The notes under the pieces: generated by a model
Database searches by the model: none
What the model was told of the DNA's origin: nothing
Seen by the model: the letters and a program-made list of their open reading frames with translations, nothing else
Shown: piece after piece, positions 1 to 64,000 of the stretch
How positions within the stretch are numbered: position 1 is the stretch's first letter
Layout of the letters: the number at the start of each line of letters is the position of its first letter
Assembly (NCBI RefSeq): GCF_055900595.2
Contig: NZ_CM148325.1
Length of the DNA: 64,000 nt
Strand: one strand, 5' to 3'
Program-made: the position numbers and the translations under genes

Positions 1-2857
<2,857 letters not shown>

Positions 2858-3030
2858 TCACAACCCGAAGATGTTTCACTTCTGATTGCGAAAATTTGAG
2901 AGACTCACGAACAACTTTCGTTGTTCAGTGTTTCAATTTTCAGCTTGATCCAGATTTTTAAAGAGCAAAACTTCGCAGTGAACCTTTGCAGGTACACTCT
3001 GAAGTATTTTTTATTTAATCACTACAGAGA

Positions 3031-3106
3031 TGGTGGAGCTATGCGGGATCGAACCGCAGACCTCCTGCGTGCAAAGCAGGCGCTCTCCCAGCTGAGCTAT
3101 AGCCCC
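3031..3106 (-). tRNA. alaV: tRNA-Ala (UGC), rRNA spacer tRNA
   Basis: Reverse complement reads GGGGCTATAGCTCAGCTGGGAGAGCGCCTGCTTTGCACGCAGGAGGTCTGCGGTTCGATCCCGCATAGCTCCACCA (76 nt, CCA encoded). Confidence 0.95.
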
Positions 3107-3148
3107 ATAACATGTAGTTAAAACCTCTTCAAATTTGCGGTGCAAATT

Positions 3149-3225
<77 letters not shown>

Positions 3226-3293
3226 GTAGAGGTTTTACTGCTCATTTTCATCAGACAATCTGTGTGAGCACTGCAAAGCACAGTTCTTTCAGG

Positions 3294-4835
<1,542 letters not shown>

Positions 4836-4959
4836 AAAAGTTTGATGCTCAAAGAATTAAACTTCGTAATGAATTACGTGTTCACTCTTGAGACTTGGTA
4901 TTCATTTTTCGTCTTGCGACGTTAAGAATCCGTATCTTCGAGTGCCCACACAGATTGTC

Positions 4960-4979
4960 TGATAAATTGTTAAAGAGCA
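4960..4979 (-). promoter_or_regulatory. rrn leader boxA antitermination element
   Basis: Minus strand reads TGCTCTTTAACAATTTATCA, the canonical rrn boxA, about 125 nt upstream of the mature 16S 5' end. Confidence 0.75.
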
Positions 4980-5019
4980 GTTGCGACGCGGCTTTCAGCT
5001 CACTGTCGCGAGGTGGCGT

Positions 5020-5047
5020 ATATTACGCTTTCCTCTTTCAGAGTCAA
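5020..5047 (-). promoter_or_regulatory. rrnH P2 promoter (sigma-70)
   Basis: Minus strand TTGACT - 16 nt - TAATAT, about 185 nt upstream of the 16S 5' end; matches rrn P2 architecture. Confidence 0.65.
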
Positions 5048-5129
5048 CCCTGAATTTCAGGATTTTTCTCTTCAACCGAACCGGCTGTTTGTGTGAAGTG
5101 ATTCACATCCGCCGTGTCGATGGAGGCGC

Positions 5130-5157
5130 ATTATAGGGAGTCGTTTCAGGAAGACAA
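5130..5157 (-). promoter_or_regulatory. rrnH P1 promoter (sigma-70) with GC-rich discriminator; AT-rich UP-element region continues to about 5200
   Basis: Minus strand TTGTCT - 16 nt - TATAAT followed by GCGCC discriminator; AT-rich tract (5160-5200) upstream in the transcription sense. Confidence 0.7.
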
Positions 5158-5200
5158 GCGGAAAAATGCATTTTTATTTCAACCGCTCATCTTTTAATCA

Positions 5201-5773
5201 TTACGCCGGTTTTTGCTGCTTTTTTATCGCTTGCGGCAGGTCTGCCAGGCTATTTAACACCCAATCCGCCGCGTTTTCTGCTTCAGGCGTAATAGGTTTT
5301 CCCGTACGCACCAGCACTTTTGTTCCCACGTTCGCCGCAGCCGCTGCCTGCATATCTTCTAATTTATCGCCCACCATATAAGAAGCGGCCATATCAATAT
5401 GCAAATAATCGCGTGCTGACAAAAGCATCCCCGGATGTGGTTTGCGGCAGTCGCAGACCTGGCGAAACTCTTCAACACTACCCTGCGGATGATGCGGGCA
5501 ATAATAGATACCATCCAGATCGACATCGCGGTCCGCCAGCGACCAGTCCATCCACTCGGTCAGCGTTTCAAACTGTGCTTCAGTAAATTTACCGCGAGCA
5601 ATGCCAGACTGGTTGGTTACTACCACCAGCGCAAAGCCCATTTTTTTTAGCTCGCGCATGGCGTCAATGACACCGTCGATAAATTCAAAGTTGTCGATCT
5701 CATGGACATAGCCGTGATCGACATTAATGGTGCCATCACGGTCAAGAAAAATTGCGGGTACGCTCTTCGCCAC
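5201..5773 (-). CDS. gmhB: D-glycero-beta-D-manno-heptose-1,7-bisphosphate 7-phosphatase (HAD family)
   Basis: 190-aa ORF; HAD motif DRDGT near N-terminus; sits immediately upstream of the rrn promoters as in K-12. Confidence 0.93.
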
Positions 5774-5862
5774 CTTTTATAGCTCCTTAATAAGGCATGT
5801 GACGCTAGTATCGCATGTTTCGACCTGCAAGAAAGTGTTCTTCGCATAAACCTGATTGATTT

Positions 5863-5886
5863 AGACGTCTGGATGCCTTAACATCC
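5863..5886 (+). promoter_or_regulatory. MetJ operator (tandem met boxes) in metNIQ promoter
   Basis: AGACGTCT perfect met box at 5863-5870 followed by degenerate 8-bp repeats GGATGCCT and TAACATCC, 75-98 bp upstream of the metN start. Confidence 0.6.
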
Positions 5887-5960
5887 ATTTCATTGACGGC
5901 TTTGACCGTTTCAGGCATTCGAAATGCCACGACTAACTTAATGACGATAATAAATAATCA

Positions 5961-6992
5961 ATGATAAAACTTTCGAATATCACCAAAGTGTTCCACCAGG
6001 GCACCCGCACCATCCAGGCGTTGAACAACGTCAGCCTGCATGTGCCAGCTGGACAAATTTATGGCGTTATCGGTGCCTCAGGCGCGGGTAAAAGTACGCT
6101 TATCCGTTGTGTAAACCTGCTGGAGCGCCCAACCGAGGGTAGCGTGCTGGTCGATGGTCAGGAACTTACCACGCTGTCAGAATCCGAGTTGACCAAAGCT
6201 CGCCGCCAGATTGGTATGATTTTCCAGCATTTTAACCTGCTCTCTTCGCGCACTGTTTTTGGCAACGTGGCACTGCCGCTGGAGCTGGACAACACGCCGA
6301 AAGACGAGATTAAACGTCGCGTGACAGAATTACTGTCATTGGTTGGTCTTGGCGATAAGCATGATAGTTACCCGTCTAACCTTTCCGGTGGGCAGAAACA
6401 ACGTGTGGCGATTGCCCGTGCGTTAGCCAGCAATCCCAAAGTATTGCTGTGTGATGAGGCCACCAGCGCGCTGGACCCGGCAACAACACGTTCTATTCTC
6501 GAACTGCTGAAAGACATCAATCGTCGTCTGGGTTTGACGATTCTGTTGATCACCCACGAAATGGACGTTGTGAAGCGCATTTGTGATTGCGTGGCGGTGA
6601 TCAGTAATGGCGAGTTGATCGAGCAGGACACGGTAAGTGAAGTGTTCTCGCATCCGAAAACGCCGCTAGCGCAGAAGTTTATTCAGTCGACCCTGCATCT
6701 GGATATCCCGGAAGACTATCAGGAACGACTGCAAGCGGAACCATTCGCTGACTGCGTGCCGATGCTGCGTCTGGAGTTTACCGGTCAATCGGTCGATGCC
6801 CCGCTGCTTTCTGAAACCGCGCGTCGTTTCAACGTCAATAACAACATTATTAGCGCGCAGATGGATTACGCCGGTGGCGTTAAGTTCGGCATCATGCTGA
6901 CTGAAATGCACGGCACACAACAAGATACGCAAGCCGCCATTGCCTGGCTGCAGGAACACCATGTAAAAGTAGAGGTACTGGGTTATGTCTGA
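5961..6992 (+). CDS. metN: Methionine ABC transporter ATP-binding protein
   Basis: 343-aa ORF; Walker [13 protein letters not shown] signature LSGGQKQR, C-terminal NIL-type domain; followed by permease and lipoprotein genes. Confidence 0.95.
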
Positions 6993-7638
6993 GCCGATGA
7001 TGTGGCTGCTGGTTCGTGGCGTATGGGAAACGCTGGCAATGACCTTCGTATCCGGTTTTTTTGGTTTTGTGATTGGCCTGCCGGTTGGCGTCCTGCTTTA
7101 TGTCACGCGTCCGGGGCAAATTATTGCTAACGCGAAGCTGTATCGTACCGTTTCTGCGATTGTGAACATTTTCCGATCCATCCCGTTCATTATCTTGCTG
7201 GTATGGATGATTCCGTTTACTCGCGTTATTGTCGGTACATCGATTGGTTTGCAAGCAGCGATTGTTCCGCTGACAGTTGGTGCAGCACCGTTTATTGCCC
7301 GTATGGTCGAGAACGCTCTGCTGGAGATCCCAACCGGGTTAATTGAAGCTTCCCGCGCAATGGGTGCTACGCCGATGCAGATCGTTCGCAAAGTGCTGTT
7401 ACCGGAGGCGTTGCCAGGTCTGGTGAATGCAGCAACTATCACCCTGATTACTCTGGTCGGTTATTCCGCAATGGGTGGCGCAGTCGGTGCCGGTGGTTTG
7501 GGTCAGATTGGCTATCAGTATGGCTACATCGGTTACAACGCGACGGTGATGAATACGGTACTGGTATTGCTGGTCATTCTGGTTTATTTAATTCAGTTCG
7601 CAGGCGACCGCATCGTCCGGGCTGTCACTCGCAAATAA
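6985..7638 (+). CDS. metI: Methionine ABC transporter permease
   Basis: 217-aa hydrophobic ORF overlapping the metN stop by 8 nt; ABC permease fold. Confidence 0.94.
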
Positions 7639-7677
7639 CGTTCAACACAACATAAATAATTGAAGAAGGAATAAGGT

Positions 7678-8493
7678 ATGGCGTTCAAATTCAAAACCTT
7701 TGCGGCAGTGGGAGCCCTGATTGGATCACTGGCACTGGTAGGCTGCGGTCAGGATGAAAAAGATCCAAACCACATTAAAGTCGGCGTGATTGTTGGTGCC
7801 GAACAGCAGGTTGCAGAAGTCGCGCAGAAAGTCGCGAAAGACAAATATGGCCTGGACGTTGAGCTGGTCACCTTCAACGACTATGTTCTGCCAAACGAAG
7901 CATTGAGCAAAGGCGATATCGACGCCAACGCCTTCCAGCATAAACCGTACCTTGATCAGCAACTGAAAGATCGTGGCTACAAACTGGTCGCAGTAGGCAA
8001 CACGTTTGTGTATCCGATTGCCGGTTACTCCAAGAAAATCAAATCGCTGGATGAACTGCAGGATGGTTCGCAGGTTGCCGTGCCAAACGACCCGACTAAC
8101 CTTGGTCGTTCACTGCTGCTGCTGCAAAAAGTGGGCTTGATCAAACTGAAAGATGGCGTTGGCCTGTTGCCAACAGTTCTTGATGTTGTAGAGAACCCAA
8201 AAAACCTGAAAATTGTTGAGCTGGAAGCACCGCAGCTGCCGCGCTCTCTGGACGATGCGCAAATCGCTCTGGCGGTTATCAACACCACCTATGCCAGCCA
8301 GATTGGCCTGACTCCGGCGAAAGACGGTATCTTTGTCGAAGATAAAGACTCCCCGTACGTAAACCTGATCGTAACGCGTGAAGATAACAAAGACGCTGAG
8401 AACGTGAAGAAATTCGTCCAGGCTTATCAGTCTGACGAAGTTTACGAAGCAGCAAACAAAGTGTTTAACGGAGGCGCTGTTAAAGGCTGGTAA
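7678..8493 (+). CDS. metQ: Methionine-binding lipoprotein (NlpA family)
   Basis: 271-aa ORF with lipoprotein signal peptide and lipobox LVGC. Confidence 0.94.
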   Translation: MAFKFKTFAAVGALIGSLALVGCGQDEKDPNHIKVGVIVGAEQQVAEVAQKVAKDKYGLDVELVTFNDYVLPNEALSKGDIDANAFQHKPYLDQQLKDRGYKLVAVGNTFVYPIAGYSKKIKSLDELQDGSQVAVPNDPTNLGRSLLLLQKVGLIKLKDGVGLLPTVLDVVENPKNLKIVELEAPQLPRSLDDAQIALAVINTTYASQIGLTPAKDGIFVEDKDSPYVNLIVTREDNKDAENVKKFVQAYQSDEVYEAANKVFNGGAVKGW

Positions 8494-8530
8494 TTTTTAG
8501 GCTGTTTCCACAATTTGTAATATCATTCAG

Positions 8531-8559
8531 GACGGGCGCTTGCCCGTCTTGTCATTTTT
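8531..8559 (+). terminator. Intrinsic terminator after metQ
   Basis: GACGGGCG-CTT-GCCCGTC hairpin followed by a T-rich tract (TTGTCATTTTT). Confidence 0.6.
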
Positions 8560-8610
8560 ACAAGCTCCTGATTCAATATTGACGTTTTGATCATACATTG
8601 AGGAAATACT

Positions 8611-9015
8611 ATGCGTGCTTTACCGATCTGTTTAGTAGCACTCATGCTAAGCGGCTGTTCCATGTTAAGCAGATCCCCTGTCGAACCCGTTCAAAGCACT
8701 GCACCCCAGCCGAAAGCGGAGCCTGCAAAACCGAAAGCACCGCGCGCCGCGCCGGTCCGAATTTATACCAATGCAGAAGAATTAGTCGGCAAACCATTCC
8801 GCGATCTCGGTGAAGTCAGTGGCGATTCTTGCCAGGCCTCTAATCAGGACTCTCCGCCGAGCATTCCAACCGCGCGTAAGCGGATGCAAATCAATGCCTC
8901 TAAAATGAAAGCCAATGCGGTATTACTGCATAGCTGCGAAGTTACCAGCGGTACGCCAGGCTGTTATCGTCAGGCTGTATGTATCGGTTCTGCGCTTAAC
9001 ATTACGGCGAAATGA
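8611..9015 (+). CDS. rcsF: Outer-membrane lipoprotein sensor of the Rcs phosphorelay
   Basis: 134-aa ORF; signal peptide with lipobox LSGC; Pro/Ala-rich linker; conserved Cys residues. Confidence 0.93.
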   Translation: MRALPICLVALMLSGCSMLSRSPVEPVQSTAPQPKAEPAKPKAPRAAPVRIYTNAEELVGKPFRDLGEVSGDSCQASNQDSPPSIPTARKRMQINASKMKANAVLLHSCEVTSGTPGCYRQAVCIGSALNITAK

Positions 9016-9719
9016 GCAGTTTCCAGTTCGAGCAAATAGGCGTTATTCACTCGCCCTATAAAGAAAAATTCGCCGTTCCGCGCCAGCCAGGTCTGGTAAA
9101 AAGCGCCAACGGTGAACTGCATCTCATTGCTCCCTACAACCAGGCCGACGCCGTTCGCGGCCTGGAAGCGTTTAGCCATTTATGGATCCTTTTTGTCTTT
9201 CATCAAACAATGGAAGGCGGCTGGCGTCCGACAGTGCGTCCACCGCGCCTCGGCGGTAACGCCAGAATGGGCGTTTTCGCCACACGCTCTACTTTCCGCC
9301 CTAACCCGATTGGTATGTCGCTGGTAGAGCTGAAGGAAGTTATTTGTCATAAAGATAGCGTGATTCTGAAGCTCGGCAGTCTGGATCTGGTCGATGGTAC
9401 GCCGGTGGTAGATATCAAACCGTATCTTCCCTTTGCCGAATCGCTTCCTGATGCCAGTGCCAGCTATGCGCAAAGTGCACCAGCGGCAGAGATGGCGGTG
9501 AGTTTTACCTTAGAGGTCGAAAAGCAGCTTTTGACATTGGAGAAGCGCTATCCGCAGTTAACGCTGTTTATCCGCGAAGTACTGGCGCAGGACCCGCGTC
9601 CAGCCTATCGTAAAGGTGAGGAAACGGGCAAAACCTATGCCGTCTGGCTACATAATTTTAACGTTCGCTGGCGCGTCACCGACGCTGGTTTTGAAGTCTT
9701 TGCGCTGGAACCGCGTTAA
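9012..9719 (+). CDS. trmO: tRNA (adenine37-N6)-methyltransferase (TsaA/YaeB family)
   Basis: 235-aa ORF overlapping the rcsF stop by 4 nt (ATGA); matches K-12 YaeB/TrmO in length and position. Confidence 0.9.
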   Translation: MSSFQFEQIGVIHSPYKEKFAVPRQPGLVKSANGELHLIAPYNQADAVRGLEAFSHLWILFVFHQTMEGGWRPTVRPPRLGGNARMGVFATRSTFRPNPIGMSLVELKEVICHKDSVILKLGSLDLVDGTPVVDIKPYLPFAESLPDASASYAQSAPAAEMAVSFTLEVEKQLLTLEKRYPQLTLFIREVLAQDPRPAYRKGEETGKTYAVWLHNFNVRWRVTDAGFEVFALEPR

Positions 9720-9829
9720 ATTCGCGCCCTTCTCTTTTGACATTTCTTTTGCACTGGTAAACTAAATCACTTTTTTTGTCCCAGGCTCGCCTTGAGCCTG
9801 CTCTACCTTCCAACTGGAACCGTAACAAC

Positions 9830-11548
9830 ATGCGTACTAGCCAATACCTGCTCTCCACTCTTAAGGAGACACCTGCCGACGCCGAGGTGATCAGCCATCA
9901 GCTGATGTTGCGCGCCGGGATGATCCGCAAGCTGGCCTCCGGGTTATACACCTGGCTGCCGACCGGCGTGCGCGTTCTGAAAAAAGTCGAAAACATCGTG
10001 CGTGAAGAGATGAACAACGCCGGTGCGATCGAGGTGTTAATGCCGGTGGTTCAGCCATCTGAACTGTGGCAAGAGAGTGGTCGTTGGGAACAGTATGGCC
10101 CGGAATTGCTGCGTATTGCTGACCGTGGTGACCGTCCGTTCGTACTCGGCCCAACTCATGAAGAAGTGATTACCGACCTGATTCGTAACGAGCTGAGCTC
10201 TTACAAACAGCTGCCGCTGAACTTCTATCAGATCCAGACCAAGTTCCGTGATGAAGTGCGCCCGCGTTTCGGCGTCATGCGTTCCCGCGAATTCCTGATG
10301 AAAGATGCTTACTCTTTCCATACCTCTCAGGAATCCCTGCAGGAAACCTACGATGCAATGTATGCGGCCTACAGCAAAATCTTCAGCCGCATGGGGCTGG
10401 ATTTCCGCGCCGTACAGGCCGACACCGGTTCTATCGGCGGCAGCGCCTCTCACGAATTCCAGGTGCTGGCGCAGAGCGGTGAAGACGATGTGGTCTTCTC
10501 CGACACCTCTGACTATGCAGCGAACATTGAGCTGGCAGAAGCTATCGCGCCGAAAGAACCGCGCGCTGCTGCTACCCAGGAAATGACGCTGGTTGATACG
10601 CCGAACGCGAAAACCATCGCTGAACTGGTAGAACAATTCAATCTGCCGATTGAAAAAACGGTTAAGACTCTGCTGGTTAAAGCCGTTGAAGGCAGTAGCT
10701 TCCCGCTGGTTGCGCTGCTGGTTCGCGGTGACCACGAGCTGAACGAAGTTAAAGCTGAGAAACTGCCGCAGGTTGCAAGCCCGCTGACTTTCGCGACTGA
10801 AGAAGAAATTCGTGCCGTGGTTAAAGCCGGTCCGGGTTCACTGGGTCCGGTAAACATGCCGATTCCGGTAGTAATTGACCGTACTGTTGCGGCGATGAGT
10901 GATTTTGCTGCTGGTGCTAACATCGATGGCAAACACTACTTCGGTATCAACTGGGATCGCGATGTCGCAACCCCGGAAGTTGCGGATATCCGTAACGTAG
11001 TGGCTGGCGATCCAAGCCCGGATGGACAGGGTACGCTGCTGATCAAACGTGGTATCGAAGTCGGTCACATCTTCCAGCTGGGTACTAAGTACTCCGAAGC
11101 ACTTAAAGCCTCCGTTCAGGGTGAAGATGGCCGTAATCAGATCCTGACTATGGGTTGCTACGGTATCGGCGTAACGCGCGTAGTAGCTGCGGCAATTGAG
11201 CAGAACCACGACGAACGCGGCATCGTATGGCCTGACGCTATCGCACCTTTCCAGGTGGCGATTCTGCCGATGAACATGCACAAATCCTTCCGCGTACAGG
11301 AGCTGGCTGAGAAACTGTATAGCGAACTGCGCGCACAGGGTATCGAAGTGCTGCTGGATGACCGCAAACAACGTCCGGGCGTGATGTTTGCTGATATGGA
11401 ACTGATCGGTATTCCGCACACTATCGTGTTGGGCGACCGTAACCTCGACAACGACGATATCGAATACAAATACCGTCGTAACGGTGAGAAACAGTTAATT
11501 AAGACCGGTGACATCGTCGATTATCTGGTGAAACAGATTAAAGGCTGA
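9830..11548 (+). CDS. proS: Prolyl-tRNA synthetase (class II)
   Basis: ORF track gives 9776..11548 (590 aa); the K-12 protein starts [20 protein letters not shown] at the second Met (9830), giving 572 aa. Confidence 0.95.
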
Positions 11549-11554
11549 TGCCAG

Positions 11555-11586
11555 AAAGGGTCCTGAATTTCAGGACCCTTTTTTAC
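11555..11586 (+). terminator. Intrinsic terminator after proS
   Basis: AAAGGGTCCTGAA-ATT-TCAGGACCCTTT perfect hairpin followed by TTTTTT. Confidence 0.8.
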
Positions 11587-11600
11587 ATGGATTGTATAAA

Positions 11601-12425
11601 ATGGATAAACCAAAGGCGTACTGCTGCCTGCTTCTCCCCTGCTTTCTTTTACTTTCGGCCTGTACCGTTGATATCAGCCAACCAGACTCATCAGCCACAG
11701 CGGTAGATGCCAAGGCAAAAACATGGGCAGTCAAATTCCAGCATCAAAGCTCTTTCACCGAACAATCAATAAAAGAAATAACAGAACCTGATCTCAAACC
11801 CGGCGATTTACTGTTCTCCTCAAGCCTCGGGGTAACCTCATTTGGTATCCGCGTCTTCAGCACTTCCTCAGTGAGCCACGTTGCAATCTTTTTGGGAGAT
11901 AATAACGTTGCAGAAGCGACAGGAGATGGCATCCAGATTGTTTCCCTTAAAAAAGCGATGAAGCATAGTGATAAGCTTTTCGTCTTACGAGTCCCGGATC
12001 TTACCCCGCAACAAGCCACAGAAATTACCGCGTTTGCCAATAAAATCAAAGATAGCGGTTATAACTATCGCGGCATTGTCGAATTTATTCCATTTATGGT
12101 GACTCGCCAGATGTGCTCACTGAATCCGTTCTCCGAGGATTTTCGCCAACAGTGCGTCAGCGGCCTGGCGAAAGCGCAGTTAAGCAGTGTGAGCGAAGGA
12201 GACAAAAAGTCGTGGTTTTGTTCGGAATTTGTCACTGATGCATTTGCCAAAGCCGGACATCCGCTTACGCTGGCACAGTCTGGCTGGATTAGCCCTGCCG
12301 ATCTGATGCATATGCGTACTGGCGATGTCTCTGCGTTTAAGCCAGAAACGCAGTTACATTATGTTGGGCACCTGAAGCCAGGAATTTATATTAAAGCGAG
12401 TCGCTTTGTTGGACTGACTCAGTGA
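11601..12425 (+). CDS. yaeF: Lipoprotein, putative C40-family peptidase
   Basis: ORF track 11592..12425; start placed at MDKPK (274 aa); signal peptide with lipobox LLSAC. Confidence 0.85.
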   Translation: MDKPKAYCCLLLPCFLLLSACTVDISQPDSSATAVDAKAKTWAVKFQHQSSFTEQSIKEITEPDLKPGDLLFSSSLGVTSFGIRVFSTSSVSHVAIFLGDNNVAEATGDGIQIVSLKKAMKHSDKLFVLRVPDLTPQQATEITAFANKIKDSGYNYRGIVEFIPFMVTRQMCSLNPFSEDFRQQCVSGLAKAQLSSVSEGDKKSWFCSEFVTDAFAKAGHPLTLAQSGWISPADLMHMRTGDVSAFKPETQLHYVGHLKPGIYIKASRFVGLTQ

Positions 12426-12450
12426 TAAAAGCCTGCCTCGTGCACAAAAT

Positions 12451-12549
12451 GCCGGATGCGGCGTGAGCGCCTTACCCGGCCTACAAAATCTTGCTAATAC
12501 AAAATGTTGCATTATTGGCTGTAGGCCTGATAAGCGCTGCGCATCAGGC
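12451..12549. repeat. BIME: two inverted REP units
   Basis: GCCGGATGCGGCGTGAGCGCCTTACCCGGCCTACA (12451-12485) and the inverted unit TGTAGGCCTGATAAGCGCTGCGCATCAGGC (12520-12549) between convergent yaeF and nlpE. Confidence 0.85.
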
Positions 12550-12580
12550 AATTTTTCGTTTGTTTCTGTCTCACGATGGC

Positions 12581-13291
12581 TTACTGCCCCAAACTACTGC
12601 AATCCTGGTGCGGGTAAAATTTACCTGCCGTATCGGGCGCAAATACTTTGGTCGGCGCACCAGTATCCGGATTAGCCTCAAGCGTAAAGTGACCTTCTAC
12701 TGACAGTAACACTGGTTTCTCGCTGTTGCCGCGGGCAGCCAAATAGCCCCGTTCCAGCTCAGCGTTATTCGCTACCATGAAACGTTTTCCGGTCGCACAA
12801 TCAGTAAAGGTTGCCGCATCAGCCATATAAAAATACATGCCGCGTAGAGTCATCGGCGTCACTGGCAGGCTGGATTTTGCCGGTTCCAGTGTATAGTTGA
12901 ACTGCGATTCGATCGGATTGCCTTCACGATCGAGCATCTCCAGCGCATCTCCTTTCGCCCGATAATATGACTTTTCACCTTTACTGTCGGTTAATACCAG
13001 TTTGTCAGCGGTTCGCGCCCATGTACCGTAGGAGGCGAAAGAGGAAGGTTCTTCACGAGCCCCCAGATAACGCTCATTCATCACCCAGGTTCCATCTTTT
13101 TCGAGGAACAGAGAGGTTTCGATGCCTTCGCAATCAGCACACGGCAGCACGCCGCGCCAGCTTTGCGGCATCGGCTTCAGTTCAGCGGCCTGCGCCGGAG
13201 AAAGCGTATCGACTTCGGCTCGATTATTACATCCCATCAGAGTAAAGAGGCTGATTACAGCCATCGCTGTCACTATCGCTTTTTTCACCAT
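12581..13291 (-). CDS. nlpE: Outer-membrane lipoprotein NlpE (Cpx-activating sensor)
   Basis: 236-aa ORF; lipobox LMGC; CXXC motif (CADC). Confidence 0.93.
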   Translation of the reverse strand: MVKKAIVTAMAVISLFTLMGCNNRAEVDTLSPAQAAELKPMPQSWRGVLPCADCEGIETSLFLEKDGTWVMNERYLGAREEPSSFASYGTWARTADKLVLTDSKGEKSYYRAKGDALEMLDREGNPIESQFNYTLEPAKSSLPVTPMTLRGMYFYMADAATFTDCATGKRFMVANNAELERGYLAARGNSEKPVLLSVEGHFTLEANPDTGAPTKVFAPDTAGKFYPHQDCSSLGQ

Positions 13292-13304
13292 CCATTCCTT
13301 CTTT

Positions 13305-13727
13305 TTATTCCCGACCGCCGCGCACTTTGCCGCGCAACGCCTTCACGCTTGATTTTTGTGCTTTCGATACCAGCCTGCGCTCTTTTGATGCGCGGGTAGG
13401 TCGTGTCGGTCGTCGGGCTTTTTGTTCTGTTGTTAATTCTTTAATCACTGCCACCAGCCGAGCCAGCGCCGCTTCGCGGTTCAGTTCCTGGCTGCGGTAT
13501 TCCTGTGCCTTGATGACTATCACTCCATCGCTGCTAATCAGATGATGGCTGGCAGCGAGCAGGCGCTCTTTGTAATACTCTGGCAGGCTGGACGCTCGAA
13601 TGTCAAAACGCAGATGAATAGCCGTTGAGGTCTTATTCACATGCTGTCCGCCCGCGCCCTGTGCACGAATAGCAGTGATCTCAAACTCACCATCGGGGAT
13701 AGCAACATGTCGGGAAATCATAATCAT
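13305..13727 (-). CDS. arfB: Ribosome-rescue peptidyl-tRNA hydrolase ArfB
   Basis: 140-aa ORF with GGQ motif ([10 protein letters not shown]) and basic C-terminal tail. Confidence 0.94.
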
Positions 13728-14269
13728 GAAGGTTGTTGCCAGGCGATTAAGTTTACTTCCAGATTATTCTTATCATCCGATAACCAAATCACCCCATCCT
13801 GAATCGTTGCCTGCAGCGTCATGGTACGATCGGCAAAGGCGCTCACTTTTGCCAGTTGCTCGTCGTCCAGATACCAGACAGAAAGATTGGCAAACTGCGC
13901 ACATTTGCTCTGATTTTGCTGCCACCAGATTTGCGCCGCCCGACTATTATAGGCAAACAGCGCCACTTCTGCGGCCTGGGTGCAGGCTTTCTTAATCCGC
14001 CGCTCATCCGGCAATCCCAGTTCAATCCACAAATCAATGCCCAGATGATCATTACGCAGCCACGCTTCCGGCTCATCATCGGCACACAAACCTCGGGTAA
14101 ATTGCAGACGTTCATCAGCATATTTCAGCCACGCCAGCAAGCGCAGCATCATGCGCTCCTGGGTTTCTGAAGGATGGCGCGCCAGCGTCAGAGAGGCATC
14201 GAGAAACTGGTTGCGGTCGAGATCGGCCACATTAACCGTCGCTTTATAAATTGTCGCTTTAAGCGCCAT
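13724..14269 (-). CDS. yaeQ: YaeQ family protein (PD-(D/E)XK fold)
   Basis: 181-aa ORF overlapping the arfB start by 4 nt; synteny yaeQ-arfB-nlpE. Confidence 0.9.
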
Positions 14270-14434
14270 AAGAAAACTCCTTTCGAATCAGGAGGCCATT
14301 GTAACGGAATACGTGCAGTTGCGACGCTGATATTGCAGAAATGAGTGTGGTATAGTCACCTTGCGAAACAGAGTTTATCTTCGTAGGCTTAGACTTGCAT
14401 CCACGGTTAAGTCAGAGTGCTGACAGGAGGGCAT

Positions 14435-14635
14435 GTGGAAAAATATTGTGAGTTAATACGCAAGCGGTACGCGGAAATCGCCAGCGGAGACTTAGGATAC
14501 GTTCCGGACGCGCTGGGCTGCGTTTTGAAAGTGCTGAATGAAATGGCTGCCGACGATGCCCTTTCTGAGGCTGTCAGGGAAAAAGCAGCATACGCTGCGG
14601 CAAACTTACTGGTGAGCGATTATGTCAATGAATGA
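14435..14635 (+). CDS. yaeP: UPF0253 small protein YaeP
   Basis: ORF track 14417..14635; a GTG at 14435 is preceded by AGGAGG (14424-14429) and yields the 66-aa protein (M/V)[22 protein letters not shown]... Confidence 0.8.
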
Positions 14636-14882
14636 TACGTATCAACCAATCAATTGTGATGATTACGATAATCTTGAGCTCGCCTGCCAGCATCATTTAA
14701 TGCTGACACTTGAGCTGAAAGATGGCGAAAAACTGCAGGGGAAGGCCAGCGATTTAGTCTCCCGCAAAAATGTGGAATATCTGGTCGTTGAAGCTGCTGG
14801 CGAAACACGCGAGCTACGCCTGGATAAAATTACCAGCTTTAGCCACCCGGAAATTGGTACGGTGGTGGTGAGCGAGTCCTGA
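14628..14882 (+). CDS. rof: Rho-binding antiterminator Rof (YaeO)
   Basis: ORF track 14622..14882; start placed at [36 protein letters not shown] (84 aa); overlaps the yaeP stop by 8 nt. Confidence 0.88.
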
Positions 14883-14891
14883 TTGACTTTC

Positions 14892-14924
14892 GCCGGATGC
14901 GACGTTTGATGCGTCTTATCCGGC
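14892..14924. repeat. REP unit
   Basis: GCCGGATGCGACG...CGTCTTATCCGGC palindromic unit between convergent rof and tilS. Confidence 0.7.
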
Positions 14925-14934
14925 TTTCACTTAA

Positions 14935-16230
14935 CTAAGTGTTTCGCCGCCAGACAAAACTTACGCCATTCTCACCTTCAGCCACACCTTCTTGCGTCAC
15001 AAATACCTCTGCCGCTGCAATCAGCGTTTCGCCATAAAACAGCAGTGGCGTGGTGTCACGCAACCACGGCGGTACGCCCAGTTCCTGCCAGATTTTCTTT
15101 AACTTACGCCCACCATTGCGCCCGACAATATGCAGCAATCCTGGCGCTTTGAAACGCACGCTGACCGCTTCGTCTGCACGCGGAGGGCGAATATCGCCTC
15201 CCGCAGTAAGCTGTACACTTCCCAGCGCCGCCGGTAATTCCAGCGGTTGTAACCACGTCTGCCACGGCACAATGGTTTCGCTTTGCCCAGTGACGGATTT
15301 AATCCACCACAGTTGCGATTGATAGCGGCGGATTTCAAACGCCCCCAAACGTAAACAGGGGGAAGCATCTTCTCGCGCCAGCGCCACTTCCTGCCAGATC
15401 CTCACCAACGCGTCGCGGGAAGGCATCGGTGCATTCTGCCCTGCCAGCCAGCGGCGGATAATCGCCGCGCGACGGGCATCACTCATCGCCAGCATTGGCG
15501 CAATCTGCAGCGTCCCCTGCGGCGTTTGACAGTGTGCTAAATCATCTGCCAGCAGTTCATCCAGCAGGCTCTCTTGCTCAGCACAAAGTGCGGCGCTGCG
15601 GGCCGTTGCTTCGGCAAAATGCGGCCAACGCTGCTGCAATAACGGCACTACGCGTAGGCGCAGGAAGTTACGATCGTATGAGTCGTCCTGATTACTTTCG
15701 TCTTCAATCCAACGTAAACCATGCGCCAACGCCCACTGCTCCAGTTCTCCCCGTGTGCGGGCGAGCAACGGTCGGATCAGCCGCGTTCCGGCAAACTCCG
15801 AGACTTCCGCCATAGCCGAAAGCCCTGCAGGGCCGCTACCACGTTTTAACGCCAGCAGAAACGTTTCACATTGATCGTCGAGATGTTGCGCTGTAACCAG
15901 CACTTCACCAGGTAACAGGGTACGAGCAAATGCCTGATAACGTGCCTGCCGCGCCTGAGCCTCAATACCTAGCCCCTCTTGCGCAAGTTGCACACGCTCA
16001 ACCACCAGCGGCACCTGCCACTGGTGGCAGATGTTCTCGCAATGCATAACCCAGGCATCGGCATTGGCACTTAAACCGTGATGCACATGAATCGCGCGCA
16101 GGGTGACGCCCGGATTTTCCGTCCGCCACTGCACCAACTGATGCAGCAGAACGGTGGAGTCAAGCCCGCCGCTAAAGGCCACCAGAATCTGGCGTGAGAT
16201 GAGAAGTTGTCTATTGAGAGTGAGTGTCAT
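14935..16230 (-). CDS. tilS: tRNA(Ile)-lysidine synthetase
   Basis: 431-aa ORF with PP-loop SGGLDS near N-terminus. Confidence 0.94.
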
Positions 16231-16294
16231 GATGGTGCGATTTTACAGTAGCAATGCCCGGCACGTTACCGGGCAAATATGGCGATGACAAGCC

Positions 16295-16684
16295 TTACTG
16301 CTCATACAGTTCCAACGGCAGTCCGTCCGGATCGTTAAAGAATGTGAAGCGCTTTTGCGTGTAGGGATCGACACGTATGGCTTCACATTTCACGTTATGG
16401 CTTTCAAGGTGCGCCACTGCCGCATCGATATCATCAACGCTAAAAGCCAGATGACGCAGGCCGCAAGCTTCCGGTCGGCTGGGGCGCTCCGGCGGGAACG
16501 GAAATGAGAAAAGCTCAATCACATATTGCCCATTAAGCGCCAAATCCCCTTTCCACGAATCGCGCGCTTCGCGATAGACTTCGCTTTGCAGCGTGAAACC
16601 GAGAATATCGCAGTAGAAAGCTTTGCTCACCGCATAATCCGTCGCAATAATCGCAATATGATGAACTTGTTTTAAACCCAGCAT
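16295..16684 (-). CDS. yaeR: Glyoxalase/VOC-family protein
   Basis: ORF track 16295..16711; start placed at MLGLKQVHHIAII (129 aa), the K-12 length. Confidence 0.85.
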   Translation of the reverse strand: MLGLKQVHHIAIIATDYAVSKAFYCDILGFTLQSEVYREARDSWKGDLALNGQYVIELFSFPFPPERPSRPEACGLRHLAFSVDDIDAAVAHLESHNVKCEAIRVDPYTQKRFTFFNDPDGLPLELYEQ

Positions 16685-16740
16685 AACGTCTCCTTTATTT
16701 GTTAACAGCACGTTACTCGCCCGGAAGCCGCTCTGGCAAG

Positions 16741-18882
16741 TTATCCCGCCATTTTTAGGACTCGTACGCGGTAAACGCCATCTTCGTCCTGTTTCGCGCC
16801 GTGAATATCCGTTTCCAAGCCGGGGTAGCGCTGGCCCACTGAACAGAGCATCAGCAGAAAATCGAGTACCGTGCGGCTCTTCTCGGTCAGCATTTCTCCT
16901 GGCATCAGTAGCGGTACGCCAGGCGGATAAGGCAGGATCATATTTGCCGATACTCTACCGACCAGTTGTTCCAGCGCAATGGTTTCTACTTCACCTTTAA
17001 TCTGTCGTTGCCAGGCCTGATGTGGCGTCATGATCATCTCCGGCAAAGTATCAAATGCCCGCAACATCAAACCGGGAAGATCGTGTTTACGAATCAGCTT
17101 ATGTATCCCTTGCGCGAGATCCTGAATACGCATATTGCGATAAAAATCGGGATCTTCTGCATAGAGATCGGGCAGCATATTTTTGATCCGCAGGTTGAGA
17201 TCGTAAGAGCGCTTAAATTCCGTCAACCCACGCAATAATCCCATTGCTTTGGTTTTATCGATGCCAATACTAAAGAGAAACAGCAGGTTATAAGGGCCGG
17301 TTTTCTCTACTACGATCCCACGTTCGTCGAGGAATTTTGCCACCAGCGCCGCCGGGATCCCCTCATCGCTCATATTGCCCTGCTCGTCCATCCCCGGTGT
17401 CAAAATAGTGACTTTAACCGGATCGAGAAACATATGATCGGCATCCGCATCGTTAAAGCCGTGCCACTTTTCGCCAGGCGCAACGGGCCAGCATTCGGCT
17501 TCATCCACCTGCGGCGGTTGCCAGATATCGAAAAACCAGCCGTCAGACTCTTCCCGCAGCCGCTGGACCTCTTTGCGAAAATGCAGCGCTCGTTCTACTG
17601 AACGGTTAATCAGCCGTTTGCCCGGATTACCACGCAGCATCGCCGCCGCTGTCTCAACCGAAGCAACAATGGGATAACTGGGCGAAGTGGTGGTATGCAT
17701 CATAAAGGCTTCATTAAACGCCTCTTCGTCGTACTCACCTTTAATGTGGATCAGTGATGCCTGCGACAACGCCGCCAGCATTTTGTGGGTCGATTGCGTT
17801 TCGAAGAAAACTTTTCCTGCCACCCGATCGCCACTCATACCACTTTTGCCCTGATAGATCGGATGAAAATGAGTATACGGGACCCAGGCGGAATCGAAGT
17901 GGATCGAGGGGACATCCAGCGTCTGTTTGATCCAGTCGGTGTTGTAGAGCAAGCCATCATAGGTTGAGTTGGTGATCACCGCATGAACCGGCCATTGTGC
18001 CTGCGTGGTAGCAGCGACTTTCTCTTCGATACTGTCGCGGGTAAATTCTCGTCGCGGGATCCCACCCAGAATCCCCAACGCATTACGTGTTGGTTTTAGC
18101 CAGACCGGCACTACATCGTTCATCATCAACAGATGCGCCAGCGATTTATGACAATTGCGGTCAATTAACAGCGTACTGCCGGATGGCGCGGCGTACATAC
18201 CCACAATTTTGTTCGACGTCGATGTTCCGTTGGTGACAATATAACTCTGTTCCGCGCCGAAAGTCCGTGCGATGTACTCTTCCGCTTCCAGATGTGGCCC
18301 GGTGTGGTCGAGCAACGAACCTAGCTCGGTGACCGAAATAGAGACGTCAGCCTTGAGGGTATTCCCGCCGAAAAAATCATAAAACAGACAGCCAACCGGG
18401 CTTTTTTGATAGGCGGTGCCGCCCATATGCCCCGGCGTACAAAAGGTGTACTTCCGCTCTTTGACATAAGTAAACAAGGCTTTAGTGAATGGCGGGGTAA
18501 TGTTATCGAGATATTCGTTGGTGTACTGACGAATACGAATGGCGATATCTTCTGCCTGCCCCAGCGCATATTCAAAGAACCAGAGCGCCATCCGCATATC
18601 CTGCACGCTGACATCCATCGTCGAGTGAGTATTGATGAAGGCATAAAGCGGGAGATATTCATTAAGTTGATTGATATCGCTACATAAATCGAGACTGTAT
18701 TCATCCCAGTCAAAAATCACGCCGCATATTCGTGGGTTGTGTTCGATAAATTTCAGCAAATCAACGCTGTTTTGTGGCCAGATAATCTGAAAACCTTGCG
18801 CCACCAGCGCCGACTCCAGTTCTTTGATGGGCTCATCTTTATAAAAGACGCCATGCGGTCCCATAATGGCAATGATATTCAT
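16741..18882 (-). CDS. ldcC: Lysine decarboxylase, constitutive
   Basis: 713-aa ORF; PLP-dependent Orn/Lys/Arg decarboxylase family; located between yaeR and accA, which distinguishes it from cadA. Confidence 0.94.
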   Translation of the reverse strand: MNIIAIMGPHGVFYKDEPIKELESALVAQGFQIIWPQNSVDLLKFIEHNPRICGVIFDWDEYSLDLCSDINQLNEYLPLYAFINTHSTMDVSVQDMRMALWFFEYALGQAEDIAIRIRQYTNEYLDNITPPFTKALFTYVKERKYTFCTPGHMGGTAYQKSPVGCLFYDFFGGNTLKADVSISVTELGSLLDHTGPHLEAEEYIARTFGAEQSYIVTNGTSTSNKIVGMYAAPSGSTLLIDRNCHKSLAHLLMMNDVVPVWLKPTRNALGILGGIPRREFTRDSIEEKVAATTQAQWPVHAVITNSTYDGLLYNTDWIKQTLDVPSIHFDSAWVPYTHFHPIYQGKSGMSGDRVAGKVFFETQSTHKMLAALSQASLIHIKGEYDEEAFNEAFMMHTTTSPSYPIVASVETAAAMLRGNPGKRLINRSVERALHFRKEVQRLREESDGWFFDIWQPPQVDEAECWPVAPGEKWHGFNDADADHMFLDPVKVTILTPGMDEQGNMSDEGIPAALVAKFLDERGIVVEKTGPYNLLFLFSIGIDKTKAMGLLRGLTEFKRSYDLNLRIKNMLPDLYAEDPDFYRNMRIQDLAQGIHKLIRKHDLPGLMLRAFDTLPEMIMTPHQAWQRQIKGEVETIALEQLVGRVSANMILPYPPGVPLLMPGEMLTEKSRTVLDFLLMLCSVGQRYPGLETDIHGAKQDEDGVYRVRVLKMAG

Positions 18883-18979
18883 GTGTTCCTCCTGGAAAAT
18901 CCTTCCTTAATCATAGCCCGCTCAAACCATGGCGATAAAAAAGGGCCACCGAAGTGACCCTTTTCAGAACATTTGCTGA

Positions 18980-19939
18980 TTACGCGTAGCCGTAGCTCAT
19001 CAGGCGCTGATAACGACGATTTTTTAAATCTTCAGTGCTTAACACGTCGAGATCGGCCAGATCCGCCAGCAGTTGCGCTTTCAGAGACGCCGCCATCGCT
19101 TCCGGGTTACGGTGAGCGCCGCCCAGCGGTTCCGGGATGATGGAGTCGATCAGTTTCAGTTCTTTCAAACGCGGAGCGATGATCCCCATCGCTTCAGCCG
19201 CCAGCGGTGCTTTGTCGGCGCTCTTCCACAGAATGGACGCGCAACCTTCCGGCGAAATAACGGAATAGGTGCTGTATTGCAGCATATTCACTTTATCGCC
19301 CACGCCAATCGCCAGTGCGCCGCCAGAACCACCTTCACCGATAACGGTGCAAATAGTCGGTACGCTAAGGCGAGACATTTCACGCAGGTTGCGTGCAATG
19401 GCTTCAGACTGACCGCGTTCTTCTGCGCCCACGCCCGGATAAGCCCCCGGGGTGTCGATAAAGGTGATGATTGGCATCTTAAAGCGTTCAGCCATTTGCA
19501 TCAGACGCAGTGCTTTGCGGTAACCTTCTGGCGCTGGCATACCAAAGTTACGGCGAATTTTTTCTTTGGTTTCACGACCTTTTTGATGACCAATGATCAT
19601 CACCGGACGACCATCGAGACGGGCGATACCACCGACGATAGCTTTATCGTCTGCATACGCGCGGTCGCCAGCCAGTTCGTCAAATTCATCAAAGGCCAGG
19701 CGAACGTAATCCAGGGTATAAGGACGCTGTGGATGGCGTGCCAGTTGCGCAATCTGCCATGCACCGAGATCGGCGAAGATTTTACGCGTCAGTTCTACGC
19801 TTTTTTCACGCAGACGATGCACTTCTTCATCGATGTTAATATCCAGTTTCTCATCCTGGCGGCTAACCGCAGTCAGAGAATCGATTTTCGCTTCCAGCTC
19901 TGCAATCGGCTGTTCAAAATCAAGGAAATTCAGACTCAT
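18980..19939 (-). CDS. accA: Acetyl-CoA carboxylase carboxyltransferase alpha subunit
   Basis: 319-aa ORF; directly downstream of dnaE. Confidence 0.95.
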
Positions 19940-19951
19940 AGTATTCCTGTA

Positions 19952-22900
19952 TTAGTCAAACTCCAGTTCCACCTGCTCCGAACCAATGAGGCCACGGAGA
20001 TCGTTTAATAAACGATCGCTCGGAGAAACACGCCACGTCGCGCCAAAACGCAACCGCGCGCGTGCATCCGCCCTCTGATAGTAGAGATGTACTGGAATTG
20101 TCCCAGAGCGGTGGGGTTCCAGAGACTGACGGAGTCGGTTTAAAAGCTGGTCATCAATTTGCCTGTCCGTCAGCGAGATAGCAAGCCCGCGAGCATATTT
20201 TTCCCGGGCTTCGTCAATATCCATCACTTCGCGAGCGGTCATTTTAAGCCCACCGCTGAAGTCATCAAAGCTGACCTGTCCGCTGACGATAAGTATGCGG
20301 TCTTTTTCCAGCAATTGCTGGTATTTATCCAGGGCGTCAGTAAACAACATCACTTCCAGCCGCCCGGAACGGTCATCCAGCGTGCAGATACCGATACGAT
20401 TGCCGCGCTTGGTGACCATAACCCGCGCAGCAACAACGAGCCCCGCAGCCGTGGTGACTTTACCACGTTCTGTCGGGTGCATGTCTTTCAGCCTTACGCC
20501 TCCGACATAACGCTCAATCTCTTTTAAATACTGGTTGATAGGGTGTCCCGTCAGATACAGACCTAACGTTTCACGTTCCCCATCTAACACCACCTGCTCC
20601 GGCCACGGTTGGCAACTGGCGTAGGATTGTTCAATTTGTTCCGGCTCTTCTGCCAGCACGCCGAACATATCAGCCTGACCGATGGCTTCTGCTTTCGCGT
20701 GTTGATCAGCCGCCTTTAACGCATCGCCCAGCGAGTTCATCAGCGCCGCGCGGTGTGGCCCAAGACGGTCAAACGCCCCGGACATGATCAGTTTTTCCAG
20801 CACTCGCCGGTTTAACTTTTTGGTGTCTGTACGGGCGCAGAGATCAAACAGTTCACGGAAATAGCCGCCTTTATTACGGGCTTCGATGATCGCCTCAATC
20901 GGACCTTCACCTACCCCTTTGATCGCGCCAATACCATACACGATTTCGCCGTCGTCGTTGACGTGGAAATGGTAAAGACCGGAGTTTATATCTGGTGGCA
21001 GGATTTTCAGCCCCATCCGCCAGCACTCATCCACCAGGCCTACCACCTTCTCGGTGTTGTCCATATCTGCGGTCATTACTGCCGCCATAAACTCCGCTGG
21101 ATAGTGCGCTTTCAGCCATAACGTTTGATATGAAACCAAAGCATAGGCCGCGGAGTGCGATTTGTTAAATCCGTACCCAGCGAATTTCTCCACCAGGTCG
21201 AAGATTTTCATCGCCAGTTCGGCGTTGATCCCGTTCTTTTCTGCGCCTTCAGCAAATACAGAACGCTGCTTGGCCATCTCTTCCGGCTTTTTCTTACCCA
21301 TCGCACGACGCAGCATATCCGCGCCACCGAGGGTATAACCAGAAAGCACCTGGGCAATCTGCATGACCTGTTCCTGATACAGGATGATGCCGTAGGTTGG
21401 CTCCAGTACCGGTTTCAGGCTTTCATGCTGCCACTGCACATCCGGATAGGAGATCTCTTCGCGACCATGTTTACGGTCGATAAAGTTATCCACCATCCCT
21501 GATTGCAACGGACCAGGGCGGAACAGTGCCACCAGTGCGATCATATCTTCGAAGCAGTCAGGTTGCAGACGCTTGATCAGGTCCTTCATGCCGCGCGATT
21601 CAAGCTGGAATACCGCAGTGGTTTCCGAGCGTTGCAGCATGTCGAAGCTTTTCTTGTCATCCAGCGGGATCGCGGCGATATCCAGCGGCGGCTCGCCATT
21701 CTTCGCCCGCCGCTTGTTGATCATCTCCAGCGCCCAGTTGATGATGGTGAGCGTACGCAAACCAAGGAAGTCGAACTTCACCAGTCCGGCGTATTCAACG
21801 TCGCTTTTATCAAACTGGGTGACCGGATGTTTGCCCTCTTCATCGCAGTAAAGCGGCGCAAAATCAGTAATTTTGGTCGGCGCGATAACCACCCCACCGG
21901 CGTGCTTACCGGCGTTACGGGTGACCCCTTCAAGTTTGCGCGCCATGTCGATCAGCGCCTTAACTTCTTCGTCCGCTTCGTAGATTTCCGGCAGTTGCGG
22001 CTCGGCTTCAAACGCTTTCGCCAGCGTCATCCCCGGATCTGGCGGGATCAGTTTCGAGATACGATCGACAAAGCCGTACGGATGCCCCAGCACACGGCCT
22101 ACGTCGCGGATCACCGCTTTTGCCGCCATTGTACCGAAGGTGATGATCTGCGATACCGCATCACGGCCGTACATATCTGCCACGTGTTCGATAACCTGGT
22201 CGCGTTTTTCCATACAGAAGTCAACGTCGAAGTCAGGCATGGAGACACGTTCCGGGTTAAGGAAACGTTCGAACAGCAGGTCAAATTCCAACGGATCGAG
22301 GTCGGTGATTTTTAACGCGTAAGCCACCAGTGACCCTGCACCAGAACCACGGCCTGGCCCTACCGGTACGCCGTTATCTTTCGACCACTGGATAAATTCC
22401 ATAACGATGAGGAAGTAACCCGGGAAGCCCATCTGGTTGATAACCTGAAGTTCAGTATCCAGACGTTCGTCATACTCCGGGCGACGCTTAAGACGTTCTT
22501 CCTCGTCAGGGAATAAAAACGCCAGACGCTCTTCCAGGCCTTCTTTTGCACGCTTGACCAGATAATCTTCGGTGCTCATGTCCCCGGTCGGGAACTGCGG
22601 CAGGAAGTATTCACCGAGACGCACAGTCACGTTACAGCGTTTGGCGATCTCAACAGTGTTGGCAAGGGCTTCGGGGATGTCGGCAAACAGCTCGCACATC
22701 TCCTCTTCGCTGCGCATATATTGCTGCGGCGAATAATTACGCGGGCGTTTGGGATCGTCGAGAGTAAAGCCGTCATGGATCGCGACACGGATTTCGTGCG
22801 CGTCAAAGTCGCTGCTGTCGATAAAGCGCACGTCATTGGTCGCCACGACGGGCAAACCGCGCGCTTCCGCCAGCTCCACTGCCGCGTGCAGATAACTTTC

Positions 22901-23434
22901 TTCGTCCGGCCTGCCGGTGCGGATCAGCTCGAGAAAATAGCGATCCGGGAAGTGCTCTTCATAAAACGCAACGCACTCATCTACCAGCGCGCTGTTACCA
23001 CGCAAAAGACTGCGCCCGACGTCGCCCATGCGCCCGCCGGAAAGGAGGATCAGCCCTTCGTTTAATTCGATAAGCCAGTCGCGATCGATGATAGGCCCAG
23101 CGGCACCGTACCCGCGCTGATACGCTTTTGAGATCAGCAACGTCAGATTCTGATAGCCGGTATTGTTCGCCGCCAGCACCGTCAGGTGGGTTAACTCATC
23201 ACCCAGCAGGTCGCACTGGACATTAAAATCTGCCCCGACGATGGGCTTAATCCCTGCGCCATGTCCCGCTCCGTAGAACTTCACCAGACCGCAAAGGTTG
23301 GTGAAATCGGTGATCGCCAGTGCTGGCATACCCAACGCCGCCGCCTTTTTTACCAGCGGCGCGGTTTTGGCCAGGCCATCGATCATCGAGTAGTCGCTGT
23401 GCACCCGCAGGTGTACGAAACGTGGTTCAGACAT
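19952..23434 (-). CDS. dnaE: DNA polymerase III alpha subunit
   Basis: 1160-aa ORF; N-terminal PHP domain, polymerase core, OB fold. Confidence 0.96.
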
Positions 23435-23470
23435 CTTCAGATTCCGGTTTACTTAATCTCGACACAAGAA

Positions 23471-24067
23471 TCAGGACGCAAGTCCCAGTGCGCGTTTGAC
23501 AGGCCCAAAGCTGCGACGATGATGTTCAGTCGCGCCATATTCAGCCAGTTTTTCCAGATGAAAAGCGGTTGGATACCCTTTGTGCTGGGCAAAACCATAT
23601 TGCGGGAAAACAATATCCAGCGCCGCCATTTCAGCGTCGCGCGTCACTTTCGCCAGGATAGACGCAGCACTGATTTCCGGCACACGACTGTCGCCTTTCA
23701 CCACTGCCATCGCAGGCATCGGTAATTTTGGGCAGCGGTTACCATCAATCAACACATATTCTGGCGCAATATGCAGCCCCGCGACGGCGCGCTGCATCGC
23801 CAGCATGGTCGCATGAAGAATGTTCAGTTCGTCGATTTCGTGGGGTTCCGCGCGGCCCAGACTCCAGCTCAACGCTTTCTCTTTGATCTCTTCACAGAGC
23901 GCCAGACGGCGTTTTTCGCTCAGCTTTTTGGAATCATTCAGCCCGGCAATTGGGCGCGCCGGGTCAAGGATCACCGCAGCGGTAACCACCGCGCCAACTA
24001 ACGGCCCGCGTCCGACTTCATCCACACCCGCAACCAGATGCGTGTGCGGATAAACAAATTCGATCAT
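23471..24067 (-). CDS. rnhB: Ribonuclease HII
   Basis: 198-aa ORF with N-terminal catalytic DEVGRGP motif. Confidence 0.94.
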
Positions 24068-25212
24068 TGTGTTAACTCCAGAACGGCTTGTGCCGCCTGC
24101 TCATCGGCATTGCAGCGGATCTGCTGATGCAGTTCACGGAAGGTATCGTGCATCGCGTGACTGGTTTTCCCATTCGCCAACAGCGGTAACAGCGCCGCAG
24201 CCAGTTTTTGCGGCTCACACTCTTCCTGCAATAACTCTTTGACTAACTCTCTGCCCGCCAGCAAATTTGGCAGCGAGACATACTCGGTTTTCACCAGCCG
24301 CTTCGCCAGCCAGAAGGTAAAAGGCTTCATGCGATATCCCACCACCATCGGGCATTTCGCCAGCATGCACTCCAGGGCTGCCGTACCCGACGCCAGTAGC
24401 GCCGCATCACTGGCGACCATCGCCTCACGGCCCCTCCCATCCAGCAGATGAACAGCAAGGTCCGGTGCGACTTCAGCTTTGATACGCTCAAACTGCTCGC
24501 GGCGTTTGGCATTCACCAGCGGCACCACGATCTCGAGATCGGGATATGTCTGACGCAAAAGCTGAGCCGTTTTCAGGAAATCGGCACTAAGCATCTCCAC
24601 TTCCGCACCACGGCTTCCCGGCAGCAATGCAAGACAGTGAGCATCGTGAGGGATCCCCAGCACATCACGCGCGGCGTTTTTATCTGGATCTAACGGCATG
24701 GCATCAGCCATGGTGTGACCGATAAAACGGCACGGCACGTTGTATTTGTCATAAAACGCTTTTTCGAAAGGCAGAAATGCGAGCACCAGATCGGTGGCTC
24801 TGCCTATTTTGAAAACGCGTTTCTGTCGCCACGCCCAGACGGACGGACTGACGTAATGAATGGTTTTGATACCCTGCTTTTTAAGATTACCTTCGAGGGT
24901 AATATTGAAGTCAGGTGCATCAATGCCGACAAAAACATCTGGCTTCAGTTCGCCAAAACGCTTTGTCAGATCGGCACGAATATGCAGTAAGCGACGCAGA
25001 CGCCCGAGCACTTCAACAATGCCCATCACCGCCAGCTCTTCCATTTCGTACCAGGCTTCGCAGCCTTCAGCCTGCATTCGTGGCCCGGCAACACCAACAA
25101 AGCGGGCGTTGGGCACACGTTCTTTCAGAGCGCGGATTAAACCGGCCCCCAGGATATCGCCGGAGGTTTCTCCGGCGACCAGGGCAATCGTTAATGGACG
25201 CTGTTCAGTCAT
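24064..25212 (-). CDS. lpxB: Lipid-A-disaccharide synthase
   Basis: 382-aa ORF; 4-nt overlap with rnhB, 1-nt overlap with lpxA. Confidence 0.95.
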
Positions 25213-26000
25213 TAACGAATCAGACCGCGCGTTGAGCGTGCAAAGAAATCGGTAAAGGCTTTCACTTCCGGATATGTTTCCGCCAGTTCAGCAATTTCCG
25301 GTTTCACTTCATCGAGCGTTTTACCGCTACGATAAATCAGCTTATACGCATTGCGGATAGCGGTAATCGCCTCACGGCTGAATCCGCGGCGCTTCAGCCC
25401 TTCGATATTGACACCGAACGGCGTTGCGTGGTTACCCTGCGCAATGACATAAGGAGGGACGTCCTGCGCCACACCGGAGCAGCCGCCAACCATCACATGC
25501 GCACCAATGATGCAGAACTGATGGACTGCGGTCATGCCGCCGATGATCGCGAAGTCGTCAACCGATACGTGACCCGCCAGCGTTGCGTTGTTGGCGAGGA
25601 TGCAGCGGTTACCTACCGTACAATCGTGCGCAATGTGCGCGTTGATCATCAGTAAGTTGTCGCTGCCCACCTTCGTCAATCCACCGCCCTGGACTGTGCC
25701 ACGATGAATGGTGACGCTTTCGCGAATGCGGTTACGATCGCCGATTTCCACACGGGTCGGTTCGCCAGCATATTTAAGATCCTGGTTGACTTCGCCGATG
25801 GAGGCGAACTGATAAATCTCATTGTCGCGGCCAATTTTAGTATGACCATTCACGACAACGTGAGATTTCAGTACGGTACCCTCACCAATTTCGACATGGG
25901 GTCCAACGATACAAAAAGGACCAATGTGAGCATTGGCGGCAATCGATGCGCCCTCTTCCACAATGGCGGTTGGATGCACAAAGGCGGATTTATCAATCAC
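25212..26000 (-). CDS. lpxA: UDP-N-acetylglucosamine acyltransferase
   Basis: 262-aa ORF with left-handed beta-helix hexapeptide repeats. Confidence 0.95.
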
Positions 26001-26003
26001 GTA

Positions 26004-26459
26004 TCAGGCCTCCCGGCTACGAGCACACATCATCGTTGCTTCGCAAACTACTTTACCGTCGACCAGAGCAACCCCTTTAAAACGGGTCAGGCCGCGGCGC
26101 GTTTTTTCGAAAGTGACTTCCATGATCATTTGATCGCCTGGCACGACCGGGCGCTTGAAGCGCGCTTCGTCAATACCGGCGAAGTAGTACAGCTCGCCCG
26201 GTTCCAGTTTTCCTACGCTCTTAAACGCCAGAATACCTGTTGCCTGTGCCATTGCTTCCAGAATAAGCACACCCGGGAAAATCGGTTTTCCAGGAAAATG
26301 GCCCTGGAAGAATGGCTCATTGACAGAGACATTTTTTACTGCGCGCAGAAAACGACCTTCTTCAAAATCCAGCACGCGATCTACCAGTAAGAACGGGAAA
26401 CGGTGCGGCAGAAGTTCTAAAATCTCTTCAATCTGCAGAGTATGAGTGTTAGTAGTCAA
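26004..26459 (-). CDS. fabZ: 3-hydroxyacyl-ACP dehydratase
   Basis: ORF track 26004..26552 (182 aa from an upstream ATG); the 151-aa protein starts at a TTG read as (M)[26 protein letters not shown]. Confidence 0.9.
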
Positions 26460-26563
26460 GATACTCTTCCTGTCAAAATATAAGAAACGACAATAATAAC
26501 ACGGCCTGCCGCAATCGTAAGAATGAGACAGGCCGTAAAGTTTGGCGAACAAAAGATGGAACG

Positions 26564-27589
26564 TTAGTCTTGTTGATTAACCTTGCGCTCAAGCGATTTC
26601 AAACGCTTGCTCATGTCATCAATGTTCATCACCAGTGCAGCGGTTTTGCGCCAGACTTTGTTGGGTTGCAGCGGAATGCCTGAGGAATAGACGCCTGGTT
26701 CAGTGATGGGACGCATCACCATACCCATGCCCGTAACCGTCACTTTGTCGCATATTTCCATATGCCCATTGATTACGCTGGCTCCGCCGATCATGCAGTA
26801 ACGACCAATTTTCAGGCTTCCCGCCATAATGACGCCACCGGCAACCGCCGTATTGTCGCCAATCACGACGTTATGTGCAATCTGGCACTGGTTATCAATG
26901 ATCACGCCATTGCCAATAACGGTGTCATCCAGCGCACCGCGATCGATAGTAGTACAGGCACCGATCTCCACGCGATCGCCAATAATTACGCGACCAATCT
27001 GCGGGATCTTCACCCAGTTACCCCGATCGTTGGCATAACCAAAGCCGTCTGCGCCTACCACTGTTCCGGACTGGATCAGGCAATTCTGACCGATCTGGAT
27101 CTCATGGTAAATGGTTACGTTCGCCCAGAGACGCGAACCTGCACCTATTTTGCTGTTTTTACCTACGAAGCAACCGGCACCGATAATCACGTTATCGCCC
27201 AGTTCAACGCCGGACTCAATCACCGCGTTAGCGCCAATCGATACGTTGTTACCCAGCTTCGCCGTCGCGTCGATCACCGCACTGGGTGCAATGTTCTGCG
27301 CGGGCTGCGGCGTGGTATCTAAAATTTGCGCCATGCGCGCGTAAGTCAGGTAGGGGTTCTTCACTACCAGCGCGGCACTTTTCGCGAAAGGAAGATCGTC
27401 CTGGGTCATGACAACCGCGGACGCCTGGCACAAGCCTAAATGCTCACGGTATTTTGGGTTAACCATGAACGTGATGTGACCTGTTTGTGCAGATTGCATG
27501 GACGCAACGCCGGTGATGACGATATCGCCATCACCGTGTAGTTCTGCATCCAACTGCTGCGCTAAATCAGCCAGTCGAATTGAAGGCAT
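26564..27589 (-). CDS. lpxD: UDP-3-O-(3-hydroxymyristoyl)glucosamine N-acyltransferase
   Basis: 341-aa ORF with hexapeptide-repeat beta-helix. Confidence 0.95.
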
Positions 27590-27592
27590 TAC

Positions 27593-28078
27593 TTATTTAA
27601 CCTGTTTCAGTACGTCAGCAGTGATGTCTTTTACATCGCTGCTGTTGTAAGCAACGGCGTTTGCATCAACAACCAGATCGATATCCTGGCTGTTGGCAAC
27701 GGATTTCACAGCAGTCTGGATACGAGTAACCAGTTTGCCGCGTTCTTCGTTGGAACGACGAGCGCGATCCTGCTCAAAAGCCTGCGCTTTCTGAGCAAAA
27801 GTCTGGCGCTGAGCCATCACGTCTTTTTCCAGTTTGGTACGATCGCTGCCCGCTTTCATGGACTGCAGCTTTTTCATTTTAGCCTGCAGATCGGTTTCCA
27901 TACGCTGCAGTTCGCTGGCACGGCCTTTGAACTCATTTTCCAGCGTGTTAGAAACACCGGTTTTCTGCGCTACCTGCTGGAACAGGCTGCCCATATTGAC
28001 GATTGCAATTTTGTCAGCCGCCTGAGCAGAAGTTGCCAGTGCTAAACCGAGACCTGCAGCTAATAACCACTTTTTCAC
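27593..28078 (-). CDS. skp: Periplasmic chaperone Skp
   Basis: 161-aa ORF; signal peptide then coiled-coil, Lys-rich protein. Confidence 0.95.
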
Positions 28079-28199
28079 AATAAACTCCTTACCATCCCAT
28101 TTGCACCGGAGGGTGCAGTTCTTTGCGTGGCCCGGCGATCTTATATTGATCGCCTAAAGTCATCGCTACACTACCACTACATTCCTTTGTGGAGAACAC

Positions 28200-30650
<2,451 letters not shown>

Positions 30651-30661
30651 CTAACTAACTC

Positions 30662-32014
30662 TCATAACCGAGAGAAATCATTGAAAAGTGCAAGCCCCAT
30701 TAACAGCACCAGCAGAATCGAGCCAATGCGATAACAAAAGTCTTGAACCCGCTCGGATACCGGTCCGCCCTTGATCTTTTCGATCGCAAGGAACAGCAGA
30801 TGCCCCCCATCAAGTACGGGCAACGGAAACAGGTTAATTATCCCTAAGTTCACGCTAATGAGCGCAAGAAACGGCAGGTAATAAACAACCCCGAGTTCCG
30901 CTGTCATCCCAGCCCCCTTGGCGATAGAGATCGGCCCACTGAGGTTGTTCAGTTTCACATCACCGGTGATCAATTTTCCCAGCATACTGACCGTCAGCTT
31001 CATCAGCTGCCACGTTTTGTCCGTGGCTTCGACGATAGCGTTGAACGGCCCATACTGGCGTACAACTTTATACTCATCTGGCAAAGGAATGACTTTCTGC
31101 TCAATACCGACAAAACCAATCGCCTTACCATTACCCGGTTTACTCTCCGGGATTAATGTCAAAGACAAGGGACTCCCCTGTCTTTCGATTTCTAACGCTA
31201 AGGATTTACCCGGGTTATCCCGGACAAGCATCACAAAGGTCACCCACTGCGTTAAGGACTGACCATCGACTTTAACGATCCTGTCGCCTGCTTGCAAACC
31301 TGCCTTGCTTGCGGCCGAGTTTGGCTGCACATTTTCCAGTACAGGTTCAATTTGCGGGCCACGAGGACGAATCCCCAGCGAAGATACCGGATCTTCTTTA
31401 TCAGGCTCAAACGCCCAGTGACGTAAATCGAGCTTTACATCCCGTCGTTGGTCGCTGCCAAATGGCGCTACCGTAATGGTGGTGCTTTCATCGCCAATTT
31501 TATCGACCAACTGCAAACGCACGGCATCCCAATCAGGCGTTTCGATACCATCTACGGCTTTTAGTTCCGTACCTGGTGCAATTTGTGCTTCCGCAGCTAT
31601 CGAATTGGCTGCTATTTCGCCAACCACCGGACGTACGCCAGGTACACCAATAATAAAAACCAGCCAGTAGGCAAAGATAGCAAAAATGAAGTTTGCAACC
31701 GGACCTGCGGCAATAATCGCCGCACGTTGGCCGACAGATTTATTATTGAAGGCATGGTGGCGGAGTTCCGGAACAACCGGTTCTGCGCGCTCATCCAGCA
31801 TTTTGACATAACCGCCCAACGGGATCAGGGCGATGACATATTCGGTGCCTAGCTTATCAGTTCGGCGCCAGAGCGCCTTGCCAAAACCTATTGAGAAACG
31901 CTCAACACGAACACCACAACGCCGGGCAACCCAGAAATGACCAAATTCATGCACGGTGATAAGTACACCCAGTGCAACGATGAACGAAGCCAAATCCCAG
32001 AGAAAACTCAGCAT
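30662..32014 (-). CDS. rseP: Site-2 protease RseP (regulator of sigma-E)
   Basis: ORF track 30662..32059; start placed at [11 protein letters not shown] (450 aa); HEFGH zinc motif and PDZ region. Confidence 0.93.
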
Positions 32015-32025
32015 ATTACCTTCCG

Positions 32026-32883
32026 TTAAAGCGTCCTGAATACCAGTAACAACAAGCAAGCAAAGACCGGTACCGCAGCCGTCAGACTATCAATACGATC
32101 TAAAATACCACCGTGTCCTGGAATTAAATGACCGCTGTCCTTAATTCCTGCTTCACGCTTAAACATACTCTCGGTCAGATCGCCGAGCACTGAGACTAAC
32201 GCTGCGACAATAGAGCAAATGAGTAAGGTGACGGGAGCGATGTCGAGATTCGCCCACATGCCATAACCCCATGAGATTACCGCTGCAGTCGCGAGTCCAC
32301 CGATAAAGCCTTGCCAGGTTTTACCCGGAGAAACCTTCGGTGCCAGCTTATGTTTACCAAACAATTTGCCAAACATATATGCGCCAGAGTCAGCGCCCCA
32401 TACCAGGATCATGACATAGAGCAGCCATATTGCGCCACTGTAATGATTCTCGTCGTAGTGCCAGGCCCGTAACGCCAGCATGCCCCAGAAGAAGGGAACA
32501 ATGGTTAGCACGCCAAAAATAATGCGCAATGTTTTAGAGTTACGCCAGATTGCTGCGGAACCTGGGTAAAACAGCACCAGCAATAGCGCGACAATCCACC
32601 AACCCAGCGAAGCCCAAAGTGAGATTTCAACCAGCGGTTGATGAATATTTCGGTGATATTCCGGCAACAGAAAAAGCATCAGCGCCAACAATAACCCACA
32701 TAACACCGCCAACCATACTCGCTGCGAGCGAGTGGTAAAACCGCTAAGCTGTCCCCATTCCCACGCTGCCAGCATACAGACCACCAGCGTTACAATGGCG
32801 AACCCCACCGGCGGCAACAGAAACAACGCCGCGATGACGACGGGTATTAACACAAAAGCAGATATCAGGCGATACTTCAGCAA
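32026..32883 (-). CDS. cdsA: CDP-diglyceride synthase
   Basis: 285-aa polytopic membrane ORF. Confidence 0.94.
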
Positions 32884-32895
32884 AAGCGACCCCCA

Positions 32896-33657
32896 TCAGG
32901 CTGTTTCATCACCGGGCTCGGTGCCGCCGAAACGACGCTCTCGATTAGCAAAGGCATTTAACGCCCCTTCAAAGTCTTGTTCATCGAAATCGGGCCAGAG
33001 AACATCTGTAAAGTAAAGTTCGGCATAGGCAATTTGCCAAAGCAAAAAGTTACTAATGCGATGCTCCCCCCCAGTCCTAATTACTAAATCTACAGGGGCC
33101 AGTTCATGCATACAGACATGCTGGTTTAGCATCTCTTCATCTATCTGATCTGGTTGCAGGTTTCCTTGCTGCACCTTTTCAGCCAGTTGCCTGACTCCCT
33201 GGACTATATCCCAACGTCCACCGTAGTTCGCCGCAATATTCAGCGTTAGACCGGTATTTCCGGCTGTTAGCGCTTCCGATTTACGAATACGTTCTTGCAA
33301 ACGCGAGTTAAAGCGACTGGTATCGCCAATAATACGCAGACGTACGTTATGTCGGTGCAGGCTTTTTACTTCGCTATCGAGCGCCCAAACAAACAGTTCC
33401 ATTAACGCACTGACTTCCTGCGCTGGTCGGTTCCAGTTTTCACTACTAAAGGCATACAGCGTTAACGCCTCAATACCGTTGTTGGCCGCAAAAGAGACAG
33501 CCCGGCGGACGGATTTTGCCCCGGCTTTATGCCCAAAGGCACGAATCTTCCCTTGCTTTTTTGCCCAGCGACCATTGCCGTCCATAATGATCGCAACATG
33601 ACGACAGCCATGTACTGGCAATTTTTCGCTAAGTGGTTGAGTAGCAGACAACATCAC
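32896..33657 (-). CDS. uppS: Undecaprenyl-diphosphate synthase
   Basis: 253-aa ORF with cis-prenyltransferase motifs (DGNGRWA). Confidence 0.95.
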   Translation of the reverse strand: MMLSATQPLSEKLPVHGCRHVAIIMDGNGRWAKKQGKIRAFGHKAGAKSVRRAVSFAANNGIEALTLYAFSSENWNRPAQEVSALMELFVWALDSEVKSLHRHNVRLRIIGDTSRFNSRLQERIRKSEALTAGNTGLTLNIAANYGGRWDIVQGVRQLAEKVQQGNLQPDQIDEEMLNQHVCMHELAPVDLVIRTGGEHRISNFLLWQIAYAELYFTDVLWPDFDEQDFEGALNAFANRERRFGGTEPGDETA

Positions 33658-33711
33658 GCGTTTCTTATTCCCTGACAGGGTTTACGGTACTCAGGAATAC
33701 TGAAGCCTATA

Positions 33712-33738
33712 CAAAAAAAAGCCGTGTAAAACCACGGC
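33712..33738 (-). terminator. Intrinsic terminator after dxr
   Basis: Minus strand GCCGTGG-TTTTAC-CACGGC hairpin followed by TTTTTTTT. Confidence 0.75.
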
Positions 33739-33841
33739 ATACCTGACCTTATAAGCCAACTACTTATGGTCAGATGGCGCAGACTATATCACTGAAGCCC
33801 TACGCTAACAAATAGCACGACTCTCTGTAGCCGGATTATCC

Positions 33842-35038
33842 TCAGCTTGCGAGACGCGTCACCTCTTTTCTGGCGACTTCACGCGCGTTCGTATCAACAG
33901 ATAACACATCGTCCACGCATTGTGGTTCGCGCATATCCATTTTTTCCAGTACGGATAAATTCAACGCGGCGATATCCGTAAAGCGGATTTGTTGCGCAAG
34001 AAAGGCTGCAACGGTGATTTCGTTTGCGGCATTCAATGCAGTCGTCGCAGCCTGGCCTTGTTCGAACGCGTCCATTGCCAGTTTAAGGCATGGATAGCGA
34101 TCATAATCCGGTGCGGCAAATGTCAACGCACTGAGTTTGCAAAAATCCAGCGGCTTCACACCAGAGTTCACGCGATTCGGCCAGGCCATGGTGTGGGCAA
34201 TTGGCGTACGCATATCCGGTTCACCCAACTGCGCCAGAACACTGCCGTCCTGATAACGCACCATTGAGTGAATCACTGACTGCGGATGAATCAGCACTTC
34301 CATCTGGCTGGCACTGGCGCTAAACAACCAACGCGCTTCAATGTATTCCAGACCTTTGTTCATCATGGTAGCCGAATCGACAGAAATTTTACGCCCCATC
34401 GACCAGTTCGGATGACGGCAGGCTTGATCCGGCGTCATTGTTGCCAAATCGCGCAATGGCGTCTCACGGAAAGGGCCACCAGACCCGGTAAGCAAAATGG
34501 ACACCACGCCATTTTGCTCAAGGTCAGCGTATCCCAGATTATGCTGGATAGGTTGCGGTAAACTCTGAAAAATGGCGTTATGTTCGCTATCGACTGGTAA
34601 CAATTGCGCTTTGCTCTGCTTTACGGCGTCCATAAACAGACGTCCGCAAGTGACCAGTGATTCTTTATTGGCCAGCAAAATGGTTTTACCCGCGCGGATC
34701 GCAGCAAGCGTAGGTAACAGCCCAGCAGCGCCAACAATGGCTGCCATCACCTGATCAACATCCTCAAGCGCTGCCATATCGCAAGCGGCTTGTTGCCCAC
34801 TTAAGACTTCGGTGCGGCTACCCTGTTGCTGTAGCATCGTTTTAAGAAGTTTCGCACTCGCTTCATCGTCCATTACGGCATAGCGGGGAGAGAATTCCAG
34901 GCACTGCTCTACCATGCGAGTGACATTTTTGCCTGCCACCAGCGCAACTACGCGGAAGTGTTCGGGATTATGGCGCACCACGTCCAGCGTGCTGCAACCA
35001 ATCGAGCCGGTCGAGCCCAGAATGGTGAGTTGCTTCAT
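33842..35038 (-). CDS. dxr: 1-deoxy-D-xylulose-5-phosphate reductoisomerase
   Basis: 398-aa ORF with N-terminal NADPH-binding GSTGSIG. Confidence 0.95.
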
Positions 35039-35071
35039 GAAACATCCAGAGTTGAGACAGAATAAAAAGCA

Positions 35072-35113
35072 AAACGCCGCCAGCCGATCCGCAAGGATCT
35101 ACTGAGCGGCGTT
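35072..35113 (-). terminator. Intrinsic terminator after frr
   Basis: Palindrome AACGCCGC...GCGGCGTT; on the minus strand it is followed by a T-rich tract (TTTTGCTTTTT). Confidence 0.6.
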
Positions 35114-35130
35114 TTTTGTCGTTCAAGAAA

Positions 35131-35688
35131 TCAGAACTGCATCAGTTCTGCTTCTTTGTCTGCCAGCGCCGCTTCAATTTTCTTGATTGCAGCATCAGTC
35201 AGTTTCTGTACATCGTCCTGAGAACGGCGATCGTCGTCTTCGCTGATCTCTTTATCTTTCAACAGTGCTTTCACTTTGTCGTTCGCGTCACGACGCACGT
35301 TACGTACTGCAACACGCGCTTGTTCTGCTTCACCACGAACGATTTTGGTCAGATCTTTACGACGTTCTTCCGTCAGCGGCGGCAGCGGAACACGAATGTC
35401 GCTACCCGCAGAGTTCGGGTTCAGGCCAAGATCGGACGCCATAATCGCTTTTTCAACGGCCGGAGACATTGAACGATCAAACACGTTGATTTTCAGAGTA
35501 CGGGAATCTTCTACCGTTACGCTTGCCAGCTGACGCAGCGGCGTCGGCGTGCCGTAATATTCCACGACAATGCCATCCAGCAGGCTGGGAGAAGCACGAC
35601 CCGTGCGTATTTTGCTGATTTGGGTTTTGAACGCTTCTACGCATTTGTCCATGCGTACTTCAGCATCTTTTCTGATATCGCTAATCAC
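35131..35688 (-). CDS. frr: Ribosome recycling factor
   Basis: 185-aa ORF. Confidence 0.96.
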
Positions 35689-35979
35689 GTTACGAATCCT
35701 TGAAAACTTGTCTCAGTCAGACCAGACAGTCACACACAGTGGAAGTGTGCTAAGTATAGCCCTGATTAAACATATTACGGGTAATCGTCTGGATTATTAG
35801 GCTATTTTATTTGCCATTTTGGCACCGGGCAGTGCTCGCCATCCTCACGTACTTGTGTACGCTCCGGTTGCTGCGCGCTGGCCGTGACCAAACTACCTGC
35901 AACAATAACGCCTTATAACCAGACTTACGCCCCCGCGATACTTACGCGGAATCTTACCCTTATTTATCCATCACGGGAA

Positions 35980-36705
35980 TTATTCCGTGATTAAAGTCCC
36001 TTCTTTTTCACCCATTACCACACGGCGCAGCGCACCCGGTTTGTTCATGTTGAAAACACGAATCGGTAATTTATGGTCACGAGCCAGCGTGAAGGCCGCC
36101 AGGTCCATGACTTTCAGCTCTTTTTCCAGCACTTCGCTGTAAGTCAGTTGCTCGTACATCGTTGCGGTTGGATCTTTCGCCGGATCAGCAGTAAACACGC
36201 CGTCAACTTTGGTTGCTTTCAACACCACATCAGCTTCAATTTCGATACCACGCAGGCAAGCTGCAGAGTCGGTGGTAAAGAACGGGTTACCTGTACCGGC
36301 GGAGAGGATCACCACACGATTGTTGCGCAACAGGCTAATCGCTTCTGCCCAGCTGTAGCTGTCGCACACGCCATTCAATGGAATAGCGGACATCAGACGA
36401 GCGTTCACATAGGCGCGGTGCAGTGCATCACGCATTGCCAGGCCGTTCATTACGGTCGCCAGCATCCCCATGTGGTCGCCCACAACGCGGTTCATACCCG
36501 CTTTCGCCAGACCAGCGCCACGGAACAGGTTACCCCCACCAATCACCACACCAACCTGAATACCCAGTTCAACCAGTTCTTTGATTTCCTGAGCCATGCG
36601 ATCCAGTATGCTTGCATCAATACCGAAGCCTTCCGTGCCCTGCAGAGCTTCGCCACTCAACTTAAGCAGAATGCGTTTATAGACGGGTTTTGCATTGGTA
36701 GCCAT
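35980..36705 (-). CDS. pyrH: UMP kinase
   Basis: 241-aa ORF. Confidence 0.96.
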
Positions 36706-36814
36706 GTTTCTTTCCTGAGACTGTCAACGATTGAAATGAATTAATACCGGCGACATTGTACGTCGCTTTTCAGCGCAGCCCCATAAGGGTTAGCTGAATT
36801 TACAAGATGGGCGC

Positions 36815-36842
36815 AAAAAGAAGCCGCCCTCAGGCGGCTCCT
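36815..36842 (-). terminator. Intrinsic terminator after tsf
   Basis: Minus strand GAGCCGCCTGAGGGCGGCTTC hairpin followed by TTTTTG. Confidence 0.75.
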
Positions 36843-36851
36843 TTTCGATAA

Positions 36852-37703
36852 TTAAGACTGCTTGGACATCGCAGCAACTTCTGCTGCAAAGTCAGTCTCA
36901 ACTTTCTCGATGCCTTCACCTACTTCGAAGCGGATGAAGCCAGTCACTTCAGCGTTATGCTCTTTCAGCAGCTGACCAACAGTTTTGCTTGGTTCCATAA
37001 CGAACGGCTGACCGGTCAGAGAAACTTCGCCGGTGAATTTCTTCATGCGGCCTTCAACCATTTTCTCTGCGATTTCTTTCGGCTTACCAGACTGCATCGC
37101 GATATCCAGCTGAACCTGGTATTCTTTCTCTACCACTTCAGCGGAAACGTCTTCCGGTTTGATGAATTCTGGTTTGCTTGCAGCAACGTGCATAGCGATG
37201 TGTTTAACCAGCTCTTCGTCAGCGCCTTTAGCAGCAACCAGAACGCCGATACGCGCACCGTGCTGATAAGAACCCAGAACGTCGCCTTCCAGCGCAGCAA
37301 CGCGGCGAATGTTGATGTTTTCACCGATTTTCGCTACCAGCGCAACACGTTCTTCTTCGAACTGTGCTTTCAGAACTTCAACGTCAGTGATTTTGCCAGC
37401 AACAGCTGCGTCCAGAACTTTGTCTGCGAACGCCTGGAAACCAGCGTCTTTTGCAACGAAGTCAGTCTGGCAGTTAACTTCCAGAATGATGCCGTAGTTG
37501 CCGTCGATTTTGGTTTTGATCACGCCGTCAGCAGCAACGTTGCCTGCTTTTTTCGCTGCTTTAATAGCACCGGACTTACGCATGTTTTCGATTGCCAGCT
37601 CGATGTCGCCGTTAGCTTCAGTCAGTGCTTTTTTGCAATCCATCATGCCTGCGCCAGTACGCTCACGCAGCTCTTTTACCAGGGATGCGGTAATTTCAGC
37701 CAT
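36852..37703 (-). CDS. tsf: Elongation factor Ts
   Basis: 283-aa ORF. Confidence 0.96.
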
Positions 37704-37754
37704 TCTAAAATCCTCGGAGATGTGATCTGCCCGGCATTAAACCGCACAGATATA

Positions 37755-37786
37755 AAAGTGAAAAAGGGGGCCATATGCAGGCCCCC
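37755..37786 (-). terminator. Intrinsic terminator / attenuator between rpsB and tsf
   Basis: Minus strand GGGGGCC-TGCATAT-GGCCCCC hairpin followed by TTTTTCACTTTT. Confidence 0.7.
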
Positions 37787-37809
37787 TAACCAAACGTGTA
37801 CTACCTGGT

Positions 37810-37940
37810 CTATAAGGGCTCTCCCCCTTCATATTTCGCGCCGCAGATGCGTTGTCTTCGCTCGCTCATCCCGGTCACTTACTGATGTAAGCTCCCGGGA
37901 ATTCTCGAGCTTGCCGCCTTTCTGCAACTCGAACTATTTT
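37810..37940. repeat. ERIC (IRU) element
   Basis: Contains GATGTAAGCTCCCGGGAATTC and, on the other strand, AAGTAAGTGACCGGGATGAGCG, close matches to the two ERIC core inverted repeats, in the usual imperfect-palindrome arrangement. Confidence 0.6.
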
Positions 37941-37960
37941 GGGGGAGTTATCAAGCCTTA

Positions 37961-38908
<948 letters not shown>

Positions 38909-39053
38909 TCAGACGATGAATTTTCTATTATAGAAAACGTTCAGTGGCACGTTTGGCGAAATTCAGAATGATTCTCAATTTGCCCGGGTGTGATACCATT
39001 GACGACACTTACATATATATTGTCGGTATCACCGACGCTGATGGACAGAATTA

Positions 39054-39848
39054 ATGGCTATCTCAATCAAGACCCCAGAAGATATCGAAAAAATGCGCGT
39101 CGCTGGCCGACTGGCTGCCGAAGTGCTGGAAATGATCGAACCGTATGTTAAACCGGGCGTCAGCACCGGCGAGCTGGATCGCATCTGTAATGATTACATT
39201 GTTAATGAACAACACGCGGTTTCTGCCTGCCTCGGCTATCACGGCTATCCGAAATCCGTTTGCATCTCTATTAATGAAGTGGTGTGCCACGGTATCCCGG
39301 ACGACGCCAAGCTGCTGAAAGATGGCGATATCGTTAACATTGATGTCACCGTAATCAAAGATGGTTTCCACGGCGACACCTCAAAAATGTTTATCGTCGG
39401 TAAGCCAACCATCATGGGCGAACGTCTGTGCCGCGTAACGCAAGAGAGTCTTTACCTGGCGCTGCGCATGGTAAAACCGGGCATTAATCTGCGCGAAATC
39501 GGCGCGGCAATTCAGAAATTTGTCGAAGCAGAAGGCTTCTCCGTCGTTCGTGAATATTGCGGACACGGTATTGGTCGCGGCTTCCATGAAGAACCGCAGG
39601 TGCTGCATTATGACTCCCGTGAAACCAACGTCGTGCTGAAGCCGGGAATGACCTTCACCATCGAGCCAATGGTCAACGCGGGCAAAAAAGAGATCCGCAC
39701 CATGAAAGATGGCTGGACGGTAAAAACCAAAGATCGCAGCTTGTCTGCACAATATGAGCATACTATTGTGGTGACCGATAACGGCTGCGAAATTCTGACG
39801 CTACGCAAGGATGACACCATCCCGGCGATAATCTCGCACGAAGAATAA
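39054..39848 (+). CDS. map: Methionine aminopeptidase
   Basis: 264-aa ORF; divergent from rpsB. Confidence 0.96.
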   Translation: MAISIKTPEDIEKMRVAGRLAAEVLEMIEPYVKPGVSTGELDRICNDYIVNEQHAVSACLGYHGYPKSVCISINEVVCHGIPDDAKLLKDGDIVNIDVTVIKDGFHGDTSKMFIVGKPTIMGERLCRVTQESLYLALRMVKPGINLREIGAAIQKFVEAEGFSVVREYCGHGIGRGFHEEPQVLHYDSRETNVVLKPGMTFTIEPMVNAGKKEIRTMKDGWTVKTKDRSLSAQYEHTIVVTDNGCEILTLRKDDTIPAIISHEE

Positions 39849-39853
39849 GATGA

Positions 39854-39877
39854 AGCCGGCGAATGCCGGCTTTTTTA
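39854..39877 (+). terminator. Intrinsic terminator after map
   Basis: AGCCGGC-GAAT-GCCGGCT hairpin followed by TTTTTT. Confidence 0.8.
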
Positions 39878-39891
39878 ATACGATAATTTAA

Positions 39892-42582
<2,691 letters not shown>

Positions 42583-42612
42583 TGTGTTTACTGATATGAA
42601 AAGAGTTTAACA

Positions 42613-43437
42613 ATGCAGCAGTTACAGAACATTATTGAAACCGCTTTTGAACGCCGTGCCGAGATCACCCCAGCCAATGCAGACACCGTTACCCGCGAAG
42701 CGGTAAATCAGGTGATCGCCCTGCTGGATTCCGGCGCACTGCGTGTTGCGGAAAAAATTGACGGTCAGTGGGTGACGCATCAGTGGTTGAAAAAAGCGGT
42801 GCTGCTCTCTTTCCGTATTAATGATAATCAGGTGATCGAAGGGGCAGAAAGCCGCTACTTCGACAAAGTGCCGATGAAATTCGCTAACTACGATGAAGCA
42901 CGTTTCCAGAAAGAAGGCTTCCGCGTCGTGCCACCAGCGGCAGTGCGTCAGGGCGCGTTCATTGCCCGTAACACCGTGCTGATGCCGTCTTACGTCAACA
43001 TCGGCGCATATGTTGATGAAGGCACCATGGTTGATACCTGGGCGACCGTCGGTTCCTGTGCGCAGATTGGTAAAAACGTCCACCTTTCCGGTGGCGTGGG
43101 TATCGGCGGCGTGCTGGAGCCGCTGCAGGCTAACCCGACCATTATTGAAGATAACTGCTTCATCGGCGCACGCTCTGAAGTGGTTGAAGGGGTGATTGTC
43201 GAAGAAGGTTCCGTCATCTCTATGGGCGTATACATTGGTCAGAGCACCCGTATTTACGACCGTGAAACCGGCGAAATCCACTACGGTCGCGTTCCGGCTG
43301 GTTCGGTGGTTGTGTCAGGTAATCTGCCGTCGAAAGATGGCAAATACAGCCTCTACTGTGCGGTTATCGTTAAGAAAGTTGACGCGAAAACTCGCGGCAA
43401 AGTCGGCATTAACGAACTGCTACGCACCATCGACTAA
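42613..43437 (+). CDS. dapD: Tetrahydrodipicolinate N-succinyltransferase
   Basis: 274-aa ORF with hexapeptide repeats. Confidence 0.96.
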
Positions 43438-43448
43438 AAGTCAGTACA

Positions 43449-43476
43449 CGGGCAGCATGAAGCTGCCCGTTTTTTT
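43449..43476 (+). terminator. Intrinsic terminator after dapD
   Basis: CGGGCAGC-ATGAA-GCTGCCCG hairpin followed by TTTTTTT. Confidence 0.8.
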
Positions 43477-43489
43477 ACAGGGATGAATG

Positions 43490-44302
43490 ATGATCACACG
43501 CAGGCGTTTTTTACAGGCTGCCGCCGCGACGTTAACGGTGAGTTCAGGTTTCGGTTATATGCATTACCTGGAACCCGGCTGGCTTGAATTAAGCCATCAC
43601 CGCTTCGCCTTTTTTGAAGAAAAAGCCGCACCATTCAAAATTCTGTTTCTGGCCGATCTCCATTACTCTCGTTTTGTTCCTTTAAGCCTGATTTCTGACG
43701 CTATTGCCCTTGGCGTAGCGCAAAAACCTGATTTGATTTTGCTGGGTGGCGATTATGTTTTATTTGATATGCCGCTGAATTTTTCGGCGTTCAGTGACGT
43801 ACTCTCTCCCCTTGCCAAATGTGCACCGACATTTGCCTGTTTTGGCAATCACGATCACCCCGTGGGTACAGAGAAAAATCGCTTAATTGGCGAGGCGTTA
43901 AAATCGGCGGGGATCACTGTGTTGTTTAACCAGGCAACGGTAATCGCCACATCAAAACGGCAATTTGAACTGGTTGGCACTGGTGATTTATGGGCCGGAC
44001 AATGCAAACCACCTCCCGCCAGCGAAGCAAATCTGCCTCGTCTGGTGCTGGCACATAATCCCGACAGCAAAGAAGTCATACGTGATGAACCCTGGGATCT
44101 GATGCTGTGCGGCCATACTCACGGCGGGCAACTGCGCGTACCGTTGGTTGGTGAACCTTTTGCCCCTGTCGAAGATAAACGTTACGTCGCCGGATTAAAT
44201 GCCTTTGGCGAACGACACATCTACACAACCCGTGGCGTGGGCAGTTTGTATGGTTTGCGTCTGAACTGCCGCCCGGAAGTAACGATGCTGGAACTGGTGT
44301 AG
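43490..44302 (+). CDS. yaeI: Metallophosphoesterase (phosphodiesterase YaeI), Tat-type signal
   Basis: ORF track 43487..44302; twin-arginine motif TRRRFLQ; metallophosphatase motifs (GDY, GNHD, GHTH). Confidence 0.88.
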   Translation: MITRRRFLQAAAATLTVSSGFGYMHYLEPGWLELSHHRFAFFEEKAAPFKILFLADLHYSRFVPLSLISDAIALGVAQKPDLILLGGDYVLFDMPLNFSAFSDVLSPLAKCAPTFACFGNHDHPVGTEKNRLIGEALKSAGITVLFNQATVIATSKRQFELVGTGDLWAGQCKPPPASEANLPRLVLAHNPDSKEVIRDEPWDLMLCGHTHGGQLRVPLVGEPFAPVEDKRYVAGLNAFGERHIYTTRGVGSLYGLRLNCRPEVTMLELV

Positions 44303-44463
44303 AACGTGAATTTTATCGCCAGAATAAAGCAGGTAATTTTTTGATTTTTACGCCATGATAGAAGTCTGGAAGAAAAAGGCTTTCTGCGATCACAGTCGAG
44401 CCGGGCAGGCCAGGCCAAATGCTAAAATAAGCACAATTTACTGACTCATTTTGAGGTAACGCT

Positions 44464-44850
44464 ATGTACGACAATCTGAAAAGTCTGGGTATTACCAATC
44501 CTGAAGAAATTGATCGTTACAGCCTCCGGCAGGAAGCCAACAACGATATTCTGAAAATCTATTTCCAGAAAGACAAAGGCGAGTTTTTCGCCAAGAGCGT
44601 GAAGTTTAAATATCCGCGTCAGCGTAAAACGGTCGTCGCTGATGGTGTGGGTCAGGGTTATAAAGAAGTCCAGGAAATCAGCCCGAATCTACGGTATATC
44701 ATTGATGAGCTAGATCAAATCTGCCAGCGTGACCGCAGCGAAGTTGATCTTAAGCGTAAGATCCTCGACGACTTACGTCACCTGGAGTCAGTAGTAACCA
44801 ATAAGATCAGCGAGATTGAAGCCGATCTGGAAAAACTGACGCGTAAATAA
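44464..44850 (+). CDS. yaeH: UPF0325 protein YaeH
   Basis: 128-aa ORF; conserved neighbour of yaeI and cdaR. Confidence 0.9.
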
Positions 44851-44863
44851 TGTCATTCTGTGG

Positions 44864-44895
44864 GCCGGGTAAAGTCTCACCCGGCTGTAATTTTG
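44864..44895 (+). terminator. Terminator hairpin between convergent yaeH and cdaR
   Basis: GCCGGGT-AAAGTCTC-ACCCGGC hairpin followed by TGTAATTTTGT. Confidence 0.55.
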
Positions 44896-44903
44896 TAATC
44901 GAC

Positions 44904-46061
44904 CTACCGCTCTTCATCCAGTTGTAACGCCACATACAGCAGCAACCTGTCATCAAAATTGCCCAAATCAAGCCCGGTCAGTTCCGATATACGATTAAGC
45001 CGATACTCAAGAGTATTACGATGAATAAACAACGCCTTTGACGTTGCCAGCGGTTGCACATTGTGGCGAAACCACGCCGCCAGCGTTCGCCGCAGCAAGC
45101 CGTTATTGTCCATCGCTTTCAGCCGCGCCAGCGGTCGCGCCAGTTCGTTGGCCTGCCAATCGCCACGCAAACTGTCGAGCAACACAGGCAACATCAAATC
45201 CTGATAAAAATAGCAGCGACTTTCGGGCATCCGCTGTTTACCCACCACCATCGTCGTTTTCGCCGTACGATAAGAGCGGGCAATACTGCCTGGTCCGGTA
45301 AAATAGTTACCCAGCGAAACGCGAAAACGTAGCTGACCATACTCTTTCATGCGGGCAATCAGTTGTTCAACTCGCTTACGATGATCTTCTGCATCCCAGC
45401 GCCCAAACGAATTCAACGCCGGTTTCAACACCACCATTTCGGTCAGTGAAACAATCGCCACCAGATTATTACGCTCGGGTGTAGTCAGCGCGTTTTGCAG
45501 TTGCTGTAACTCCGCCATTGCGCTATCCACGCCAAGTTGACCGCTATCGACCTCAACAATAGCCACCACTCGCGGTTGATTGAGATCGACCCCCAGCCGT
45601 TGCGCCCAATCAGTAAGTGCGGGAGTATTCTCCTCGGCCTGAAGGAGGTTCATCACCAGTTCTTCCCGCAAACGGCTATCCTGCGCCAACAGGTGCATCA
45701 ACCGCGACTGTTCCAGCATCATTTCAGCCGTCATGCAGACCAGTTCGCCATATTTACGCAGATTCTCTGGTTCACCTGTCAGGCCAATTACGCCGACAAT
45801 TTCACCTTCCAGCCGTAACGGTAGATTAATCCCCTGCCGCACACCGTGCAGATGACGTGCCACCGCGTCATCGATATCGACGACTCGTCCCTGTGAAAGT
45901 ACCAGCAATGCACCTTCGTGCAATTCACCAATACGCTCACGATCGCCGCTGCCGATAATACGCCCGCGGGCATCCATTACGTTAATATTGGTATCAATGA
46001 TGCGCATGGTGCGCGCCACGATATCCTGCGCCATTTTGGTATCAAGATGCCAGCCAGCCAT
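44904..46061 (-). CDS. cdaR: Carbohydrate diacid regulator CdaR (PucR/CdaR family)
   Basis: ORF track 44904..46079; start placed at MAGWHLDTKMAQDIV (385 aa); C-terminal HTH. Confidence 0.9.
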   Translation of the reverse strand: MAGWHLDTKMAQDIVARTMRIIDTNINVMDARGRIIGSGDRERIGELHEGALLVLSQGRVVDIDDAVARHLHGVRQGINLPLRLEGEIVGVIGLTGEPENLRKYGELVCMTAEMMLEQSRLMHLLAQDSRLREELVMNLLQAEENTPALTDWAQRLGVDLNQPRVVAIVEVDSGQLGVDSAMAELQQLQNALTTPERNNLVAIVSLTEMVVLKPALNSFGRWDAEDHRKRVEQLIARMKEYGQLRFRVSLGNYFTGPGSIARSYRTAKTTMVVGKQRMPESRCYFYQDLMLPVLLDSLRGDWQANELARPLARLKAMDNNGLLRRTLAAWFRHNVQPLATSKALFIHRNTLEYRLNRISELTGLDLGNFDDRLLLYVALQLDEER

Positions 46062-46169
46062 AAGTCCTCCGTTATGCACGGCTTAGCATAAGGAAGTACG
46101 TAACGTACGGCATTGTGCAAATGCCCAAAGGATGAGGAAGATGTATGGAGTTGTGGTGAAGTTCACAGA

Positions 46170-46198
46170 TTGTAAGGAGAACCCCTTCCCGTTTTCAG
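46170..46198 (-). terminator. Terminator-like hairpin after degP
   Basis: AACCCCTTCC-loop-GGAAGGGGTT perfect 10-bp stem immediately downstream of the degP stop; weak U tract. Confidence 0.45.
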
Positions 46199-46215
46199 GA
46201 AGGGGTTGAGGGAGA

Positions 46216-47640
46216 TTACTGCATTAACAAGTAGATGGTGCTGTCGCCGCGCTGAATGTTCAGTGCCAGCACAGACGGTTTGCTGTCGAGAACTTTACGC
46301 AGTTCAGCGATGTTTTTCACTGCCTGCTGGTTCGCACCAATAATCACATCACCTTTCTTCAGGCCGATCTGCGCAGCTGGAGTGCCCGTTTTCACGTTGT
46401 TCACCACCACGCCCTGATCTTTGCCTTTGTTGCTCATCTCAGCGCCTTCAATGCCGTTGAAGATGGTGCTGGAATCAACCTGATTCTGGCTGCTCTGCTG
46501 CAGTTCCAGGTTCACGTTAACCTGCTTCCCGTCGCGCAGTAAGCCCAGGGTCAGTTTGCTGCCTACCGGCATAGTGCCCACCTGAGCACGCAGTGCGGCA
46601 AAGCTGCTGATTGGCTTACCGTTCAGTGAGGTGATCACATCACCCGCTTTAATGCCCGCTTTCGCGGCGGAAGAATTCGGCAGAACCTGGCTTACGAAAG
46701 CACCGCGCTGGGCGTCAACTTTCATCGCTTTCGCCAGATCGGAGTTCAGCTCAGTCCCCATAATACCCAGCTCACCGCGTTTCACCTGGCCGTATTCCAC
46801 CATCTGCGAGGTCAGGTTTTTCACCATGTTACTCGGGATAGCAAAACCGATACCGATGTTGCCGCCGTCCGGTGCGAGGATCGCGGTGTTGATACCGATC
46901 AGTTCGCCGTTCAGGTTAACCAGCGCACCACCGGAGTTACCACGGTTGATCGCAGCATCGGTCTGGATGAAGTTTTCATAGTTTTCGGCATTCAGACCGC
47001 TACGCCCCAGCGCAGAGACAATCCCGGAAGTTACTGTCTCGCCCAGGCCGAACGGGTTACCAATTGCTACGGTGTAATCACCCACGCGCAGTGCATCAGA
47101 ATCCGCCATCTTAATTGCGGTCAGGTTTTTCGGATTCTGGATCTGGATCAGCGCGATATCAGAGCGCGGATCTTTGCCAACCATCTTCGCGTCGAACTTA
47201 CGACCATCGCTCAGCTGGACTTTAATCACCGTCGCGTTATCAACAACGTGGTTGTTGGTGACGACATAGCCTTTATCGGCATCAATGATGACGCCGGAAC
47301 CCAGCGCCATGAATTTTTGTTGCTGGCCGCCGCCATTACCGCCCTGGCCCCCCTGGCAGAACGGAGAGCTCTGGAACGGAGAACCTTCCTGGCAGAACGG
47401 AGAATCATCACCGAAGAACTGCTGGAAATTACGCGGCATACGCGGCGTATTAACGGTTGTGCTACCTTCTACGTTAATGCTGACCACTGAAGGCATCACC
47501 TTTTCGAGCATTGGTGCAAGGCTTGGTATCTGCTGGGCTGTCGTTGCTGAAGAAGTCTCAGCCGCCGTTGCAGAGAGCGGAGATAACGCCAAACCTAAAC
47601 TCAGAGCCAGTGCACTCAGTGCTAATGTGGTTTTTTTCAT
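46216..47640 (-). CDS. degP: Periplasmic serine endoprotease / chaperone DegP (HtrA)
   Basis: 474-aa ORF; signal peptide, trypsin-like protease domain with GNSGGAL active-site motif, two PDZ domains. Confidence 0.96.
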   Translation of the reverse strand: MKKTTLALSALALSLGLALSPLSATAAETSSATTAQQIPSLAPMLEKVMPSVVSINVEGSTTVNTPRMPRNFQQFFGDDSPFCQEGSPFQSSPFCQGGQGGNGGGQQQKFMALGSGVIIDADKGYVVTNNHVVDNATVIKVQLSDGRKFDAKMVGKDPRSDIALIQIQNPKNLTAIKMADSDALRVGDYTVAIGNPFGLGETVTSGIVSALGRSGLNAENYENFIQTDAAINRGNSGGALVNLNGELIGINTAILAPDGGNIGIGFAIPSNMVKNLTSQMVEYGQVKRGELGIMGTELNSDLAKAMKVDAQRGAFVSQVLPNSSAAKAGIKAGDVITSLNGKPISSFAALRAQVGTMPVGSKLTLGLLRDGKQVNVNLELQQSSQNQVDSSTIFNGIEGAEMSNKGKDQGVVVNNVKTGTPAAQIGLKKGDVIIGANQQAVKNIAELRKVLDSKPSVLALNIQRGDSTIYLLMQ

Positions 47641-47685
47641 GTATTTCAGTCTCGATTAACAGATAACGCAAAATTGCTGTGTTCT

Positions 47686-47713
47686 TCAGATTCGTTTTAT
47701 AGCGCGAAGTTCC
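47686..47713 (-). promoter_or_regulatory. Sigma-E-type promoter of degP
   Basis: Minus strand GGAACTT (47713-47707) - 16 nt - TCTGA (47690-47686), matching the sigma-E consensus about 45 nt upstream of the degP start codon. Confidence 0.6.
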
Positions 47714-47769
47714 GAACTAAAGTTTCTGCAAAAGGTAAAAATTTATTGTTCGTCTTTACAAAAGCCTGG

Positions 47770-49287
47770 TTATTGTTCTACGGCCATCAGACGTCGGTAT
47801 TCATCCCAGGCATAGAGGTCGGTCATACCGCTGATATAATCCTGCAGCAGGCGGCAACGGTAATAATATTCCCATAGCGGAAACTCAGGAGAATCTGACG
47901 GTAATTTACTGACAGCCTCGACATAGGCCAGCCGATGGCGCGTCGAGAGTTTGTGGAATAAGCGCGATTCAATAGGGAAACGTTTCACCCGTTCTTTTTC
48001 TACCAGTTCAGTAAAGTCTGATAACGACAGGCTTAATAAAGGGCGATAAATCTCTAATAATCCGCTAATGACCCGATAGCCCTGCAATTCAAGCTGCTCG
48101 ACATCTGGATGGCTAAACACATGTTTTACAGCGACATTTTTATATAGCTTTAGAAGATCGCTGCATTCGCTGGCATCTTCCAATAATGCATGATTAAACG
48201 TTCCGGCGAAAATCGCAGGCAGATTATCAATAAATCGTTGTGCCGCGTAGGGTACCAGTTTATTTAGGGTGTTTACCCGTAAATACATAAAAAACTGATC
48301 TTCCGTACTGCGGCTTAAACTATTTGAGCGTGATTTTTCCCAGGCATTTTCAACCACCAGCGAAAAGAGCGAACCTTTCTCATGCTGGCCCCACGCTTCG
48401 TGCAAATGATGATAAAGCTGCTCAACGCTGAATATTCTTTTCTCTACCGCATCTTCAAGATCTGCCACACAATAGGAGATGTCGTCGGCAGCTTCCATAA
48501 TCCACGTTAATGGAAAACGACTGTAAAGCGCCAAATTAAGTTCTTTACGCAACCGGGCAATATAAGCTTCTTCAGAAAGATAATAACCCGGCTTTTTCAT
48601 TAAATAGTGATGTGTCTCAGGCGTTTCGCCACGCCACCACGCCGGACGGGTATATTTTAAAATACCGCCAACCTGTGCCCAGGTGAGATTCATCCGCATC
48701 AATGTATGCACCAGACGAATACCTTGTGCATTCCCCTCAAAATGGCATAAGTCCTGACGAATTTTGCGCCGCAGTTCGTTAAGCGGTTCTTCCCCTTCCC
48801 GTAAACGTAATGCCACCACGCAGCAGCGATCGTCAGTCAGAGGCTGGCTTTCGGCATCAGCCGGAAACAAACGCTGGCGAAACCAGTCATTTATCGCCGC
48901 TTCACCAAAATGGCCAAACGGCGGATTGCCGATATCGTGCATCAGGCATGACATCTCAACAATACTTTCAAAGGGGCCGGTCAGTTCATCCAGACCATAA
49001 TCTTCCAGTAATTTAAGCTCTTTCAGACGGCTTAAAATTTCTTTGGCGATGTAGCGCCCCACCTGCTGGACTTCCATTGAATGGGTTAGACGCGTGCGCA
49101 CGGCGGCATTTCGCTCCAGCGGAAAAACCTGGGTCTTTTGTTGCAGACGACGAATTGCCGGAGAGTTGATAATACGTCCGCGATCGCTCTCAAAGATTCG
49201 CAGGATCTCATGTTCGGTTTTAACGCCCTGTGGTGAACGGTAACGACGATGCCAGTTTATTTTTTTTCGGAAATCAATCTGTGCCAT
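47770..49287 (-). CDS. dgt: dGTP triphosphohydrolase
   Basis: 505-aa ORF with HD-domain motifs ([13 protein letters not shown]). Confidence 0.95.
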
Positions 49288-49370
49288 GTCCTCTCCCGCG
49301 TGAGAAATACGCTTCCCCGTAAGCGCATGGTAAACTATGCCTTCAAATCGGGCTTATCGCGAGTAAATCT

Positions 49371-50069
49371 ATGAAAATCGGCATCATTGGTGCAATGGAA
49401 GAAGAAGTTACGCTGCTGCGTGACAAAATCGAAAACCGCCAAACTATCAGTCTGGGCGGTTGCGAAATCTATACCGGCCAACTGAATGGAACCGAAGTTG
49501 TGCTTCTGAAATCGGGCATCGGTAAAGTCGCTGCGGCACTGGGTGCAACTCTGCTGTTGGAACACTGCAAGCCAGATGTGATTATTAACACCGGTTCTGC
49601 CGGTGGCCTGGCACCAACGCTGAAAGTGGGCGATATCGTTGTCTCGGACGAAGCACGTTATCACGACGCGGATGTCACGGCATTTGGTTATGAATACGGT
49701 CAGTTACCAGGCTGCCCGGCAGGCTTCAAAGCTGACGATAAACTGATCGCTGCCGCTGAGGCCTGCATTGCCGAACTGAATCTTAACGCTGTACGTGGCC
49801 TGATTGTCAGCGGCGACGCTTTCATCAACGGTTCTGTTGGCCTGGCGAAAATCCGCCACAACTTCCCGCAGGCCATTGCTGTAGAGATGGAAGCGACGGC
49901 AATCGCTCATGTCTGCCACAATTTTAACGTCCCGTTTGTTGTCGTACGCGCCATCTCCGACGTGGCCGATCAACAGTCTCATCTTAGCTTCGATGAGTTC
50001 CTGGCTGTTGCTGCTAAACAGTCCAGTCTGATGGTTGAGTCACTGGTGCAGAAACTGGCACATGGCTAA
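49371..50069 (+). CDS. mtn: 5'-methylthioadenosine / S-adenosylhomocysteine nucleosidase
   Basis: 232-aa ORF. Confidence 0.95.
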
Positions 50070-50862
50070 GTCACTGTTCAGGGCGCTGGTCGCCCTGTCT
50101 TTTCTCGCGCCGCTGTGGCTCAACGCCGCGCCGCGCGTCATCACGCTTTCACCCGCCAACACTGAACTTGCTTTTGCCGCCGGGATCACGCCGGTAGGGG
50201 TCAGCAGTTATTCCGACTACCCTCCACAAGCGCAAAAGATTGAGCAGGTTTCAACCTGGCAGGGGATGAATCTCGAACGCATTGTGGCCCTTAAACCCGA
50301 TCTGGTGATTGCCTGGCGTGGAGGTAATGCCGAGCGGCAGGTTGACCAGTTAGCTTCGCTGGGAATAAAAGTAATGTGGGTCGATGCGACAAGCATTGAA
50401 CAAATTGCCAATGCGTTACGTCAACTGGCCCCCTGGAGCCCACAACCGGACAAGGCTGAACAAGCCGCGCAATCCCTGCTGGACCAGTACGCACAATTGA
50501 AAGCGCAATATGCTGATAAACCTAAAAAACGTGTTTTTCTGCAATTCGGCATTAATCCGCCATTTACCAGTGGAAAAGAGTCGATTCAAAACCAGGTACT
50601 CGAAGTTTGTGGCGGAGAAAACATCTTTAAAGACAGCCGGGTTCCCTGGCCGCAAGTTAGCCGCGAACAGGTGTTAGCACGCGCGCCACAGGCGATTGTC
50701 ATTACAGGTGGACCGGACCAAATTCCTAAAATCAAACAATACTGGGGTGAACAGCTCAAAATTCCCGTTATTCCTCTCACGAGTGACTGGTTTGAACGTG
50801 CAAGCCCACGTATTATCCTCGCTGCACAACAGCTCTGTAATGCGCTTTCACAGGTAGATTAG
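50062..50862 (+). CDS. btuF: Vitamin B12 periplasmic binding protein
   Basis: ORF track 50035..50862; start placed at [22 protein letters not shown] (266 aa, signal peptide); 8-nt overlap with mtn. Confidence 0.92.
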
Positions 50863-50899
50863 CGCCTGATCTTTTCAGGTGCTCAGTGGGGATAGAACA

Positions 50900-51523
50900 A
50901 TGCTCGTCTATTGGCTGGATATAGTCGGCACAGCGGTATTTGCCATCTCCGGCGTTTTGTTAGCCGGAAAATTGCGTATGGACCCTTTTGGTGTTCTGGT
51001 ACTGGGCGTGGTTACCGCAGTAGGCGGCGGGACAATTCGCGACATGGCGCTGGATCACGGCCCGGTCTTTTGGGTGAAAGATCCCACCGATCTGGTTGTT
51101 GCAATGGTGACCAGTATGCTGACGATCGTGCTGGTGCGCCAGCCAAGACGCTTACCGAAATGGATGTTGCCGGTGCTGGATGCCGTTGGTCTGGCGGTGT
51201 TTGTCGGCATTGGCGTGAATAAAGCCTTTAATGCGGAAGCCGGTCCGTTGATCGCGGTTTGTATGGGCGTCATTACTGGCGTTGGCGGCGGGATCATTCG
51301 TGATGTACTGGCCCGCGAAATCCCCATGATTTTACGCACAGAAATCTACGCAACGGCCTGTATTATCGGCGGTATTGTCCACGCTACGGCTTATTACACA
51401 TTTTCCGTGCCCCTGGAAACAGCCAGTATGATGGGCATGGTCGTGACGCTATTGATTCGACTGGCGGCTATTCGTTGGCATCTTAAGCTACCGACGTTTG
51501 CGCTGGATGAGAATGGGCGTTGA
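50900..51523 (+). CDS. yadS: Glycine-rich TRIC-like membrane protein (UPF0126)
   Basis: ORF track 50879..51523; start placed at MLVYWLDIVGTAVFAISG (207 aa); duplicated GGG-containing hydrophobic halves. Confidence 0.88.
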   Translation: MLVYWLDIVGTAVFAISGVLLAGKLRMDPFGVLVLGVVTAVGGGTIRDMALDHGPVFWVKDPTDLVVAMVTSMLTIVLVRQPRRLPKWMLPVLDAVGLAVFVGIGVNKAFNAEAGPLIAVCMGVITGVGGGIIRDVLAREIPMILRTEIYATACIIGGIVHATAYYTFSVPLETASMMGMVVTLLIRLAAIRWHLKLPTFALDENGR

Positions 51524-51534
51524 AGAGTGAAGAT

Positions 51535-51557
51535 GTGCCGGATAGTTTATCCGGCAC
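51535..51557. other. Perfect 9-bp inverted repeat between convergent yadS and erpA
   Basis: GTGCCGGAT-AGTTT-ATCCGGCAC; no flanking U/A tract on either side. Confidence 0.4.
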
Positions 51558-51569
51558 ATGAACAACAGA

Positions 51570-51914
51570 TTAGATGCTGAAGGAAGAACCGCAACCGCAG
51601 GTGCTTTTCGCGTTCGGGTTGGTCACGATGAAACGAGAACCTTCCAGACCTTCGGTATAGTCAACGGAACCGCCGACCAGATATTGCAGGCTCATCGGGT
51701 CAACCACCAGGCCAACGCCCTGTTTTTCGATGGTCATATCGCCTTCGTTCACCTGATCATCAAAGGTGAAACCATACTGGAAGCCGCTGCAACCGCCACC
51801 GGTGATATACACGCGTAATTTCAGATTCGGGTTATCTTCGTCAGCGATCAGGCTTTTAACTTTGTTGGCTGCTGCGTCGGTAAACTCCAGCGGCAGTGCT
51901 ACGTCATCACTCAT
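51570..51914 (-). CDS. erpA: Iron-sulfur cluster insertion protein ErpA (A-type carrier)
   Basis: ORF track 51570..51947; start placed at [13 protein letters not shown] (114 aa); C-terminal CGCG Fe-S ligand motif. Confidence 0.94.
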
Positions 51915-51995
51915 ATTTTGCTCCAAACGACATCGGCAATTGGGCAAATTCTAACCCAATAATAATCGCCATTATCTAATACCCTGGTATTTCGT

Positions 51996-53435
<1,440 letters not shown>

Positions 53436-53641
53436 TCATACAAATAAGATGACGGCATTTTACTCGCACGTTCCATGAAAATCCTTTGCAAAGCGTAATG
53501 TTTCAAATGCACAAAACTTTTATACTCTATGAAATCAGGATTGCACCAGCACAAGCAACCTGACGTTTGACGAGTATTTAACTTGTTATGAATAACATAG
53601 AATAGCAGCCATTCACTTTTTCTACGAATCAGGAACCCTCC

Positions 53642-54922
53642 ATGAGTAAGTCTGAAAATCTATACAGCGCAGCGCGCGAGCTGATCCCTGGCGGTGTGAA
53701 CTCCCCTGTTCGCGCCTTTACCGGCGTGGGCGGCACTCCACTGTTTATCGAAAAAGCGGACGGCGCTTATCTGTACGATGTTGATGGCAAAGCCTATATC
53801 GATTATGTCGGTTCCTGGGGGCCGATGGTGCTGGGCCATAACCATCCGGCGATCCGCAATGCCGTGATTGAAGCCGCCGAGCGTGGTTTAAGCTTTGGTG
53901 CACCGACCGAAATGGAAGTGAAAATGGCGCAACTGGTGACCGAACTGGTCCCGACCATGGATATGGTGCGCATGGTGAACTCCGGCACTGAAGCGACAAT
54001 GAGTGCCATCCGCCTGGCCCGCGGTTTTACCGGTCGCGACAAAATCATTAAATTTGAAGGTTGTTACCACGGTCACGCTGACTGCCTGCTGGTAAAAGCC
54101 GGTTCTGGCGCACTCACGTTAGGCCAGCCAAACTCGCCGGGCGTTCCGGCAGATTTCGCCAAACATACATTAACCTGTACTTATAACGATCTGGCCTCTG
54201 TACGCGCCGCGTTTGAGCAATACCCGCAAGAGATTGCCTGTATTATTGTCGAGCCAGTAGCAGGCAACATGAACTGTGTTCCGCCGCTGCCAGAGTTCCT
54301 ACCGGGTCTGCGCGCACTGTGCGACGAATTTGGCGCATTGCTGATCATCGATGAAGTGATGACCGGTTTCCGCGTGGCGCTGGCTGGCGCGCAGGATTAT
54401 TACGACGTGGTGCCAGACCTCACCTGCCTGGGCAAAATCATCGGCGGTGGAATGCCGGTAGGCGCATTCGGTGGTCGTCGTGATGTGATGGATGCGCTGG
54501 CCCCGACCGGTCCGGTCTATCAGGCGGGTACGCTTTCCGGTAACCCGATTGCGATGGCAGCCGGTTTCGCCTGTCTGAATGAAGTCGCGCAGCCGGGCGT
54601 TCACGAGACGCTGGATGAGCTGACAACACGTCTGGCAGAAGGTCTGCGGGAAGCGGCAGAAGAAGCGGGAATTCCATTGGTCGTTAACCATGTTGGCGGC
54701 ATGTTCGGTATTTTCTTTACCGACGCCGAGTCCGTGACGTGCTATCAGGATGTGATGGCCTGCGACGTCGAGCGCTTTAAGCGTTTCTTCCATATGATGC
54801 TGGACGAAGGTGTTTACCTGGCACCGTCAGCGTTTGAAGCGGGCTTTATGTCTGTGGCGCACAGCATGGAAGATATCAATAACACCATCGATGCTGCACG
54901 TCGGGTGTTTGCGAAGTTGTGA
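53642..54922 (+). CDS. hemL: Glutamate-1-semialdehyde 2,1-aminomutase
   Basis: 426-aa ORF, PLP-dependent class III aminotransferase. Confidence 0.96.
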
Positions 54923-54935
54923 TCCAGCATGGTTT

Positions 54936-55021
54936 GTCGGATGCGGCGTAAACGCCTTATCCGACCTACAGATCAGGACCGTTTGTAGGCCCGATAAGAC
55001 GCCACAGCGTCGCATCGGGCA
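54936..55021. repeat. BIME: two inverted REP units
   Basis: GTCGGATGCGGCGTAAACGCCTTATCCGACCTACA and inverted TGTAGGCCCGATAAGACGCCACAGCGTCGCATCGGGCA between convergent hemL and fhuB. Confidence 0.85.
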
Positions 55022-55079
55022 TCCGTTGCCGCGTAAAAGCTTTATCCATCCAGGAGTTAAGGGCCGTTATATGGAAAAA

Positions 55080-57062
55080 TTAACGGCTCTGCTTTCTCAA
55101 CAAATAGATAAAATACGGCGCGCCGATAAAGGTCGACAGCAGCCCCGCTGGGATCTGGAATGGAAACAGCACCATCCGCCCACACCAGTCAGCGAACACC
55201 AGCAGTAATCCCCCCACCAGCGCCGAAATCACAATATGCGGCATCGTCCGTCGAAAGCCCATCATCCGTGCGATATGCGGTGCCATCAGGCCAACAAAAC
55301 TCAACGGCCCGATGGTCATTGTCGCGGTCGCCGTCAGGCAAGCCGCCAGCAGCAGTAGCGCAATTCGCGTCGGCGTCAGCGCCATTCCCACGGCTCGTGC
55401 GGTATCACCTCCCAGCGGTAAAATGGTCAGCCAGCGGCGGCACAGCGGGGTAATCGCCAGCAAAATCACCATCACAATTCCGGTGCGCCAGACCTGCGCC
55501 TCGGTCGCGTTGTAGGTCGAACCGGAAATCCAGGTCAGAACTTGCGCCATTCGCGGGTCACCACTTGCCTGCAACATCATCAAAAGCATGGTGAACGCGG
55601 TACTTAACGCCATCCCCGCCAGTAACATGCGGTGTGGAGAAAATCCACCGCGTCCGGCGGCGATCATAATGATCAACAGCGTCACCGCCGCCCCGAGACT
55701 TCCCGCGGGTAACAGCCAGCCAAAGGCATTACCCGGCACCAGAAACAGCATTAACACCACGCCAAACGCCGCGCCGGAGCTAATCCCCAGCACTTCCGGG
55801 CTTGCCATCGGGTTGCCGGTCAGCCGCTGAATAATACAGCCCGCCACCGCCAGCATGACGCCCGCAAACAGCGCCGCCATAATTCGCGGCCAGCGCCAGG
55901 GCATCAAATCCTCGAGCAGCGCCCCGCTCGCCCACGTCCAGCCGTGCGCATCACGACCAAACGACAGCGCCACCACCACAGCAATTATCAGCAGCACACC
56001 GCCAGCAAGGGCAAACGCCAGCACATGTTGGCGTTCAGTCGCGACACGATCGTTGGCCTTCATATCCGGCGCACTGATGCTGCGTAAACGCGGCAGCAGC
56101 CACAGTAACAGCGGCGCACCTATCAACGCCGTCATCGAACCGGTAGAAACTTCCATCCACACGCGAGTCAGCCAGAGGATGATTTGATCGGAAAGCCAGA
56201 GGATCAGCGCACCAATCAGTGACGCCAGCAGCAGTCTTGGCAGCAGACGCCGCGCCCCCAGCATTTTTGCCAGCAGCGGCGCGAACAACCCGATAAAGCC
56301 GATAATCCCCACCGCGTTCACCAGCAGAGCACTGATGACTATCGCCAGCGACAGCGCCGCCAGACGCGCGAGCGATAAAGCCAGTCCGAGATTACGCGCC
56401 ACGCCATCATCAAGCCCCATCAGGGTTAATGGACGAAGTAGCAGTAACGTCAACATCACGCCGCCCAGCAGCTGTGGCCATAAACGCTCAACGCCGCCCC
56501 AGTCGGTTTGCGTCAGCGTTCCGGTACTCCACAGGAACATGCTTTGTAGCTGGTCGTGATGGAAGATAACCAGTAACTGATTGATTGCCCCGCAATAAAG
56601 GCTCACCACAAGCCCCGCGAGGATCAGCGTTACCGGAGAAAGCCGTTTCCCCCACGCGACGCCAAAGACAATTAAGCCAACCACACAAGCCCCTGCCAAT
56701 GCAGCAAACTGGCTCGCCATAGCACCAGGGATCGCCCAGAGCGTGGTGACGGTAATCCCCAGTTGCGCGCCTGTAGCAACGCCCAACGTGGTCGGTTCCG
56801 CCAGCGGGTTACGTAACACTTGCTGAAACAGCACGCCCACCAGTCCCAGACCCGCGCCCACCAGCAGCGAAATCGCCAGACGTGGCAGCAAGCTGTAGTG
56901 AAAAATCATCTGCTCGATGACGTCAATATCCGGCGACCAGGCAGCCTGCGCCCACTGGCTACGCGGCAGCGCCTGAGAGAAGTTCATCCAGGTGAGCACC
57001 GCTGCGGCAACCACCAACAGCGCCAGCAATAATGCCGGGAAAAGCGCAATACGTTTACTCAC
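55080..57062 (-). CDS. fhuB: Ferric hydroxamate ABC transporter permease (duplicated)
   Basis: 660-aa hydrophobic ORF with two FecCD-like halves. Confidence 0.95.
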   Translation of the reverse strand: MSKRIALFPALLLALLVVAAAVLTWMNFSQALPRSQWAQAAWSPDIDVIEQMIFHYSLLPRLAISLLVGAGLGLVGVLFQQVLRNPLAEPTTLGVATGAQLGITVTTLWAIPGAMASQFAALAGACVVGLIVFGVAWGKRLSPVTLILAGLVVSLYCGAINQLLVIFHHDQLQSMFLWSTGTLTQTDWGGVERLWPQLLGGVMLTLLLLRPLTLMGLDDGVARNLGLALSLARLAALSLAIVISALLVNAVGIIGFIGLFAPLLAKMLGARRLLPRLLLASLIGALILWLSDQIILWLTRVWMEVSTGSMTALIGAPLLLWLLPRLRSISAPDMKANDRVATERQHVLAFALAGGVLLIIAVVVALSFGRDAHGWTWASGALLEDLMPWRWPRIMAALFAGVMLAVAGCIIQRLTGNPMASPEVLGISSGAAFGVVLMLFLVPGNAFGWLLPAGSLGAAVTLLIIMIAAGRGGFSPHRMLLAGMALSTAFTMLLMMLQASGDPRMAQVLTWISGSTYNATEAQVWRTGIVMVILLAITPLCRRWLTILPLGGDTARAVGMALTPTRIALLLLAACLTATATMTIGPLSFVGLMAPHIARMMGFRRTMPHIVISALVGGLLLVFADWCGRMVLFPFQIPAGLLSTFIGAPYFIYLLRKQSR

Positions 57063-57949
57063 GCTTTACCTCCGATGGCGTTATCCAGAATACGCACAAA
57101 GTGCATTGCCGAGAGCGTCGCACCATAAAACCAGACTGCGGGGACGCGCTGAAAGCGTCCGGCACGGACAAACGGCATGGCCTGCCACAGCGGGGTTGCC
57201 ATTAGTGCGTCCATGTCTTTGCTGTTGTCGTGATCAAAACAGAGCACATCAACGTCCTTATACGCTGCCAGACGATCGATACTGACGGCAGTACTGCCCC
57301 AGAAGTTGGTTTCTCCTTGCCAGGCATTTGGGATGCCGTACTCATCGAGAATTTCCTGGAACAGGCTGTTCGGGCCGAAGACCAGCATATGGCGTGGATC
57401 GATAAGCGTCGTCAGCAATAACGGGCGCGCACCACGCTTCACAAAACGGGGTTTCATGCTGCGGATGAAGTCTTCATAGTGCGCTAAATGCGTTTCTGCT
57501 GCGCTTTGCAGGTTAAGCAAATCTGCCATTTCCGTCAGCGATTTACGCGCCATCGCCAGCGGCTGTTTGCCGTCGCTGAAGTTAAATCCGCGCCCCGGCG
57601 CAATACGTGCCAGCATTTCTGGCGAAGGGCCATACCCTGCCGACCAGACCATAAACGACGGCTTCATTTCGGTCAGCAGTTCAAGGTTAGGTTCTGTCCG
57701 CAAACCGACGTCAATCACCGATTCAGGTAATGGCGGTTCGCTGACCCACAGGCGATAGTTGATGGTATCCGCCACGCCGTAAGGCACGATGCCTAGCGCC
57801 AGCAGTAATTCCACCGGCAACCACTCCAGCGCCACAATACGCTTTGGATCAATAGCCGCCGCGCGGGCGGTATTCATCTGCCATAACAACGGAGATAGCG
57901 CCATCGCTGTTAACAGTCGACGGCGCGTAATTAGAGGTAAGCCACTCAT
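57059..57949 (-). CDS. fhuD: Ferric hydroxamate periplasmic binding protein
   Basis: ORF track 57059..57952 (alternative Met one codon upstream); Tat-like RRRLL signal; 4-nt overlap with fhuB. Confidence 0.93.
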   Translation of the reverse strand: MSGLPLITRRRLLTAMALSPLLWQMNTARAAAIDPKRIVALEWLPVELLLALGIVPYGVADTINYRLWVSEPPLPESVIDVGLRTEPNLELLTEMKPSFMVWSAGYGPSPEMLARIAPGRGFNFSDGKQPLAMARKSLTEMADLLNLQSAAETHLAHYEDFIRSMKPRFVKRGARPLLLTTLIDPRHMLVFGPNSLFQEILDEYGIPNAWQGETNFWGSTAVSIDRLAAYKDVDVLCFDHDNSKDMDALMATPLWQAMPFVRAGRFQRVPAVWFYGATLSAMHFVRILDNAIGGKA

Positions 57950-58746
57950 CAATAAACAAAACTCACAGGTGCAGCACCCGCCGGATGCGGCAAAATTCCC
58001 ATCGGGATGCCATAAATCATTTCGAGGGTTTCGCCGCGCATAATTTCCGCAGGCGTTCCCTGCGCAATCATTTCACCGCCGCGCAGGGCGACCAGATAAT
58101 CACAGTAACGCGCAGCCATATTGATATCGTGCAGCACGGCAATGACCGTCAGGCCACGCTCCTGACTTAAACGGTGCACCAGCGCCAGCACATCAACCTG
58201 GTGGGCGATATCCAGCGCCGAGGTCGGTTCGTCGAGCAACAGACAACGGCTATCCTGCGCCACCAGCATGGCGATCCACGCCCGTTGACGTTCGCCGCCA
58301 GAGAGGCTATCGACCAGCCGATGCGCCAGCGGTTTTAAGCCAACCAGCGAGATAGCCTCTTCGACCTTTTCGCGATCTGCCGCGCCAAAGCGCCCCAGCG
58401 CGCCATGCCACGGGTAACGACCAATCGCCACCAGTTCACGCACCGTCATCCCTTCTGCCGGAGGAAGCTGCTGCGGCAAATAAGCCACTTTGCGAGCAAA
58501 CGCTTTGCTGCTCCAGCTTTCCAGCGGCTGGGCATCAAGAAGAATCTCCCCTTCTGACGGTGGCTGATGGCGGCCCAACATTTTTAACAGCGTGGATTTA
58601 CCAGAGCCGTTGTGACCAATCAGACCGGTCACTTTCCCGGCAGGAAAGGTTAACGACAGCGGATGCAAAAGCGTGCGCCCGGGCACACGAAAGGAGATAT
58701 TACGCAGTGCAAAAGTGGTATCGGAATGATTCGTGTATTCCTGCAT
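57949..58746 (-). CDS. fhuC: Ferric hydroxamate ABC transporter ATPase
   Basis: ORF track 57949..58851; start placed at MQEYTNHSDTTFALRNISF (265 aa); Walker A GHNGSGKST, signature LSGGERQR. Confidence 0.94.
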   Translation of the reverse strand: MQEYTNHSDTTFALRNISFRVPGRTLLHPLSLTFPAGKVTGLIGHNGSGKSTLLKMLGRHQPPSEGEILLDAQPLESWSSKAFARKVAYLPQQLPPAEGMTVRELVAIGRYPWHGALGRFGAADREKVEEAISLVGLKPLAHRLVDSLSGGERQRAWIAMLVAQDSRCLLLDEPTSALDIAHQVDVLALVHRLSQERGLTVIAVLHDINMAARYCDYLVALRGGEMIAQGTPAEIMRGETLEMIYGIPMGILPHPAGAAPVSFVY

Positions 58747-58796
58747 AACAGCCAACTTGTGAAACGGGCACGGAAATCCGTGCCCCAAAAGAGAAA

Positions 58797-60992
58797 TTAG
58801 AAACGGAAGGTTGCGGTTGCAACGACCTGACGTTCTGCGCCCCAGTAACATGCATAATCACGATAGCAACTGGAGACATATTCGCGGTCGAACAGGTTAT
58901 TTACGTTAACACCAACAGAAGAACCAGGCATACCGAAACGAGCAAGATCATATTTTATCATTGCATCAACCAAGGTATACCCCCCAACATTGAATGTCTG
59001 ATTGGTCTTATCACCCGTAGTGTAGAAACTTGAGGTGTCGCCAAAATAACGTGCCCCTGCACCAAGACTCAGACCACTAAGAGCTGTTTCGTGGAAAGTG
59101 TAATCTGCCCACAGCGAAGCCATATTTCGGGGGACCTCTGCCGGGCGTTTACCCTTGTACAATGTATCTTTGGTGTATTCAGCATCGGTGTAGCTGTATG
59201 CCGCAGTCACATTGATATTAGCGTTGACAGCTGCTTTAGCCTCAATCTCAAAGCCACGAGAACGAATCTCCCCCCCTTGTACGCTAAACAAAGTATTACT
59301 TGGATCTGCAGTCAGATTTTTGTCTTTCGTTAATTGGAATACCGAGGCAGTGACAGTGACAGGCGTATCTTTTGGTACGTATTTGACACCTGCTTCGTAC
59401 TGCTTACCGCGAGAAGGATCAAACGGTTTACCTTCTTTAGTCGCTCCAGATACTGGCTCGAAGGATTCGCTATAACTGAAATAAGGTGAAATACCATTAT
59501 CGAACAGATAATTAATACCACCTCTCCAGGTGAACTGCTGATCGTTAATTTCATCCAAAGAACTCGTTGAACGAGTATAGGTAGAGGTTTTCGCAAAATC
59601 GTAACGACCACCCAGCGTCAATACCCACTTATTCCACTCAGACTGATCCTGAATATAAAGGCCTGTCTGTTCCTGACGGTTAATTACCGCATATGGGAAA
59701 TTGATATTGATATTGGCGTTACCGTACTGTGGATCCGTCATGCTAATCGGATTAGCAGTACCATAGTTTGCATCAATATCGTTACGCATTCGCAGGTAAT
59801 CCACGCCAGTAAGCAAAGTATGCGCTACAGCACCGGTAGCAAAGTTGGACTGTAGTTGCGTATCAACAGTAAACGAATTTAAATCTTCGTCTGAACGTAC
59901 ATAAGCACGGCTAATTTGCGCTGGCGCGATGTAACCATTGCCATATACTGCATCGTAGAGTGTATGAATGCGGGTATAGCGCAGATTCTGACGTACAGTA
60001 AAAGTATCATTAAATTCATGAGCAAAACTGTAGCCAATTAATTGTTGACGACGAGACATCTTATTATCTTTCTCGCCTTCATTGAAATCTGTTGGCAATT
60101 TGTGCCAGCTACCATTTGCATCCTGATAGGGAACAACAGTTCCCTGGCGCGGTAACCAACCATAATAGCCCGCATCGGGATCACTCTGGAAATTACTCAG
60201 GAAAGTGAAATCCGTTTTATCATCAGGACGCCAACTGAATGAGGGAGCAACTGCATACCTTGTAGTTTTTGCGTACTTTTGTTGCGCATCCTGACTACGT
60301 CCTAATCCCGTCAAACGATATGACCAAACGCCATCATCATCTATTGCATCACTAAAATCGAATCCGGTCTGCCAAAGATTATCCGTTCCCATTTTGAACT
60401 GGATCTCTTTAATCGGATCCGTTGAAGGCCGTTTGCTTACCATGCTCACTACTCCGCCCGGATGGCTTTTACCATACAGTACGGATACTGGGCCACGGAG
60501 TAATTCCACACGCTCAAGGAAATAAGGATCAATAGAGGCTTCAGAGTAGTTATCCCCCTGAAGTTTTAAGCCATCCAGATATTGGTTAGTATTTACTGTA
60601 CTGGCTGTAGTAAATCCACGTATAGAAACAACATCATACGTTGTTGAACTACCACGCGTTGAAAAGACACTTGGCGTATAATCCAGAGCTTCTTTTACCG
60701 TTGCGGGTTGTTTGATATCCATCTCTTCCCGGGTCACAACCGAAATAGACTGCGGCGTTTTTTCAATTGGTGTATCCGTTTTAGTCGCAGTAGCAGAGTG
60801 CTTCGCCGCAATAGTTGCAGCTGGCCCCCATGCGCTTTCTTGCGGCGCTGGTGCAGCGGTAACGGTGATAGTGTCTTCTTTCGGTTCAACCGCTGCCTGT
60901 GCATAAACAGACATGCCGCTAACCGCTGTGGCTACTACAACTGCGATTTTACGCAGTGAGTGTTTTGGCTGAGCAGTTTTGGAACGCGCCAT
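58797..60992 (-). CDS. fhuA: TonB-dependent ferrichrome outer-membrane transporter FhuA, divergent mosaic allele
   Basis: 731-aa ORF. The first ~62 residues (signal peptide, TonB-box DTITV) and last ~11 residues (AERQVVATATFRF) match K-12 FhuA as I recall it; the interior is clearly homologous but heavily substituted and 16 aa shorter, and its DNA is AT-rich. Confidence 0.9.
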   Translation of the reverse strand: MARSKTAQPKHSLRKIAVVVATAVSGMSVYAQAAVEPKEDTITVTAAPAPQESAWGPAATIAAKHSATATKTDTPIEKTPQSISVVTREEMDIKQPATVKEALDYTPSVFSTRGSSTTYDVVSIRGFTTASTVNTNQYLDGLKLQGDNYSEASIDPYFLERVELLRGPVSVLYGKSHPGGVVSMVSKRPSTDPIKEIQFKMGTDNLWQTGFDFSDAIDDDGVWSYRLTGLGRSQDAQQKYAKTTRYAVAPSFSWRPDDKTDFTFLSNFQSDPDAGYYGWLPRQGTVVPYQDANGSWHKLPTDFNEGEKDNKMSRRQQLIGYSFAHEFNDTFTVRQNLRYTRIHTLYDAVYGNGYIAPAQISRAYVRSDEDLNSFTVDTQLQSNFATGAVAHTLLTGVDYLRMRNDIDANYGTANPISMTDPQYGNANININFPYAVINRQEQTGLYIQDQSEWNKWVLTLGGRYDFAKTSTYTRSTSSLDEINDQQFTWRGGINYLFDNGISPYFSYSESFEPVSGATKEGKPFDPSRGKQYEAGVKYVPKDTPVTVTASVFQLTKDKNLTADPSNTLFSVQGGEIRSRGFEIEAKAAVNANINVTAAYSYTDAEYTKDTLYKGKRPAEVPRNMASLWADYTFHETALSGLSLGAGARYFGDTSSFYTTGDKTNQTFNVGGYTLVDAMIKYDLARFGMPGSSVGVNVNNLFDREYVSSCYRDYACYWGAERQVVATATFRF

Positions 60993-61014
60993 TGGTATAT
61001 CTCTGATGTAAAGT

Positions 61015-61065
61015 GAATGATAACGTAAACGAGAATGATTATTATAAAGATGAGATAATATTCGA
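61015..61065 (-). promoter_or_regulatory. Fur-box region in the fhuA promoter
   Basis: Clustered GATAAT-type hexamers (TGATAACG, GAGAATGATTATTATAA, GATAATATT) 25-75 nt upstream of the fhuA start. Confidence 0.55.
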
Positions 61066-61171
61066 AACGCTGGCGGGTTCGCAAGCGGTACGCAATCTGA
61101 GCATTCCTGAGGGGTTAATAAACAATCAGATGAAAAGAAAGGGTTAATACTTTGGGTAGGATGTTATTTTA

Positions 61172-61194
61172 CCGGATGGCGACTCGCCATCCGG
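61172..61194. other. Palindrome downstream of mrcB
   Basis: CCGGATGGCG-A-CTCGCCATCCGG 10-bp inverted repeat; no U tract in the mrcB transcript sense. Confidence 0.35.
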
Positions 61195-61211
61195 TATGTC
61201 ACGCTTAGACG

Positions 61212-63746
61212 TTAATTACTACCAAACATATCCTTGATCCAACCTGCTACGCCGTCACTGTCTTTCTGCTCTTGCTGAGCAGGTTGCTGTTGCGGTTGTT
61301 GCTGCGGCTGAGAAGACTGATCAAACGGATTGCCTGACGGTTGCTGCTGAATCTCACTCTGCTGGCACAGCGATTGCGGATCGCTGGTCCAGACCGGCAA
61401 GACACGCATGCCACCGCTGCAGACAAAGTTGCCGTCGTAGTCCACGCCCATATCTGCAATATCTTCTGGTGGAACAAGATTCAGCGGTGTTGGTGTCTGG
61501 TTAGCCAGATAACGCTGATAAATCGACATTGCCCCACTGGCACCATACAGTTTGGTCGGCTGGTTGTTATCACGGCCTACCCAGGTGATGGTCACCGTGC
61601 TGCCGTCAATGCCCGCAAACCAGGTATCCACGTTGTTGTTGGTAGTCCCGGTTTTGCCCGCCAGATGCAGGTTCGGGTATTTCGCCCCAAGCTGACGACC
61701 CGTACCGCGTTGTACCACCTGCTGCATGGTCCATAGTGTCAGATACGCCGCCTGCGCCGGAACCGCGCGTTCCGCCTGCGGGAAGCTCTGATACAACACC
61801 TTGCCATCTTCCGCGATTACCGAACGCAGCGCAGAAAGCGGTGCTCGGTTACCACCGCTGGCGATGGTCTGGAACGCCTGCGCCACTTCAATTGGCGTTA
61901 AGTTCAACGCCCCCAGCAGCATTGCCGGAACCGGATGCAGCTGATCTTTCGGTACGCCCAGTTTAATCCAGGTATCCGTAACCGCAGGCAGCCCCAGCGC
62001 CATCCCCAGATTTACCGTCGGCACGTTCATCGAACGAGTCAACGCATCCACCAGCATCACTCTGCCACTTTCGCTATAACGACGATCATCGTTCTGCGGT
62101 GACCAGACCTGGCCATTCGGCTGACGCAGCGCGATTGGCGCATCGGCAATCCACGTGTTCAGGCGATAGATTTTCGGCTGGCTTAAGGCCGTCAGATAAG
62201 TCGCTGGTTTTGCAAGGGAACCAATCGAACGACGCGCCTGCATCGCACGGTTGTAACCTGCAAACTGCGGCTCAGAACCACCAACCATCGCACGAACTTC
62301 ACCACTAAAGCGGTCGACGACCACAATTGCCGTTTCCAGATCGCTTAACTTACGCTGTTTCTTCAGTGCCGGAATGCCTTCCACGGCGGCTTTTTCCGCC
62401 GCGTCCTGAGCCACCGAGTCAAAGGTAGTGAAGATCTTCACGCCGGAGAGATCTTTTACCTTATCGCCTAATTTCGCCTGCAGCTCCTGACGCACCAGTT
62501 GCATAAAGGCTGGCTGTGGAGAGATTACCCCACCACGCGGCTGAACCCCCAGCGGACGTGCACTCAACATGTCATAGAGCTCTTGATCAATAATCTGCTG
62601 TTGTTGCAGCAGACGCAGCACCAGGTTACGTCGCTCCAGCGCCAGTTTCGGGTTACGCCACGGGTTGTAGATGGACGCTCCTTTCACCATACCAACCAAC
62701 AGCGCCTGCTGGTCGAGACTCAGCTCTTCTACCGGGCGACCAAAGTAGTACAGGCTCGCCAGCGGGAAACCGCGGATTTCGTTGTCGCCGCTCTGACCGA
62801 GATACACCTCGTTCATATACAGCTCAAGAATGCGGTCTTTGCTGTAACGCGCATCCATGATCAGCGCCATGTAGGCTTCGTTCGCTTTACGCCAGTAAGA
62901 ACGTTCGCTGGAGAGGAACAGGTTTTTCACCAACTGTTGCGTCAGCGTACTCGCCCCCTGTACCGTGCGTCCGGCGGTCAGGTTTGCCAGCACCGCACGT
63001 CCGATGGAGTAGAGACTGATCCCATCATGCTCGTAGAAATGACGGTCTTCTGTCGCCAGCAAAGTATCCACCAGCAAATCCGGGAAACCACTGCGCGGCA
63101 CAAACAAACGCTGCTCACCGTTTGGCGAAGAGATCATGGTGATCAGACGCGGATCAAGACGGAAGAAACCAAACTGACGGTTGTTCTCCATATTGACGAT
63201 CGTCGACAGGTGATCGCCATCAAAGGTCAGACGCGCACGCACCTGCCCTTCTTTACTGTCCGGGAAATCAAACGGACGGCGGATCATCTCAATGCTGTTG
63301 GCCTGCACGGTAAATTCGCCAGGACGGGTCATTTTTGACACCTGACGATACTGGGTCGCCTCCAGCAGCTTCACCATCTCGTTCTTGCTGATGGTCATGT
63401 CTGGCTCAAGGTTGACCATTCGGCCATAAACAGCCGCAGGCAATTGCCAGACTTTGCCATCAATACGGCTACGAATTTTTTGATCGAGATAAACACCGTA
63501 AATGGCGATCAGCACGGCAAAAACGATAGCCAGTTTTAGCAGCAGCCATAGCCAGCCGCGTTTGCCACGAGGCTTACGCCCTTTGCCTTTGCCCTTACCT
63601 TTGCGCGGCATCGGTTCTTCATCCTCATAGTCATCATAATCGTCGTAATCATCGTCATCTTCGTAACGACGACGGCTTACCTTTTGTTTGACCGGACGCG
63701 TCGGTTTCCCTTTGCGTCCAATTGGCTCGCGGTCATTCCCGGCCAT
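61212..63746 (-). CDS. mrcB: Penicillin-binding protein 1B (bifunctional glycosyltransferase/transpeptidase)
   Basis: ORF track 61212..63761; start placed at [14 protein letters not shown] (844 aa); acidic/basic cytoplasmic tail, TM helix, transpeptidase motifs, Gln-rich C-terminus. Confidence 0.95.
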
Positions 63747-63839
63747 GCTTTTTCTCCGCAATATTCAGGCGCAAAAGCCCGATTTTCTGTTCTTCTGTAA
63801 CAAGACAGAAGAAGATATCTCTCAAATTTACTTTGGTCT

Positions 63840-64000
63840 TCATGAATACTTTTTCGTCCGTCGCGTCGGTGCGGTATTTGCCGGATCATCCGGCCAGACG
63901 TGTTTGGGATAACGCCCTTTCATCTCTTTTTGCACATCGCGATACGCTCCTTTCCAGAAGGCGCTCAAATCTCGTGTGATTTGCAGCGGCCTTTGGGCAG
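63840..64000 (-). CDS. hrpB: Probable 3' end of ATP-dependent RNA helicase gene hrpB (partial, enters from window edge)
   Basis: Minus-strand frame open for 53 codons from the window edge to a TGA at 63840-63842 (…[29 protein letters not shown]); hrpB precedes mrcB in K-12. The exact stop is uncertain: the spacing to mrcB differs from what I recall. Confidence 0.5.

Follow-up and report, generated by a model that had tools for sequence, protein, structure and literature searches.

The 24 bp at positions 5863–5886 of the window, the 64,000-nucleotide stretch of DNA analysed here, very probably constitute the MetJ operator of metNIQ, with three tandem met boxes laid over the metN promoter. The feature is already known: it is the described K-12 MetJ operator at metN, and it is highly conserved and ordinary. 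On this reading the high-affinity methionine importer keeps its canonical SAM/MetJ switch, the operator having the same sequence as in K-12, and the importance of the finding beyond annotation is small. The case for the site is built on the in-register array, its position in the promoter and its conservation, and not on the perfect octamer alone.

The window is a part of the E. coli chromosome. A 401-bp segment around the site has a match in 5,424 of the 5,426 complete E. coli genomes. In those genomes, the RefSeq annotation gives gmhB and metN as the genes flanking the matched site. The gene order consists of gmhB, a 187-bp spacer and metN-metI-metQ, and the same order is found in K-12. The four open reading frames were identified with NCBIfam equivalog models (Table 1). 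The met boxes sit in the spacer shared by gmhB and metN, 90–113 bp from the GTG codon of gmhB. Farther upstream, tRNA-Ala(TGC) and tRNA-Ile(GAT) at 3031–3106 and 3149–3225 on the minus strand form the pair of an rRNA operon spacer, and rRNA operon sequence makes up the first ~4.8 kb of the window. The corresponding rRNA operon of K-12 is rrnH, with rrsH after gmhB.

Table 1. Features of the gmhB–metNIQ locus in the window; positions in parentheses are relative to the metN transcription start.
Feature	Position	Strand	Remarks
gmhB (LPS heptose synthesis)	5201–5773	minus	GTG start; NCBIfam equivalog GmhB
-35 hexamer TTGATT	5856–5861 (-36 to -31)	+	17 bp before TAACAT; right distance from the K-12 start
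Met box 1, AGACGTCT	5863–5870 (-29 to -22)	.	Perfect consensus; 12.58 bits, the matrix maximum
Met box 2, GGATGCCT	5871–5878 (-21 to -14)	.	5/8 to consensus; 4.22 bits
Met box 3, TAACATCC	5879–5886 (-13 to -6)	.	4/8 to consensus; 3.63 bits; overlaps the -10 hexamer
-10 hexamer TAACAT	5879–5884 (-13 to -8)	+	Fits the starts mapped in K-12 and Klebsiella pneumoniae
metN transcription start (A)	5892	+	Assigned by identity to K-12
metN leader, 69 nt	5892–5960	+	Start site to ATG
metN, ABC transporter ATPase, 343 aa	5961–6992	+	TIGR02314 MetN equivalog, 702 bits; RefSeq metN
metI, permease, 217 aa	6985–7638	+	NF008049 MetI, 452 bits
metQ, substrate-binding lipoprotein, 271 aa	7678–8493	+	NF008285 MetQ, 570 bits

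The site reads ...GATTGATTT AGACGTCT GGATGCCT TAACATCC ATTTCA..., and it was scored with the MetJ information-weight matrix of Augustus & Spicer 2011 (PMC3228920, Table 3), applying cut-offs of 3.145 bits per box and 12.58 bits for the array total. An operator defined as at least two contiguous, in-register and unspaced 8-bp boxes is indeed present, each of its boxes scoring at or above 3.145 bits. The 24-bp three-box array totals 20.43 bits and is the sole qualifying array in the 64-kb window, which contains AGACGTCT in a single copy. Boxes 2 and 3 are weak, the latter lying barely above the per-box threshold (3.63 vs 3.145 bits), and the junctions between boxes are T–G and T–T, compared with T–A in the consensus repeat. 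There is no fourth met box, given that the in-register flanking octamers score -9.9 and -19.4 bits. A 'terminator-like' hairpin called at 5870–5887 was discarded; it is merely the dyad of boxes 2 and 3, and it lies upstream of the start site. The sequence-only reading had placed a perfect met box at 5863–5870, followed by two degenerate tandem octamers at the expected distance upstream of metN. AGACGTCT is found exactly there, GGATGCCT and TAACATCC follow in register, and 74 nt separate the last box from the ATG at 5961, the same distance as in K-12. The matrix scan that it had proposed for MetJ sites returned this array as the only match in 64 kb.

A lone perfect octamer is not significant at the scale of the window: 0.56 copies are expected per dinucleotide-preserving 64-kb shuffle, and 41% of the shuffles hold at least one. 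The array does exceed chance expectation. Its 20.43 bits were reached in none of 500 dinucleotide shuffles of the window, and the probability that both of the next in-register octamers score this well by chance is about 4e-5. The published thresholds are lenient, yielding 0.69 arrays per shuffled window; when the 187-bp intergenic spacer was shuffled, any qualifying array turned up in only 0.5% of the shuffles. As a point of method, a perfect 8-bp consensus in 64 kb is insignificant alone; what decides is the in-register array, together with promoter geometry and the phylogenetic footprint.

The metN start of K-12 was mapped by Kim et al. 2012 (PMC3415461, supplementary file 2) to position 222714 on the minus strand, with 83 reads and a 69-nt 5'UTR. 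The sequence upstream of it is given as ...TTAACATCCATTTCA, and also as TCGCATAAACCTGATTGATTTAGACGTCTGGATGCCTTAACATCCATTTCA. In Klebsiella pneumoniae, the metN start is the same A within the same core sequence (Kim 2012, PMC3415461). From 5839 to 5900, the window does not differ from K-12 by any substitution or indel; thus the K-12 start at 222714 corresponds to 5892 of the window. With the start taken from the K-12 and Klebsiella mapping, the array overlaps the promoter of a methionine transport gene. The three boxes span -29 to -6, so that they fill the promoter spacer and cover the -10 hexamer, a geometry that would fit repression by exclusion of RNA polymerase. The sequence-only reading had held that a metN start upstream of the boxes would speak against it; the K-12-mapped start lies 6 nt downstream of them. 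A consensus promoter scan missed the metN promoter, because the two hexamers give 8 of 12 matches and the scan requires 9 of 12. A weak internal start was also listed at K-12 position 221629 on the minus strand, with 14 reads (Kim et al. 2012, PMC3415461). It corresponds to about 6977 in the window, 8 nt before the metI start codon and within the 3' end of metN.

The array is base for base the same as the published one. For K-12 b0199 metN, Table S1 of Augustus & Spicer 2011 (PMC3228920) gives 'agacgtctggatgccttaacatcc', with 3 boxes, 20.45 bits and 74 nt to the start codon. The K-12 metN operator (abc/metD locus, b0199) shares with the window the 24-mer, the -35 and -10 hexamers, the start position and the 74 nt that lie between the last box and the ATG. 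Compared with the K-12 MG1655 spacer, there are no indels and four SNPs (5838, 5901, 5905 and 5923), none of which falls in the operator or the promoter. The same 24-mer precedes metN in Salmonella and Klebsiella; close in-register variants occur in Yersinia pestis, Pectobacterium and Xenorhabdus, and shorter metN arrays in Hamiltonella, Haemophilus and Vibrio (Augustus & Spicer 2011, PMC3228920). Altogether, 121 of 122 enterobacterial genomes carrying metNIQ have met boxes in that analysis. The other E. coli MetJ operators (metA, metB/J, metC, metE/R, metF, metK, mmuP and mtnE/ybdH) are likewise made of tandem unspaced boxes resembling AGACGTCT, with 2–4 boxes per site, totals of 15–31 bits and positions near the promoters of methionine genes (PMC3228920). 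Among the listed K-12 sites, metN alone has a perfect consensus box, whereas boxes 2 and 3 of metN are weaker than usual.

Expression data from K-12 and E. coli bear on the function of the site. A K-12 lacZ fusion carrying 400 bp upstream of metN gave an expression ratio of 0.05 between the wild type and the metJ knockout, which is about 20-fold repression, and gel shifts were done on 400-bp operator fragments (Augustus & Spicer 2011, PMC3228920). RNA-seq of an E. coli metJ deletion gave log2 values of 3.98, 3.80 and 3.61 for metN, metI and metQ, respectively; as expression ratios, metN was up about 14-fold, metI 13-fold and metQ 11-fold. SAM/MetJ repression of the importer, which the sequence-only reading had proposed for this strain, is thus supported by analogy, through in vivo data on a K-12 promoter and operator identical to those of the window. 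The gene metJ lies outside the window, about 3.9 Mb away on the K-12 map; what is said of this strain therefore depends on the presence of metJ in 5,425 of the 5,426 complete E. coli genomes.

MetJ is a ribbon-helix-helix repressor that binds cooperatively to tandem boxes, with SAM as co-repressor (PMC3228920). A putative course of regulation can be proposed from these properties. When methionine is plentiful, SAM would be plentiful as well, and MetJ dimers would be loaded with SAM. The MetJ-SAM dimers would then bind neighbouring boxes cooperatively, the perfect box 1 presumably nucleating binding at the weaker boxes 2 and 3. Bound MetJ is expected to occlude the promoter sterically and to exclude RNA polymerase, which would turn off the high-affinity methionine importer. 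The occupancy assigned here to the individual boxes is likewise putative.

Conservation of the site was followed at two depths. Among 5,424 E. coli genomes, 5,349 agree with the window at every base of the 37-bp core that runs from the -35 hexamer to the start (5856–5892), and 75 carry a single mismatch there; over the adjacent 37 bp of the leader (5893–5929), only 18 genomes are identical to the window. Strain OkiPb01699, the sole genome fetched among the 75 with one mismatch, carries G5871A, by which box 2 becomes AGATGCCT. This change raises box 2 from 4.22 to 6.45 bits and restores the T–A junction, and the base A at 5871 is shared with operators of the Yersinia, Serratia and Erwinia type. 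Across Enterobacterales, loci were picked from species-representative genomes by a degenerate pattern for MetN codons 1–11, independently of the operator. The scan covered 120 loci from 32 named genera, and 119 distinct upstream regions were aligned. An array passing the published thresholds was found within 300 nt upstream at 115 of the 120 loci; at the remaining five, box 1 is perfect and box 2 is one base short of the cut-off.

In the 119 regions, identity to the window is 0.96 for the -35 hexamer, 0.98 for box 1, 0.94 for box 2 and 0.96 for box 3. In the flanks, it is 0.59 upstream, 0.54 over 5887–5892 and 0.62 in the leader. The boxes are thus conserved in orthologous promoters at 0.94–0.98, compared with 0.54–0.62 for the flanking sequence. 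The -35 hexamer is TTGATT in 92 sequences and TTGACT in 22. Box 1 is AGACGTCT in 103 of the 119 and one base off in the others, and the natural variants of box 2, AGATGCCT and AGACGCCT, shift toward the consensus. Box 3 appears as TAACATCC (79 sequences), TACCATCC (20), TAACATCT (11) or TAGCATCC (8). Its third position is A in 91 sequences, C in 20 and G in 8, while the -10 bases T1, A2 and T6 are unchanged in all variants seen. The conservation footprint stops exactly with the last base of box 3 (5886), two bases past the -10 hexamer.

The double role of box 3 opens the question of how many boxes MetJ occupies. The third base of box 3 varies in 28 of 119 sequences, in a manner tolerated by a -10 hexamer and penalised by the MetJ matrix: this base ranks as critical in the matrix, yet counts least within a -10 hexamer. 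Some of the conservation of box 3, at the least, is therefore due to its role as a -10 element, and its occupancy by MetJ is the least certain part of the model. Accordingly, one can suppose that the true MetJ sites are limited to boxes 1 and 2, that TAACATCC is a -10 element resembling a met box, and that repression is exerted by two dimers in the promoter spacer. The low score of box 3 against its threshold is in keeping with this, as is the pattern in which position 3 varies and the bases critical for a -10 element stay constant. Furthermore, species with TACCATCC scored as two-box arrays, and the stated minimum for repression is two boxes (PMC3228920). However, conservation runs on through the CC at 5885–5886 and drops at the box boundary, and three boxes were counted in the published analysis (PMC3228920). 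We consider repression through two boxes unlikely, if by no means far-fetched; it differs from the three-box operator in stoichiometry only.

The position of the three-box operator between divergent genes also raises the idea that it is shared, and controls gmhB in addition to, or instead of, metN. The boxes do lie within the spacer common to both genes, and there are precedents for divergent genes with met boxes, metJ/metB and metE/metR (PMC3228920). Against this, the table of genes with altered expression in the metJ deletion includes metN, metI and metQ but not gmhB, and the published table lists no met boxes for gmhB (PMC3228920). A common spacer need not mean common control, since exbB shares one with metC yet is without MetJ regulation (PMC3228920). 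Relative to the candidate promoter of gmhB, moreover, the boxes would fall upstream of the -35 element, at about -62 to -85. Control of gmhB from this operator is thus very unlikely.

That candidate promoter is a second conservation island in the spacer. At 5806–5820, the 119 species share AGTATC[G/T]CATG, with at least 95% conservation over most columns. On the minus strand, the island reads CATG[C/A]GATACT (5808–5819), which looks like an extended -10 element (TGnGATACT, 5808–5817). The island is probably the promoter of gmhB, with transcription starting near 5801; the start sites given in Kim 2012 (PMC3415461) include none for gmhB. The Shine-Dalgarno sequence of gmhB, AAGGAG at 5782–5787 on the minus strand, is likewise conserved.

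In Firmicutes, an S-box lies upstream of metNIQ and exerts SAM-dependent attenuation. This SAM-I riboswitch resembles the present system in the SAM-dependent shut-off of the same transporter; in contrast, the S-box works as RNA, through attenuation, whereas a repressor protein bound at the promoter would govern metNIQ here. Augustus & Spicer 2011 (PMC3228920) mention that related transport genes in Bacillus are under S-box control. We weighed whether control of metNIQ by methionine or SAM could run through a riboswitch-like RNA leader instead of a DNA operator. The 69-nt leader does carry a conserved hairpin at its 5' end and a GCCACGG motif. But no riboswitch or other Rfam family matched at E<=1 over 5700–6100 on either strand, the fold of the whole leader is ordinary (z = -0.33), and the hairpin is too small for ligand binding. 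Derepression in the metJ deletion, besides, accounts for the regulation, so that an RNA switch in place of the operator is highly improbable. Finally, that the site is a functionless palindromic octamer of the sort met about once per 64 kb has the shuffle frequencies of such octamers in its favour, but it is vanishingly improbable. Sequence conservation and the expression data in the literature have already refuted it: no shuffle reached the array score, the site, unlike its flanks, hardly varies in 5,424 E. coli genomes and 119 species, and it lies exactly in the mapped promoter of a known MetJ-repressed gene.

The leader has several features of its own beside the MetJ operator. A hairpin, GACGG-CUUUGA-CCGUU, lies at 5895–5909 and starts at +4 of the metN mRNA. 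Most of the 119 sequences have a hairpin at the 5' end, starting about 3–6 nt from it, with stems that are genus-specific: ACGG/CCGU, CAGGC/GCCUG, CCUUGG/CCAAGG, UCCC/GGGA and CUUUGG/CCAAAG. In Serratia and Hafnia, a U-rich run follows the hairpin. When the 119 sequences were folded one by one, the first 40 transcribed nt had a mean z of -2.0 and the next 40 nt of +0.24. RNAalifold on a MAFFT alignment of the leaders returned no consensus pairing, since the stems differ between genera and do not line up in the columns of the alignment. The conserved 5' hairpin is a lead, not a result. The simplest reading of a stem-loop at the 5' end may be stabilisation of the mRNA.

Farther down the leader, the motif GCCACGG is at least 90% conserved, the form in the window being GCCACGA at 5926–5932. 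It is followed by a conserved A-rich GATAATAAATAA, within 5924–5956, and GATAA(T)AAATAA precedes the ATG. The leader has no Shine-Dalgarno sequence before the metN ATG. From these same bases of the leader, the consensus promoter scan picked up ATGCCA-16-GATAAT, which would give an almost leaderless metN mRNA, and no start at that site is listed in Kim 2012 (PMC3415461). It is conceivable, if distinctly doubtful, that the hairpin, the GCCACGG motif and the A-rich stretch together form an undescribed cis-element, serving either in post-transcriptional control (mRNA stability, or binding of an sRNA or a protein) or as a conserved internal promoter. The literature lists metQ as a target of the GcvB sRNA, verified in one species column and conserved in the other; the target is metQ, and not the metN leader. 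Downstream of the MetJ switch, the operon is thus subject to a known form of post-transcriptional control. A 7-codon upstream open reading frame at 5941–5964 (ATG ACG ATA ATA AAT AAT CAA TGA), whose stop overlaps the metN start in ATGA, is probably fortuitous, since its ATG is not conserved outside Escherichia, where other genera have AATTAC or ACATAC.

The leader of the window is itself a rare allele, set apart by the SNPs at 5901, 5905 and 5923. The 18 genomes identical to it over 5893–5929, out of 5,423, include strain 2013C-4282, and 5,220 E. coli genomes differ from it at 2–3 positions. Two of the three SNPs fall in the loop of the first hairpin, and the third replaces a U.G pair of a second hairpin by U-A. 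The predicted structure and energy of the rare allele are the same as those of K-12.

What the first reader, a model, noticed from the sequence alone, without database searches (positions are those of the whole stretch)
12426..12580. BIME between convergent yaeF and nlpE, possibly shorter than in K-12
Two oppositely oriented REP units are present. The intergenic distance here is 155 bp, whereas I recall about 199 bp in K-12; if that recollection is right, this strain carries one fewer REP unit. REP copy-number differences are typical strain markers and hint this is not K-12 itself.
Basis: partly seen in the sequence, partly recalled or inferred. Interest (0 to 1): 0.2.

Follow-up and report, generated by a model that had tools for sequence, protein, structure and literature searches.

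The report
Ordinary BIME-1 repeat between yaeF and nlpE
The 155-base gap between the yaeF and nlpE genes holds a standard, long-known E. coli repeat element (a BIME-1: two opposed REP hairpins around a conserved linker); it is 44 bases shorter than in K-12, but K-12 also has two REPs, arranged differently.

Summary
yaeF (+) stops at 12425 and nlpE (-) at 12581, leaving 155 bp with two opposed REP units.

The element is a canonical BIME-1: Z1-type REP 12450-12484, L linker 12485-12519, Y REP 12520-12550, conserved T-rich tail to 12562. It aligns end to end with BIME-1 copies at other E. coli loci, and every E. coli genome has at least 32 matching places.

The interpretation "one fewer REP than K-12" is wrong. 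K-12 also has two intact REPs, and only the Z unit is shared. K-12 gained about 66 bp carrying another Y REP on the yaeF side and lost 22 bp of the nlpE-side Y hairpin (+66 -22 = +44).

The 155-bp form is in about 35-40% of complete E. coli genomes and, at exactly 155 bp, in three other Escherichia species, so it is probably ancestral. Other alleles:
- 220 bp, three REPs, rare
- 173 bp
- 30 bp, a plain hairpin with no REP
- an IS621 insertion in the Y REP, about 12%

The window is not K-12. It is 100% identical to strain Z0117EC0005 and about 94% to K-12 around this locus.

Verdict: known kind of element, ordinary polymorphism, low interest.

The parts
11601..12425 (+). yaeF (permuted papain-like C92 / NlpC-P60 enzyme), the upstream convergent gene; stop TGA at 12423-12425
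   Evidence: ORF. Pfam PF05708 and PF00877. PGAP annotation of the identical record.
12426..12449 (.). 24-nt leader between the yaeF stop and the first REP (TAAAAGCCTGCCTCGTGCACAAAA). It is shared by all 155-bp alleles, including those of other Escherichia species. In K-12 an ~88-nt segment containing a third REP stands in its place.
   Evidence: Alignment.
12450..12484 (+). Z1-type REP unit. The + strand ends in CCTAC, so it is the 'iREP' orientation in the Ton-Hoang convention. It folds as a hairpin on either strand. On the nlpE transcript it is followed by AUUUUGUG.
   Evidence: 3 substitutions in 35 against the published TGCCGGATGCGGCGTAAACGCCTTATCCGGCCTAC. Hairpin -16.6 kcal/mol on the + strand and -22.4 on the - strand. 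Sub-threshold Rfam naRNA4 hit, 33.5 bits.
12485..12519 (.). L linker of BIME-1 (AAAATCTTGCTAATACAAAATGTTGCATTATTGGC), homologous to the conserved long linker that frequently carries an IHF site. Here the core reads AATACAAAATGTTG where most copies read AATTCAA(A/T)AT(A/G)TTG.
   Evidence: End-to-end alignment with the glyA-yphH, mscS-fbaA and fepA-entD copies. Definition in PMC3333891. The IHF consensus WATCAANNNNTTR is matched only with 1-2 mismatches, which is chance level.
12520..12550 (-). Y REP unit. The + strand begins (T)GTAGGCCTGAT. Its hairpin is followed on the + strand by AAUUUUUCGUUUG, which looks like an intrinsic terminator for yaeF. It contains the exact IS621 target ATCAGGCCTAC at 12521-12531 (-).
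   Evidence: IS621 target from PMC11208160. IS621 is found inserted at exactly this point in other strains.
12551..12562 (.). Conserved T-rich tail of the element (ATTTTTCGTTTG). It is also conserved in BIME-1 copies at other loci, so it is part of the repeat.
12563..12580 (.). Locus-specific spacer (TTTCTGTCTCACGATGGC) up to the nlpE stop codon.
12581..13291 (-). nlpE (Cpx-activating outer-membrane lipoprotein), the downstream convergent gene.

Best explanation
The interval holds one copy of BIME-1 (also called RIP or RIB), a dispersed E. coli repeat. It consists of a Z1-type REP and a Y REP in inverted orientation around the conserved long linker L, plus a short T-rich tail.

Shown here:
- It belongs to the repeat family.
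- It has sat at this locus since before E. coli split from its cryptic-clade relatives.
- K-12 carries a rearranged derivative with a REP-bearing segment gained on one side and a REP hairpin lost on the other.
- The Y REP is a site that IS621 actually uses in nature.

Inferred, not shown:
- On RNA the element supplies the 3'-end structures of both convergent transcripts. For yaeF this is the Y hairpin followed by a U-run. For nlpE it is the Z hairpin followed by AUUUUGUG. Alternatively Z pairs with Y in one long hairpin. Either way the structures would stop or slow transcription and block 3'-to-5' exonucleases.
- On DNA the L linker may bind IHF.

The length difference from K-12 is a neutral or nearly neutral structural polymorphism of a kind that is normal for REP/BIME loci.
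For: Family membership:
- Both REPs are within 3 substitutions of published REP sequences.
- The whole 106-nt Z-L-Y unit matches paralogous loci at 84-86% over 99% of its length in K-12 and other strains.
- It aligns column by column with the glyA-yphH, mscS-fbaA and fepA-entD copies, including linker and tail.
- The architecture fits the published definition of BIME-1: z1 plus y, single copy, long conserved L linker (PMC3333891).

Age and polarity:
- Exactly 155 bp and the same architecture occur in E. whittamii, Escherichia sp. E1V33 and Escherichia sp. MOD1-EC7003.
- A 220-bp three-REP allele exists in strain 1919D3, as predicted for the intermediate. K-12 (199 bp) is that allele minus about 22 bp of the Y hairpin. 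The 173-bp allele is that allele minus Z and the 5' part of L.

Position of a terminator:
- Relatives without the BIME carry a single G+C-rich hairpin flanked by A and T runs in the same place. These are E. albertii, Citrobacter, Salmonella and the 30-bp E. coli allele.
- The simple terminator scan found no terminator-like site in the 155 bp.

Folding:
- Each REP folds at -13 to -22 kcal/mol.
- The whole interval folds better than shuffles, z = -3.1 on the + strand and -4.8 on the - strand.

Published roles of REPs as terminators, mRNA stabilisers, IHF/gyrase/Pol I sites and IS targets: PMC3333891 and PMC1525189.
Against: - No functional data exist for this locus.
- The simple terminator scan found nothing, because the REP stems are interrupted and the U-runs are short.
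- The IHF-like core in this window carries a T-to-A change relative to nearly all other copies, and matches the IHF consensus only at chance level.
- Across seven orthologous copies there is no compensatory substitution in either hairpin (0 of 22 pairs). The few stem changes break or wobble pairs. The hairpins are therefore kept by sequence conservation, or by a common origin, not demonstrably by selection on structure.
- About 10% of E. coli genomes do without any REP here (30-bp allele), and K-12 and the 173-bp allele each lack one of the two REPs. Neither REP is indispensable.
Confidence: 0.9

Rival explanations
1. One reading: the window has lost one REP unit relative to K-12, a simple copy-number difference in a tandem BIME array.
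For: The interval is 44 bp shorter than in K-12, roughly the size of one REP. [quoted passage not shown]
Against: Both alleles carry two intact REPs, and only Z is shared. The 44 bp is the net of about +66 bp and -22 bp in K-12. This is a BIME-1, which occurs as single copies and not as arrays. Three other Escherichia species have the 155-bp form, so the change happened on the K-12 side.
Confidence: 0.03
2. The palindromes are just locus-specific bidirectional intrinsic terminators, not members of a mobile repeat family.
For: They sit between convergent genes where relatives have a plain terminator hairpin. The Y hairpin is followed by a U-run.
Against: There are at least 32 matching places in every genome. 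Full-length paralogs exist at unrelated loci, with conserved linker and tail. Both units are near-identical to published REP sequences. The simple terminator scan finds none here.
Confidence: 0.02
3. The interval encodes a REP-derived small RNA of the naRNA4 type (a nucleoid-associated RNA that works with HU), or a small protein from one of the 65-70 aa ORFs that cross it.
For: Rfam naRNA4 (RF02564) matches the Z REP on the - strand at 33.5 bits, E = 2e-4. ORFs at 12354-12551 (-), 12463-12675 (+) and 12491-12703 (+) are listed mechanically.
Against: The Rfam score is far below the gathering score of 59.5 bits. It covers only one REP hairpin, which is what any REP would give. The ORFs run through REP palindromes into the opposite strand of yaeF or nlpE. 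They cannot be conserved in the 30-, 173- and 199-bp alleles, which delete or replace parts of them. One weak promoter-like site (9 of 12) lies upstream inside yaeF at 12365-12392 (+), against 0.5 expected by chance.
Confidence: 0.04

Closest known systems
BIME-1 (also RIP / RIB: repetitive or reiterative IHF-binding BIME) of E. coli
   Same: z1-type REP plus y REP in inverted orientation. Single copy at the locus. Long conserved L linker. Located at the 3' ends of transcription units. Aligns end to end with the copies at glyA-yphH, mscS-fbaA and fepA-entD (definition in PMC3333891).
   Different: There are a few lineage-specific substitutions. One is T-to-A in the AATTCAA core of the L linker. 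Another is a T-to-C change that turns an A-T stem pair of the Z REP into an A·C mismatch. IHF binding was not tested.
The K-12 MG1655 yaeF-nlpE intergenic region (199 bp)
   Same: Same locus, same Z REP, same L linker, same T-rich tail and same flanking genes.
   Different: K-12 has an extra segment of about 66 bp on the yaeF side. It contains a long Y REP preceded by what looks like half a Z REP and a short G-rich linker, that is, a truncated BIME-2-like unit. K-12 has lost 22 bp of the nlpE-side Y hairpin. The result is a different pair of REPs, not one more.
BIME-2 (z2 plus y, short linker, often tandem)
   Same: Built from the same kinds of REP. One example lies in the same window at 54936-55025 between fhuB and hemL.
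   Different: BIME-2 has a short (about 14 nt) non-conserved linker, the long form of the Y REP, and often occurs in tandem arrays. The yaeF-nlpE element has the 35-nt conserved L linker and the short Y REP.
REPINs (REP doublets forming hairpins) mobilised by RAYT / TnpA_REP
   Same: Two inverted REPs that can pair with each other into one long hairpin. Presumed non-autonomous elements dependent on a single-copy Y1 HUH transposase (PMC3333891, PMC2817692).
   Different: No tnpA_REP gene was looked for or seen near this locus. Mobility of this copy is not shown. It has been static at this site across several Escherichia species.

Membership tests
REP (repetitive extragenic palindrome) of E. coli | 30-40 nt imperfect palindrome with the conserved tetranucleotide GTAG/CTAC at the foot of the stem | tested here: met
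   Z unit 12450-12484 ends in CCTAC. Y unit 12520-12550 begins (T)GTAGG. Both fold as interrupted hairpins.
REP (repetitive extragenic palindrome) of E. coli | Sequence close to the y, z1 or z2 consensus | tested here: met
   3 substitutions in 35 against the published Z-type sequence and 3 in 30 against the published short Y sequence (sequences from PMC11208160).
REP (repetitive extragenic palindrome) of E. coli | High copy number, extragenic | tested here: met
This copy lies wholly between two stop codons.
BIME-1 / RIP | One z1 and one y REP in inverse orientation, as a single copy at the locus | tested here: met
   There is no tandem repetition in the 155 bp. The assignment to z1 and not z2 rests on association with the L linker and on GTGA in the loop as in the aligned BIME-1 copies. 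The z1 and z2 consensus figures themselves could not be read (figures are not held).
BIME-1 / RIP | Long, well conserved L linker between the two REPs | tested here: met
   The 35-nt linker aligns without gaps to the L linkers at glyA-yphH, mscS-fbaA and fepA-entD. Invariant blocks are AAAA..TGC.AAT.CAA.AT.TTGCA.
BIME-1 / RIP | IHF binding to the L linker | not testable with these tools
   Only consensus matching was possible. The best matches to WATCAANNNNTTR have 1-2 mismatches, which is chance level. This lineage has ATACAA where other copies have ATTCAA.
IS621 natural target site | 11-nt sequence ATCAGGCCTAC within a REP | tested here: met
   Exact match at 12521-12531 (-), the only one in the 64-kb window. 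Other strains carry IS621 at this very position, with junctions TGTAG|ATACTGTT and ATACAAG|GCCTGAT. Target sequence from PMC11208160.
Intrinsic (Rho-independent) terminator | Uninterrupted G+C-rich stem, short loop, then a run of at least 5 U in 8 | tested here: inconclusive
   The consensus scan found none in 12200-12800. By eye, and by folding, the Y hairpin is followed by AAUUUUUCGUUUG and the Z hairpin (- strand) by AUUUUGUG, but the stems are interrupted.
naRNA4 (Rfam RF02564) | Score at or above the family's gathering threshold | tested here: not met
   33.5 bits against a gathering score of 59.5.

The most novel reading that the evidence does not exclude
The yaeF-nlpE gap may be a small natural record of REP dynamics. 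It carries one allelic series of 30, 155, 220, 199 and 173 bp, plus an IS621-bearing form of 1433 bp. Whole REP-bearing segments are gained in it, and individual REP hairpins are removed almost exactly at the foot of the stem. This could reflect TnpA_REP-type cleavage at CC|T sites and not random deletion. The different alleles might also set different 3'-end stability for nlpE, the Cpx envelope-stress activator.
Probability: 0.15. Interest if true: 0.3.

Novelty: already known. Interest (0 to 1): 0.08.

Why it matters
It matters little. It confirms that the window comes from a non-K-12 E. coli lineage and documents a normal REP/BIME polymorphism.

Three modest points are useful:
- Interval length alone misjudges REP content. 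The same count of REPs is present, but they are different REPs.
- The K-12 reference carries the derived arrangement at this locus.
- The Y REP here is a natural IS621 (bridge-RNA recombinase) landing site. It is occupied in roughly one in eight complete E. coli genomes, which may interest people who map natural IS621 targets.

Tried and rejected
- Consensus terminator and promoter scan of 12200-12800 found no terminator-like site and one weak promoter-like site inside yaeF. It did not help with the 3'-end question.
- Rfam scan at a permissive E-value gave only a sub-threshold naRNA4 hit, explained by REP similarity.
- Covariation test on seven orthologous copies found no compensatory change. 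It is uninformative because 15 of 22 pairs never vary.
- IHF consensus matching gave chance-level matches only.
- I checked whether the MG1655 RefSeq record annotates REP features in this interval. None is listed, so the K-12 REP count rests on my own alignment. My first coordinates for MG1655 were wrong and were corrected.
- A literature search for yaeF + nlpE + REP found no paper.
- I considered that the 24-nt leader of the 155-bp allele (…GCCAGCCTCG…) is a remnant of the K-12 Y' REP (…GCCAGCGTCG…). I rejected it as unproven. It is a 10-mer with one mismatch, about 0.06 expected by chance on my rough estimate, and MAFFT does not align the two segments convincingly.
- I considered that the leader keeps the left arm of the 30-bp allele's hairpin (AAAGCCGG against AAAGCCAG or AAAGCCTG). 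This is suggestive only, because no matching right arm is found.
- Exact allele counts were not obtainable because the tool lists at most 60 rows. Frequencies are estimated from two evenly spaced samples of the ranking (40 and 60 rows), plus one exact count: 2167 of 5426 genomes have one place covering at least 80% of the window query, which corresponds to the 155- and 173-bp alleles.

Full report
**1. What is in the sequence**

yaeF runs on the + strand and ends with TGA at 12423-12425. nlpE runs on the - strand and ends with TAA at 12581-12583. The interval 12426-12580 is therefore 155 bp between convergent genes.

The gene identities hold. Pfam gives Peptidase_C92 and NLPC_P60 for the first protein and NlpE plus NlpE_C for the second. 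The RefSeq record that is 100% identical over this stretch, NZ_CP098223.1 (strain Z0117EC0005), annotates them as yaeF and nlpE with a 155-bp gap.

**2. The two REP units**

The inverted-repeat search finds two nested arm pairs, 12446-12460 with 12540-12554 and 12471-12485 with 12520-12534. These are the two halves of two REPs facing each other.

- The unit at 12450-12484 (TGCCGGATGCGGCGTGAGCGCCTTACCCGGCCTAC) differs at 3 of 35 positions from the Z-type REP sequence quoted in PMC11208160.
- The unit at 12520-12549, read on the - strand (GCCTGATGCGCAGCGCTTATCAGGCCTACA), differs at 3 of 30 positions from the short Y REP quoted there.

Each folds as an interrupted hairpin of -13 to -22 kcal/mol. 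On either strand the two can also pair with each other into one long hairpin across the linker. The whole interval folds better than shuffled controls, z = -3.1 on the + strand and -4.8 on the - strand.

**3. Which kind of element**

Between the REPs lie 35 nt (12485-12519), and after the Y REP a T-rich tail, ATTTTTCGTTTG (12551-12562).

A sensitive BLAST of the 106-nt Z-linker-Y unit against 5,426 complete E. coli genomes gave these results:
- A place covering at least 80% of the query in 5425 genomes.
- In genomes whose own yaeF-nlpE allele lacks the full unit (K-12, for example), the best match was a paralogous locus at about 84-86% identity over 99% of the query.

I fetched three such paralogs: glyA-yphH and mscS-fbaA in K-12 lineage strains, and fepA-entD in an O145 strain. 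They align with the window element without gaps through both REPs, the linker and the tail.

This is the published definition of BIME-1. [quoted passage not shown] I could not read the z1 and z2 consensus figure. The z1 call therefore rests on the association with L and on identity with the Z units of the aligned BIME-1 copies.

**4. Comparison with K-12**

In MG1655, nlpE ends at 215979 and yaeF starts at 216179, so the gap is 199 bp (the same in another K-12 lineage genome).

The alignment shows what the 44 bp are. From the yaeF side K-12 reads:
- a different leader, TAAAGTAAATGCCTTATCCGCCTTAAGGTATGAGGGGGGT
- a long Y REP, TGTAGGCATGATAAGACGCGCCAGCGTCGCATCAGGCG
- a short spacer
- the same Z REP
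- the same L linker
- only TTCTGGCCTG where the window has the whole Y REP
- the shared tail, TTTTGCGTTTG

So K-12 has two intact REPs, as the window does, but only Z is orthologous. Compared with the 155-bp form, K-12 has about +66 bp on one side and -22 bp on the other. "One fewer REP unit" is not what separates them.

**5. The allele series and its polarity**

Sampling the ranking of all genomes and fetching representatives gave six forms.

| Form | Length | Content | Where found and estimated share |
|---|---|---|---|
| A | 154-155 bp | Z-L-Y | the window, strains W2-5 and Ecol_656; about 33-38% |
| A + IS621 | 1433 bp in the one copy measured (AR_0119) | A with IS621 in the Y REP | about 12% |
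| B | 199 bp | Y'-Z-L-stub | K-12, O157:H7; about 33-35% |
| C | 173 bp | Y', part of L, Y; Z deleted | about 3% |
| D | 30 bp | no REP; perfect 12-bp hairpin GAAAGCCGGAG-AATG-CTCCGGCTTTC, -25 to -26 kcal/mol | about 10% |
| F | 220 bp | Y'-Z-L-Y, three REPs | top hit only of a synthetic query I built to test for it; strain 1919D3 |

One exact number is available. 2167 of 5426 genomes have a single place covering at least 80% of the 555-bp window query, which corresponds to forms A and C.

F is the predicted intermediate. B is F minus about 22 bp of the Y hairpin. C is F minus Z and the 5' part of L.

For polarity I fetched the nlpE neighbourhood from one genome per species. E. whittamii, Escherichia sp. 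E1V33 and Escherichia sp. MOD1-EC7003 all have form A at exactly 155 bp. Form A is therefore most simply the ancestral state for E. coli and these relatives, and K-12 is derived.

E. albertii, Salmonella and most Citrobacter lack yaeF. They have a plain terminator-like hairpin between nlpE and proS. Citrobacter braakii has yaeF with such a hairpin and no REP. Klebsiella michiganensis also has yaeF and no REP, but there yaeF follows nlpE almost directly, with no hairpin between them.

**6. How it most likely works**

Shown:
- Membership in the BIME-1 family.
- Long residence at this site.
- Stepwise gain and loss of REPs in some lineages.
- Use of the Y REP as an IS621 target.

Inferred: the element provides the 3'-end structures for both convergent mRNAs.
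- Reading from yaeF, the Y hairpin is followed by AAUUUUUCGUUUG.
- Reading from nlpE, the Z hairpin is followed by AUUUUGUG.
- The element occupies the place where relatives without it have a bidirectional terminator hairpin.
- The scan found no other terminator-like site in the gap.

Published work attributes transcription termination, mRNA stabilisation, and IHF, gyrase and Pol I binding to REPs and BIMEs (PMC3333891; PMC1525189).

Against a strong functional claim:
- The terminator scan is negative.
- The IHF-like core in this lineage reads ATACAA where other copies read ATTCAA, and matches the IHF consensus only at chance level.
- Seven orthologous copies show no compensatory change in 22 stem pairs, and stem substitutions break pairs.
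- Natural alleles lack either REP, or both.

I put identity as BIME-1 at about 0.95 and the 3'-end role at about 0.5.

**7. IS621**

In strains AR_0119 and 210205630 an IS110-family IS621 transposase gene lies in this gap. In the AR_0119 copy, which I read, the junctions are …GCTGTAG|ATACTGTT… and …ATACAAG|GCCTGATAAG…. The element thus sits inside the Y REP at the published natural target ATCAGGCCTAC (PMC11208160). The window carries that exact 11-mer once in its 64 kb, at 12521-12531 on the - strand, and it is unoccupied.

**8. Provenance**

- The window is 100.0% identical over 20 kb to NZ_CP098223.1. It is about 97.5% identical to K-12 and to nearly all other complete E. coli genomes, and only 10 genomes reach 99%.
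- Around yaeF-nlpE it is about 94% identical to K-12.
- It is about 93-94% identical to the three cryptic-clade representatives and about 91% to E. albertii.

It is certainly not K-12. It belongs to a rare, deep-branching lineage that RefSeq labels E. coli.

**9. Verdict**

The specific interpretation (one fewer REP) is not supported. The general points (BIME, shorter than K-12, strain marker, not K-12) are correct. The element is a textbook BIME-1 and the polymorphism is of a known kind. Interest is low.

Noticed in passing
window 12521-12531 (-); L010 3201-4633; L095 1126-2558: In about 12% of sampled complete E. coli genomes an IS621 element (IS110 family, bridge-RNA recombinase) is inserted in the nlpE-side Y REP of the 155-bp allele. 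It sits exactly at the published target ATCAGGCCTAC. The window has the intact, unoccupied target, the only exact copy in its 64 kb.
   Followed up: partly
window 54936-55025 (+): A second BIME lies between convergent fhuB and hemL. It has a Z-type REP (GTCGGATGCGGCGTAAACGCCTTATCCGACCTAC), a 14-nt linker and a long Y REP, that is, a BIME-2-like unit. Both REPs carry paired G/C-to-A/T-type changes in the outer stem (GTCGGAT…ATCCGAC; GGCCCGAT…ATCGGGC).
   Followed up: partly
whole window; tested on 9776-11548, 9001-16500 and 30000-50000: The window is 100.0% identical over 20 kb to NZ_CP098223.1 (E. coli Z0117EC0005, dog, South Korea) and 99.9% over the 3.6 kb around yaeF-nlpE. It is only about 97.5% identical to K-12 and almost all other complete E. 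coli genomes, and about 94% in the proS-yaeF-nlpE-arfB-yaeQ stretch. Only 8-15 of 5,426 genomes reach 99%. This is a deep-branching lineage, possibly a cryptic clade labelled E. coli. The lineage was not identified.
   Followed up: partly
window 11601-12425; L006, L010, L094, L095, L016, L018: yaeF looks dispensable. It is annotated as frameshifted in several E. coli strains (W2-5, AR_0119, 1919D3, 210205630). It is reduced to a 3' stub next to the BIME in Escherichia sp. MOD1-EC7003. It is absent between nlpE and proS in E. albertii, Salmonella and most Citrobacter. In the window it is intact.
   Followed up: no
L009 501-530; L014 1079-1108: About 10% of E. coli genomes, and the genome-collection representative 'E. 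coli E69', have only 30 bp between yaeF and nlpE. This is a perfect 12-bp hairpin (GAAAGCCGGAG AATG CTCCGGCTTTC) with no REP. Its first bases (AAAGCCGG) resemble the start of the 155-bp allele's leader (AAAGCCAG or AAAGCCTG). Whether this is the pre-BIME state or a replacement is open.
   Followed up: partly
L001 1701-1740 (K-12 allele): The extra K-12 segment begins with AATGCCTTATCCGCCTTAAGG. This resembles the 3' half of a Z REP (ACGCCTTATCCGGCCTACA). A G-rich short linker and a long Y REP follow. The inserted piece therefore looks like a truncated BIME-2 unit.
   Followed up: no
window 3031-3225 (-): tRNA-Ala(TGC) and tRNA-Ile(GAT) lie back to back, the spacer tRNAs of a ribosomal RNA operon. 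An exact CAGGCCTAC at 3151-3159 lies inside tRNA-Ile and is not a REP.
   Followed up: yes
window 12440-12481 (-): Sub-threshold Rfam hit to naRNA4 / CssrE (RF02564), 33.5 bits against a gathering score of 59.5, on the Z REP.
   Followed up: yes

Follow-up and report, generated by a model that had tools for sequence, protein, structure and literature searches.

The small gene yaeP ends inside the start region of rof, and the locus raises the question of where translation of each gene begins, and whether the Rho antagonist Rof is made largely by ribosomes which have just translated yaeP. The window (the whole stretch of DNA analysed, 64,000 nucleotides) carries the E. coli yae locus at positions 13305-16230, as determined from the ORF list and Pfam matches, and is identical to K-12 across the yaeP start region and the yaeP-rof junction. 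The locus is the bicistronic yaeP-rof operon of E. coli, divergent from yaeQ-arfB, and has the same genes, in the same order and with the same yaeP GTG start, as the K-12 operon (yaeP, b4406; rof, b0189). A 631 nt query spanning yaeP-rof found the locus in 5424 of 5426 complete E. coli genomes with 97-99.8% identity, and among the matches listed all are annotated 'yaeP: YaeP family protein' and 'rof: Rho-binding antiterminator'. The arrangement is ordinary, annotated and published, and there is nothing in it which is biologically different from K-12.

As the GTG start, the overlap and the idea of coupling are present in Kohl et al. 2022, Said et al. 2024 and Morita et al. 2022, the finding itself is already known. 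What is added here to the published K-12 operon is a conserved, probable rof start 6 nt further upstream, which gives an overlap of 14 nt, and the conservation of the yaeP GTG itself across families; in contrast to Said et al. 2024, where rof is described without a Shine-Dalgarno (SD) sequence, an invariant GGUGA is found before rof. The explanation as a whole, of a yaeP-rof operon in which yaeP starts at GTG 14435, rof starts at 14622 and the two genes are putatively coupled in translation, is likely to be correct.

Gene products and flanking elements

The features of the locus are collected in Table 1. YaeP matches PF06786 (UPF0253) with a score of 113.3 bits against a cut-off of 27, and Rof (YaeO) exceeds the PF07073 cut-off of 27.6 bits with a score of 101. 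YaeP is identical to residues 1-66 of PDB 5H1N, which is the 66 aa form, and its AlphaFold model (pLDDT 91.6) has three helices, at residues 6-17, 26-39 and 45-60; with homologues of 64-69 aa, this is a family of small three-helix proteins. A fold search with the model returned 5H1N as the top structural match (TM 0.89), and beyond this crystal structure of YaeP itself there were only non-specific helical matches with E > 1. As 5H1N is the only specific match, the search provides no functional lead for YaeP, and YaeP alone is reported to have no phenotype (Morita et al. 2022, PMC9765468). Rof is near-identical to PDB 1SG5, 8W8D and 8PTM, and structures are available for both of its possible lengths, as 1SG5 is the 86 aa form beginning MSMNDTY and 8W8D is the 84 aa form.

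Table 1. Features of the yaeP-rof locus, with their positions in the window.
Feature	Position	Strand	Basis
arfB	13305-13727	-	ORF list; Pfam PF00472
yaeQ	13724-14269	-	ORF list; Pfam PF07152
Candidate yaeP-rof promoter: -35-like CTGATA (14327-14332), 18 nt spacer, extended -10 TGgTATAGT (14348-14356)	14327-14356	+	Consensus scan 9/12 + TG
Conserved yaeP 5' leader block TGCgAAACAGAGTTTATCTTCGTAGGCTTA	14361-14392	+	Nearly invariant in 19-species alignment
Possible small hairpin GUCAG-AGUG-CUGAC adjoining the yaeP SD	14411-14424	+	Conserved stem, variable loop
Upstream in-frame GTG, ORF-track start (72 aa, 14417-14635); probably not the start	14417-14419	+	ORF list
yaeP SD, AGGAGG, with 4 nt spacer (GCAT, 14431-14434) to GTG	14425-14430	+	Sequence; conservation
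Out-of-frame ATG in the ATGTG motif; start of a 7-codon ORF (MWKNIVS*)	14433-14456	+	Sequence
yaeP CDS, GTG start, 66 aa, TGA stop	14435-14635	+	PF06786; RefSeq and K-12 annotation
Ultra-conserved block over the rof initiation region (yaeP codons 58-67, rof codons 1-8)	14606-14645	+	Codon entropy
Candidate long-range helix, 5' arm, which would sequester the rof SD-like element	14609-14619	+	RNAalifold consensus
SD-like GGUGA upstream of rof, pairing with 5'-UCACC-3' in the 16S 3' tail	14611-14615	+	Duplex -7.6 kcal/mol
rof CDS from first ATG, 86 aa (PGAP model); alternative K-12 start ATG 14628, 84 aa	14622-14882	+	PF07073, 101 bits
Candidate long-range helix, 3' arm (rof codons 20-23, L-A-C-Q)	14680-14690	+	RNAalifold consensus
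REP-like palindromic element after the rof stop	14881-14925	.	Weak sub-threshold naRNA4 matches, both strands
tilS	14935-16230	-	ORF list

Upstream of yaeP, the TGnTATAGTC of the candidate promoter is invariant and its CTGATA is conserved in 19 diverse Enterobacterales, and the promoter-like block is kept out to Serratia. An Rfam search of positions 14200-15000, which includes the leader block, gave no family match, and the two sub-threshold naRNA4 matches were found after rof only. These matches are presumably due to a REP element. REP elements have been reported to bracket the yaeP-rof locus (Said et al. 2024, PMC11018626). Expression of the operon in exponential phase is very low.

The start of yaeP

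The original prediction had YaeP starting at a GTG at 14435 behind an AGGAGG, to give a protein of 66 aa, and all of this can be seen in the sequence: the in-frame GTG (14435-14437) opens a frame which encodes 66 aa, begins MEKYCELIR, ends in ...DYVNE and is closed by the TGA at 14633-14635. The gap between the AGGAGG and the GTG had been given as 6 nt and is in fact 4 nt, and the upstream codon at 14417, described there as an ATG, is a GTG in both the sequence and the ORF list. Pairing of the AGGAGG with the 3' end of the 16S rRNA amounts to -10.8 kcal/mol, and the GUG is preceded by at least 4 nt of complementarity at a functional spacing (DtoStart 12), whereas no SD precedes 14417, where the best anti-SD duplex is -4.6 kcal/mol. 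GTG 14435 is the annotated start in both RefSeq/PGAP and K-12; it is at 214125 in K-12 coordinates, where the upstream CTG and GTG are at 214140 and 214143. It is also listed by name in Table 2 of Kohl et al. 2022 (NAR, PMC9841429), as an atGTG site with SD AGGAGG, DtoStart 12 and a predicted ambiguity of 'no', and yaeP abundance is given there as 94.5 ppm.

Conservation of the start was determined across 88 Enterobacterales species, comprising 81 Enterobacteriaceae and seven more distant members of the order. A scan of one genome per species with a six-sequence YaeP alignment yielded 80 loci, all from Enterobacteriaceae, and the seven distant representatives (Serratia, Yersinia, Erwinia, Pectobacterium, Pantoea, Lonsdalea and Rouxiella) were fetched individually. 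The yaeP start codon is GTG in 85 species and ATG in the other three, and is always behind a GGAGG-type SD; among the 81 Enterobacteriaceae 80 have AGGAGG and the remaining one GGGAGG, the spacer being 4 nt throughout, and in all seven distant species the SD is of the GGAGG/GAGG type. The codon at -18, which corresponds to 14417 in the window, is GTG, ATG or TTG in 28 of the 81 Enterobacteriaceae, the stop codon TAG in four (Kosakonia) and some other sense codon in the rest, and one species has a TAA at -3 of the yaeP start. The position of GTG 14435 is thus kept, and that of the alternative in-frame start at -18 is not. The Pfam alignment agrees with this, as PF06786 profile positions 2-65 align to residues 8-71 of the 72 aa ORF, which places the family N-terminus at GTG 14435. 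Based on annotation, Pfam, the starts of homologues, the SD found before the GTG or ATG in 88 of 88 species and the entry of Kohl et al. 2022, the conserved start of yaeP is almost certainly GTG 14435 and not the upstream GTG 14417. Ribosomes would bind the strong AGGAGG and initiate at the GUG to produce the 66 aa three-helix YaeP.

It is extremely unlikely that YaeP, or an isoform of it, starts instead at GTG 14417 or CTG 14420, which would give 72 or 71 aa and make the AGGAGG partly coding. The ORF is open from 14417, a CTG is present at -15 in 72 of 81 species, and in the INRI-seq entries of Hör et al. 2022 the in vitro yaeP peak is assigned to 'CTG -15, in frame' at 71.8 CPM in five of five replicates; by our own arithmetic this peak also fits GTG 14417, at the edge of the 15 +/- 3 nt tolerance. 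INRI-seq is performed with retapamulin in vitro on synthetic transcripts which have only 30 nt of native leader, and as the yaeP transcript begins 30 nt upstream and the peak covers nearly the whole of this artificial 5' end, the CTG -15 call is treated as construct-specific, which it probably is; the in vivo Ribo-RET value for CTG -15 in these entries is 0. The lack of conservation of the -18 codon, the stop codons found in its place and at -3, the absence of an SD before it and the alignment of the family N-terminus, all described above, argue against the longer forms. Conservation of the CTG could be explained by its location in the stem of the hairpin-like element adjoining the SD, the 3' arm of which holds CTG 14420 and the loop of which holds GTG 14417. 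In 45 distinct sequences 91.6% of the cells in this hairpin are paired, and its covariation is no better than that of shuffles. Furthermore, initiation at CTG codons is very inefficient in E. coli. No in vivo start-site or N-terminal entries for yaeP or rof are present in the TRAINSPOTTER or the Salmonella riboproteogenomics supplements.

As the yaeP GTG lies within an ATGTG motif, there is also an out-of-frame ATG at 14433, which was missed in the original prediction. With a spacer of 2 nt (DtoStart 10), this AUG would be little used. The ATG is kept in 76 of 81 species, and at some spacings both frames of an AUGUG site can be used for initiation (Kohl et al. 2022, PMC9841429), so that some ribosomes might start at ATG 14433 and make MWKNIVS, thereby lowering YaeP and hence Rof. 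This is very unlikely, as in the reporters of the same study the 10/12 spacing gave initiation at the GUG only, and the rule that the 3' GUG is used at short spacing applies to yaeP; the listing of yaeP as not ambiguous is the prediction of those authors for the site. The 'AT' may also be kept merely as a spacer.

The yaeP-rof overlap and the rof start codon

Two ATGs are present in the rof frame. The one at 14622-14624 gives a protein of 86 aa (MSMNDTY...) and an overlap of 14 nt with yaeP, and the one at 14628-14630 gives 84 aa and an overlap of 8 nt (14628-14635). PGAP uses ATG 14622, which is 213938 in K-12 coordinates, the curated K-12 and UniProt models use ATG 14628, which is 213932, and an overlap of 8 nt, constant in Enterobacteriaceae, is described by both Said et al. 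2024 (Nat Commun, PMC11018626) and Morita et al. 2022 (mBio, PMC9765468). The original prediction likewise had rof starting at 14628 with an 8 nt overlap; this ATG and this overlap do exist, but the in-frame ATG 14622 had been overlooked, and it is the better conserved of the two. ATG 14622 is kept in all 88 species and ATG 14628 in 83, the latter being replaced by ACG in two Enterobacteriaceae, where the change is silent in YaeP, and by ACG, ATA or ATT in Erwinia, Pantoea and Rouxiella. Because the first ATG is invariant and the second has been lost in five species, the species comparison points to ATG 14622 (the 86 aa form, with the 14 nt overlap) as the conserved, and probably the main, start of rof.

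Both ATGs may be in use in E. coli, and several features are in favour of ATG 14628. It has an A at +4, it is predicted to be the more accessible (unpaired probability 0.72, compared with 0.44 for ATG 14622), and it is nearer to the yaeP stop and would be favoured in a re-initiation scan. The GGTGAG which contains the SD-like element (14611-14616) is invariant in 88 of 88 species; on the DtoStart scale of Kohl et al. 2022 (PMC9841429), on which the optimum for aligned spacing is 13-14, the GGUGA lies, by our own count, at 17 from ATG 14622 and at 23 from ATG 14628. The two starts could be discriminated by changes which are silent in YaeP, namely TAT to TAC, which converts ATG 14622 to ACG, and AAT to AAC, which does the same for ATG 14628. 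The N-terminus of Rof is located in a cavity of Rho, and an N-terminal tag abolishes its activity (Said et al. 2024, PMC11018626); the presence of two additional residues could thus be relevant to studies of its structure and function.

The junction itself is strongly constrained. In the 81 Enterobacteriaceae yaeP ends with the ten codons TTA CTG GTG AGC GAT TAT GTC AAT GAA TGA (14606-14635), and the synonymous-codon entropy of yaeP codons 58-67 is approximately 0, compared with roughly 0.9 bits as is typical of codons 7-57; codons 1-5, 7 and 8 of rof are likewise nearly fixed. These frozen synonymous sites indicate a second function embedded in the end of yaeP, which is the rof initiation region. 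The overlap of the two genes is kept in 88 of 88 species with a length of 11, 14 or 17 nt, and although the exact position of the yaeP stop drifts, it is always 9-15 nt past ATG 14622. The genes therefore have the arrangement of a coupled pair, being on the same strand with a conserved overlap of stop and start.

As bare motifs, neither of the two sequences at these gene ends is found beyond chance in the 64 kb: AGGAGGNNNNGTG occurs once against 0.22 expected, with at least one match in 21 of 100 shuffles, and ATGNNNATGNNTGA occurs twice against 0.64 expected. AGGAGGNNNNGTG and ATGNNNATGNNTGA are regarded as real because they stand at the ends of two ORFs which belong to Pfam families and are near-invariant in 88 species.

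Proposed dependence of rof on yaeP translation

It has been proposed that the overlap allows yaeP to modulate rof expression (Morita et al. 2022, PMC9765468), and a link is also suggested by Said et al. 2024 (PMC11018626). In the mechanism considered here, the last ten yaeP codons would double as the rof initiation region and contain, in order, the weak GGUGA, ATG 14622, ATG 14628 and the yaeP stop, and Rof synthesis would depend largely on ribosomes that have translated yaeP. These ribosomes would open local structure near the weak SD, and their termination would take place 9-12 nt after the start codon of rof; they, or fresh 30S subunits held by the GGUGA, would then re-initiate at rof, by which Rof output would be tied to the modest, GUG-driven translation of yaeP. 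That the overlap is kept in every species despite its varying length fits a need for yaeP translation to end just past the rof start. Judged from these sequence features, translational coupling of yaeP and rof, as suggested in the original prediction, is plausible and is somewhat favoured. Mediation of the coupling by RNA structure is possible, and ribosomes that terminate and then re-initiate would account for it equally well.

A long-range helix between the end of yaeP and rof codons 20-23 is the candidate structure for this (Table 1). It covers GGUGAGCGA, and in 76 distinct sequences 98.6% of its cells are paired. Three events are compensatory, as a C-G pair has become U-A in Yersinia and Lonsdalea, and likewise in Pectobacterium, and all other variation in the 3' arm is C/U opposite G; as the 5' arm is invariant, the covariation rests on these three events. 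Pairing in a register displaced by four bases is almost as good a fit. In a control with shuffled flanking codons, pairing of the SD-like element exceeded chance marginally (fractions 0.04-0.07) for the window, E. albertii and Salmonella arizonae, and did not exceed it for the distant species. Within the minimum-energy stem (GGUGAGCGAUUAU with AUAAUC...GCUCGCC, z = -1.48), the GAUUAU:AUAAUC part was rejected, given the free synonymous variation of rof codons 16-19.

The alternative is that rof is translated independently, with 30S subunits binding the GGUGA and starting at ATG 14622 (or 14628), in which case the overlap would be compact packing and the frozen sites would be an embedded ribosome-binding site. 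Indeed, the GGUGA, the duplex of which has -7.6 kcal/mol, keeps the same distance to ATG 14622 in all 88 species, and rof alone on a plasmid is active and toxic (Morita et al. 2022, PMC9765468). According to the INRI-seq entries of Hör et al. 2022, initiation at both ATGs is also seen in the PURE system with the start region of rof in isolation, the annotated ATG yielding 8-13 CPM and the -6 ATG 7.9. These signals are, however, weak compared with the 74 CPM of the transcript, whereas in the same entries the peaks of the neighbouring genes yaeR and nlpE approximate transcript abundance, and the in vivo Ribo-RET value given there for rof is 0. Moreover, the aligned spacing of 17 exceeds the optimum of Kohl et al., the SD-like element is predicted to be mostly base-paired, and the yaeP stop stays within 9-15 nt of ATG 14622, which suggests that nearby termination matters. 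Independent translation of rof is therefore considered unlikely, although it is by some distance the most credible of the alternatives considered here.

Textbook examples of translationally coupled overlapping pairs are trpE-trpD and trpB-trpA. The yaeP-rof pair is similar to these in that the genes are neighbours on the same strand, stop and start overlap, and a weak downstream ribosome-binding site lies inside the upstream gene. The same locus contains another overlapping pair, yaeQ-arfB, which shares 4 nt (ATGA). Unlike the usual coupled pairs, where overlaps of 1 or 4 nt are commonest, yaeP and rof overlap by 14 (or 8) nt, and there are two candidate start codons.

A further and rather doubtful suggestion is that the yaeP frame serves mainly as a conserved gate on the translation of Rof, a toxic inhibitor of Rho, with the GUG kept by selection where rof is attached, and with the leader and the frozen, possibly folded, start region setting, and perhaps regulating, the number of ribosomes which reach rof. 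It is offered in view of the start codons, as yaeP has GTG in 85 of the 88 species where it is linked to rof, and distant YaeP homologues which are not linked to rof have ATG at the aligned start position in five of five cases. If this were true, coupling might fix the ratio of YaeP to Rof, provided that YaeP is a partner or antagonist of Rof, and Rho activity and Rof synthesis could be joined in a feedback loop, because poorly translated mRNA is a target of Rho.

For the coupled operon favoured here, the species comparison supports an 86 aa Rof over the 84 aa K-12/UniProt model. Because Rof is an inhibitor of Rho, an essential termination factor, and its overproduction is toxic, the means by which its synthesis is kept low and conditional are of interest, and the arrangement of these two genes bears on them.

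The yaeP start region and its linkage to rof

Where rof overlaps the 3' end of yaeP, the yaeP gene starts with GTG in 85 of 88 species (loci L003-L095; position 14435 in the window), and all five of the fetched YaeP homologues without rof downstream start with ATG. The choice of GTG or ATG is associated with rof linkage (Fisher p ~1e-6), with the rof-linked genes all belonging to one clade; as they are confined in this way, the association in these sequences may represent only a single evolutionary event.

An out-of-frame ATG overlaps the GTG (ATGTG) and is retained in 76 of 81 species; it opens a short ORF, and published spacing rules predict that it is unused. In INRI-seq (in vitro start mapping on synthetic transcripts with a 30 nt leader; Hör et al. 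2022), the yaeP start region carries a strong ribosome peak (71.8 CPM, 5/5 replicates), which that study attributes to a CTG codon in frame with the GTG and 15 nt before it (K-12 ~214140, 14420 in the window). In vivo Ribo-RET shows no counterpart of this CTG peak, and the shortness of the synthetic leader may account for it.

Features of the yaeP-rof locus and of loci compared
Feature	Position or loci	Detail
yaeQ/arfB overlap (opposite strand)	13724-13727	4 nt, ATGA
Leader block	14361-14392	between extended -10 and SD
ORF from out-of-frame ATG	14433-14456	7 codons, MWKNIVS*
Local hairpin GCAGC-AUAC-GCUGC	14584-14599	within yaeP Ala-Ala-Tyr-Ala-Ala codons
Rof residue 40 (86-aa form)	14739-14741	KLQGKAS in this strain
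REP-like palindrome	14881-14925	directly 3' of rof stop
yaeP homologue/DUF4250 overlap	L086, 1704-1710	TAATG
Cytochrome c gene	L084, L087, L088, L090, L092	Serratia, Yersinia, Erwinia, Pantoea, Rouxiella

Conserved elements and an apparent YaeP-like repeat protein

The leader block, TGCgAAACAGAGTTTATCTTCGTAGGCTTA, is almost unchanged in 18 Enterobacteriaceae genera, with part of it kept in Serratia, and it matched none of the Rfam families. Within the yaeP hairpin, one pair between third codon positions occurs as four types (GU, AU, CG and GC) and is paired in 82% of 76 sequences; the hairpin may be genuine, or may be a by-product of repeated GCN codons. Nine stretches of P0136, a protein of 1134 aa in the representative library, match YaeP residues 23-54 (E = 1.2e-9), and it looks like a repeat protein made of YaeP-like units.

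The rof flank and neighbouring genes

Rof residue 40 is Gly in this strain but Ala in K-12 and in the PDB sequences (KLQAKAS). On both strands, the palindrome following rof matched the naRNA4 family below threshold; we interpret it as a REP element. No site resembling an intrinsic terminator was found 3' of rof on the + strand. In five genera rof and tilS are separated by a small cytochrome c gene (~102-110 aa, PF00034/PF13442), which the E. coli window lacks.

The divergent yae locus contains two overlapping pairs, yaeQ/arfB being the second, and Said et al. likewise noted that overlap. In L086, which carries a distant yaeP homologue with no rof nearby, the stop of this homologue overlaps the start of a DUF4250 gene; YaeP-family genes are therefore located directly upstream of partners that differ between lineages.

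Follow-up and report, generated by a model that had tools for sequence, protein, structure and literature searches.

The rpsB-tsf spacer and its attenuator

The window, by which we mean the whole 64,000-nt stretch of DNA that was analysed, carries on its minus strand the genes for ribosomal protein S2 and elongation factor Ts, rpsB and tsf, in a single operon (Table 1). They are separated by a spacer of 257 bp, positions 37704-37960, which contains an ERIC/IRU element read in the same direction as the two genes. The length and position of rpsB are those of b0169 in K-12, and the spacer is that of Escherichia coli, with 100% identity to many complete genomes and 99.6% to its K-12 counterpart, NC_000913 190600-190856, which is of the same length (257 bp). 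In the sense of transcription, the order of elements is the stop codon followed by TAAGGC, the filler TTGATAA, the 127-nt ERIC, AGCCCTTATAG, hairpin 2, the terminator stem-loop, its T tract, hairpin 4, the tsf Shine-Dalgarno region and the ATG. The ERIC and the terminator are separated by 34 nt, within which the small hairpin 2 lies. Hairpin 4, in the tsf leader, is largely conserved in the orthologous spacers of Enterobacteriaceae. Elsewhere in the window are an rRNA operon (1-4835, minus), comprising a 23S gene cut by the window edge, two tRNAs and a 16S gene, and a match to the HtrA 5'-UTR thermometer (RF02700, 77 bits) at 47635-47680, minus.

Table 1. Features of the rpsB-tsf spacer and its flanking genes, in order of transcription (window coordinates).
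Feature	Position	Strand	Basis or remark
rpsB CDS (ribosomal protein S2), upstream gene of the operon	38686..37961	minus	ORF and translation
Hairpin 1 (ancestral), base, 5' half, TAATAAGGCTT	37953..37963	minus	overlaps the TAA stop and a second in-frame TAA
TTGATAA junction filler	37954..37948	minus	7 nt; 6-nt bulge in the fold
ERIC/IRU element	37947..37821	minus	127 nt; transcribed in the standard-consensus orientation
ERIC left core repeat (complement of primer ERIC1R)	37885..37906	minus	3 mismatches
ERIC right core repeat (primer ERIC2)	37863..37884	minus	3 mismatches
Rfam RF02798 (CssrA) match	37766..37875	minus	ERIC right arm, hairpin-1 3' base, hairpin 2 and terminator stem-loop
Hairpin 1 (ancestral), base, 3' half, AGCCCTTATAG	37810..37820	minus	pairs with 37959-37955 in the folds
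Hairpin 2, ACCAGGTAGTACACGTTTGGTT	37788..37809	minus	MFE and centroid prediction
Intrinsic terminator, the rpsB-tsf attenuator	37787..37754	minus	stem-loop 37787..37765; T tract 37764..37754
Hairpin 4 in the tsf 5' leader, CTGTGCGGTTTAATGCCGGGCAG	37727..37749	minus	MFE and centroid prediction
tsf Shine-Dalgarno region, CGAGGAT	37716..37710	minus	coordinates
tsf CDS (elongation factor Ts)	37703..36852	minus	ORF

A strong terminator-like hairpin with a U tract had been recognized here in the initial annotation, and it proves to be the documented rpsB-tsf attenuator, at which an RNA 3' end has been mapped. A terminator scan returns the stem-loop AGGGGGCCTGCATATGGCCCCCT, with eight pairs of which seven are G-C, followed by TTTTCACTTT. 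SMRT-Cappable-seq transcripts that begin at the rpsB promoter (K-12 position 189712), and so run through the ERIC, end at K-12 190800 in both the M9 and the rich medium data sets; Term-seq places a 3' end at the same nucleotide, with exactly the terminator sequence found in the window. Coordinate mapping puts 190800 at window position 37760, within the T tract. According to the statement in Le Derout et al. 2010 (PMC2834685) that cites Aseev et al. 2008, monocistronic rpsB transcripts stop at the attenuator while about one third read through. The hairpin and T tract in the window are this known attenuator, a working terminator, and are the same in all respects as the element of Aseev et al. 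2008 as PMC2834685 relays it. The terminator is conserved at all gammaproteobacterial loci inspected. An altered attenuator is seen in an ERIC-less E. coli ST80 strain (NZ_CP031215), where the 5' strand of the stem has one G fewer, hairpin 2 is shorter by 2 nt and the T tract has become longer (CCCCCCTTTTTTTTTC). Either natural variation of the terminator or a homopolymer assembly error could account for this.

Identity and folding of the ERIC element

Next to the attenuator hairpin, the initial annotation had placed an ERIC/IRU element of about 125 bp with close matches to both core inverted repeats. The element measures 127 nt, and its identity is borne out by core primer sites, full-length alignment and multi-copy distribution alike. 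The site of primer ERIC2 (37884..37863, minus) abuts that of ERIC1R (37885..37906, plus), each with 3 mismatches in 22 positions, and matches to these primers appeared in none of 100 shuffled sequences. The two primer strings were verified in the literature, where they co-occur in 56 papers. Scanning metagenomes for the consensus core AGTGACTGGGGTGAGCG yielded 121 sites, and 106 of these align to the window ERIC. The consensus of 31 distinct full-length copies, TATACCCTAAATAATTCGAGTTGCAGGAAGGCGGCAACGCAGnGAATCCCCAGGAGCTTACTnnAGTAAGTGACTGGGGTGAGCGAGGAAAGCCAACGCACATGCAACTTGAAGTATGACGGGTATA, is 127 nt long, equal to the window copy, and the latter is 74-85% identical to these 31 independent copies across 103-135 aligned bases. 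At blastn sensitivity, the 136-bp segment that contains the ERIC is found at 54,063 places in 5,425 genomes; an E. coli genome has between 2 and 18 of them, the median being 11. The ERIC copies of K-12 have reportedly been catalogued, by Hulton et al. in 1991 and by Wilson and Sharp in 2006.

That the similarity should be fortuitous and the segment a uniformly conserved, non-repetitive operon leader, the alternative named in the initial annotation, is next to impossible: the termini of the window copy are indeed unlike the family consensus and the spacer ERIC is single-copy at megablast stringency, but such a leader is refuted by the repeat count and by the full-length alignment to dozens of independent, dispersed 127-nt copies with the same hairpin and family structure. 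The lack of the segment in the orthologous spacers of the other genera sampled also speaks against it.

The likeness to the ERIC/IRU family (Sharples & Lloyd 1990; Hulton et al. 1991), a 127-bp MITE-like imperfect palindrome, is extensive. The window copy shares its length, both core repeats, a long imperfect hairpin with compensatory changes, a dispersed multi-copy distribution, placement in a transcribed intergenic spacer by highly expressed genes and a presence/absence polymorphism between strains. It departs from the family in its ends, which read CTCCCCC/GGGGGAG where the family has TATACCC/GGGTATA and which are still mutually complementary. It departs also in its flanks, since a TA is found 1 nt to the left of the ERIC (in TTGATAA) and none on the right, so that a clean TA target duplication, as expected of MITE-like termini, is lacking. 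Finally, the 'empty' site of the ERIC-less allele differs by a 10-nt replacement, which is neither a clean TA-flanked insertion nor a simple excision scar. Judged by their sequence, the termini look like the diverged but co-evolved ends of an old copy.

Folding predictions agree with the long RNA stem-loop that had been ascribed to the element. By itself, the ERIC RNA is predicted to form one long imperfect hairpin at -61.8 kcal/mol (z = -7.6). The family alignment (30 copies) has 36 consensus base pairs, of which 14 show compensatory changes, which shows that the hairpin has been conserved by compensatory change. Double changes in the window copy affect four terminal pairs as well as columns 49/80 and 53/76 of the central stem, with pairing kept at each. 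Two-sided changes of this kind would be expected of an old copy whose hairpin is under selection.

When the whole spacer is folded, the MFE structure shows three modules apart from one another, namely the ERIC, hairpin 2 and the terminator. Around the ERIC stem, GGCU in the base of hairpin 1 pairs with AGCC, and AA pairs with UU too. Alignments to ERIC-less spacers show that the ERIC and the 7-nt filler TTGATAA substitute for 10 ancestral nucleotides, ACGCTCGTAC, that form the top of hairpin 1. The folds thereby depict the ERIC as nested in, and structurally extending, an older hairpin that directly follows the rpsB stop codon. We also considered an anti-terminator, in which the C5/G5 termini of the ERIC would pair with the G5/C5 stem of the terminator. 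It was rejected because both the MFE and the centroid structures keep the modules separate and because the ERIC stem, by far the more stable of the two, is the first to form.

Distribution of the element and of the ancestral hairpin

The full ERIC-bearing spacer is present in 4,094 of 5,426 complete E. coli genomes, including K-12, O157:H7 and strain 042. An ERIC-less junction is found in 1,329 of them, around a quarter, examples being Nissle 1917, an O25b:H4-ST131 strain, an ST80 strain and IAI39. We take Nissle 1917 and ST131 to belong to phylogroup B2, IAI39 to F and the three ERIC-bearing examples to A, E and D. The ERIC-less spacer is 134 bp long and reads GGC-ACGCTCGTAC-GAGCCC at the junction, which is the ancestral hairpin. 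Since a deletion cannot rebuild the top of that hairpin, the ERIC-less allele is either ancestral by descent or was regained by recombination.

Salmonella enterica also has a 257-bp spacer, with the same ERIC at an identical junction. An insertion common to Salmonella and most E. coli, with the ancestral hairpin intact in the remainder, therefore presents a small evolutionary puzzle whose solution is either an old polymorphism or the exchange of alleles by recombination. When E. coli is aligned with Salmonella, the ERIC has 8 differences in 126 columns (93.7% identity) and the rest of the spacer 6 in 120 (95%), to be compared with identities of 96.3% for rpsB and of 91.2% for tsf, the latter falling to 77.5% at third codon positions. 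A level of conservation similar to that of the rest of the spacer, and well above that of tsf third positions, fits a functional role as well as it fits structural constraint. Five of the eight differences in the ERIC lie in stems and in all of these pairing is kept or improved: they include an A-U to G-C exchange, the deletion from the terminal stem of a C together with a matching G, the replacement of a C by U with a G.U pair as the outcome, and the conversion of an A.G mismatch to A-U. Recent transfer between E. coli and Salmonella was considered separately and rejected, the difference profiles of rpsB and tsf being flat with no local patch of low divergence.

Wider sampling came from an EF-Ts search among genome contigs, with few Enterobacteriaceae among the matches listed and, among those same matches, none from E. 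albertii, E. fergusonii, Citrobacter or S. bongori. Exact-protein look-ups with S2 gave E. coli contexts only. All seven other Enterobacterales genera sampled lack the ERIC and keep the terminator. ERIC-less loci include three from Enterobacter (sp. Ag1, sp. Bisph1 and E. roggenkampii), those of K. pneumoniae and Klebsiella sp. BIGb0407, those of Superficieibacter, Yersinia and Photorhabdus, and one Enterobacteriaceae locus represented in three contigs. Pasteurellaceae and Aeromonas are likewise without the ERIC but with the terminator, and the Vibrio locus keeps the terminator too.

In place of the ERIC, these relatives other than Vibrio have a short hairpin, AATAAGGC-ACGCTCG..CGAGC-CCTTAT, right after the stop codon, its top further reduced in some. 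The AATAAGG...CCTTAT flanks of this hairpin occur where the ERIC is lacking in the sampled Enterobacterales and Pasteurellaceae and, in partial form, in Aeromonas. The 3' base contains a conserved GCCCTTAT in all species compared except Vibrio, at whose inspected locus the hairpin-1 flanks, GCCCTTAT included, were not found. Hairpin 2 is more patchily distributed: orthologous spacers contain it in Salmonella, ERIC-less E. coli, two of the three Enterobacter loci (Ag1 and Bisph1), Yersinia and Photorhabdus, and it is missing from those of K. pneumoniae, E. roggenkampii and Superficieibacter. As a side observation, the base of hairpin 1, UAAGG...CCUUAU (37953-37963 with 37810-37820), is nearly invariant from E. 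coli to Pasteurellaceae, Aeromonas having a partial form, and resembles a Shine-Dalgarno-like sequence paired to an anti-Shine-Dalgarno-like one. No covariation was seen in it among the loci compared, and we know of no function assigned to it.

On the evidence of these genomes, the ERIC is demonstrably dispensable both for operon function and for attenuation, because the terminator is conserved in the ERIC-less genera and 1,329 E. coli genomes do without the element. The existence of natural ERIC-bearing and ERIC-less alleles in an essential, highly expressed operon offers a ready-made test of whether the hairpin of an ERIC influences the fate of an mRNA in E. coli.

A second polymorphic insertion, of about 142 bp, was noticed in the pyrH-frr spacer (window positions about 35785-35929, minus). 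That spacer is 291 bp long in the window, K-12 and strain 042, and about 146-149 bp in IAI39, in several other E. coli loci, an ERIC-bearing one among them, and in Salmonella. This insert has no relation to ERIC; it belongs to a dispersed repeat that occupies a median of 5 places in an E. coli genome, and it may be the 'RSA' repeat of K-12, of around 150 bp.

Possible role of the ERIC and probable origin of CssrA

The segment from the right arm of the ERIC to the terminator stem-loop matches the Rfam family CssrA (RF02798) over the full model (1-111), with 136.6 bits against a gathering score of 93. Scores are 133.4 bits for the Salmonella locus, 53.6 for the ERIC-less locus of Nissle and 30-35 for unrelated copies of ERIC, which makes the family specific to this locus, a chimera of half a repeat and the attenuator. 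The original evidence for CssrA is a Northern band of about 110 nt in S. flexneri (Peng et al. 2011; PMC3071730), for which the 3' end was taken from a predicted terminator and the 5' end was approximate. The window sequence is like CssrA in its full-length match above the gathering score and in the locus, which is the same in Shigella, E. coli and Salmonella. It is unlike CssrA as described in that the 'sRNA' is here half a repeat element fused to an operon attenuator, and in that the ERIC-less E. coli locus reaches only 53.6 bits. Table 1 of PMC3071730 has cssrA flanked by map and rpsB; the Rfam model instead matches the rpsB-tsf spacer. The map-rpsB spacer carries a different RNA, t44/tff (RF00127, 84.6 bits; 38714-38800, minus), the S2-regulated rpsB leader, upstream of the operon as expected.

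An RNA fragment that began in the apical loop or the right arm of the ERIC and extended to the terminator would measure about 96-125 nt. SMRT-Cappable-seq has minor tsf-transcript starts at K-12 190705 and 190794, equivalent to window 37855, inside the right arm of the ERIC, and 37766, the last base of the terminator stem. Both may be artefacts of processed ends. A promoter scan found no sigma-70-like promoter in the ERIC region, and inspection of the sequence upstream of 37855 shows a poor -10 region (GAGCGA/GATGAG).

The explanation that we consider reasonably probable is that the ERIC occupies the apical part of a conserved hairpin upstream of the attenuator as a tolerated passenger, and that CssrA is a processing fragment. 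The ERIC is co-transcribed with rpsB, in an RNA that spans the rpsB promoter to 190800, and is predicted to fold on itself, stacked on the base of the old hairpin, so that the local RNA architecture is extended and not disrupted. It is the attenuator, not the ERIC, that divides transcription between rpsB mRNAs that terminate there and a smaller share of rpsB-tsf mRNAs that read through. The ERIC itself is most likely tolerated, and selection would preserve its hairpin since an arm left unpaired would lay nuclease-sensitive sequence open to attack or perturb the 3' end of a very abundant mRNA. What is mainly seen of it is probably a 3' fragment, stable and about 100-125 nt long, which consists of the right arm, the small hairpins and the terminator and has been reported as CssrA. 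As the source of that RNA we favour decay or processing of the abundant terminated rpsB mRNA over an internal start, and any effect of the ERIC on mRNA decay would be modest. Three observations sit less easily with this explanation. The conservation of the ERIC between E. coli and Salmonella, as noted, suits a function equally well; the start at 190705 means that CssrA, or some tsf transcripts, could be primary transcripts; and the junctions, with their 10-nt replacement and remodelled termini, do not resemble a clean TA-flanked insertion.

The ERIC might instead be an adaptive cis-regulator, its hairpin or an RNase E or RNase III site altering decay of the rpsB or the read-through mRNA and so tuning the ratio of S2 to EF-Ts, which the initial annotation had suggested the ERIC may help to set. 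There is a precedent in Yersinia, where ERICs at the 3' ends of genes affect transcript levels (De Gregorio et al. 2005, as relayed by PMC3184786 and PMC10969869), an effect that reviews attribute to an RNase E site becoming exposed in the 3' terminal repeat. Like those, the window ERIC is co-transcribed downstream of a gene and has an A/U-rich right terminal repeat, GAAAUAUGAA, that RNase E might plausibly attack if it were left unpaired; the element belongs to an abundant mRNA, sits by the attenuator, and is strongly conserved between E. coli and Salmonella, with compensatory changes. Unlike them, it has the stop codon on one side and on the other a strong intrinsic terminator by which the 3' end is already fixed and protected; terminated transcripts finish in a stable hairpin in any case. 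Moreover, about a quarter of E. coli and the seven other Enterobacterales genera manage without the ERIC while keeping the terminator and near-identical flanks. Modulation of mRNA decay by the ERIC is possible by this analogy, but adaptive tuning of the ratio seems unlikely.

REP/BIME sequences (Higgins et al. 1982, and later work) are intercistronic mRNA stabilisers. Like them, the ERIC is a palindromic repeat within an operon spacer for which a part in the differential expression of neighbouring cistrons has been proposed. It is unlike them in belonging to another sequence family, the stems of REP/BIME being much shorter and G+C-rich, and in that the differential expression of rpsB and tsf is already explained by the attenuator.

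Quite unlikely, in our estimation, is an independent gene for a trans-acting sRNA, composed of the ERIC right arm and the attenuator, with its start inside the ERIC and its end at the attenuator. In its favour, the Rfam match is high-scoring, a start at 190705 and an end at 190800 would yield an RNA of 96 nt, and the authors of PMC3071730 predicted a start site of its own for the RNA in the S. flexneri band. Yet that 5' end was only back-calculated from the size of the band, the promoter evidence described above is unfavourable, and decay of the abundant terminated rpsB mRNA is expected to leave the same fragment. In addition, the element is missing from the B2 and F strains examined. We know of no targets of CssrA.

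Co-option of the ERIC right arm and attenuator as a functional RNA, be it an sRNA that acts in trans and comes from the 3' end of a ribosomal-protein mRNA or an element altering attenuation or decay in cis, is a bolder idea and a very doubtful one. If it were true, presence of the ERIC (in about 75% of E. coli and in Salmonella) versus absence would be a functional polymorphism in the output of a core translation operon, one kept or exchanged across species and with the B2 and F strains examined among the ERIC-less quarter.

ERIC elements, the attenuator and CssrA have all been described before, so that the feature is of a known and ordinary kind. Literature searches turned up nothing specific to an ERIC in combination with rpsB-tsf. 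The finding matters little beyond housekeeping, but a CssrA that consists of half an ERIC joined to the rpsB-tsf attenuator does counsel caution with sRNA catalogues, as do sub-threshold matches of ERICs to other families. All the ERIC copies tested, namely six others, the Salmonella copy and that of the window (37825-37948), give full-length matches to V_AS5 (Vibrio RNA AS5), at 24-50 bits against a gathering score of 96, and some also have weak matches to Ysr49 and isrH. Several Rfam 'sRNA' families thus seem to be ERIC-related repeats.

What the first reader, a model, noticed from the sequence alone, without database searches (positions are those of the whole stretch)
47641..47769. Sigma-E-type promoter readable upstream of degP
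GGAACTT - 16 nt - TCTGA on the minus strand is a near-consensus sigma-E promoter, about 45 nt upstream of degP, consistent with its envelope-stress regulation. An AT-rich stretch containing GTAAA lies further upstream where CpxR sites would be expected.
Basis: partly seen in the sequence, partly recalled or inferred. Interest (0 to 1): 0.3.

Follow-up and report, generated by a model that had tools for sequence, protein, structure and literature searches.

The report
Known sigma-E promoter of E. coli degP
This is the well-known envelope-stress (sigma-E) promoter of the E. coli periplasmic protease gene degP, with its upstream CpxR-associated block and a known RNA thermometer in the leader, so the reading is correct but ordinary.

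Summary
The interval 47641..47769 is the whole dgt–degP intergenic region of E. coli. On the minus strand, GGAACTT (47713..47707), a 16-nt spacer and TCTGA (47690..47686) lie 45 nt before the degP ATG (47640). The exact motif is unique in the window (0.01 expected by chance).

- **Start site:** a published start-site map of K-12, whose sequence differs only at two spacer bases, puts +1 at window 47680. That places the T and C of TCTGA at -10 and -9, the bases sigma-E binds.
- **Conservation:** the motif is present at the same place in all 79 other Enterobacteriaceae species examined. It is more conserved (0.95–0.97 identity) than the surrounding non-coding DNA (0.78).
- **CpxR:** It is not a canonical tandem site (6.2 bits, chance level). 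However, it sits in the most conserved non-coding block, GTAAA-N15-TTTAC.
the 40-nt leader is the Rfam HtrA RNA thermometer (77 bits), predicted to be weaker here than in Salmonella.

Verdict: interpretation supported, already known, low interest.

The parts
47735..47760 (-). Most conserved non-coding block, TGTAAAGACGAACAATAAATTTTTAC. It contains the curated CpxR box degP1 (GTAAAGACGAACAAT, 47759..47745), the left GTAAA (47759..47755), an invariant CAATA (47748..47744), and an inverted GTAAA (TTTAC on the minus strand; 47735..47739 read on the plus strand). It spans -80..-55 relative to +1.
   Evidence: PMC9600279 Table S1 lists the box. A leave-out PWM scores it only 6.2 bits. In 80 species TGTAAAG, CAATA and TTTAC are 100% invariant, and the block ranks 1 of 104 among 26-nt non-coding windows.
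47715..47744 (-). A/T-tract region at -64..-35 relative to +1 (AAATTTT, TTTT, AAA, TTT). [quoted passage not shown]
   Evidence: Subsite definitions come from PMC3326320 and the A/T-rich UP description from PMC1312014. The sequence was read. The 56 nt upstream of the -35 box are 68% A+T.
47707..47713 (-). Sigma-E -35 element, GGAACTT (7/7 to consensus).
   Evidence: Consensus from PMC1312014 and PMC6648896. Identity across 80 species is 0.966, tied for top rank among 7-nt non-coding windows. Variants are GGAACTA in 13 species and TGAACTT in 6.
47691..47706 (-). 16-nt spacer, CGCGCTATAAAACGAA. It differs from K-12 (CAGGCT...) at 47705..47704. It contains TAAAAC (47699..47694), where Salmonella and Klebsiella have TAAAAT, a sigma-70-type -10 hexamer for their second start site.
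   Evidence: Alignment to K-12. Spacer length is 16 nt in 74 of 80 species. Start-site data for the relatives come, and the spacer variants.
47686..47690 (-). Sigma-E -10 element, TCTGA. T47690 is at -10 and C47689 at -9, the two non-template bases that sigma-E region 2 captures in pockets.
   Evidence: Structural basis from PMC6648896. Identity across species is 0.945–0.954. TCTGA occurs in 67 of 80 species, with TCTTA, TCTCA and TCTAT in the rest.
47680..47680 (-). Transcription start (+1, A), after the 5-nt discriminator AGAAC (47685..47681).
   Evidence: The K-12 start site is 180844 with a 40-nt leader (PMC3415461 supplement). The A is invariant in 80 species. The Rfam thermometer model begins at this base.
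47635..47680 (-). 5' leader, matching Rfam RF02700 HtrA fourU RNA thermometer. The hairpin spans 47676..47647. The UUUU run (47673..47670) pairs with the Shine-Dalgarno GAGA (47653..47650), C13 is bulged (47668), and C at 47649 creates an A·C mismatch relative to the Salmonella-type consensus.
   Evidence: 77 bits against a gathering score of 52, over the full model. Experimental work in Salmonella is in PMC5602114. Pair counts are and energies.
46216..47640 (-). degP (htrA) coding sequence, 474 aa, the gene this promoter drives.
   Evidence: ORF list. RefSeq annotation of matching genomes reads 'serine endoprotease DegP'.
47895..47909 (-). Second curated CpxR box, degP2 (GTAAATTACCGTCAG). It lies inside the dgt coding sequence, outside the finding's interval, at -269..-255 from the degP ATG.
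   Evidence: PMC9600279 Table S1. The PWM scores it 12.3 bits, within the top 10 of the window. It is not conserved outside Escherichia, at 0.55 identity.

Best explanation
The interval is the regulatory region of degP (htrA), with three layers of control.

1. Sigma-E promoter. RNA polymerase carrying the envelope-stress sigma factor sigma-E (RpoE) binds GGAACTT through sigma region 4. After a 16-bp spacer it opens the DNA at TCTGA by capturing non-template T-10 and C-9 in sigma region 2. Transcription starts at the A at 47680, giving a 40-nt leader. The positions, spacing, start site, conservation and regulon membership are shown here or in cited work.

2. Upstream block. The A/T-rich, highly conserved block at -80..-55 carries the curated CpxR-P site degP1 and overlaps the positions where the RNA polymerase alpha subunits contact UP elements. 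Phosphorylated CpxR bound there raises transcription under Cpx-type stress, most likely by helping the sigma-E holoenzyme. This step is inferred from literature and conservation; binding was not tested here.

3. RNA thermometer. [quoted passage not shown] Family membership is shown by score. Function in this E. coli variant is inferred, and the hairpin is predicted to be weaker than in Salmonella.
For: - **Motif:** coordinates and uniqueness.
- **Locus identity:**
- **Similarity to K-12:** only two spacer bases differ.
- **Start site:** the mapped K-12 start is 180844 with a 40-nt leader, equal to window 47680.
- **Geometry rules:** 16-nt spacer, 5–6 nt discriminator, purine start, A/T-rich upstream region.
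- **Structural basis:** T-10 and C-9 pockets and GGAACTT recognition.
- **Experimental sigma-E dependence:** degP is in the tested sigma-E promoter set and active at basal sigma-E; it is induced 56-fold on rpoE overexpression; Salmonella sigma-E ChIP-seq has a peak at htrA carrying the consensus.
- **Conservation:** the motif is present in 79 of 79 other species. Identity is 0.966 for the -35 box and 0.945–0.954 for the -10 box, against 0.78 for the non-coding mean.
- **CpxR:** degP rose 26.6-fold in cpxA24 and 32.4-fold with NlpE overproduction, falling to 6.4-fold without cpxR. The block ranks 1 of 104 for conservation.
- **Thermometer:** Rfam match of 77 bits starting at +1; SHAPE and reporter data in Salmonella.
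Against: - The -10 box matches TCAAA at only 3 of 5 positions, and the G of GTC is an A.
- The CpxR box scores 6.2 bits, and 149 positions in the window score as well or better. It lacks a second GTAAA in direct repeat.
- A CpxR ChIP-exo study lists degP as a RegulonDB target but not among its own detected direct targets.
- CpxR overexpression alone did not induce degP.
- The species set is limited to Enterobacteriaceae with DegP at least 83% identical, so the conservation contrast is moderate.
- The thermometer hairpin shows no covariation above shuffles, folds no better than shuffled sequence, and is predicted weak in this sequence.
- No experiment was done on this particular strain.
Confidence: 0.93

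Rival explanations
1. The upstream conserved A/T-rich block works mainly as a UP element contacted by the RNA polymerase alpha subunits, or as the site of another protein, rather than as a CpxR site. The GTAAA would then be incidental.
For: The box is at chance level by PWM. A- and T-tracts fall in all three alpha subsites. Sigma-E promoters generally carry A/T-rich UP sequences. degP was not recovered as a direct CpxR ChIP-exo target.
Against: The invariant part (TGTAAAG, CAATA, TTTAC) extends to -80, beyond the -64 limit of the UP subsites. UP elements are described as tract-based rather than sequence-specific, which does not explain base-by-base invariance. The site is curated from De Wulf 2002, and degP induction depends strongly on cpxR. 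The two roles are not mutually exclusive.
Confidence: 0.15
2. A second, sigma-70-type promoter overlaps the sigma-E promoter. It would use the TATAAAA(C/T) in the spacer as its -10 hexamer and start at the G of TCTGA (window 47687). It would supply basal or CpxR-driven degP transcription in this strain, as htrA p2 does in Salmonella.
For: Salmonella has a 47-nt-leader start site in addition to the 40-nt one. K. pneumoniae has a start on the G of TCTG with more reads than the sigma-E-compatible start. TAAAAT lies at exactly -12..-7 of that start. The TATAAA core is conserved at 0.8–1.0.
Against: E. coli and this window have TAAAAC, losing the critical final T. Only the 40-nt start is listed for K-12. 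The consensus scan finds no sigma-70-like promoter on this strand. No usable -35 hexamer is present.
Confidence: 0.12
3. The motif is a chance match, and degP is really transcribed by read-through from dgt or from a promoter inside dgt.
For: No terminator-like site lies between dgt and degP. Salmonella has a long-leader start inside dgt. A stronger CpxR box lies inside dgt.
Against: The exact motif is expected 0.01 times per window. The start site maps 5 nt after the -10 box. The motif is conserved in 79 of 79 species. degP is strongly sigma-E dependent. Read-through may add transcripts but does not replace the promoter.
Confidence: 0.02

Closest known systems
E. coli K-12 degP (htrA) promoter degPp: sigma-E dependent and CpxR activated
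   Same: Same locus. The 200 bp around the promoter are identical except for two bases. The -35 box, -10 box, spacing, start position, leader and CpxR box degP1 are all the same.
   Different: Spacer bases 47705..47704 read GC here and AG in K-12. The window allele is the majority in E. coli (about 4034 against 1389 genomes) and is also the commonest in other genera, so the K-12 form looks derived. No functional difference is known.
Salmonella enterica htrA regulatory region (promoters p1, p2, p3 plus the fourU thermometer)
   Same: The orthologous sigma-E promoter gives a 40-nt leader, and the thermometer hairpin is of the same family.
   Different: Salmonella has TAAAAT in the spacer and a documented 47-nt-leader start, whereas this window has TAAAAC and K-12 shows only the 40-nt start. 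Salmonella has U at leader position 32 (an A-U pair) where this window has C (A·C), giving a predicted hairpin of about -3.0 against -6.8 kcal/mol at 37 °C.
Consensus sigma-E promoters such as rybB, micA and rpoE P2 (GGAACTTTT - N16 - GTCAAA)
   Same: The same -35 core, the 16-nt spacer, T-10 and C-9, a short discriminator, a purine start, and A/T-rich upstream DNA.
   Different: The degP -10 box is ATCTGA rather than GTCAAA, and the -35 box is followed by CG rather than TT. degP also has an activator site upstream, which most sigma-E promoters lack.
Canonical CpxR-P sites such as cpxP, ppiA and yccA (GTAAA-N5-GTAAA direct repeat)
   Same: A GTAAA pentamer upstream of a Cpx-induced envelope gene, listed in the same curated table.
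   Different: There is no second direct-repeat GTAAA: the box reads GTAAA-N5-ACAAT and scores 6.2 bits, against a median near 14 bits for the training sites. Instead an invariant inverted GTAAA lies 15 nt downstream.

Membership tests
Sigma-E (RpoE) dependent promoter | -35 element GGAACTT | tested here: met
   A 7/7 match at 47713..47707. Consensus.
Sigma-E (RpoE) dependent promoter | Spacer of 15–19 nt between GGAACTT and the -10 pentamer, with 16 nt preferred | tested here: met
   16 nt, and 16 nt in 74 of 80 species.
Sigma-E (RpoE) dependent promoter | -10 element with T-10 and C-9 (GTC / TCAAA) | tested here: met
   TCTGA has T at -10 and C at -9 relative to the mapped +1. The match to TCAAA is only 3 of 5, and the G of GTC is an A.
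Sigma-E (RpoE) dependent promoter | Transcription start 5–6 nt after the -10 element, preferably a purine | tested here: met
   The K-12 start site 180844 corresponds to the A at 47680, after a 5-nt discriminator. This rests on a published map of a sequence identical in this part, not on this strain.
Sigma-E (RpoE) dependent promoter | Transcription depends on sigma-E holoenzyme | not testable with these tools
   Literature only: degP is in the tested promoter library, is induced 56-fold by rpoE overexpression, and the Salmonella ChIP-seq has a peak at htrA.
Sigma-E (RpoE) dependent promoter | Conservation of the boxes at orthologous genes in related genomes | tested here: met
   Present in 79 of 79 species. 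Box identity is 0.95–0.97 against 0.78 for the non-coding mean.
CpxR-P binding site (GTAAA-N5-GTAAA) | Two GTAAA-like pentamers in direct repeat, 5 (4–8) nt apart | tested here: not met
   The box reads GTAAA-GACGA-ACAAT. The leave-out PWM gives 6.2 bits, and 149 window positions score as well or better. It is nevertheless the curated degP1 site.
CpxR-P binding site (GTAAA-N5-GTAAA) | Location upstream of a Cpx-regulated promoter, and evolutionary constraint | tested here: met
   It lies at -79..-65 from +1. GTAAA is invariant in 80 species, and the block ranks 1 of 104.
CpxR-P binding site (GTAAA-N5-GTAAA) | CpxR-P binds the DNA and the gene responds to Cpx activation | not testable with these tools
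   Literature: strong cpxR-dependent induction. Against this, degP is not among the ChIP-exo direct targets, and CpxR overexpression alone gave no induction. The original footprint paper (Pogliano 1997) is not held.
Rfam RF02700 HtrA 5' UTR thermometer (fourU type) | Covariance-model score above the gathering threshold over the full model | tested here: met
   77 bits against 52, model positions 1–46 of 46, at 47680..47635.
Rfam RF02700 HtrA 5' UTR thermometer (fourU type) | Hairpin pairing UUUU with the Shine-Dalgarno sequence, with a single bulged C | tested here: met
   U8–U11 pair with G28–A31 and C13 is bulged. One consensus pair is A·C here. In 53 species 74.6% of cells pair in register, against 30–55% when slid, but there is no covariation above shuffles.
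Rfam RF02700 HtrA 5' UTR thermometer (fourU type) | Temperature-dependent opening and translation | not testable with these tools
   This is shown for Salmonella. For this sequence the prediction is a weak hairpin: about -3.0 kcal/mol at 37 °C, with Shine-Dalgarno pairing probability 0.3–0.6 at 30 °C.

The most novel reading that the evidence does not exclude
The invariant architecture upstream of the promoter is not a degenerate direct repeat. It is an inverted pair of GTAAA pentamers, 20 bp centre to centre (GTAAA-N15-TTTAC), around an invariant CAATA, kept base for base in 80 species. This could mean that CpxR-P engages degP in a non-canonical geometry: two oppositely oriented dimers, each using one strong and one shared weak half-site. 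Alternatively, an additional unidentified factor may bind there. Either reading would also explain why PWM scans and some ChIP experiments under-call this classic target.
Probability: 0.12. Interest if true: 0.35.

Novelty: already known. Interest (0 to 1): 0.1.

Why it matters
It matters little as a discovery. degP was among the first sigma-E-dependent genes described, and its dual sigma-E/Cpx control is textbook material.

The value here is as a positive control. A reader with no tools located a real, experimentally mapped promoter to the base, and the follow-up reproduces the published start site, regulon membership and conservation.

Three small residual points could interest specialists:
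- the invariant inverted GTAAA pair;
- the E. coli-specific C at the position that gives Salmonella and Klebsiella a second, overlapping start site;
- the E. coli-specific C that weakens the leader thermometer.

Together they suggest modest lineage-specific retuning of degP control.

Tried and rejected
- **Primary papers not held.** Lipinska 1988, Pogliano 1997 and Thomason 2015 could not be fetched, and Rhodius 2006 was unavailable by PubMed id and DOI. Rhodius 2006 was later read by PMC id, but its promoter tables are not held, and neither are the supplements of Rhodius 2011.
- **CpxR PWM does not discriminate.** A PWM built from 39 curated sites, leaving out the degP boxes, did not separate the intergenic box from background. 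PWM support for CpxR was dropped in favour of conservation.
- **degP2 box set aside.** The stronger degP2 box inside dgt was considered as the main CpxR site, but it is not conserved beyond Escherichia.
- **No rival promoter or terminator.** A sigma-70 consensus and terminator scan of 47400..48100 found nothing on the degP strand.
- **No structural support from folding.** MFE folding of the leader gave no signal (z = +1.0), and pair counting gave no covariation. Thermometer membership therefore rests on the Rfam score and published experiments.
- **Other sigma-E-like hits are intragenic.** These lie in metN, rseP, dnaE, bamA and tsf, and were not pursued.
- **Coordinate caveat.** The ungapped comparison with strain Z0117EC0005 is only 90% identical because of small indels. 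Gene coordinates taken from that record were rechecked on the window where they were used.

Full report
**The observation.** Reading the minus strand gives GGAACTT at 47713..47707, a 16-nt spacer (CGCGCTATAAAACGAA, 47706..47691) and TCTGA at 47690..47686. Exactly 45 nt follow before the ATG at 47640. The flanking ORFs are a 474-aa protein at 46216..47640 (-) and a 505-aa protein at 47770..49287 (-), so the finding's coordinates are exactly the intergenic region. The exact pattern is unique in the 64 kb window, with 0.01 expected from shuffles. Loosened patterns are at chance level. Of seven relaxed hits, only this one lies in an intergenic region just upstream of a gene.

**Identity of the locus.** The 401 bp around the site match 5424 of 5426 complete E. 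coli genomes, annotated as dgt (dGTPase) and degP (serine endoprotease DegP). The 129-bp intergenic region is at least 99% identical in 4034 genomes, with many 100% matches. K-12 differs only at two adjacent spacer bases, CAGGCT against CGCGCT here. The K-12 allele occurs in about 1389 genomes. The window allele is also the commonest in other genera, so the K-12 form looks derived. The window runs from mrcB/fhu through dgt-degP to rseP-bamA-skp-lpxD, nlpE, rcsF and rrnH.

**The sigma-E promoter.**
- Published descriptions give a -35 motif GGAACTTTT and a -10 motif (T/C)GGTCAAAA. They also give a strongly preferred 16-nt spacer, a 5–6 nt discriminator, a purine start and A/T-rich upstream DNA (PMC1312014; PMC1804206).
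- The cryo-EM structure shows non-template T-10 and C-9 held in pockets of sigma region 2 (PMC6648896).
- A genome-wide start-site map of K-12 lists one degP start, at 180844, with a 40-nt leader and upstream sequence ...GGAACTTCAGGCTATAAAACGAATCTGAAGAACA (PMC3415461 supplement). This is the A at window 47680, five nt after TCTGA. It puts T47690 and C47689 at exactly -10 and -9.
- degP belongs to the 60-promoter sigma-E library tested in vitro and in vivo, and is among the promoters active at basal sigma-E (PMC3326320).
- It was the most strongly induced gene on rpoE overexpression, at 56-fold (PMC2731931).
- Sigma-E ChIP-seq in Salmonella recovers htrA with the consensus (PMC4577112).
- 'Near-consensus' is exact for the -35 box and the geometry. 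It is looser for the -10 box, where ATCTGA stands against GTCAAA.

**Phylogenetic footprint.** I fetched degP loci from 80 Enterobacteriaceae species, with DegP 83–99% identical. A motif of this type is present at the same relative position in all 79 usable loci:

| Element | Variants (of 80, including the window) |
|---|---|
| -35 box | GGAACTT 61, GGAACTA 13, TGAACTT 6 |
| Spacer length | 16 nt in 74, 17 nt in 6 |
| -10 box | TCTGA 67, TCTTA 7, TCTCA 3, TCTAT 3 |

In a MAFFT alignment made independently of that scan, identity to the window is 0.966 for the -35 box and 0.945–0.954 for the -10 box. The spacer is at 0.81 and the non-coding region as a whole at 0.78. The A at +1 is invariant.

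**The CpxR remark.**
- A curated table of 41 CpxR sites, mostly from De Wulf 2002, lists degP1 = GTAAAGACGAACAAT, which is window 47759..47745. It also lists degP2 = GTAAATTACCGTCAG, which is window 47909..47895, inside dgt (PMC9600279).
A PWM built from the other 39 sites gives degP1 only 6.2 bits, and 149 positions in the window do as well. degP2 scores 12.3 bits, within the top 10.
- Conservation reverses that ranking. degP2 is not conserved outside Escherichia (0.55 identity). The block 47760..47735 is the most conserved 26-nt stretch of the non-coding region, ranking 1 of 104, with TGTAAAG, CAATA and TTTAC invariant in all 80 sequences.
- The conserved architecture is an inverted GTAAA pair separated by 15 nt, not the canonical direct repeat.
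- The block overlaps the A/T tracts at the alpha-subunit subsites, so a UP-element role is a partial rival.
- The functional literature is mixed but mostly supportive. degP rose 26.6-fold in cpxA24 and 32.4-fold with NlpE, dropping to 6.4-fold without cpxR. CpxR overexpression alone did not induce it, which those authors attribute to limiting sigma-E. A ChIP-exo study did not list it among its detected direct targets.

The leader at 47680..47635 matches Rfam RF02700, the HtrA 5' UTR thermometer, at 77 bits (gathering score 52) over the full model, beginning exactly at +1.
- It is a fourU hairpin: UUUU (47673..47670) pairs with the Shine-Dalgarno GAGA (47653..47650), with a bulged C.
- It was characterised by SHAPE and reporter assays in Salmonella (PMC5602114).
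- In this window, and in K-12, leader position 32 (47649) is C instead of U, making an A·C mismatch.
- The predicted hairpin energy at 37 °C is about -3.0 kcal/mol against -6.8 kcal/mol. Predicted Shine-Dalgarno pairing at 30 °C is 0.3–0.6 against at least 0.97.
- Across 53 distinct sequences, 74.6% of cells pair in register, against 30–55% when slid, but covariation equals the shuffle mean. The leader folds no better than shuffled sequence.
- Membership is therefore by score and orthology. Function in E. coli remains to be shown with the sources available to me.

**Other start sites in relatives.** Salmonella htrA has three documented starts, giving leaders of 40 nt (stress-induced), 47 nt, and 215 or 449 nt from inside dgt.
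- The 47-nt start falls on the G of TCTGA. K. pneumoniae has a start at the same relative position, with more reads than its sigma-E-compatible start.
- That start has TAAAAT at -12..-7 in those species. E. coli and this window have TAAAAC (C at 47694), and only the 40-nt start is listed for K-12.
- No sigma-70-like promoter or terminator is found on this strand by consensus scan.
- I infer that the overlapping promoter is weak or absent here. This is an inference, not a result.

**Verdict.** The feature is the already known degP promoter, so novelty is nil and interest is low. The residual curiosities are the inverted GTAAA pair and the two E. coli-specific base changes, one affecting the second start site and one affecting the thermometer. 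All three are minor and testable.

Noticed in passing
window 47635..47680 (-): The degP leader is a full-length match to Rfam RF02700, the HtrA fourU RNA thermometer (77 bits against a gathering score of 52), and the match starts exactly at the mapped +1.
   Followed up: yes
window 47649 (-): E. coli, including K-12 and this window, has C where the thermometer consensus and Salmonella have U, giving an A·C mismatch in the lower stem. The hairpin is predicted at about -3.0 against -6.8 kcal/mol at 37 °C, with much lower Shine-Dalgarno occlusion at 30 °C.
   Followed up: partly
window 47694..47699 (-), and 47687: The sigma-E spacer holds TAAAAC where Salmonella and Klebsiella have TAAAAT. In those species a second mapped start site lies 7 nt downstream, on the G of TCTGA. 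E. coli K-12 shows only the sigma-E start, so the overlapping sigma-70-type promoter may be disabled here by one base.
   Followed up: partly
window 47735..47760 (-): GTAAA and an inverted GTAAA 15 nt apart, with a central CAATA, are invariant in all 80 Enterobacteriaceae sequences. They are more conserved than the sigma-E boxes, and the arrangement is not the canonical CpxR direct repeat.
   Followed up: partly
window 47895..47909 (-), inside dgt: The curated CpxR box degP2 (GTAAATTACCGTCAG) scores well by PWM (12.3 bits) but is not conserved outside Escherichia (0.55 identity, about the level of dgt third-codon positions). It lies about 40–55 nt upstream of where the Salmonella 215-nt-leader start would fall.
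   Followed up: partly
window 47704..47705 (-): There is a two-base spacer polymorphism relative to K-12: GC here, AG in K-12. The window allele is in about 4034 complete E. coli genomes and the K-12 allele in about 1389. The window form is also the commonest in other genera.
   Followed up: yes
window 31541..31568 (-), inside rseP: A sigma-E-like motif, GGAACTA-N16-TCGAA, lies inside rseP, 909 nt upstream of the bamA start (30632). I did not determine whether it corresponds to a known internal promoter of the rseP-bamA-skp-lpxD cluster.
   Followed up: no
window 6161..6187 (+), inside metN (5961..6992): GGAACTT-N15-TCCGA, a perfect -35 motif with an acceptable -10 box, lies inside the metN coding sequence with no gene start within 400 nt downstream. 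It is probably a chance match.
   Followed up: no
window 32995..33022 (-): CGAACTTTACTTTACAGATGTTCTCTGG is a two-mismatch match to the degP-type pattern. By position it is upstream of the cdsA ORF (32026..32883) and inside the gene that precedes it, which is ispU by synteny with the annotated genome. It was not evaluated further.
   Followed up: no

What the first reader, a model, noticed from the sequence alone, without database searches (positions are those of the whole stretch)
51524..51569. Perfect palindrome between convergent yadS and erpA without U tract
GTGCCGGAT-AGTTT-ATCCGGCAC forms a 9-bp perfect stem in the 46-bp gap between two converging genes. It lacks a poly-U tract in either direction, so it is more likely a processing/stability hairpin or protein-binding palindrome than a classical intrinsic terminator.
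Basis: seen in the sequence. Interest (0 to 1): 0.2.

Follow-up and report, generated by a model that had tools for sequence, protein, structure and literature searches.

The report
Shared 3'-end hairpin of erpA and yadS
A conserved 12-base-pair RNA hairpin sits between the converging E. coli genes erpA and yadS and marks the mapped 3' end of the erpA mRNA; it is an ordinary example of a known kind of hairpin found at the ends of transcripts whose termination depends on the factor Rho.

Summary
The palindrome is real and longer than reported: 12 perfect pairs with a 3-nt loop (window 51533-51559), in the 46-nt gap between the yadS and erpA stop codons. dG is about -19 kcal/mol on either strand, and no shuffle gives such a stem. 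The 31-mer is identical in 5358 of 5424 complete E. coli genomes. Against E. albertii it shows three compensatory pair changes plus G-U pairs that form only in the erpA-sense RNA, so the structure is selected at the RNA level.

Published Term-seq (Adams 2021) puts the erpA mRNA 3' end 3-4 nt after the stem in all three growth conditions. The same study lists bicyclomycin-sensitive (Rho) regions on both strands 110-160 nt beyond the hairpin. Downstream of the hairpin the erpA-sense RNA is C-rich and G-poor.

Best reading: this hairpin defines and protects the 3' end of Rho-terminated transcripts. On the erpA side it is at most a weak intrinsic terminator. There the tail is a degenerate C/U tract, and it fails the terminator scan in this window only because of a rare SNP. 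The yadS side has no U tract.

The stem equals the base of a Y-type REP unit, but the element fails the REP membership tests. The find is ordinary and of low interest.

The parts
51533..51559 (.). Hairpin with a 12-bp perfect stem (51533-51544 pairs with 51548-51559) and a 3-nt loop (51545-51547). It is transcribed in both directions: as the yadS 3' UTR on the + strand and the erpA 3' UTR on the - strand.
   Evidence: It is identical in 5358 of 5424 E. coli genomes. Covariation with E. albertii is.
51523..51532 (-). Degenerate C/U tail after the hairpin in the erpA sense (CUUCACUCUU). Position 51528 carries the rare allele: A in the erpA sense here, U in other E. coli.
51529..51530 (-). Positions equivalent to the Term-seq erpA mRNA 3' ends mapped in MG1655 (176995 and 176994), 3-4 nt after the last stem base.
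   Evidence: Adams et al. 2021, supplementary file 1. Coordinates transferred through, using window = 228524 minus the MG1655 coordinate.
51433..51532 (-). C-rich, G-poor stretch (35% C, 18% G) immediately downstream of the hairpin in the erpA sense. It resembles a Rho loading (rut) site and lies antisense to the 3' end of yadS.
   Evidence: 98th percentile of 100-nt windows. The Rho termination region at MG1655 177151(+) corresponds to window 51373.
51560..51672 (+). Stretch downstream of the hairpin in the yadS sense, up to the reported Rho termination region (MG1655 176852(-), window 51672). It has no U tract and no C-over-G bias.
50900..51523 (+). yadS coding sequence (TRIC/PF03458 membrane protein). 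Its stop codon is at 51521-51523.
51570..51914 (-). erpA coding sequence (A-type iron-sulfur carrier). Its stop codon is at 51570-51572.

Best explanation
The palindrome encodes an RNA stem-loop that lies in the 3' untranslated region of both converging mRNAs. Its main job is to define and protect the mature 3' end.

**Proposed mechanism.**
1. RNA polymerase largely transcribes through the hairpin.
2. Rho releases polymerase within roughly the next 100-200 nt, in RNA that is antisense to the opposite gene and therefore untranslated.
3. 3'-to-5' exonucleases then trim the transcript back to the base of the hairpin, which blocks them.

**By direction.**
- erpA: the degenerate C/U tail may add a minor share of direct, weak intrinsic termination.
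- yadS: there is no U tract at all.

**Shown versus inferred.**
- Shown: the structure and its conservation, the covariation, the erpA 3' end position, and Rho-sensitive regions on both strands.
- Inferred: the order of events (Rho release followed by trimming) and the same role for yadS.
For: - **Stability.** The 12-bp hairpin is stable in both senses and far beyond chance.
- **Selection within E. coli.** The 31-mer is identical in 98.8% of 5424 E. coli genomes, while the short flanks of the gap are polymorphic.
- **Covariation.** Between E. coli and E. albertii there are 3 pairs with compensatory double changes. 99% of cells are paired, against 25-41% when the partner is slid.
- **RNA-level signal.** G-U wobbles in E. 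albertii and in strain RMDEC465 pair only in the erpA-sense RNA.
- **Mapped 3' end.** The Term-seq primary erpA 3' end is at MG1655 176994, 176995 and 176994 in three growth conditions. That is 3-4 nt after the stem end at 176991.
- **Rho dependence.** Rho termination regions are listed at 177151(+) (Rho score 16.7, p about 1e-35) and at 176852(-) (score 4.85, p about 5e-8). By the authors' own criterion, a 3' end within 500 nt of such a region is associated with Rho-terminated transcripts.
- **Rut-like sequence.** The 100 nt downstream in the erpA sense are 35% C and 18% G, the 98th percentile in the window.
Against: - The erpA-side tail is not random. It is a C/U run that is homologous to a better U tract in E. 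albertii (tail score -4.28). It passes the lenient terminator scan in MG1655.
- At least 41 of 80 erpA orthologues end in a hairpin with a T-rich foot. Intrinsic termination may therefore be the ancestral function and still partly operate.
- The Rho score uses 800-nt windows. With bicyclomycin, downstream coverage (382) exceeds upstream coverage (200). Part of the signal could therefore come from antisense promoters inside yadS and btuF rather than from erpA read-through.
- No yadS 3' end is listed in the curated Term-seq tables, so the yadS half is inference.
- The yadS-sense downstream RNA shows no C-over-G bias.
- All the experimental data are from MG1655, not from the strain of this window.
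Confidence: 0.6

Rival explanations
1. The hairpin with its C/U tail is a working, if leaky, intrinsic terminator for erpA. Most erpA transcripts end there directly, possibly with help from NusA or NusG. Rho only mops up the read-through. For yadS it is incidental.
For: - MG1655 and E. albertii alleles are called terminator-like on the erpA strand.
- The tail is homologous to the E. albertii U-rich tail.
- G-U wobbles favour the erpA-sense RNA.
- Relatives carry canonical bidirectional terminators in the same gap (Citrobacter FP75, Enterobacter Ag1 and BIGb0383, E. cloacae, Kluyvera, L114).
- The erpA 3' end lies inside the tail, as it does for the canonical mtn terminator in the same table.
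Against: - The first tail position is C, and only 3-4 of the first 8 tail bases are U. The tail score of -2.5 to -2.8 falls within the top 10-18% of random 15-mers.
- There is no A tract upstream of the stem.
- A strong bicyclomycin-dependent region lies on that strand 157 nt downstream.
- The window allele weakens the tail further.
Confidence: 0.25
2. It is a collision-type bidirectional terminator, as proposed by Ju et al. 2019 and Wang et al. 2022. The stem-loop positions head-on collisions between polymerases from erpA and yadS, and trailing polymerases complete the release, independently of Rho and of a U tract.
For: - A convergent gene pair with a short gap holds a single stem-loop that does not look like a canonical intrinsic terminator. 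This is the class described.
- DirectRNA-seq coverage is of similar size on the two strands without bicyclomycin (131 against 86 reads in the upstream windows).
Against: - That class was defined as Rho-independent. Here both strands show bicyclomycin-sensitive regions.
- Only the erpA 3' end is detected.
- I could not obtain the published list of 306 bidirectional terminators, so membership was not checked.
Confidence: 0.1
3. It acts at the DNA level. It could be a REP-type element bound by gyrase, IHF, Pol I or a RAYT transposase, or a palindromic operator for a dimeric regulator.
For: The stem is TGCCGGAT...TATCCGGCA with an AAAC loop, which equals the base and loop of Y-type REP units. True REPs occupy the same gap in Citrobacter and Pseudescherichia.
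Against: - It has no upper stem, no internal mismatch and no GTAG/CTAC foot.
- The 31-mer occurs at one locus per genome.
- E. albertii changes 7 stem bases while keeping the pairing, and its arms are no longer symmetric as DNA (G-T). That fits an RNA structure, not a protein recognition sequence.
- An RNA 3' end is mapped at its foot.
Confidence: 0.04

Closest known systems
Protective 3'-terminal stem-loops of Rho-dependent transcripts (Dar & Sorek 2018, NAR 46:6797)
   Same: - A stable stem-loop of terminator-like size.
- No A tract upstream and a poor U tail.
- A precise steady-state 3' end a few nt after the stem.
- Bicyclomycin-sensitive read-through.
- C-over-G bias just downstream, in the erpA sense.
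   Different: - One hairpin serves two converging genes.
- The yadS side lacks the C-over-G bias and has no mapped 3' end.
- The erpA tail keeps remnants of a U tract.
- Dependence on exonucleases was not tested for this locus.
Canonical bidirectional intrinsic terminators between convergent genes (A tract, GC stem, T tract)
   Same: Same position and same apparent role. Orthologous gaps in Citrobacter, Enterobacter and Kluyvera carry exactly such terminators.
   Different: - There is no A tract, and no U tract on the yadS side.
- The erpA side has only an alternating C/U tail.
- Rho-dependent regions lie on both strands.
REP elements, Y-type palindromic unit (consensus T GCCGGAT GCGGCGTAAACGCCTT ATCCGGC CTAC, as seen in the MG1655 sample)
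   Same: - It shares TGCCGGAT, the AAAC loop and TATCCGGC.
- Like REPs it sits in the 3' UTR between convergent genes. About 60% of REPs lie between convergent genes, and REPs act as partly Rho-dependent terminators and mRNA stabilisers.
   Different: - It is 27 nt, against about 35-40 nt for a REP unit.
- It is a perfect palindrome, with no upper stem and no mismatch.
- It has no GTAG/CTAC foot.
- It is single-copy as a 31-mer.
- Deriving it from a Y unit would need two separate deletions that flank the loop.
Collision-driven bidirectional terminators (Ju et al. 2019; Wang et al. 2022 bioRxiv 10.1101/2022.10.23.513370)
   Same: A convergent gene pair with a single stem-loop in the gap and no canonical terminator sequence.
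   Different: That class is described as Rho-independent. Here Rho-dependent regions flank the hairpin on both strands.

Membership tests
Canonical intrinsic (Rho-independent) terminator | GC-rich stem-loop in the nascent RNA | tested here: met
   12 bp, 6 of them G-C, with dG about -19 to -20 kcal/mol in both senses.
Canonical intrinsic (Rho-independent) terminator | U-rich tract immediately 3' of the stem | tested here: not met
   - The window is not called by the scan.
- Tail scores are -2.51 (erpA sense) and -1.51 (yadS sense), against -3.79 for the neighbouring mtn terminator.
- The erpA side is borderline only in other strains: the MG1655 allele is called.
Canonical intrinsic (Rho-independent) terminator | Termination independent of Rho (no bicyclomycin-induced read-through) | tested here: not met
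   This comes from published data, not from my own experiment. Rho termination regions are listed at MG1655 177151(+) and 176852(-), 157 nt and about 110 nt beyond the hairpin. The resolution is limited by the 800-nt windows.
Protective stem-loop at the 3' end of Rho-dependent transcripts | Steady-state RNA 3' end immediately downstream of a stable stem-loop | tested here: met
   The erpA 3' end is at +3/+4 from the stem in three growth conditions. No yadS 3' end is listed.
Protective stem-loop at the 3' end of Rho-dependent transcripts | Tail not U-rich and no A tract upstream | tested here: met
   The erpA side keeps a degenerate C/U run.
Protective stem-loop at the 3' end of Rho-dependent transcripts | C-over-G (rut-like) sequence just downstream, together with Rho dependence | tested here: inconclusive
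   Met in the erpA sense (35% C, 18% G, 98th percentile; Rho score 16.7). Not met in the yadS sense for composition (C-G = -0.04), although a Rho region is reported there with score 4.85.
Protective stem-loop at the 3' end of Rho-dependent transcripts | The 3' end is generated by PNPase or RNase II trimming back to the hairpin | not testable with these tools
   This needs Term-seq or northern blots in pnp and rnb mutants.
REP (Y-type palindromic unit) | Basal stem GCCGGAT / ATCCGGC | tested here: met
REP (Y-type palindromic unit) | Imperfect palindrome of about 35-40 nt, with upper stem GCGGCG/CGCC and an internal mismatch | tested here: not met
   The element is a 27-nt perfect palindrome with only AAAC(T) between the basal arms.
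REP (Y-type palindromic unit) | GTAG/CTAC tetranucleotide foot | tested here: not met
   The flanks are ATGT and ACAT.
REP (Y-type palindromic unit) | Dispersed multi-copy family | tested here: not met
   The 31-mer matches one locus per genome in 5424 genomes. The two 'places' reported are the two strands of the palindrome. The MG1655 REP annotation could not be consulted, because the tool shows no REP features even for the true tilS-rof REP.
Collision-type bidirectional terminator (Ju 2019) | Located between convergent genes and encodes a stem-loop | tested here: met
Collision-type bidirectional terminator (Ju 2019) | Independent of Rho | tested here: not met
   Rho regions lie on both strands.
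Collision-type bidirectional terminator (Ju 2019) | Overlapping 3' ends of both convergent transcripts in SEnd-seq | not tested
   The paper and its tables are not held.

The most novel reading that the evidence does not exclude
The hairpin is a domesticated remnant of a Y-type REP unit (basal stem and loop kept, upper stem and foot lost). It would belong to a small, so far unnamed class of 'mini-REP' hairpins (GCCGGAT, a short loop, ATCCGGC) that E. coli keeps as compact 3'-end elements. Other candidates are the hairpin after yodC (MG1655 2028148-2028170) and window 63880-63894. Such hairpins appear about 2-3 times in roughly 300 kb sampled, against about 0.2 expected by chance in the whole genome.
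Probability: 0.25. Interest if true: 0.35.

Novelty: new member of a known kind. Interest (0 to 1): 0.15.

Why it matters
Its importance is mostly local. erpA is an essential iron-sulfur carrier under aerobic growth, and the hairpin probably sets the length and stability of its mRNA. It also keeps erpA and yadS transcription from running antisense into each other.

The locus is a clean natural example of three things:
- One hairpin serves two converging genes.
- An intrinsic terminator can decay into a Rho-assisted hairpin. The U tract is good in E. albertii, degenerate in E. coli, and weakened further by one SNP in this strain.
- 3'-end elements turn over quickly. Close relatives carry a canonical terminator, REP pairs or this mini hairpin in the same gap.

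None of this changes current understanding.

Tried and rejected
- **Rfam.** A permissive search of 2 kb around the site gave nothing relevant, only a chance snoRNA hit at E = 2.7.
- **Literature on this hairpin.** Searches for 'erpA' with 'yadS', and for 'erpA' with 'terminator' and 'Rho', found no paper that discusses it.
- **Supplementary tables.** Those of Dar & Sorek 2018 and of the EHEC Term-seq paper are not held. Ju et al. 2019 is not held either.
- **REP annotation of MG1655.** The tool lists no REP features even where a true REP exists, so it could not be used.
- **Locus-specific REP homology.** The Citrobacter REP in L109 shares ATGT...ACAT flanks and an AAAC loop with the E. coli hairpin. 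A 248-kb MG1655 sample showed that the AAAC loop, the T...A flanks and the CTACA foot are generic to Y-type REPs. The match is therefore to the family, not to an orthologous copy, and deriving the hairpin from a REP would need two deletions. I keep this only as a minority reading.
- **More Escherichia lineages.** Exact-protein look-ups returned only E. coli with an invariant hairpin and E. albertii. I did not obtain Salmonella, Shigella or E. fergusonii.
- **A frame error.** My first yadS translation was one base out of frame. I corrected it.
- **Protein-binding palindrome.** Rejected on the covariation pattern.

Full report
**1. What is in the sequence**

The window is E. coli. It is 100% identical over the region to strain Z0117EC0005 and 97-98% identical to most other strains. 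The local gene order is mtnN, btuF and yadS on the + strand, converging on erpA, yadW and clcA on the - strand.

The yadS stop codon is at 51521-51523 and the erpA stop codon is at 51570-51572 on the - strand.

The palindrome is longer than reported. It is ATGTGCCGGATA GTT TATCCGGCACAT at 51533-51559, with 12 perfect pairs and a 3-nt loop. It starts 9 nt after the yadS stop and 10 nt after the erpA stop.

As RNA it folds with MFE -20.1 kcal/mol in the yadS sense and -19.0 in the erpA sense. The z-scores are about -6.8, and none of 200 shuffles folds as well.

Only three perfect hairpins of at least 12 bp exist in the 64-kb window. 100 dinucleotide shuffles produced none.

**2. Conservation and covariation**

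The locus is present once in 5424 of 5426 complete E. coli genomes. The 31-mer that covers the hairpin is identical in 5358 of them. It has one mismatch in 61 genomes and two in 5. The "two places per genome" in that search are the two strands of the palindrome.

The few variants I sampled fall into two groups:
- MIN6 changes a pair next to the loop, leaving 10 bp at -17.6 kcal/mol.
- RMDEC465 changes the loop and the outermost pair.

The 19 gap bases outside the hairpin carry several common polymorphisms.

E. albertii has the same element at the same place: ATATGCCGGCCA ATC TGGTCGGCATAT. Against E. coli, seven stem bases differ and every pair is kept. There are three double compensatory changes (G-C to A-U, A-U to C-G, U-A to C-G) and one G-C to G-U change.

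On the 8-sequence alignment, 99% of cells are paired, against 25-41% when the 3' partner is slid by 1-3 columns. This rests on a single E. coli to E. albertii branch, so it counts as three independent double events, not a broad phylogeny.

Two wobbles pair only in the erpA-sense RNA: the G-U in E. albertii and the outer-pair G-U in RMDEC465. In the yadS sense both become A-C mismatches. In E. albertii the energies are -19.7 and -15.6 kcal/mol for the two senses. This points to selection on an RNA structure, with the erpA transcript as the main client.

**3. The tail**

In the yadS sense the hairpin is followed by GAACAACAGAUUAGA, which has no U tract (tail score -1.51).

In the erpA sense the tail differs between lineages. 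The scores use the TransTermHP tail function, whose candidate cut-off is -2.5.

| Sequence | erpA-sense tail | Tail score |
|---|---|---|
| This window | CUUCACUCUUCAACG | -2.51 |
| MG1655 | CUUCUCUCUUCAACG | -2.80 |
| E. albertii | UUUCUCUCUUUAACG | -4.28 |
| Neighbouring mtn terminator (for comparison) | UCUUUUCUCGCGCCA | -3.79 |

The scan tool does not call the window sequence a terminator. It does call the same hairpin on the erpA strand in MG1655 and in E. albertii.

The difference between the window and MG1655 is one SNP at window 51528. The exact window 56-mer occurs in only 11 of 5424 genomes, and all 15 other E. coli alleles I read carry the commoner base. For erpA the tail is a decayed C/U tract.

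**4. Experimental data**

Adams et al. 2021 (eLife 10:e62438) list a "primary" erpA 3' end at MG1655 176994, 176995 and 176994 in their three growth conditions, with 2,551-4,475 reads. In MG1655 the hairpin spans 176965-176991. The RNA therefore ends 3-4 nt after the stem (...GGCACAU-CUU or -CUUC). This corresponds to window 51530 and 51529.

No yadS-sense 3' end is listed near the hairpin.

Their bicyclomycin experiment lists two Rho termination regions here:
- 177151(+), antisense to yadS. Rho score 16.7, p about 1e-35. Downstream-to-upstream reads are 15/131 untreated and 382/200 treated.
- 176852(-), antisense to erpA. Rho score 4.85, p about 5e-8.

These lie 157 nt and about 110 nt beyond the hairpin. 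[quoted passage not shown] They note that such transcripts are trimmed by exonucleases.

The 100 nt downstream of the hairpin in the erpA sense are 35% C and 18% G, the 98th percentile of the window, which is rut-like. The yadS-sense side shows no such bias.

**5. Mechanism**

These facts match the class defined by Dar & Sorek 2018. [quoted passage not shown] They protect against PNPase and RNase II and have rut sites immediately downstream.

My best explanation (confidence about 0.6) has three steps:
1. Polymerase mostly passes the hairpin.
2. Rho terminates in the untranslated antisense RNA beyond it.
3. Exonucleases trim back to the hairpin, which then fixes and protects the 3' end.

On the erpA side the C/U tail may add a minor share of direct termination.

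The structure, its selection, the erpA 3' end and the Rho sensitivity are shown. The order of events and the role for yadS are inferred.

The spacing of 9-10 nt from each stop codon puts the stem base about at the leading edge of a terminating ribosome. This rests on established toeprint geometry and is my inference. It would leave no ribosome-free RNA upstream of the hairpin for Rho to load on.

From memory, Liang, Rudd & Deutscher 2015 reported that REP hairpins within about 15 nt of a stop codon can stall ribosomes. I could not verify this in the library, so it remains an untested possibility for this locus.

**6. Rivals**

- **Leaky intrinsic terminator for erpA, with Rho as back-up (about 0.25).** It is supported by the homologous U tract in E. 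albertii, the scan calls in MG1655, and the fact that at least 41 of 80 erpA orthologues end in a hairpin with a T-rich foot. Several relatives also have textbook A-stem-T bidirectional terminators in this very gap. It is weakened by the poor proximal tail and the strong bicyclomycin effect.
- **Collision-type bidirectional terminator (about 0.1).** The geometry fits, but that class is defined as Rho-independent.
- **DNA-level REP or operator function (about 0.04).** The covariation pattern and the mapped RNA end argue against it.

**7. Relation to REPs**

The stem reads TGCCGGAT...TATCCGGCA with loop AAAC in the erpA sense. In a 248-kb MG1655 sample, Y-type REP units read T GCCGGAT GCGGCGTAAACGCCTT ATCCGGC CTAC. 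The hairpin therefore equals the base and loop of a Y unit.

True REPs occupy the orthologous gap in C. werkmanii, in other Citrobacter and in Pseudescherichia.

The element fails the tests that define a REP:
- It has no upper stem, no mismatch and no GTAG/CTAC foot.
- It is 27 nt rather than about 35-40 nt.
- It occurs at one locus per genome.

The features it shares with the Citrobacter REP turned out to be generic to the family. Deriving it from a Y unit needs two deletions on either side of the loop.

I file it as "works like a REP in a 3' UTR", meaning a partly Rho-dependent terminator and stabiliser, but not as a member. REP descent is a minority reading (about 0.25).

**8. Verdict**

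The element is a new, uncharacterised member of a well-known kind, and its 3' end is already present in a published Term-seq table. Interest is low (0.15).

Noticed in passing
window 61170-61196 (- strand sense): A perfect 13-bp palindrome, TACCGGATGGCGA-g-TCGCCATCCGGTA, lies 15 nt after the mrcB stop and before fhuA. It is followed by AAAATAAC. This is a second strong hairpin without a U tract at a gene's 3' end, and one of only three perfect stems of at least 12 bp in the window.
   Followed up: partly
window 50079-50097 (+ strand): A hairpin with a T tract (CAGGGCGCTGGTCGCCCTG TCTTTTCT) lies inside the first codons of btuF, just after the overlapping mtnN stop. Adams 2021 lists it as the mtn primary 3' end (MG1655 178421/178423) with 45,000-59,000 reads. 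A strong terminator therefore sits inside the btuF reading frame and should limit btuF expression from the mtn promoter.
   Followed up: partly
L116 28148-28170 (MG1655 2028148-2028170); window 63880-63894: There are other 'mini' hairpins built on the REP basal stem with a very short loop. CAGGCCGGAT GTG ATCCGGCCTG lies about 20 nt after the yodC stop, and GCCGGATCATCCGGC lies in the window. Together with the erpA hairpin that makes 2-3 in about 300 kb, against about 0.2 expected by chance per whole genome. They may form a small unnamed class.
   Followed up: partly
L107-L114, and L008, L009 (Citrobacter loci, erpA-yadS gap): Genomes that encode an identical ErpA protein carry three different elements in this gap: a 100-nt REP pair, a differently arranged 119-nt REP pair, and a 44-nt canonical A-stem-T bidirectional terminator. 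The 3'-end element has turned over quickly.
   Followed up: partly
window 14892-14924: A single REP lies between the convergent tilS and rof genes: GCCGGATGCGACGTTTGATGCGTCTTATCCGGC. It lacks the CTAC foot. Adams 2021 lists a strong Rho region antisense to tilS at MG1655 213495(-), with score 30.7.
   Followed up: no
window 51528: This strain carries a rare SNP in the erpA-sense tail (A where nearly all E. coli have U). The exact 56-mer is found in 11 of 5424 genomes. The SNP alone moves the hairpin from 'called terminator-like' to 'not called' in the scan.
   Followed up: yes
window about 51907-51972 (- strand), by homology to L001 2034-2099: RefSeq annotates a 21-residue small protein, YadW, whose reading frame overlaps the start of erpA by 8 nt. 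This suggests translational coupling upstream of erpA.
   Followed up: no
window 12525-12549 (+ strand): A Z-type REP unit with an intact foot: GTAG GCCTGATAAGCGCTGCGCATCAGGC A.
   Followed up: no

What the first reader, a model, noticed from the sequence alone, without database searches (positions are those of the whole stretch)
54923..55079. BIME between convergent hemL and fhuB
Two inverted REP units fill most of the 157-bp gap. REP pairs are DNA gyrase/IHF targets and can stabilise upstream mRNA.
Basis: partly seen in the sequence, partly recalled or inferred. Interest (0 to 1): 0.15.

Follow-up and report, generated by a model that had tools for sequence, protein, structure and literature searches.

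The report
Known REP pair (BIME-2) behind hemL
The gap between the convergent E. coli genes hemL and fhuB holds an ordinary, already catalogued kind of repeated palindromic element (a BIME made of REP hairpins), also present at this spot in K-12, so it is real but not new.

Summary
The 157-bp gap (54923-55079) between hemL (+) and fhuB (-) holds two intact REP palindromes in inverse, tail-to-tail orientation. One is y-type (35 nt, 54935-54969) and one is z2-type (37 nt, 54985-55021), joined by a 15-nt linker.

This layout, y-S-z2 plus half a further repeat, is a BIME-2-type element. BIME-2 is the gyrase-associated class. The IHF-binding class is BIME-1, and the gap has no IHF consensus.

K-12 has the same 157-bp element, with 14 substitutions and none in the 48 stem bases. 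Only 1701 of 5426 complete E. coli genomes carry it. Another 3698 have an unrelated 34-bp GC hairpin, which is homologous to the Citrobacter gap and so probably ancestral. E. whittamii has 4.6 tandem copies.

The most likely roles are 3'-end hairpins for both convergent mRNAs and a weak gyrase site, inherited from a RAYT-type selfish repeat. These roles are inferred for this locus and were not tested here.

The z2 unit exactly matches the IS621 bridge-RNA target, and IS621 sits in it in five genomes.

Verdict: ordinary, already known, low interest.

The parts
53642..54922 (+). hemL coding sequence (426 aa), stop TGA at 54920-54922
   Evidence: ORF list. RefSeq annotation of the identical stretch in strain EC42405.
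54923..54934 (.). Left flank of the element (TCCAGCATGGTT). The K-12 gyrase cleavage site W3110:173599 maps to about 54925.
   Evidence: Identical in K-12.
54935..54969 (-). REP unit 1, y-type, 35 nt. GTAG-first orientation is on the - strand, so the + strand ends in CTAC at 54966-54969. The stem starts at 54936, 13 nt after the hemL stop codon.
   Evidence: 33/35 to the y consensus, with one compensated stem change. Folds at -19.2 (+ strand) and -18.8 (- strand) kcal/mol, z -5.9 and -5.5. Pattern hits.
54970..54984 (.). Short tail-to-tail linker (S-type, 15 nt, AGATCAGGACCGTTT) between CTAC and GTAG
   Evidence: 5 of the 14 differences from K-12 fall here. No IHF consensus.
54985..55021 (+). 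REP unit 2, z2-type, 37 nt, GTAG first. On the - strand, 54985-54995 reads ATCGGGCCTAC, the exact IS621 bridge-RNA target, with core CT = AG at 54987-54988.
   Evidence: 32/37 to the z2 consensus, with one compensated stem change. Folds at -22.1 and -22.5 kcal/mol, z about -5.9. IS621 is inserted at this dinucleotide in L004. Target specificity from PMC11208160.
55022..55054 (-). Decayed third unit, y-like. It lacks GTAG/CTAC (reads CAGG) and cannot form the REP hairpin.
   Evidence: Direct repeat D1, 72% to unit 1 at an 85-nt offset. 25/35 to the y consensus. Fold z 0.1 and 1.1. The corresponding unit is intact in E. whittamii and in L006.
55055..55068 (.). Remnant of a second S linker (AGTTAAGGGCCGTT against AGATCAGGACCGTT); the repeat array ends here
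55060..55090 (-). Small weak hairpin (10-bp arms at 55060-55069 and 55081-55090, 11-nt loop) spanning the fhuB stop codon. It is formed only in the BIME allele.
   Evidence: Inverted repeat I5. Folds at -9.1 kcal/mol, z -3.9.
55080..57062 (-). fhuB coding sequence (660 aa); the stop TAA reads TTA at 55080-55082 on the + strand

Best explanation
This is a BIME-2-type bacterial interspersed mosaic element. It has one y and one z2 REP palindrome placed tail to tail across a 15-nt linker, followed by a mutated half-repeat. It lies in the 3' gap shared by the convergent genes hemL and fhuB.

Shown: its anatomy, its family assignment, its orthology to the K-12 element, and its presence/absence polymorphism.

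Inferred origin: it is a copy of the REP/BIME family that the REP-associated tyrosine transposase (TnpAREP/RAYT) spreads and amplifies. Within Escherichia it replaced an ancestral 34-36-bp GC hairpin.

Inferred action: both convergent transcripts run into two very stable hairpins (-19 and -22 kcal/mol on either strand). These would block 3'-5' exonucleases and attenuate read-through, which is the job the ancestral hairpin presumably did. Because the first stem begins 13 nt after the hemL stop codon, it could also slow termination of HemL translation. On DNA it is a plausible but modest gyrase site between two converging transcription units. IHF binding is not expected.
For: Anatomy and typing:
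- Sequence and repeats.
- Unit typing at 33/35 (y) and 32/37 (z2), with lengths of 35 and 37 nt, the GTAG tetranucleotide and the AA-GC mismatch described in PMC8266576.
- BIME-2 is defined as y + z2 with a short linker, and BIME-1 as y + z1 with a long linker carrying the IHF site (PMC3333891).
- Excess over chance.
- Hairpin stability on both strands.

Orthology:
- K-12 and W3110 have the same 157-bp gap. It differs at 14 positions, none in the 48 stem bases (P about 0.006 if the changes were independent).

Tandem-array nature:
- The E. whittamii ortholog has 4.6 copies of a 92-bp y-S-z2 unit with the same locus-specific stem changes and the same junctions.

Ancestral hairpin:
- 3698 of 5426 E. 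coli genomes have a 34-bp hairpin gap, which aligns with the Citrobacter gap better than all 2000 shuffles.

Gyrase:
- BIME-2 elements are enriched in gyrase cleavage sites in vivo (PMC6379681).
- A trusted oxolinic-acid cleavage site lies at W3110 173599, 2 nt inside the gap boundary next to hemL.

Translation:
- REPs fewer than 16 nt from a stop codon are reported to lower translation (Liang et al. 2015, as summarised in PMC12306157).
Against: - No experiment on this locus's RNA was available, so the mRNA-stabilising, attenuating and translation-stalling roles are extrapolated from other REPs.
- The element is absent from 68% of E. coli genomes and its third unit has decayed, so any function is dispensable or replaceable.
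- The K-12 gyrase site lies at the element's edge, not inside a REP loop. It is reproducible only with oxolinic acid (1 of 3 ciprofloxacin replicates, 0 of 3 microcin). A site within 157 bp is not very improbable by chance, roughly 0.03-0.08 at the reported site densities.
- No RAYT gene was looked for in this genome.
- Conservation of the stems could reflect gene conversion among REP copies and not selection at this locus.
Confidence: 0.9

Rival explanations
1. It is a purely selfish or neutral passenger: a REP doublet left by RAYT activity or by recombination. It has no locus-specific function and is tolerated because any stable hairpin serves at this convergent junction.
For: - Presence/absence polymorphism, with 1701 BIME genomes against 3698 hairpin genomes.
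- A decayed third unit.
- Copy number varies from 1.5 to 4.6 between Escherichia lineages.
- Non-stem positions diverge at 14/109, about the neutral rate implied by 4-5% divergence in the flanking genes.
- Other Enterobacteriaceae carry unrelated palindromic repeats in the same gap.
Against: - There are no changes in the 48 stem bases between alleles that differ at 13% of the other positions.
- The element removed the ancestral hairpin and so must supply whatever 3'-end function that hairpin had.
- This reading is compatible with the best explanation on origin and differs only on present function.
Confidence: 0.35
2. It is an IHF-binding BIME (a RIP/RIB-type element) that bends DNA between the two genes, as the first reader's 'gyrase/IHF' wording allows.
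For: Only the general fact that some BIMEs bind IHF (PMC3333891).
Against: - The second unit is z2 (37 nt), not z1 (29 nt).
- The linker is 15 nt, not the long L linker.
- No WATCARNNNNTTR match within one mismatch lies in 54923-55079.
- A true BIME-1 with a 36-nt linker and an IHF-like site exists elsewhere in the same window, at 12450-12550, for comparison.
Confidence: 0.03
3. It is a canonical bidirectional intrinsic terminator or a small RNA gene, and not a repeat element.
For: - Strong hairpins on both strands.
- Sub-threshold Rfam hits to naRNA4, a REP-derived RNA family.
Against: - No hairpin-plus-T-run terminator on either strand.
- No promoter-like site.
- The naRNA4 scores of 31-40 bits are far below the 59.5-bit gathering score and simply reflect shared REP sequence.
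- Related REP sequence occurs at a median of 6 places per E. coli genome by megablast.
Confidence: 0.03

Closest known systems
The hemL-fhuB intergenic BIME of E. coli K-12 MG1655/W3110 (173445-173601)
   Same: Same locus, same 157-bp length, same y-S-z2-decayed-y layout, same junctions and the same locus-specific compensated stem changes. 91% identical.
   Different: 14 substitutions, all in loops, linkers or the decayed unit. The window's variant is the rarer one: at least 99% identical in 225 genomes, several named ST648, against about 1500 with the K-12-like variant.
BIME-2 family (y + z2 REPs, short S linker, tandem copies; gyrase-associated), as defined by Bachellier/Gilson and summarised in PMC3333891 and PMC6379681
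   Same: Unit types, inverse tail-to-tail orientation, short linker, extragenic position, and tandem amplification in a sister species.
   Different: Only one intact pair here, with the second repeat decayed. Gyrase cleavage in K-12 was detected beside the element and not inside the y unit.
BIME-1 / RIP-RIB elements (y + z1 with a long IHF-binding linker), for example the one at window 12450-12550
   Same: A pair of inverted REPs sharing the y unit and the GTAG/CTAC tails.
   Different: A z1 partner in place of z2, a 36-nt linker with an IHF-like site against 15 nt with none, and always single copy.
REP targets of IS621 (IS110-family bridge-RNA recombinase)
   Same: The z2 unit contains ATCGGGCCTAC, the specificity encoded by the wild-type IS621 target-binding loop. 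IS621 is inserted at its CT core in five E. coli genomes at this very locus.
   Different: The window itself has no IS621 here. The most common natural target is ATCAGGCCTAC (PMC11208160).
REP325 / naRNA4 (Rfam RF02564)
   Same: Built from the same REP hairpins, which explains the weak Rfam hits.
   Different: Scores are well below the family threshold. There is no evidence of an HU-associated RNA from this locus.

Membership tests
E. coli REP (y / z2 types) | Imperfect palindrome of 30-40 nt matching the y, z1 or z2 consensus | tested here: met
   Unit 1 matches y at 33/35 and is 35 nt. Unit 2 matches z2 at 32/37 and is 37 nt. Expected lengths are from PMC8266576. Unit 3 reaches only 25/35 and does not fold.
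E. coli REP (y / z2 types) | Conserved GTAG tetranucleotide 5' of the stem foot | tested here: met
   CTAC at 54966-54969 (GTAG on the - strand) and GTAG at 54985-54988. Unit 3 reads CAGG, so the feature is not met for that unit.
E. coli REP (y / z2 types) | AA-GC mismatch interrupting the stem | tested here: met
   GAT-AA-GGCG...CGCC-GC-ATC in unit 1 and GAT-AA-GACGC...GCGTC-GC-ATC in unit 2. Both appear as internal loops in the folds. The feature is described in PMC8266576.
E. coli REP (y / z2 types) | Extragenic and highly repeated in the genome | tested here: met
   The element lies wholly between two stop codons. Two further REP loci occur in the same 64-kb window. The query finds a median of 6 places per E. 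coli genome by megablast. The full genomic copy number of this strain was not counted.
BIME-2 | One y and one z2 REP in inverse orientation separated by a short linker | tested here: met
   y and z2 lie tail to tail with a 15-nt linker. Definition from PMC3333891.
BIME-2 | Occurs as tandem copies, with copy number varying between strains | tested here: met
   About 1.5 copies here, with the second decayed. The orthologous E. whittamii gap has 4.6 copies of a 92-bp unit.
BIME-2 | Bound and cleaved by DNA gyrase | tested here: inconclusive
   Published Topo-seq data for a W3110 derivative show a trusted oxolinic-acid cleavage site at 173599, at the edge of the orthologous element, and none inside the REPs. 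There are no data for this allele.
BIME-1 / IHF-binding RIP element | y + z1 units with a long conserved linker carrying an IHF site | tested here: not met
   The partner unit is z2 and the linker is 15 nt. No IHF consensus within one mismatch lies in the gap.
RAYT/TnpAREP-mobilised repeat (REPtron-associated) | A cognate tnpAREP gene in the same genome, and cleavage that depends on GTAG and the stem mismatch | not tested
   Both recognition features (GTAG and the mismatch) are present in units 1 and 2. The transposase gene was not searched for, and cleavage cannot be tested with these tools.
Intrinsic (Rho-independent) terminator | GC-rich hairpin followed by a T run | tested here: not met
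   No such site on either strand in 54600-55400, nor in the hairpin allele.
naRNA4 (Rfam RF02564) | Score at or above the family gathering threshold | tested here: not met
   Best scores are 39.9, 35.5 and 31.4 bits against a threshold of 59.5.

The most novel reading that the evidence does not exclude
The BIME-2 and the ancestral 34-bp hairpin may be two old, interchangeable 3'-end cassettes at the hemL/fhuB junction. They would persist as a trans-species polymorphism across Escherichia and set hemL (haem synthesis) and fhuB (iron uptake) expression, or local supercoiling, differently. They would then be alleles under selection, not a neutral repeat insertion.
Probability: 0.1. Interest if true: 0.35.

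Novelty: already known. Interest (0 to 1): 0.1.

Why it matters
It matters little as a discovery. REP/BIME elements have been known since the 1980s, and this one is present in K-12.

Its practical value is for annotation. The gap should be labelled as a BIME-2-type repeat with three units, one of them decayed, and not as a terminator, an sRNA or an IHF site.

Two side observations are mildly useful:
- The locus is a clean natural case in which a BIME replaced an ancestral hairpin, splitting E. coli 31%/68%. It could serve as a ready-made allelic pair for testing what REPs do to convergent transcripts.
- Its z2 unit is a perfect natural landing site for the IS621 bridge recombinase, and it is occupied in a few clinical isolates.

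Tried and rejected
- Rfam scan of the region: only sub-threshold naRNA4 hits, explained by REP similarity.
- Promoter and terminator scans of both alleles: nothing found.
- IHF consensus search: no site in the gap.
- The K-12 RefSeq feature table as served by the tool lists no repeat_region, so the official REP number for this locus could not be quoted.
- Liang et al. 2015, its 2016 follow-up and Choi et al. 2003 are not held. The 15-nt rule is therefore cited second-hand from PMC12306157, and IS621 targeting from PMC11208160.
- No paper in the library mentions hemL, fhuB and REPs together. The names hemL and fhuB are absent from the supplements of the gyrase and IS621 papers, and the TnpAREP paper has no supplement held as text. 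The gyrase datum had to be found by coordinate.
It recovered E. whittamii, two other Escherichia lineages, Citrobacter, Leclercia, Kosakonia and Superficieibacter, but not E. albertii, E. fergusonii or E. marmotae. The order of events within Escherichia stays open.
- Elevated mutation in the BIME was considered as the cause of the 9% divergence from K-12 and rejected. The flanking genes differ by 4-5%, so the non-stem positions diverge at about the neutral rate.
- Independent insertions in different lineages were considered and rejected, because all BIME alleles share the same junctions and the same compensated stem changes.

Full report
**Observation.** The window has a 426-aa ORF on the + strand ending at 54922 and a 660-aa ORF on the - strand starting at 55080. 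A bovine E. coli genome (EC42405) is 100% identical over 357 bp here, and RefSeq annotates the two ORFs there as hemL and fhuB.

Within the gap, 54935-54969 reads TGTCGGATGCGGCGTAAACGCCTTATCCGACCTAC, and 54985-55021 reads GTAGGCCCGATAAGACGCCACAGCGTCGCATCGGGCA. Each is an imperfect palindrome, and the two are inverted copies of each other. A REP core pattern finds 3 matches in the window against 0.00 expected, with two in this gap. The tail motif CTTATCNGNCCTAC finds 4 against 0.07 expected, again with two here. Each unit folds as a single hairpin on either strand, at -18.8 to -22.5 kcal/mol with z between -5.5 and -5.9. The whole gap folds better than all 200 shuffles on both strands.

**Anatomy.** I compared the units with the three E. 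coli REP consensus sequences printed in the methods of PMC11208160. Unit 1 is y-type (33/35) and unit 2 is z2-type (32/37). Their lengths, 35 and 37 nt, the GTAG tetranucleotide at the stem foot and the AA-GC mismatch in the stem are the features listed for y and z2 in PMC8266576. Each unit differs from its consensus by one compensated pair: C-G to T-A in unit 1 and T-A to C-G in unit 2. The two units lie tail to tail (CTAC, then 15 nt, then GTAG).

Positions 55022-55068 are a 72% direct repeat of 54937-54983. This is a y-like unit (25/35 to consensus) that has lost its GTAG/CTAC and its stem complementarity and does not fold (z 0.1 and 1.1). It is followed by a copy of most of the linker.

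The orthologous gap of E. whittamii explains the layout. It holds 4.6 tandem copies of a 92-bp unit made of y, the 15-nt linker, z2 and 5 further nt, with the same junctions to hemL and fhuB. The window's element is thus about one and a half repeats of a BIME-2 array, with the last half decayed. The intact units plus linker occupy 87 of 157 bp, and all REP-derived sequence occupies 134 of 157 bp.

**Which kind of BIME.** PMC3333891 defines BIME-1 as y + z1 with a long conserved linker that often carries an IHF site. It defines BIME-2 as y + z2 with a short linker, occurring in tandem copies whose number varies between strains. This element meets the BIME-2 definition.

It does not meet the BIME-1 definition. 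The partner unit is z2, the linker is 15 nt, and no IHF consensus (WATCARNNNNTTR, up to one mismatch) falls inside the gap. The same window contains a real BIME-1 at 12450-12550 for comparison, with y, a 36-nt linker carrying an IHF-like site, and z1. The 'gyrase target' half fits the subtype, because BIME-2 elements are enriched in gyrase cleavage sites in vivo (PMC6379681).

**Comparison with K-12 and the species.** MG1655 and W3110 have the same 157-bp gap at 173445-173601. It differs from the window at 14 positions:
- 1 in the loop of unit 1
- 5 in the linker
- 2 in the loop of unit 2
- 3 in the decayed unit
- 3 in the linker remnant

None of the 14 lies in the 48 stem bases (P about 0.006 if the changes were independent). 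The 540-545 nt of hemL and fhuB on either side differ by about 3.7-5%. The 13% divergence at non-stem positions is therefore about what neutral sites would show. Only the stems look constrained, either by selection or by conversion from other REP copies.

Across 5426 complete E. coli genomes:
- 1701 carry the BIME allele. The window's variant is at least 99% identical in 225 of them, including strains named ST648, and most of the rest are K-12-like.
- 3698 carry a completely different 34-bp gap, TGATTTTGCCTCGCCCACCGGGCGAGGCATTCAA, which is a 10-bp GC hairpin.
- The remaining 27 match neither query at full coverage. At least five of them have an IS621 insertion at this locus.

Two Citrobacter species have a 36-bp gap with the same GCCTCGCC/GGCGAGGC stem, and the alignment beats all 2000 shuffles. 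The hairpin is therefore probably the ancestral state, and the BIME replaced it within Escherichia.

All BIME alleles share junctions and the locus-specific stem changes: the window, K-12, Escherichia sp. E1V33, the divergent strain SCPM-O-B-8794 and E. whittamii. This points to a single origin.

One point is not explained. Flank divergence does not follow allele state, since K-12's flanks are closer to a hairpin strain than to the window. In addition, all three non-coli Escherichia lineages recovered have the BIME. This needs either an old polymorphism or short-tract recombination.

**How it most likely works.**

*Shown:* either convergent transcript that reads into the gap meets two very stable hairpins. 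There is no hairpin-plus-T-run terminator and no promoter-like site.

*Inferred from the family:* REP hairpins protect upstream mRNA from 3' exonucleases, and BIMEs attenuate transcription. These functions are cited in the introductions of PMC2817692, PMC3733652 and PMC8266576. Since the BIME removed the ancestral hairpin, it presumably does that hairpin's job.

*Translation:* the y stem begins 13 nt after the hemL stop codon. REPs fewer than 16 nt from a stop codon were reported to lower translation by stalling ribosomes (Liang et al. 2015, as summarised in PMC12306157). That could apply to HemL. The ancestral hairpin is even closer to the stop codon, so this may not distinguish the alleles.

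*Gyrase:* the only locus-specific datum comes from the supplementary tables of PMC6379681. They list a trusted oxolinic-acid cleavage site at W3110 173599. It is seen in all three oxolinic-acid replicates, one of three ciprofloxacin replicates and no microcin replicate. The site is 2 nt inside the gap next to the hemL stop and about 10 nt from the y stem, corresponding to window position 54925. No site lies inside the REPs. The strain's Mu SGS cassette lies far downstream, so the coordinates are unshifted. This is weak support, because a site within any given 157 bp is not rare at the reported densities.

**Other known families considered.** Rfam gives only sub-threshold hits to naRNA4, a REP-derived RNA, at 31-40 bits against a threshold of 59.5. 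The intrinsic-terminator and IHF-element definitions are not met.

**Side finding.** On the - strand the z2 unit reads ATCGGGCCTAC. This is exactly the specificity encoded by the wild-type IS621 bridge-RNA target-binding loop (PMC11208160 main text and supplement). In strain 22AR0322 an IS621 copy sits in this very REP of the K-12-type allele, flanked on both sides by the AG (= CT) core dinucleotide. Five genomes share that exact junction. This agrees with the known REP targeting of IS621 and adds nothing new in kind.

**Verdict.** The feature is real, correctly located and correctly named. It is a BIME-2-type element with a decayed third unit, already present in K-12. It is absent from two thirds of E. 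coli, where the older hairpin remains. Novelty: already known. Interest: low.

Noticed in passing
L004 3101-4536 (E. coli 22AR0322); corresponds to window 54987-54988: An IS621 (IS110-family, bridge-RNA recombinase) copy is inserted in the z2 REP of the hemL-fhuB BIME, flanked by the AG/CT core. Five of 5426 genomes share the exact junction. The window's z2 unit is an exact match to the IS621 target-binding-loop specificity ATCGGGCCTAC.
   Followed up: yes
L002 601-634 (E. coli ST70) and 3698 of 5426 genomes: Most E. coli genomes have no BIME here. They have an unrelated 34-bp gap with a 10-bp GC hairpin, homologous to the Citrobacter gap, so the BIME replaced an ancestral hairpin.
   Followed up: yes
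L014 3690-4111 (E. whittamii): The orthologous gap is 440 bp and holds 4.6 tandem copies of a 92-bp y-linker-z2 unit. This shows that the window's third unit is the decayed start of a second repeat.
   Followed up: yes
window 12450-12550: A BIME-1-type pair: a y unit, a 36-nt linker with an IHF-like site (12484-12496, - strand, one mismatch), and a z1 unit.
   Followed up: partly
window 14890-14925: A solitary z2-like palindrome (CGCCGGATGCGACGTTTGATGCGTCTTATCCGGC) with no recognisable GTAG/CTAC tail.
   Followed up: no
L005, L009, L012, L015 (Superficieibacter, Leclercia, Kosakonia), gap downstream of hemL: Other Enterobacteriaceae carry different palindromic repeats (CCCTCTCCC...GGGAGAGGG-type and others) in the same hemL/fhuB convergent gap. 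The site appears to be a recurrent landing place for palindromic elements.
   Followed up: no
window 54382-54922 and 55080-55619 against K-12 and ST70: Flanking-gene divergence does not follow allele state. K-12 (BIME) is closer to ST70 (hairpin), with 14+16 differences in 2 x 540 nt, than to the window (BIME), with 20+27. This implies an old polymorphism or short-tract recombination at the gap.
   Followed up: partly
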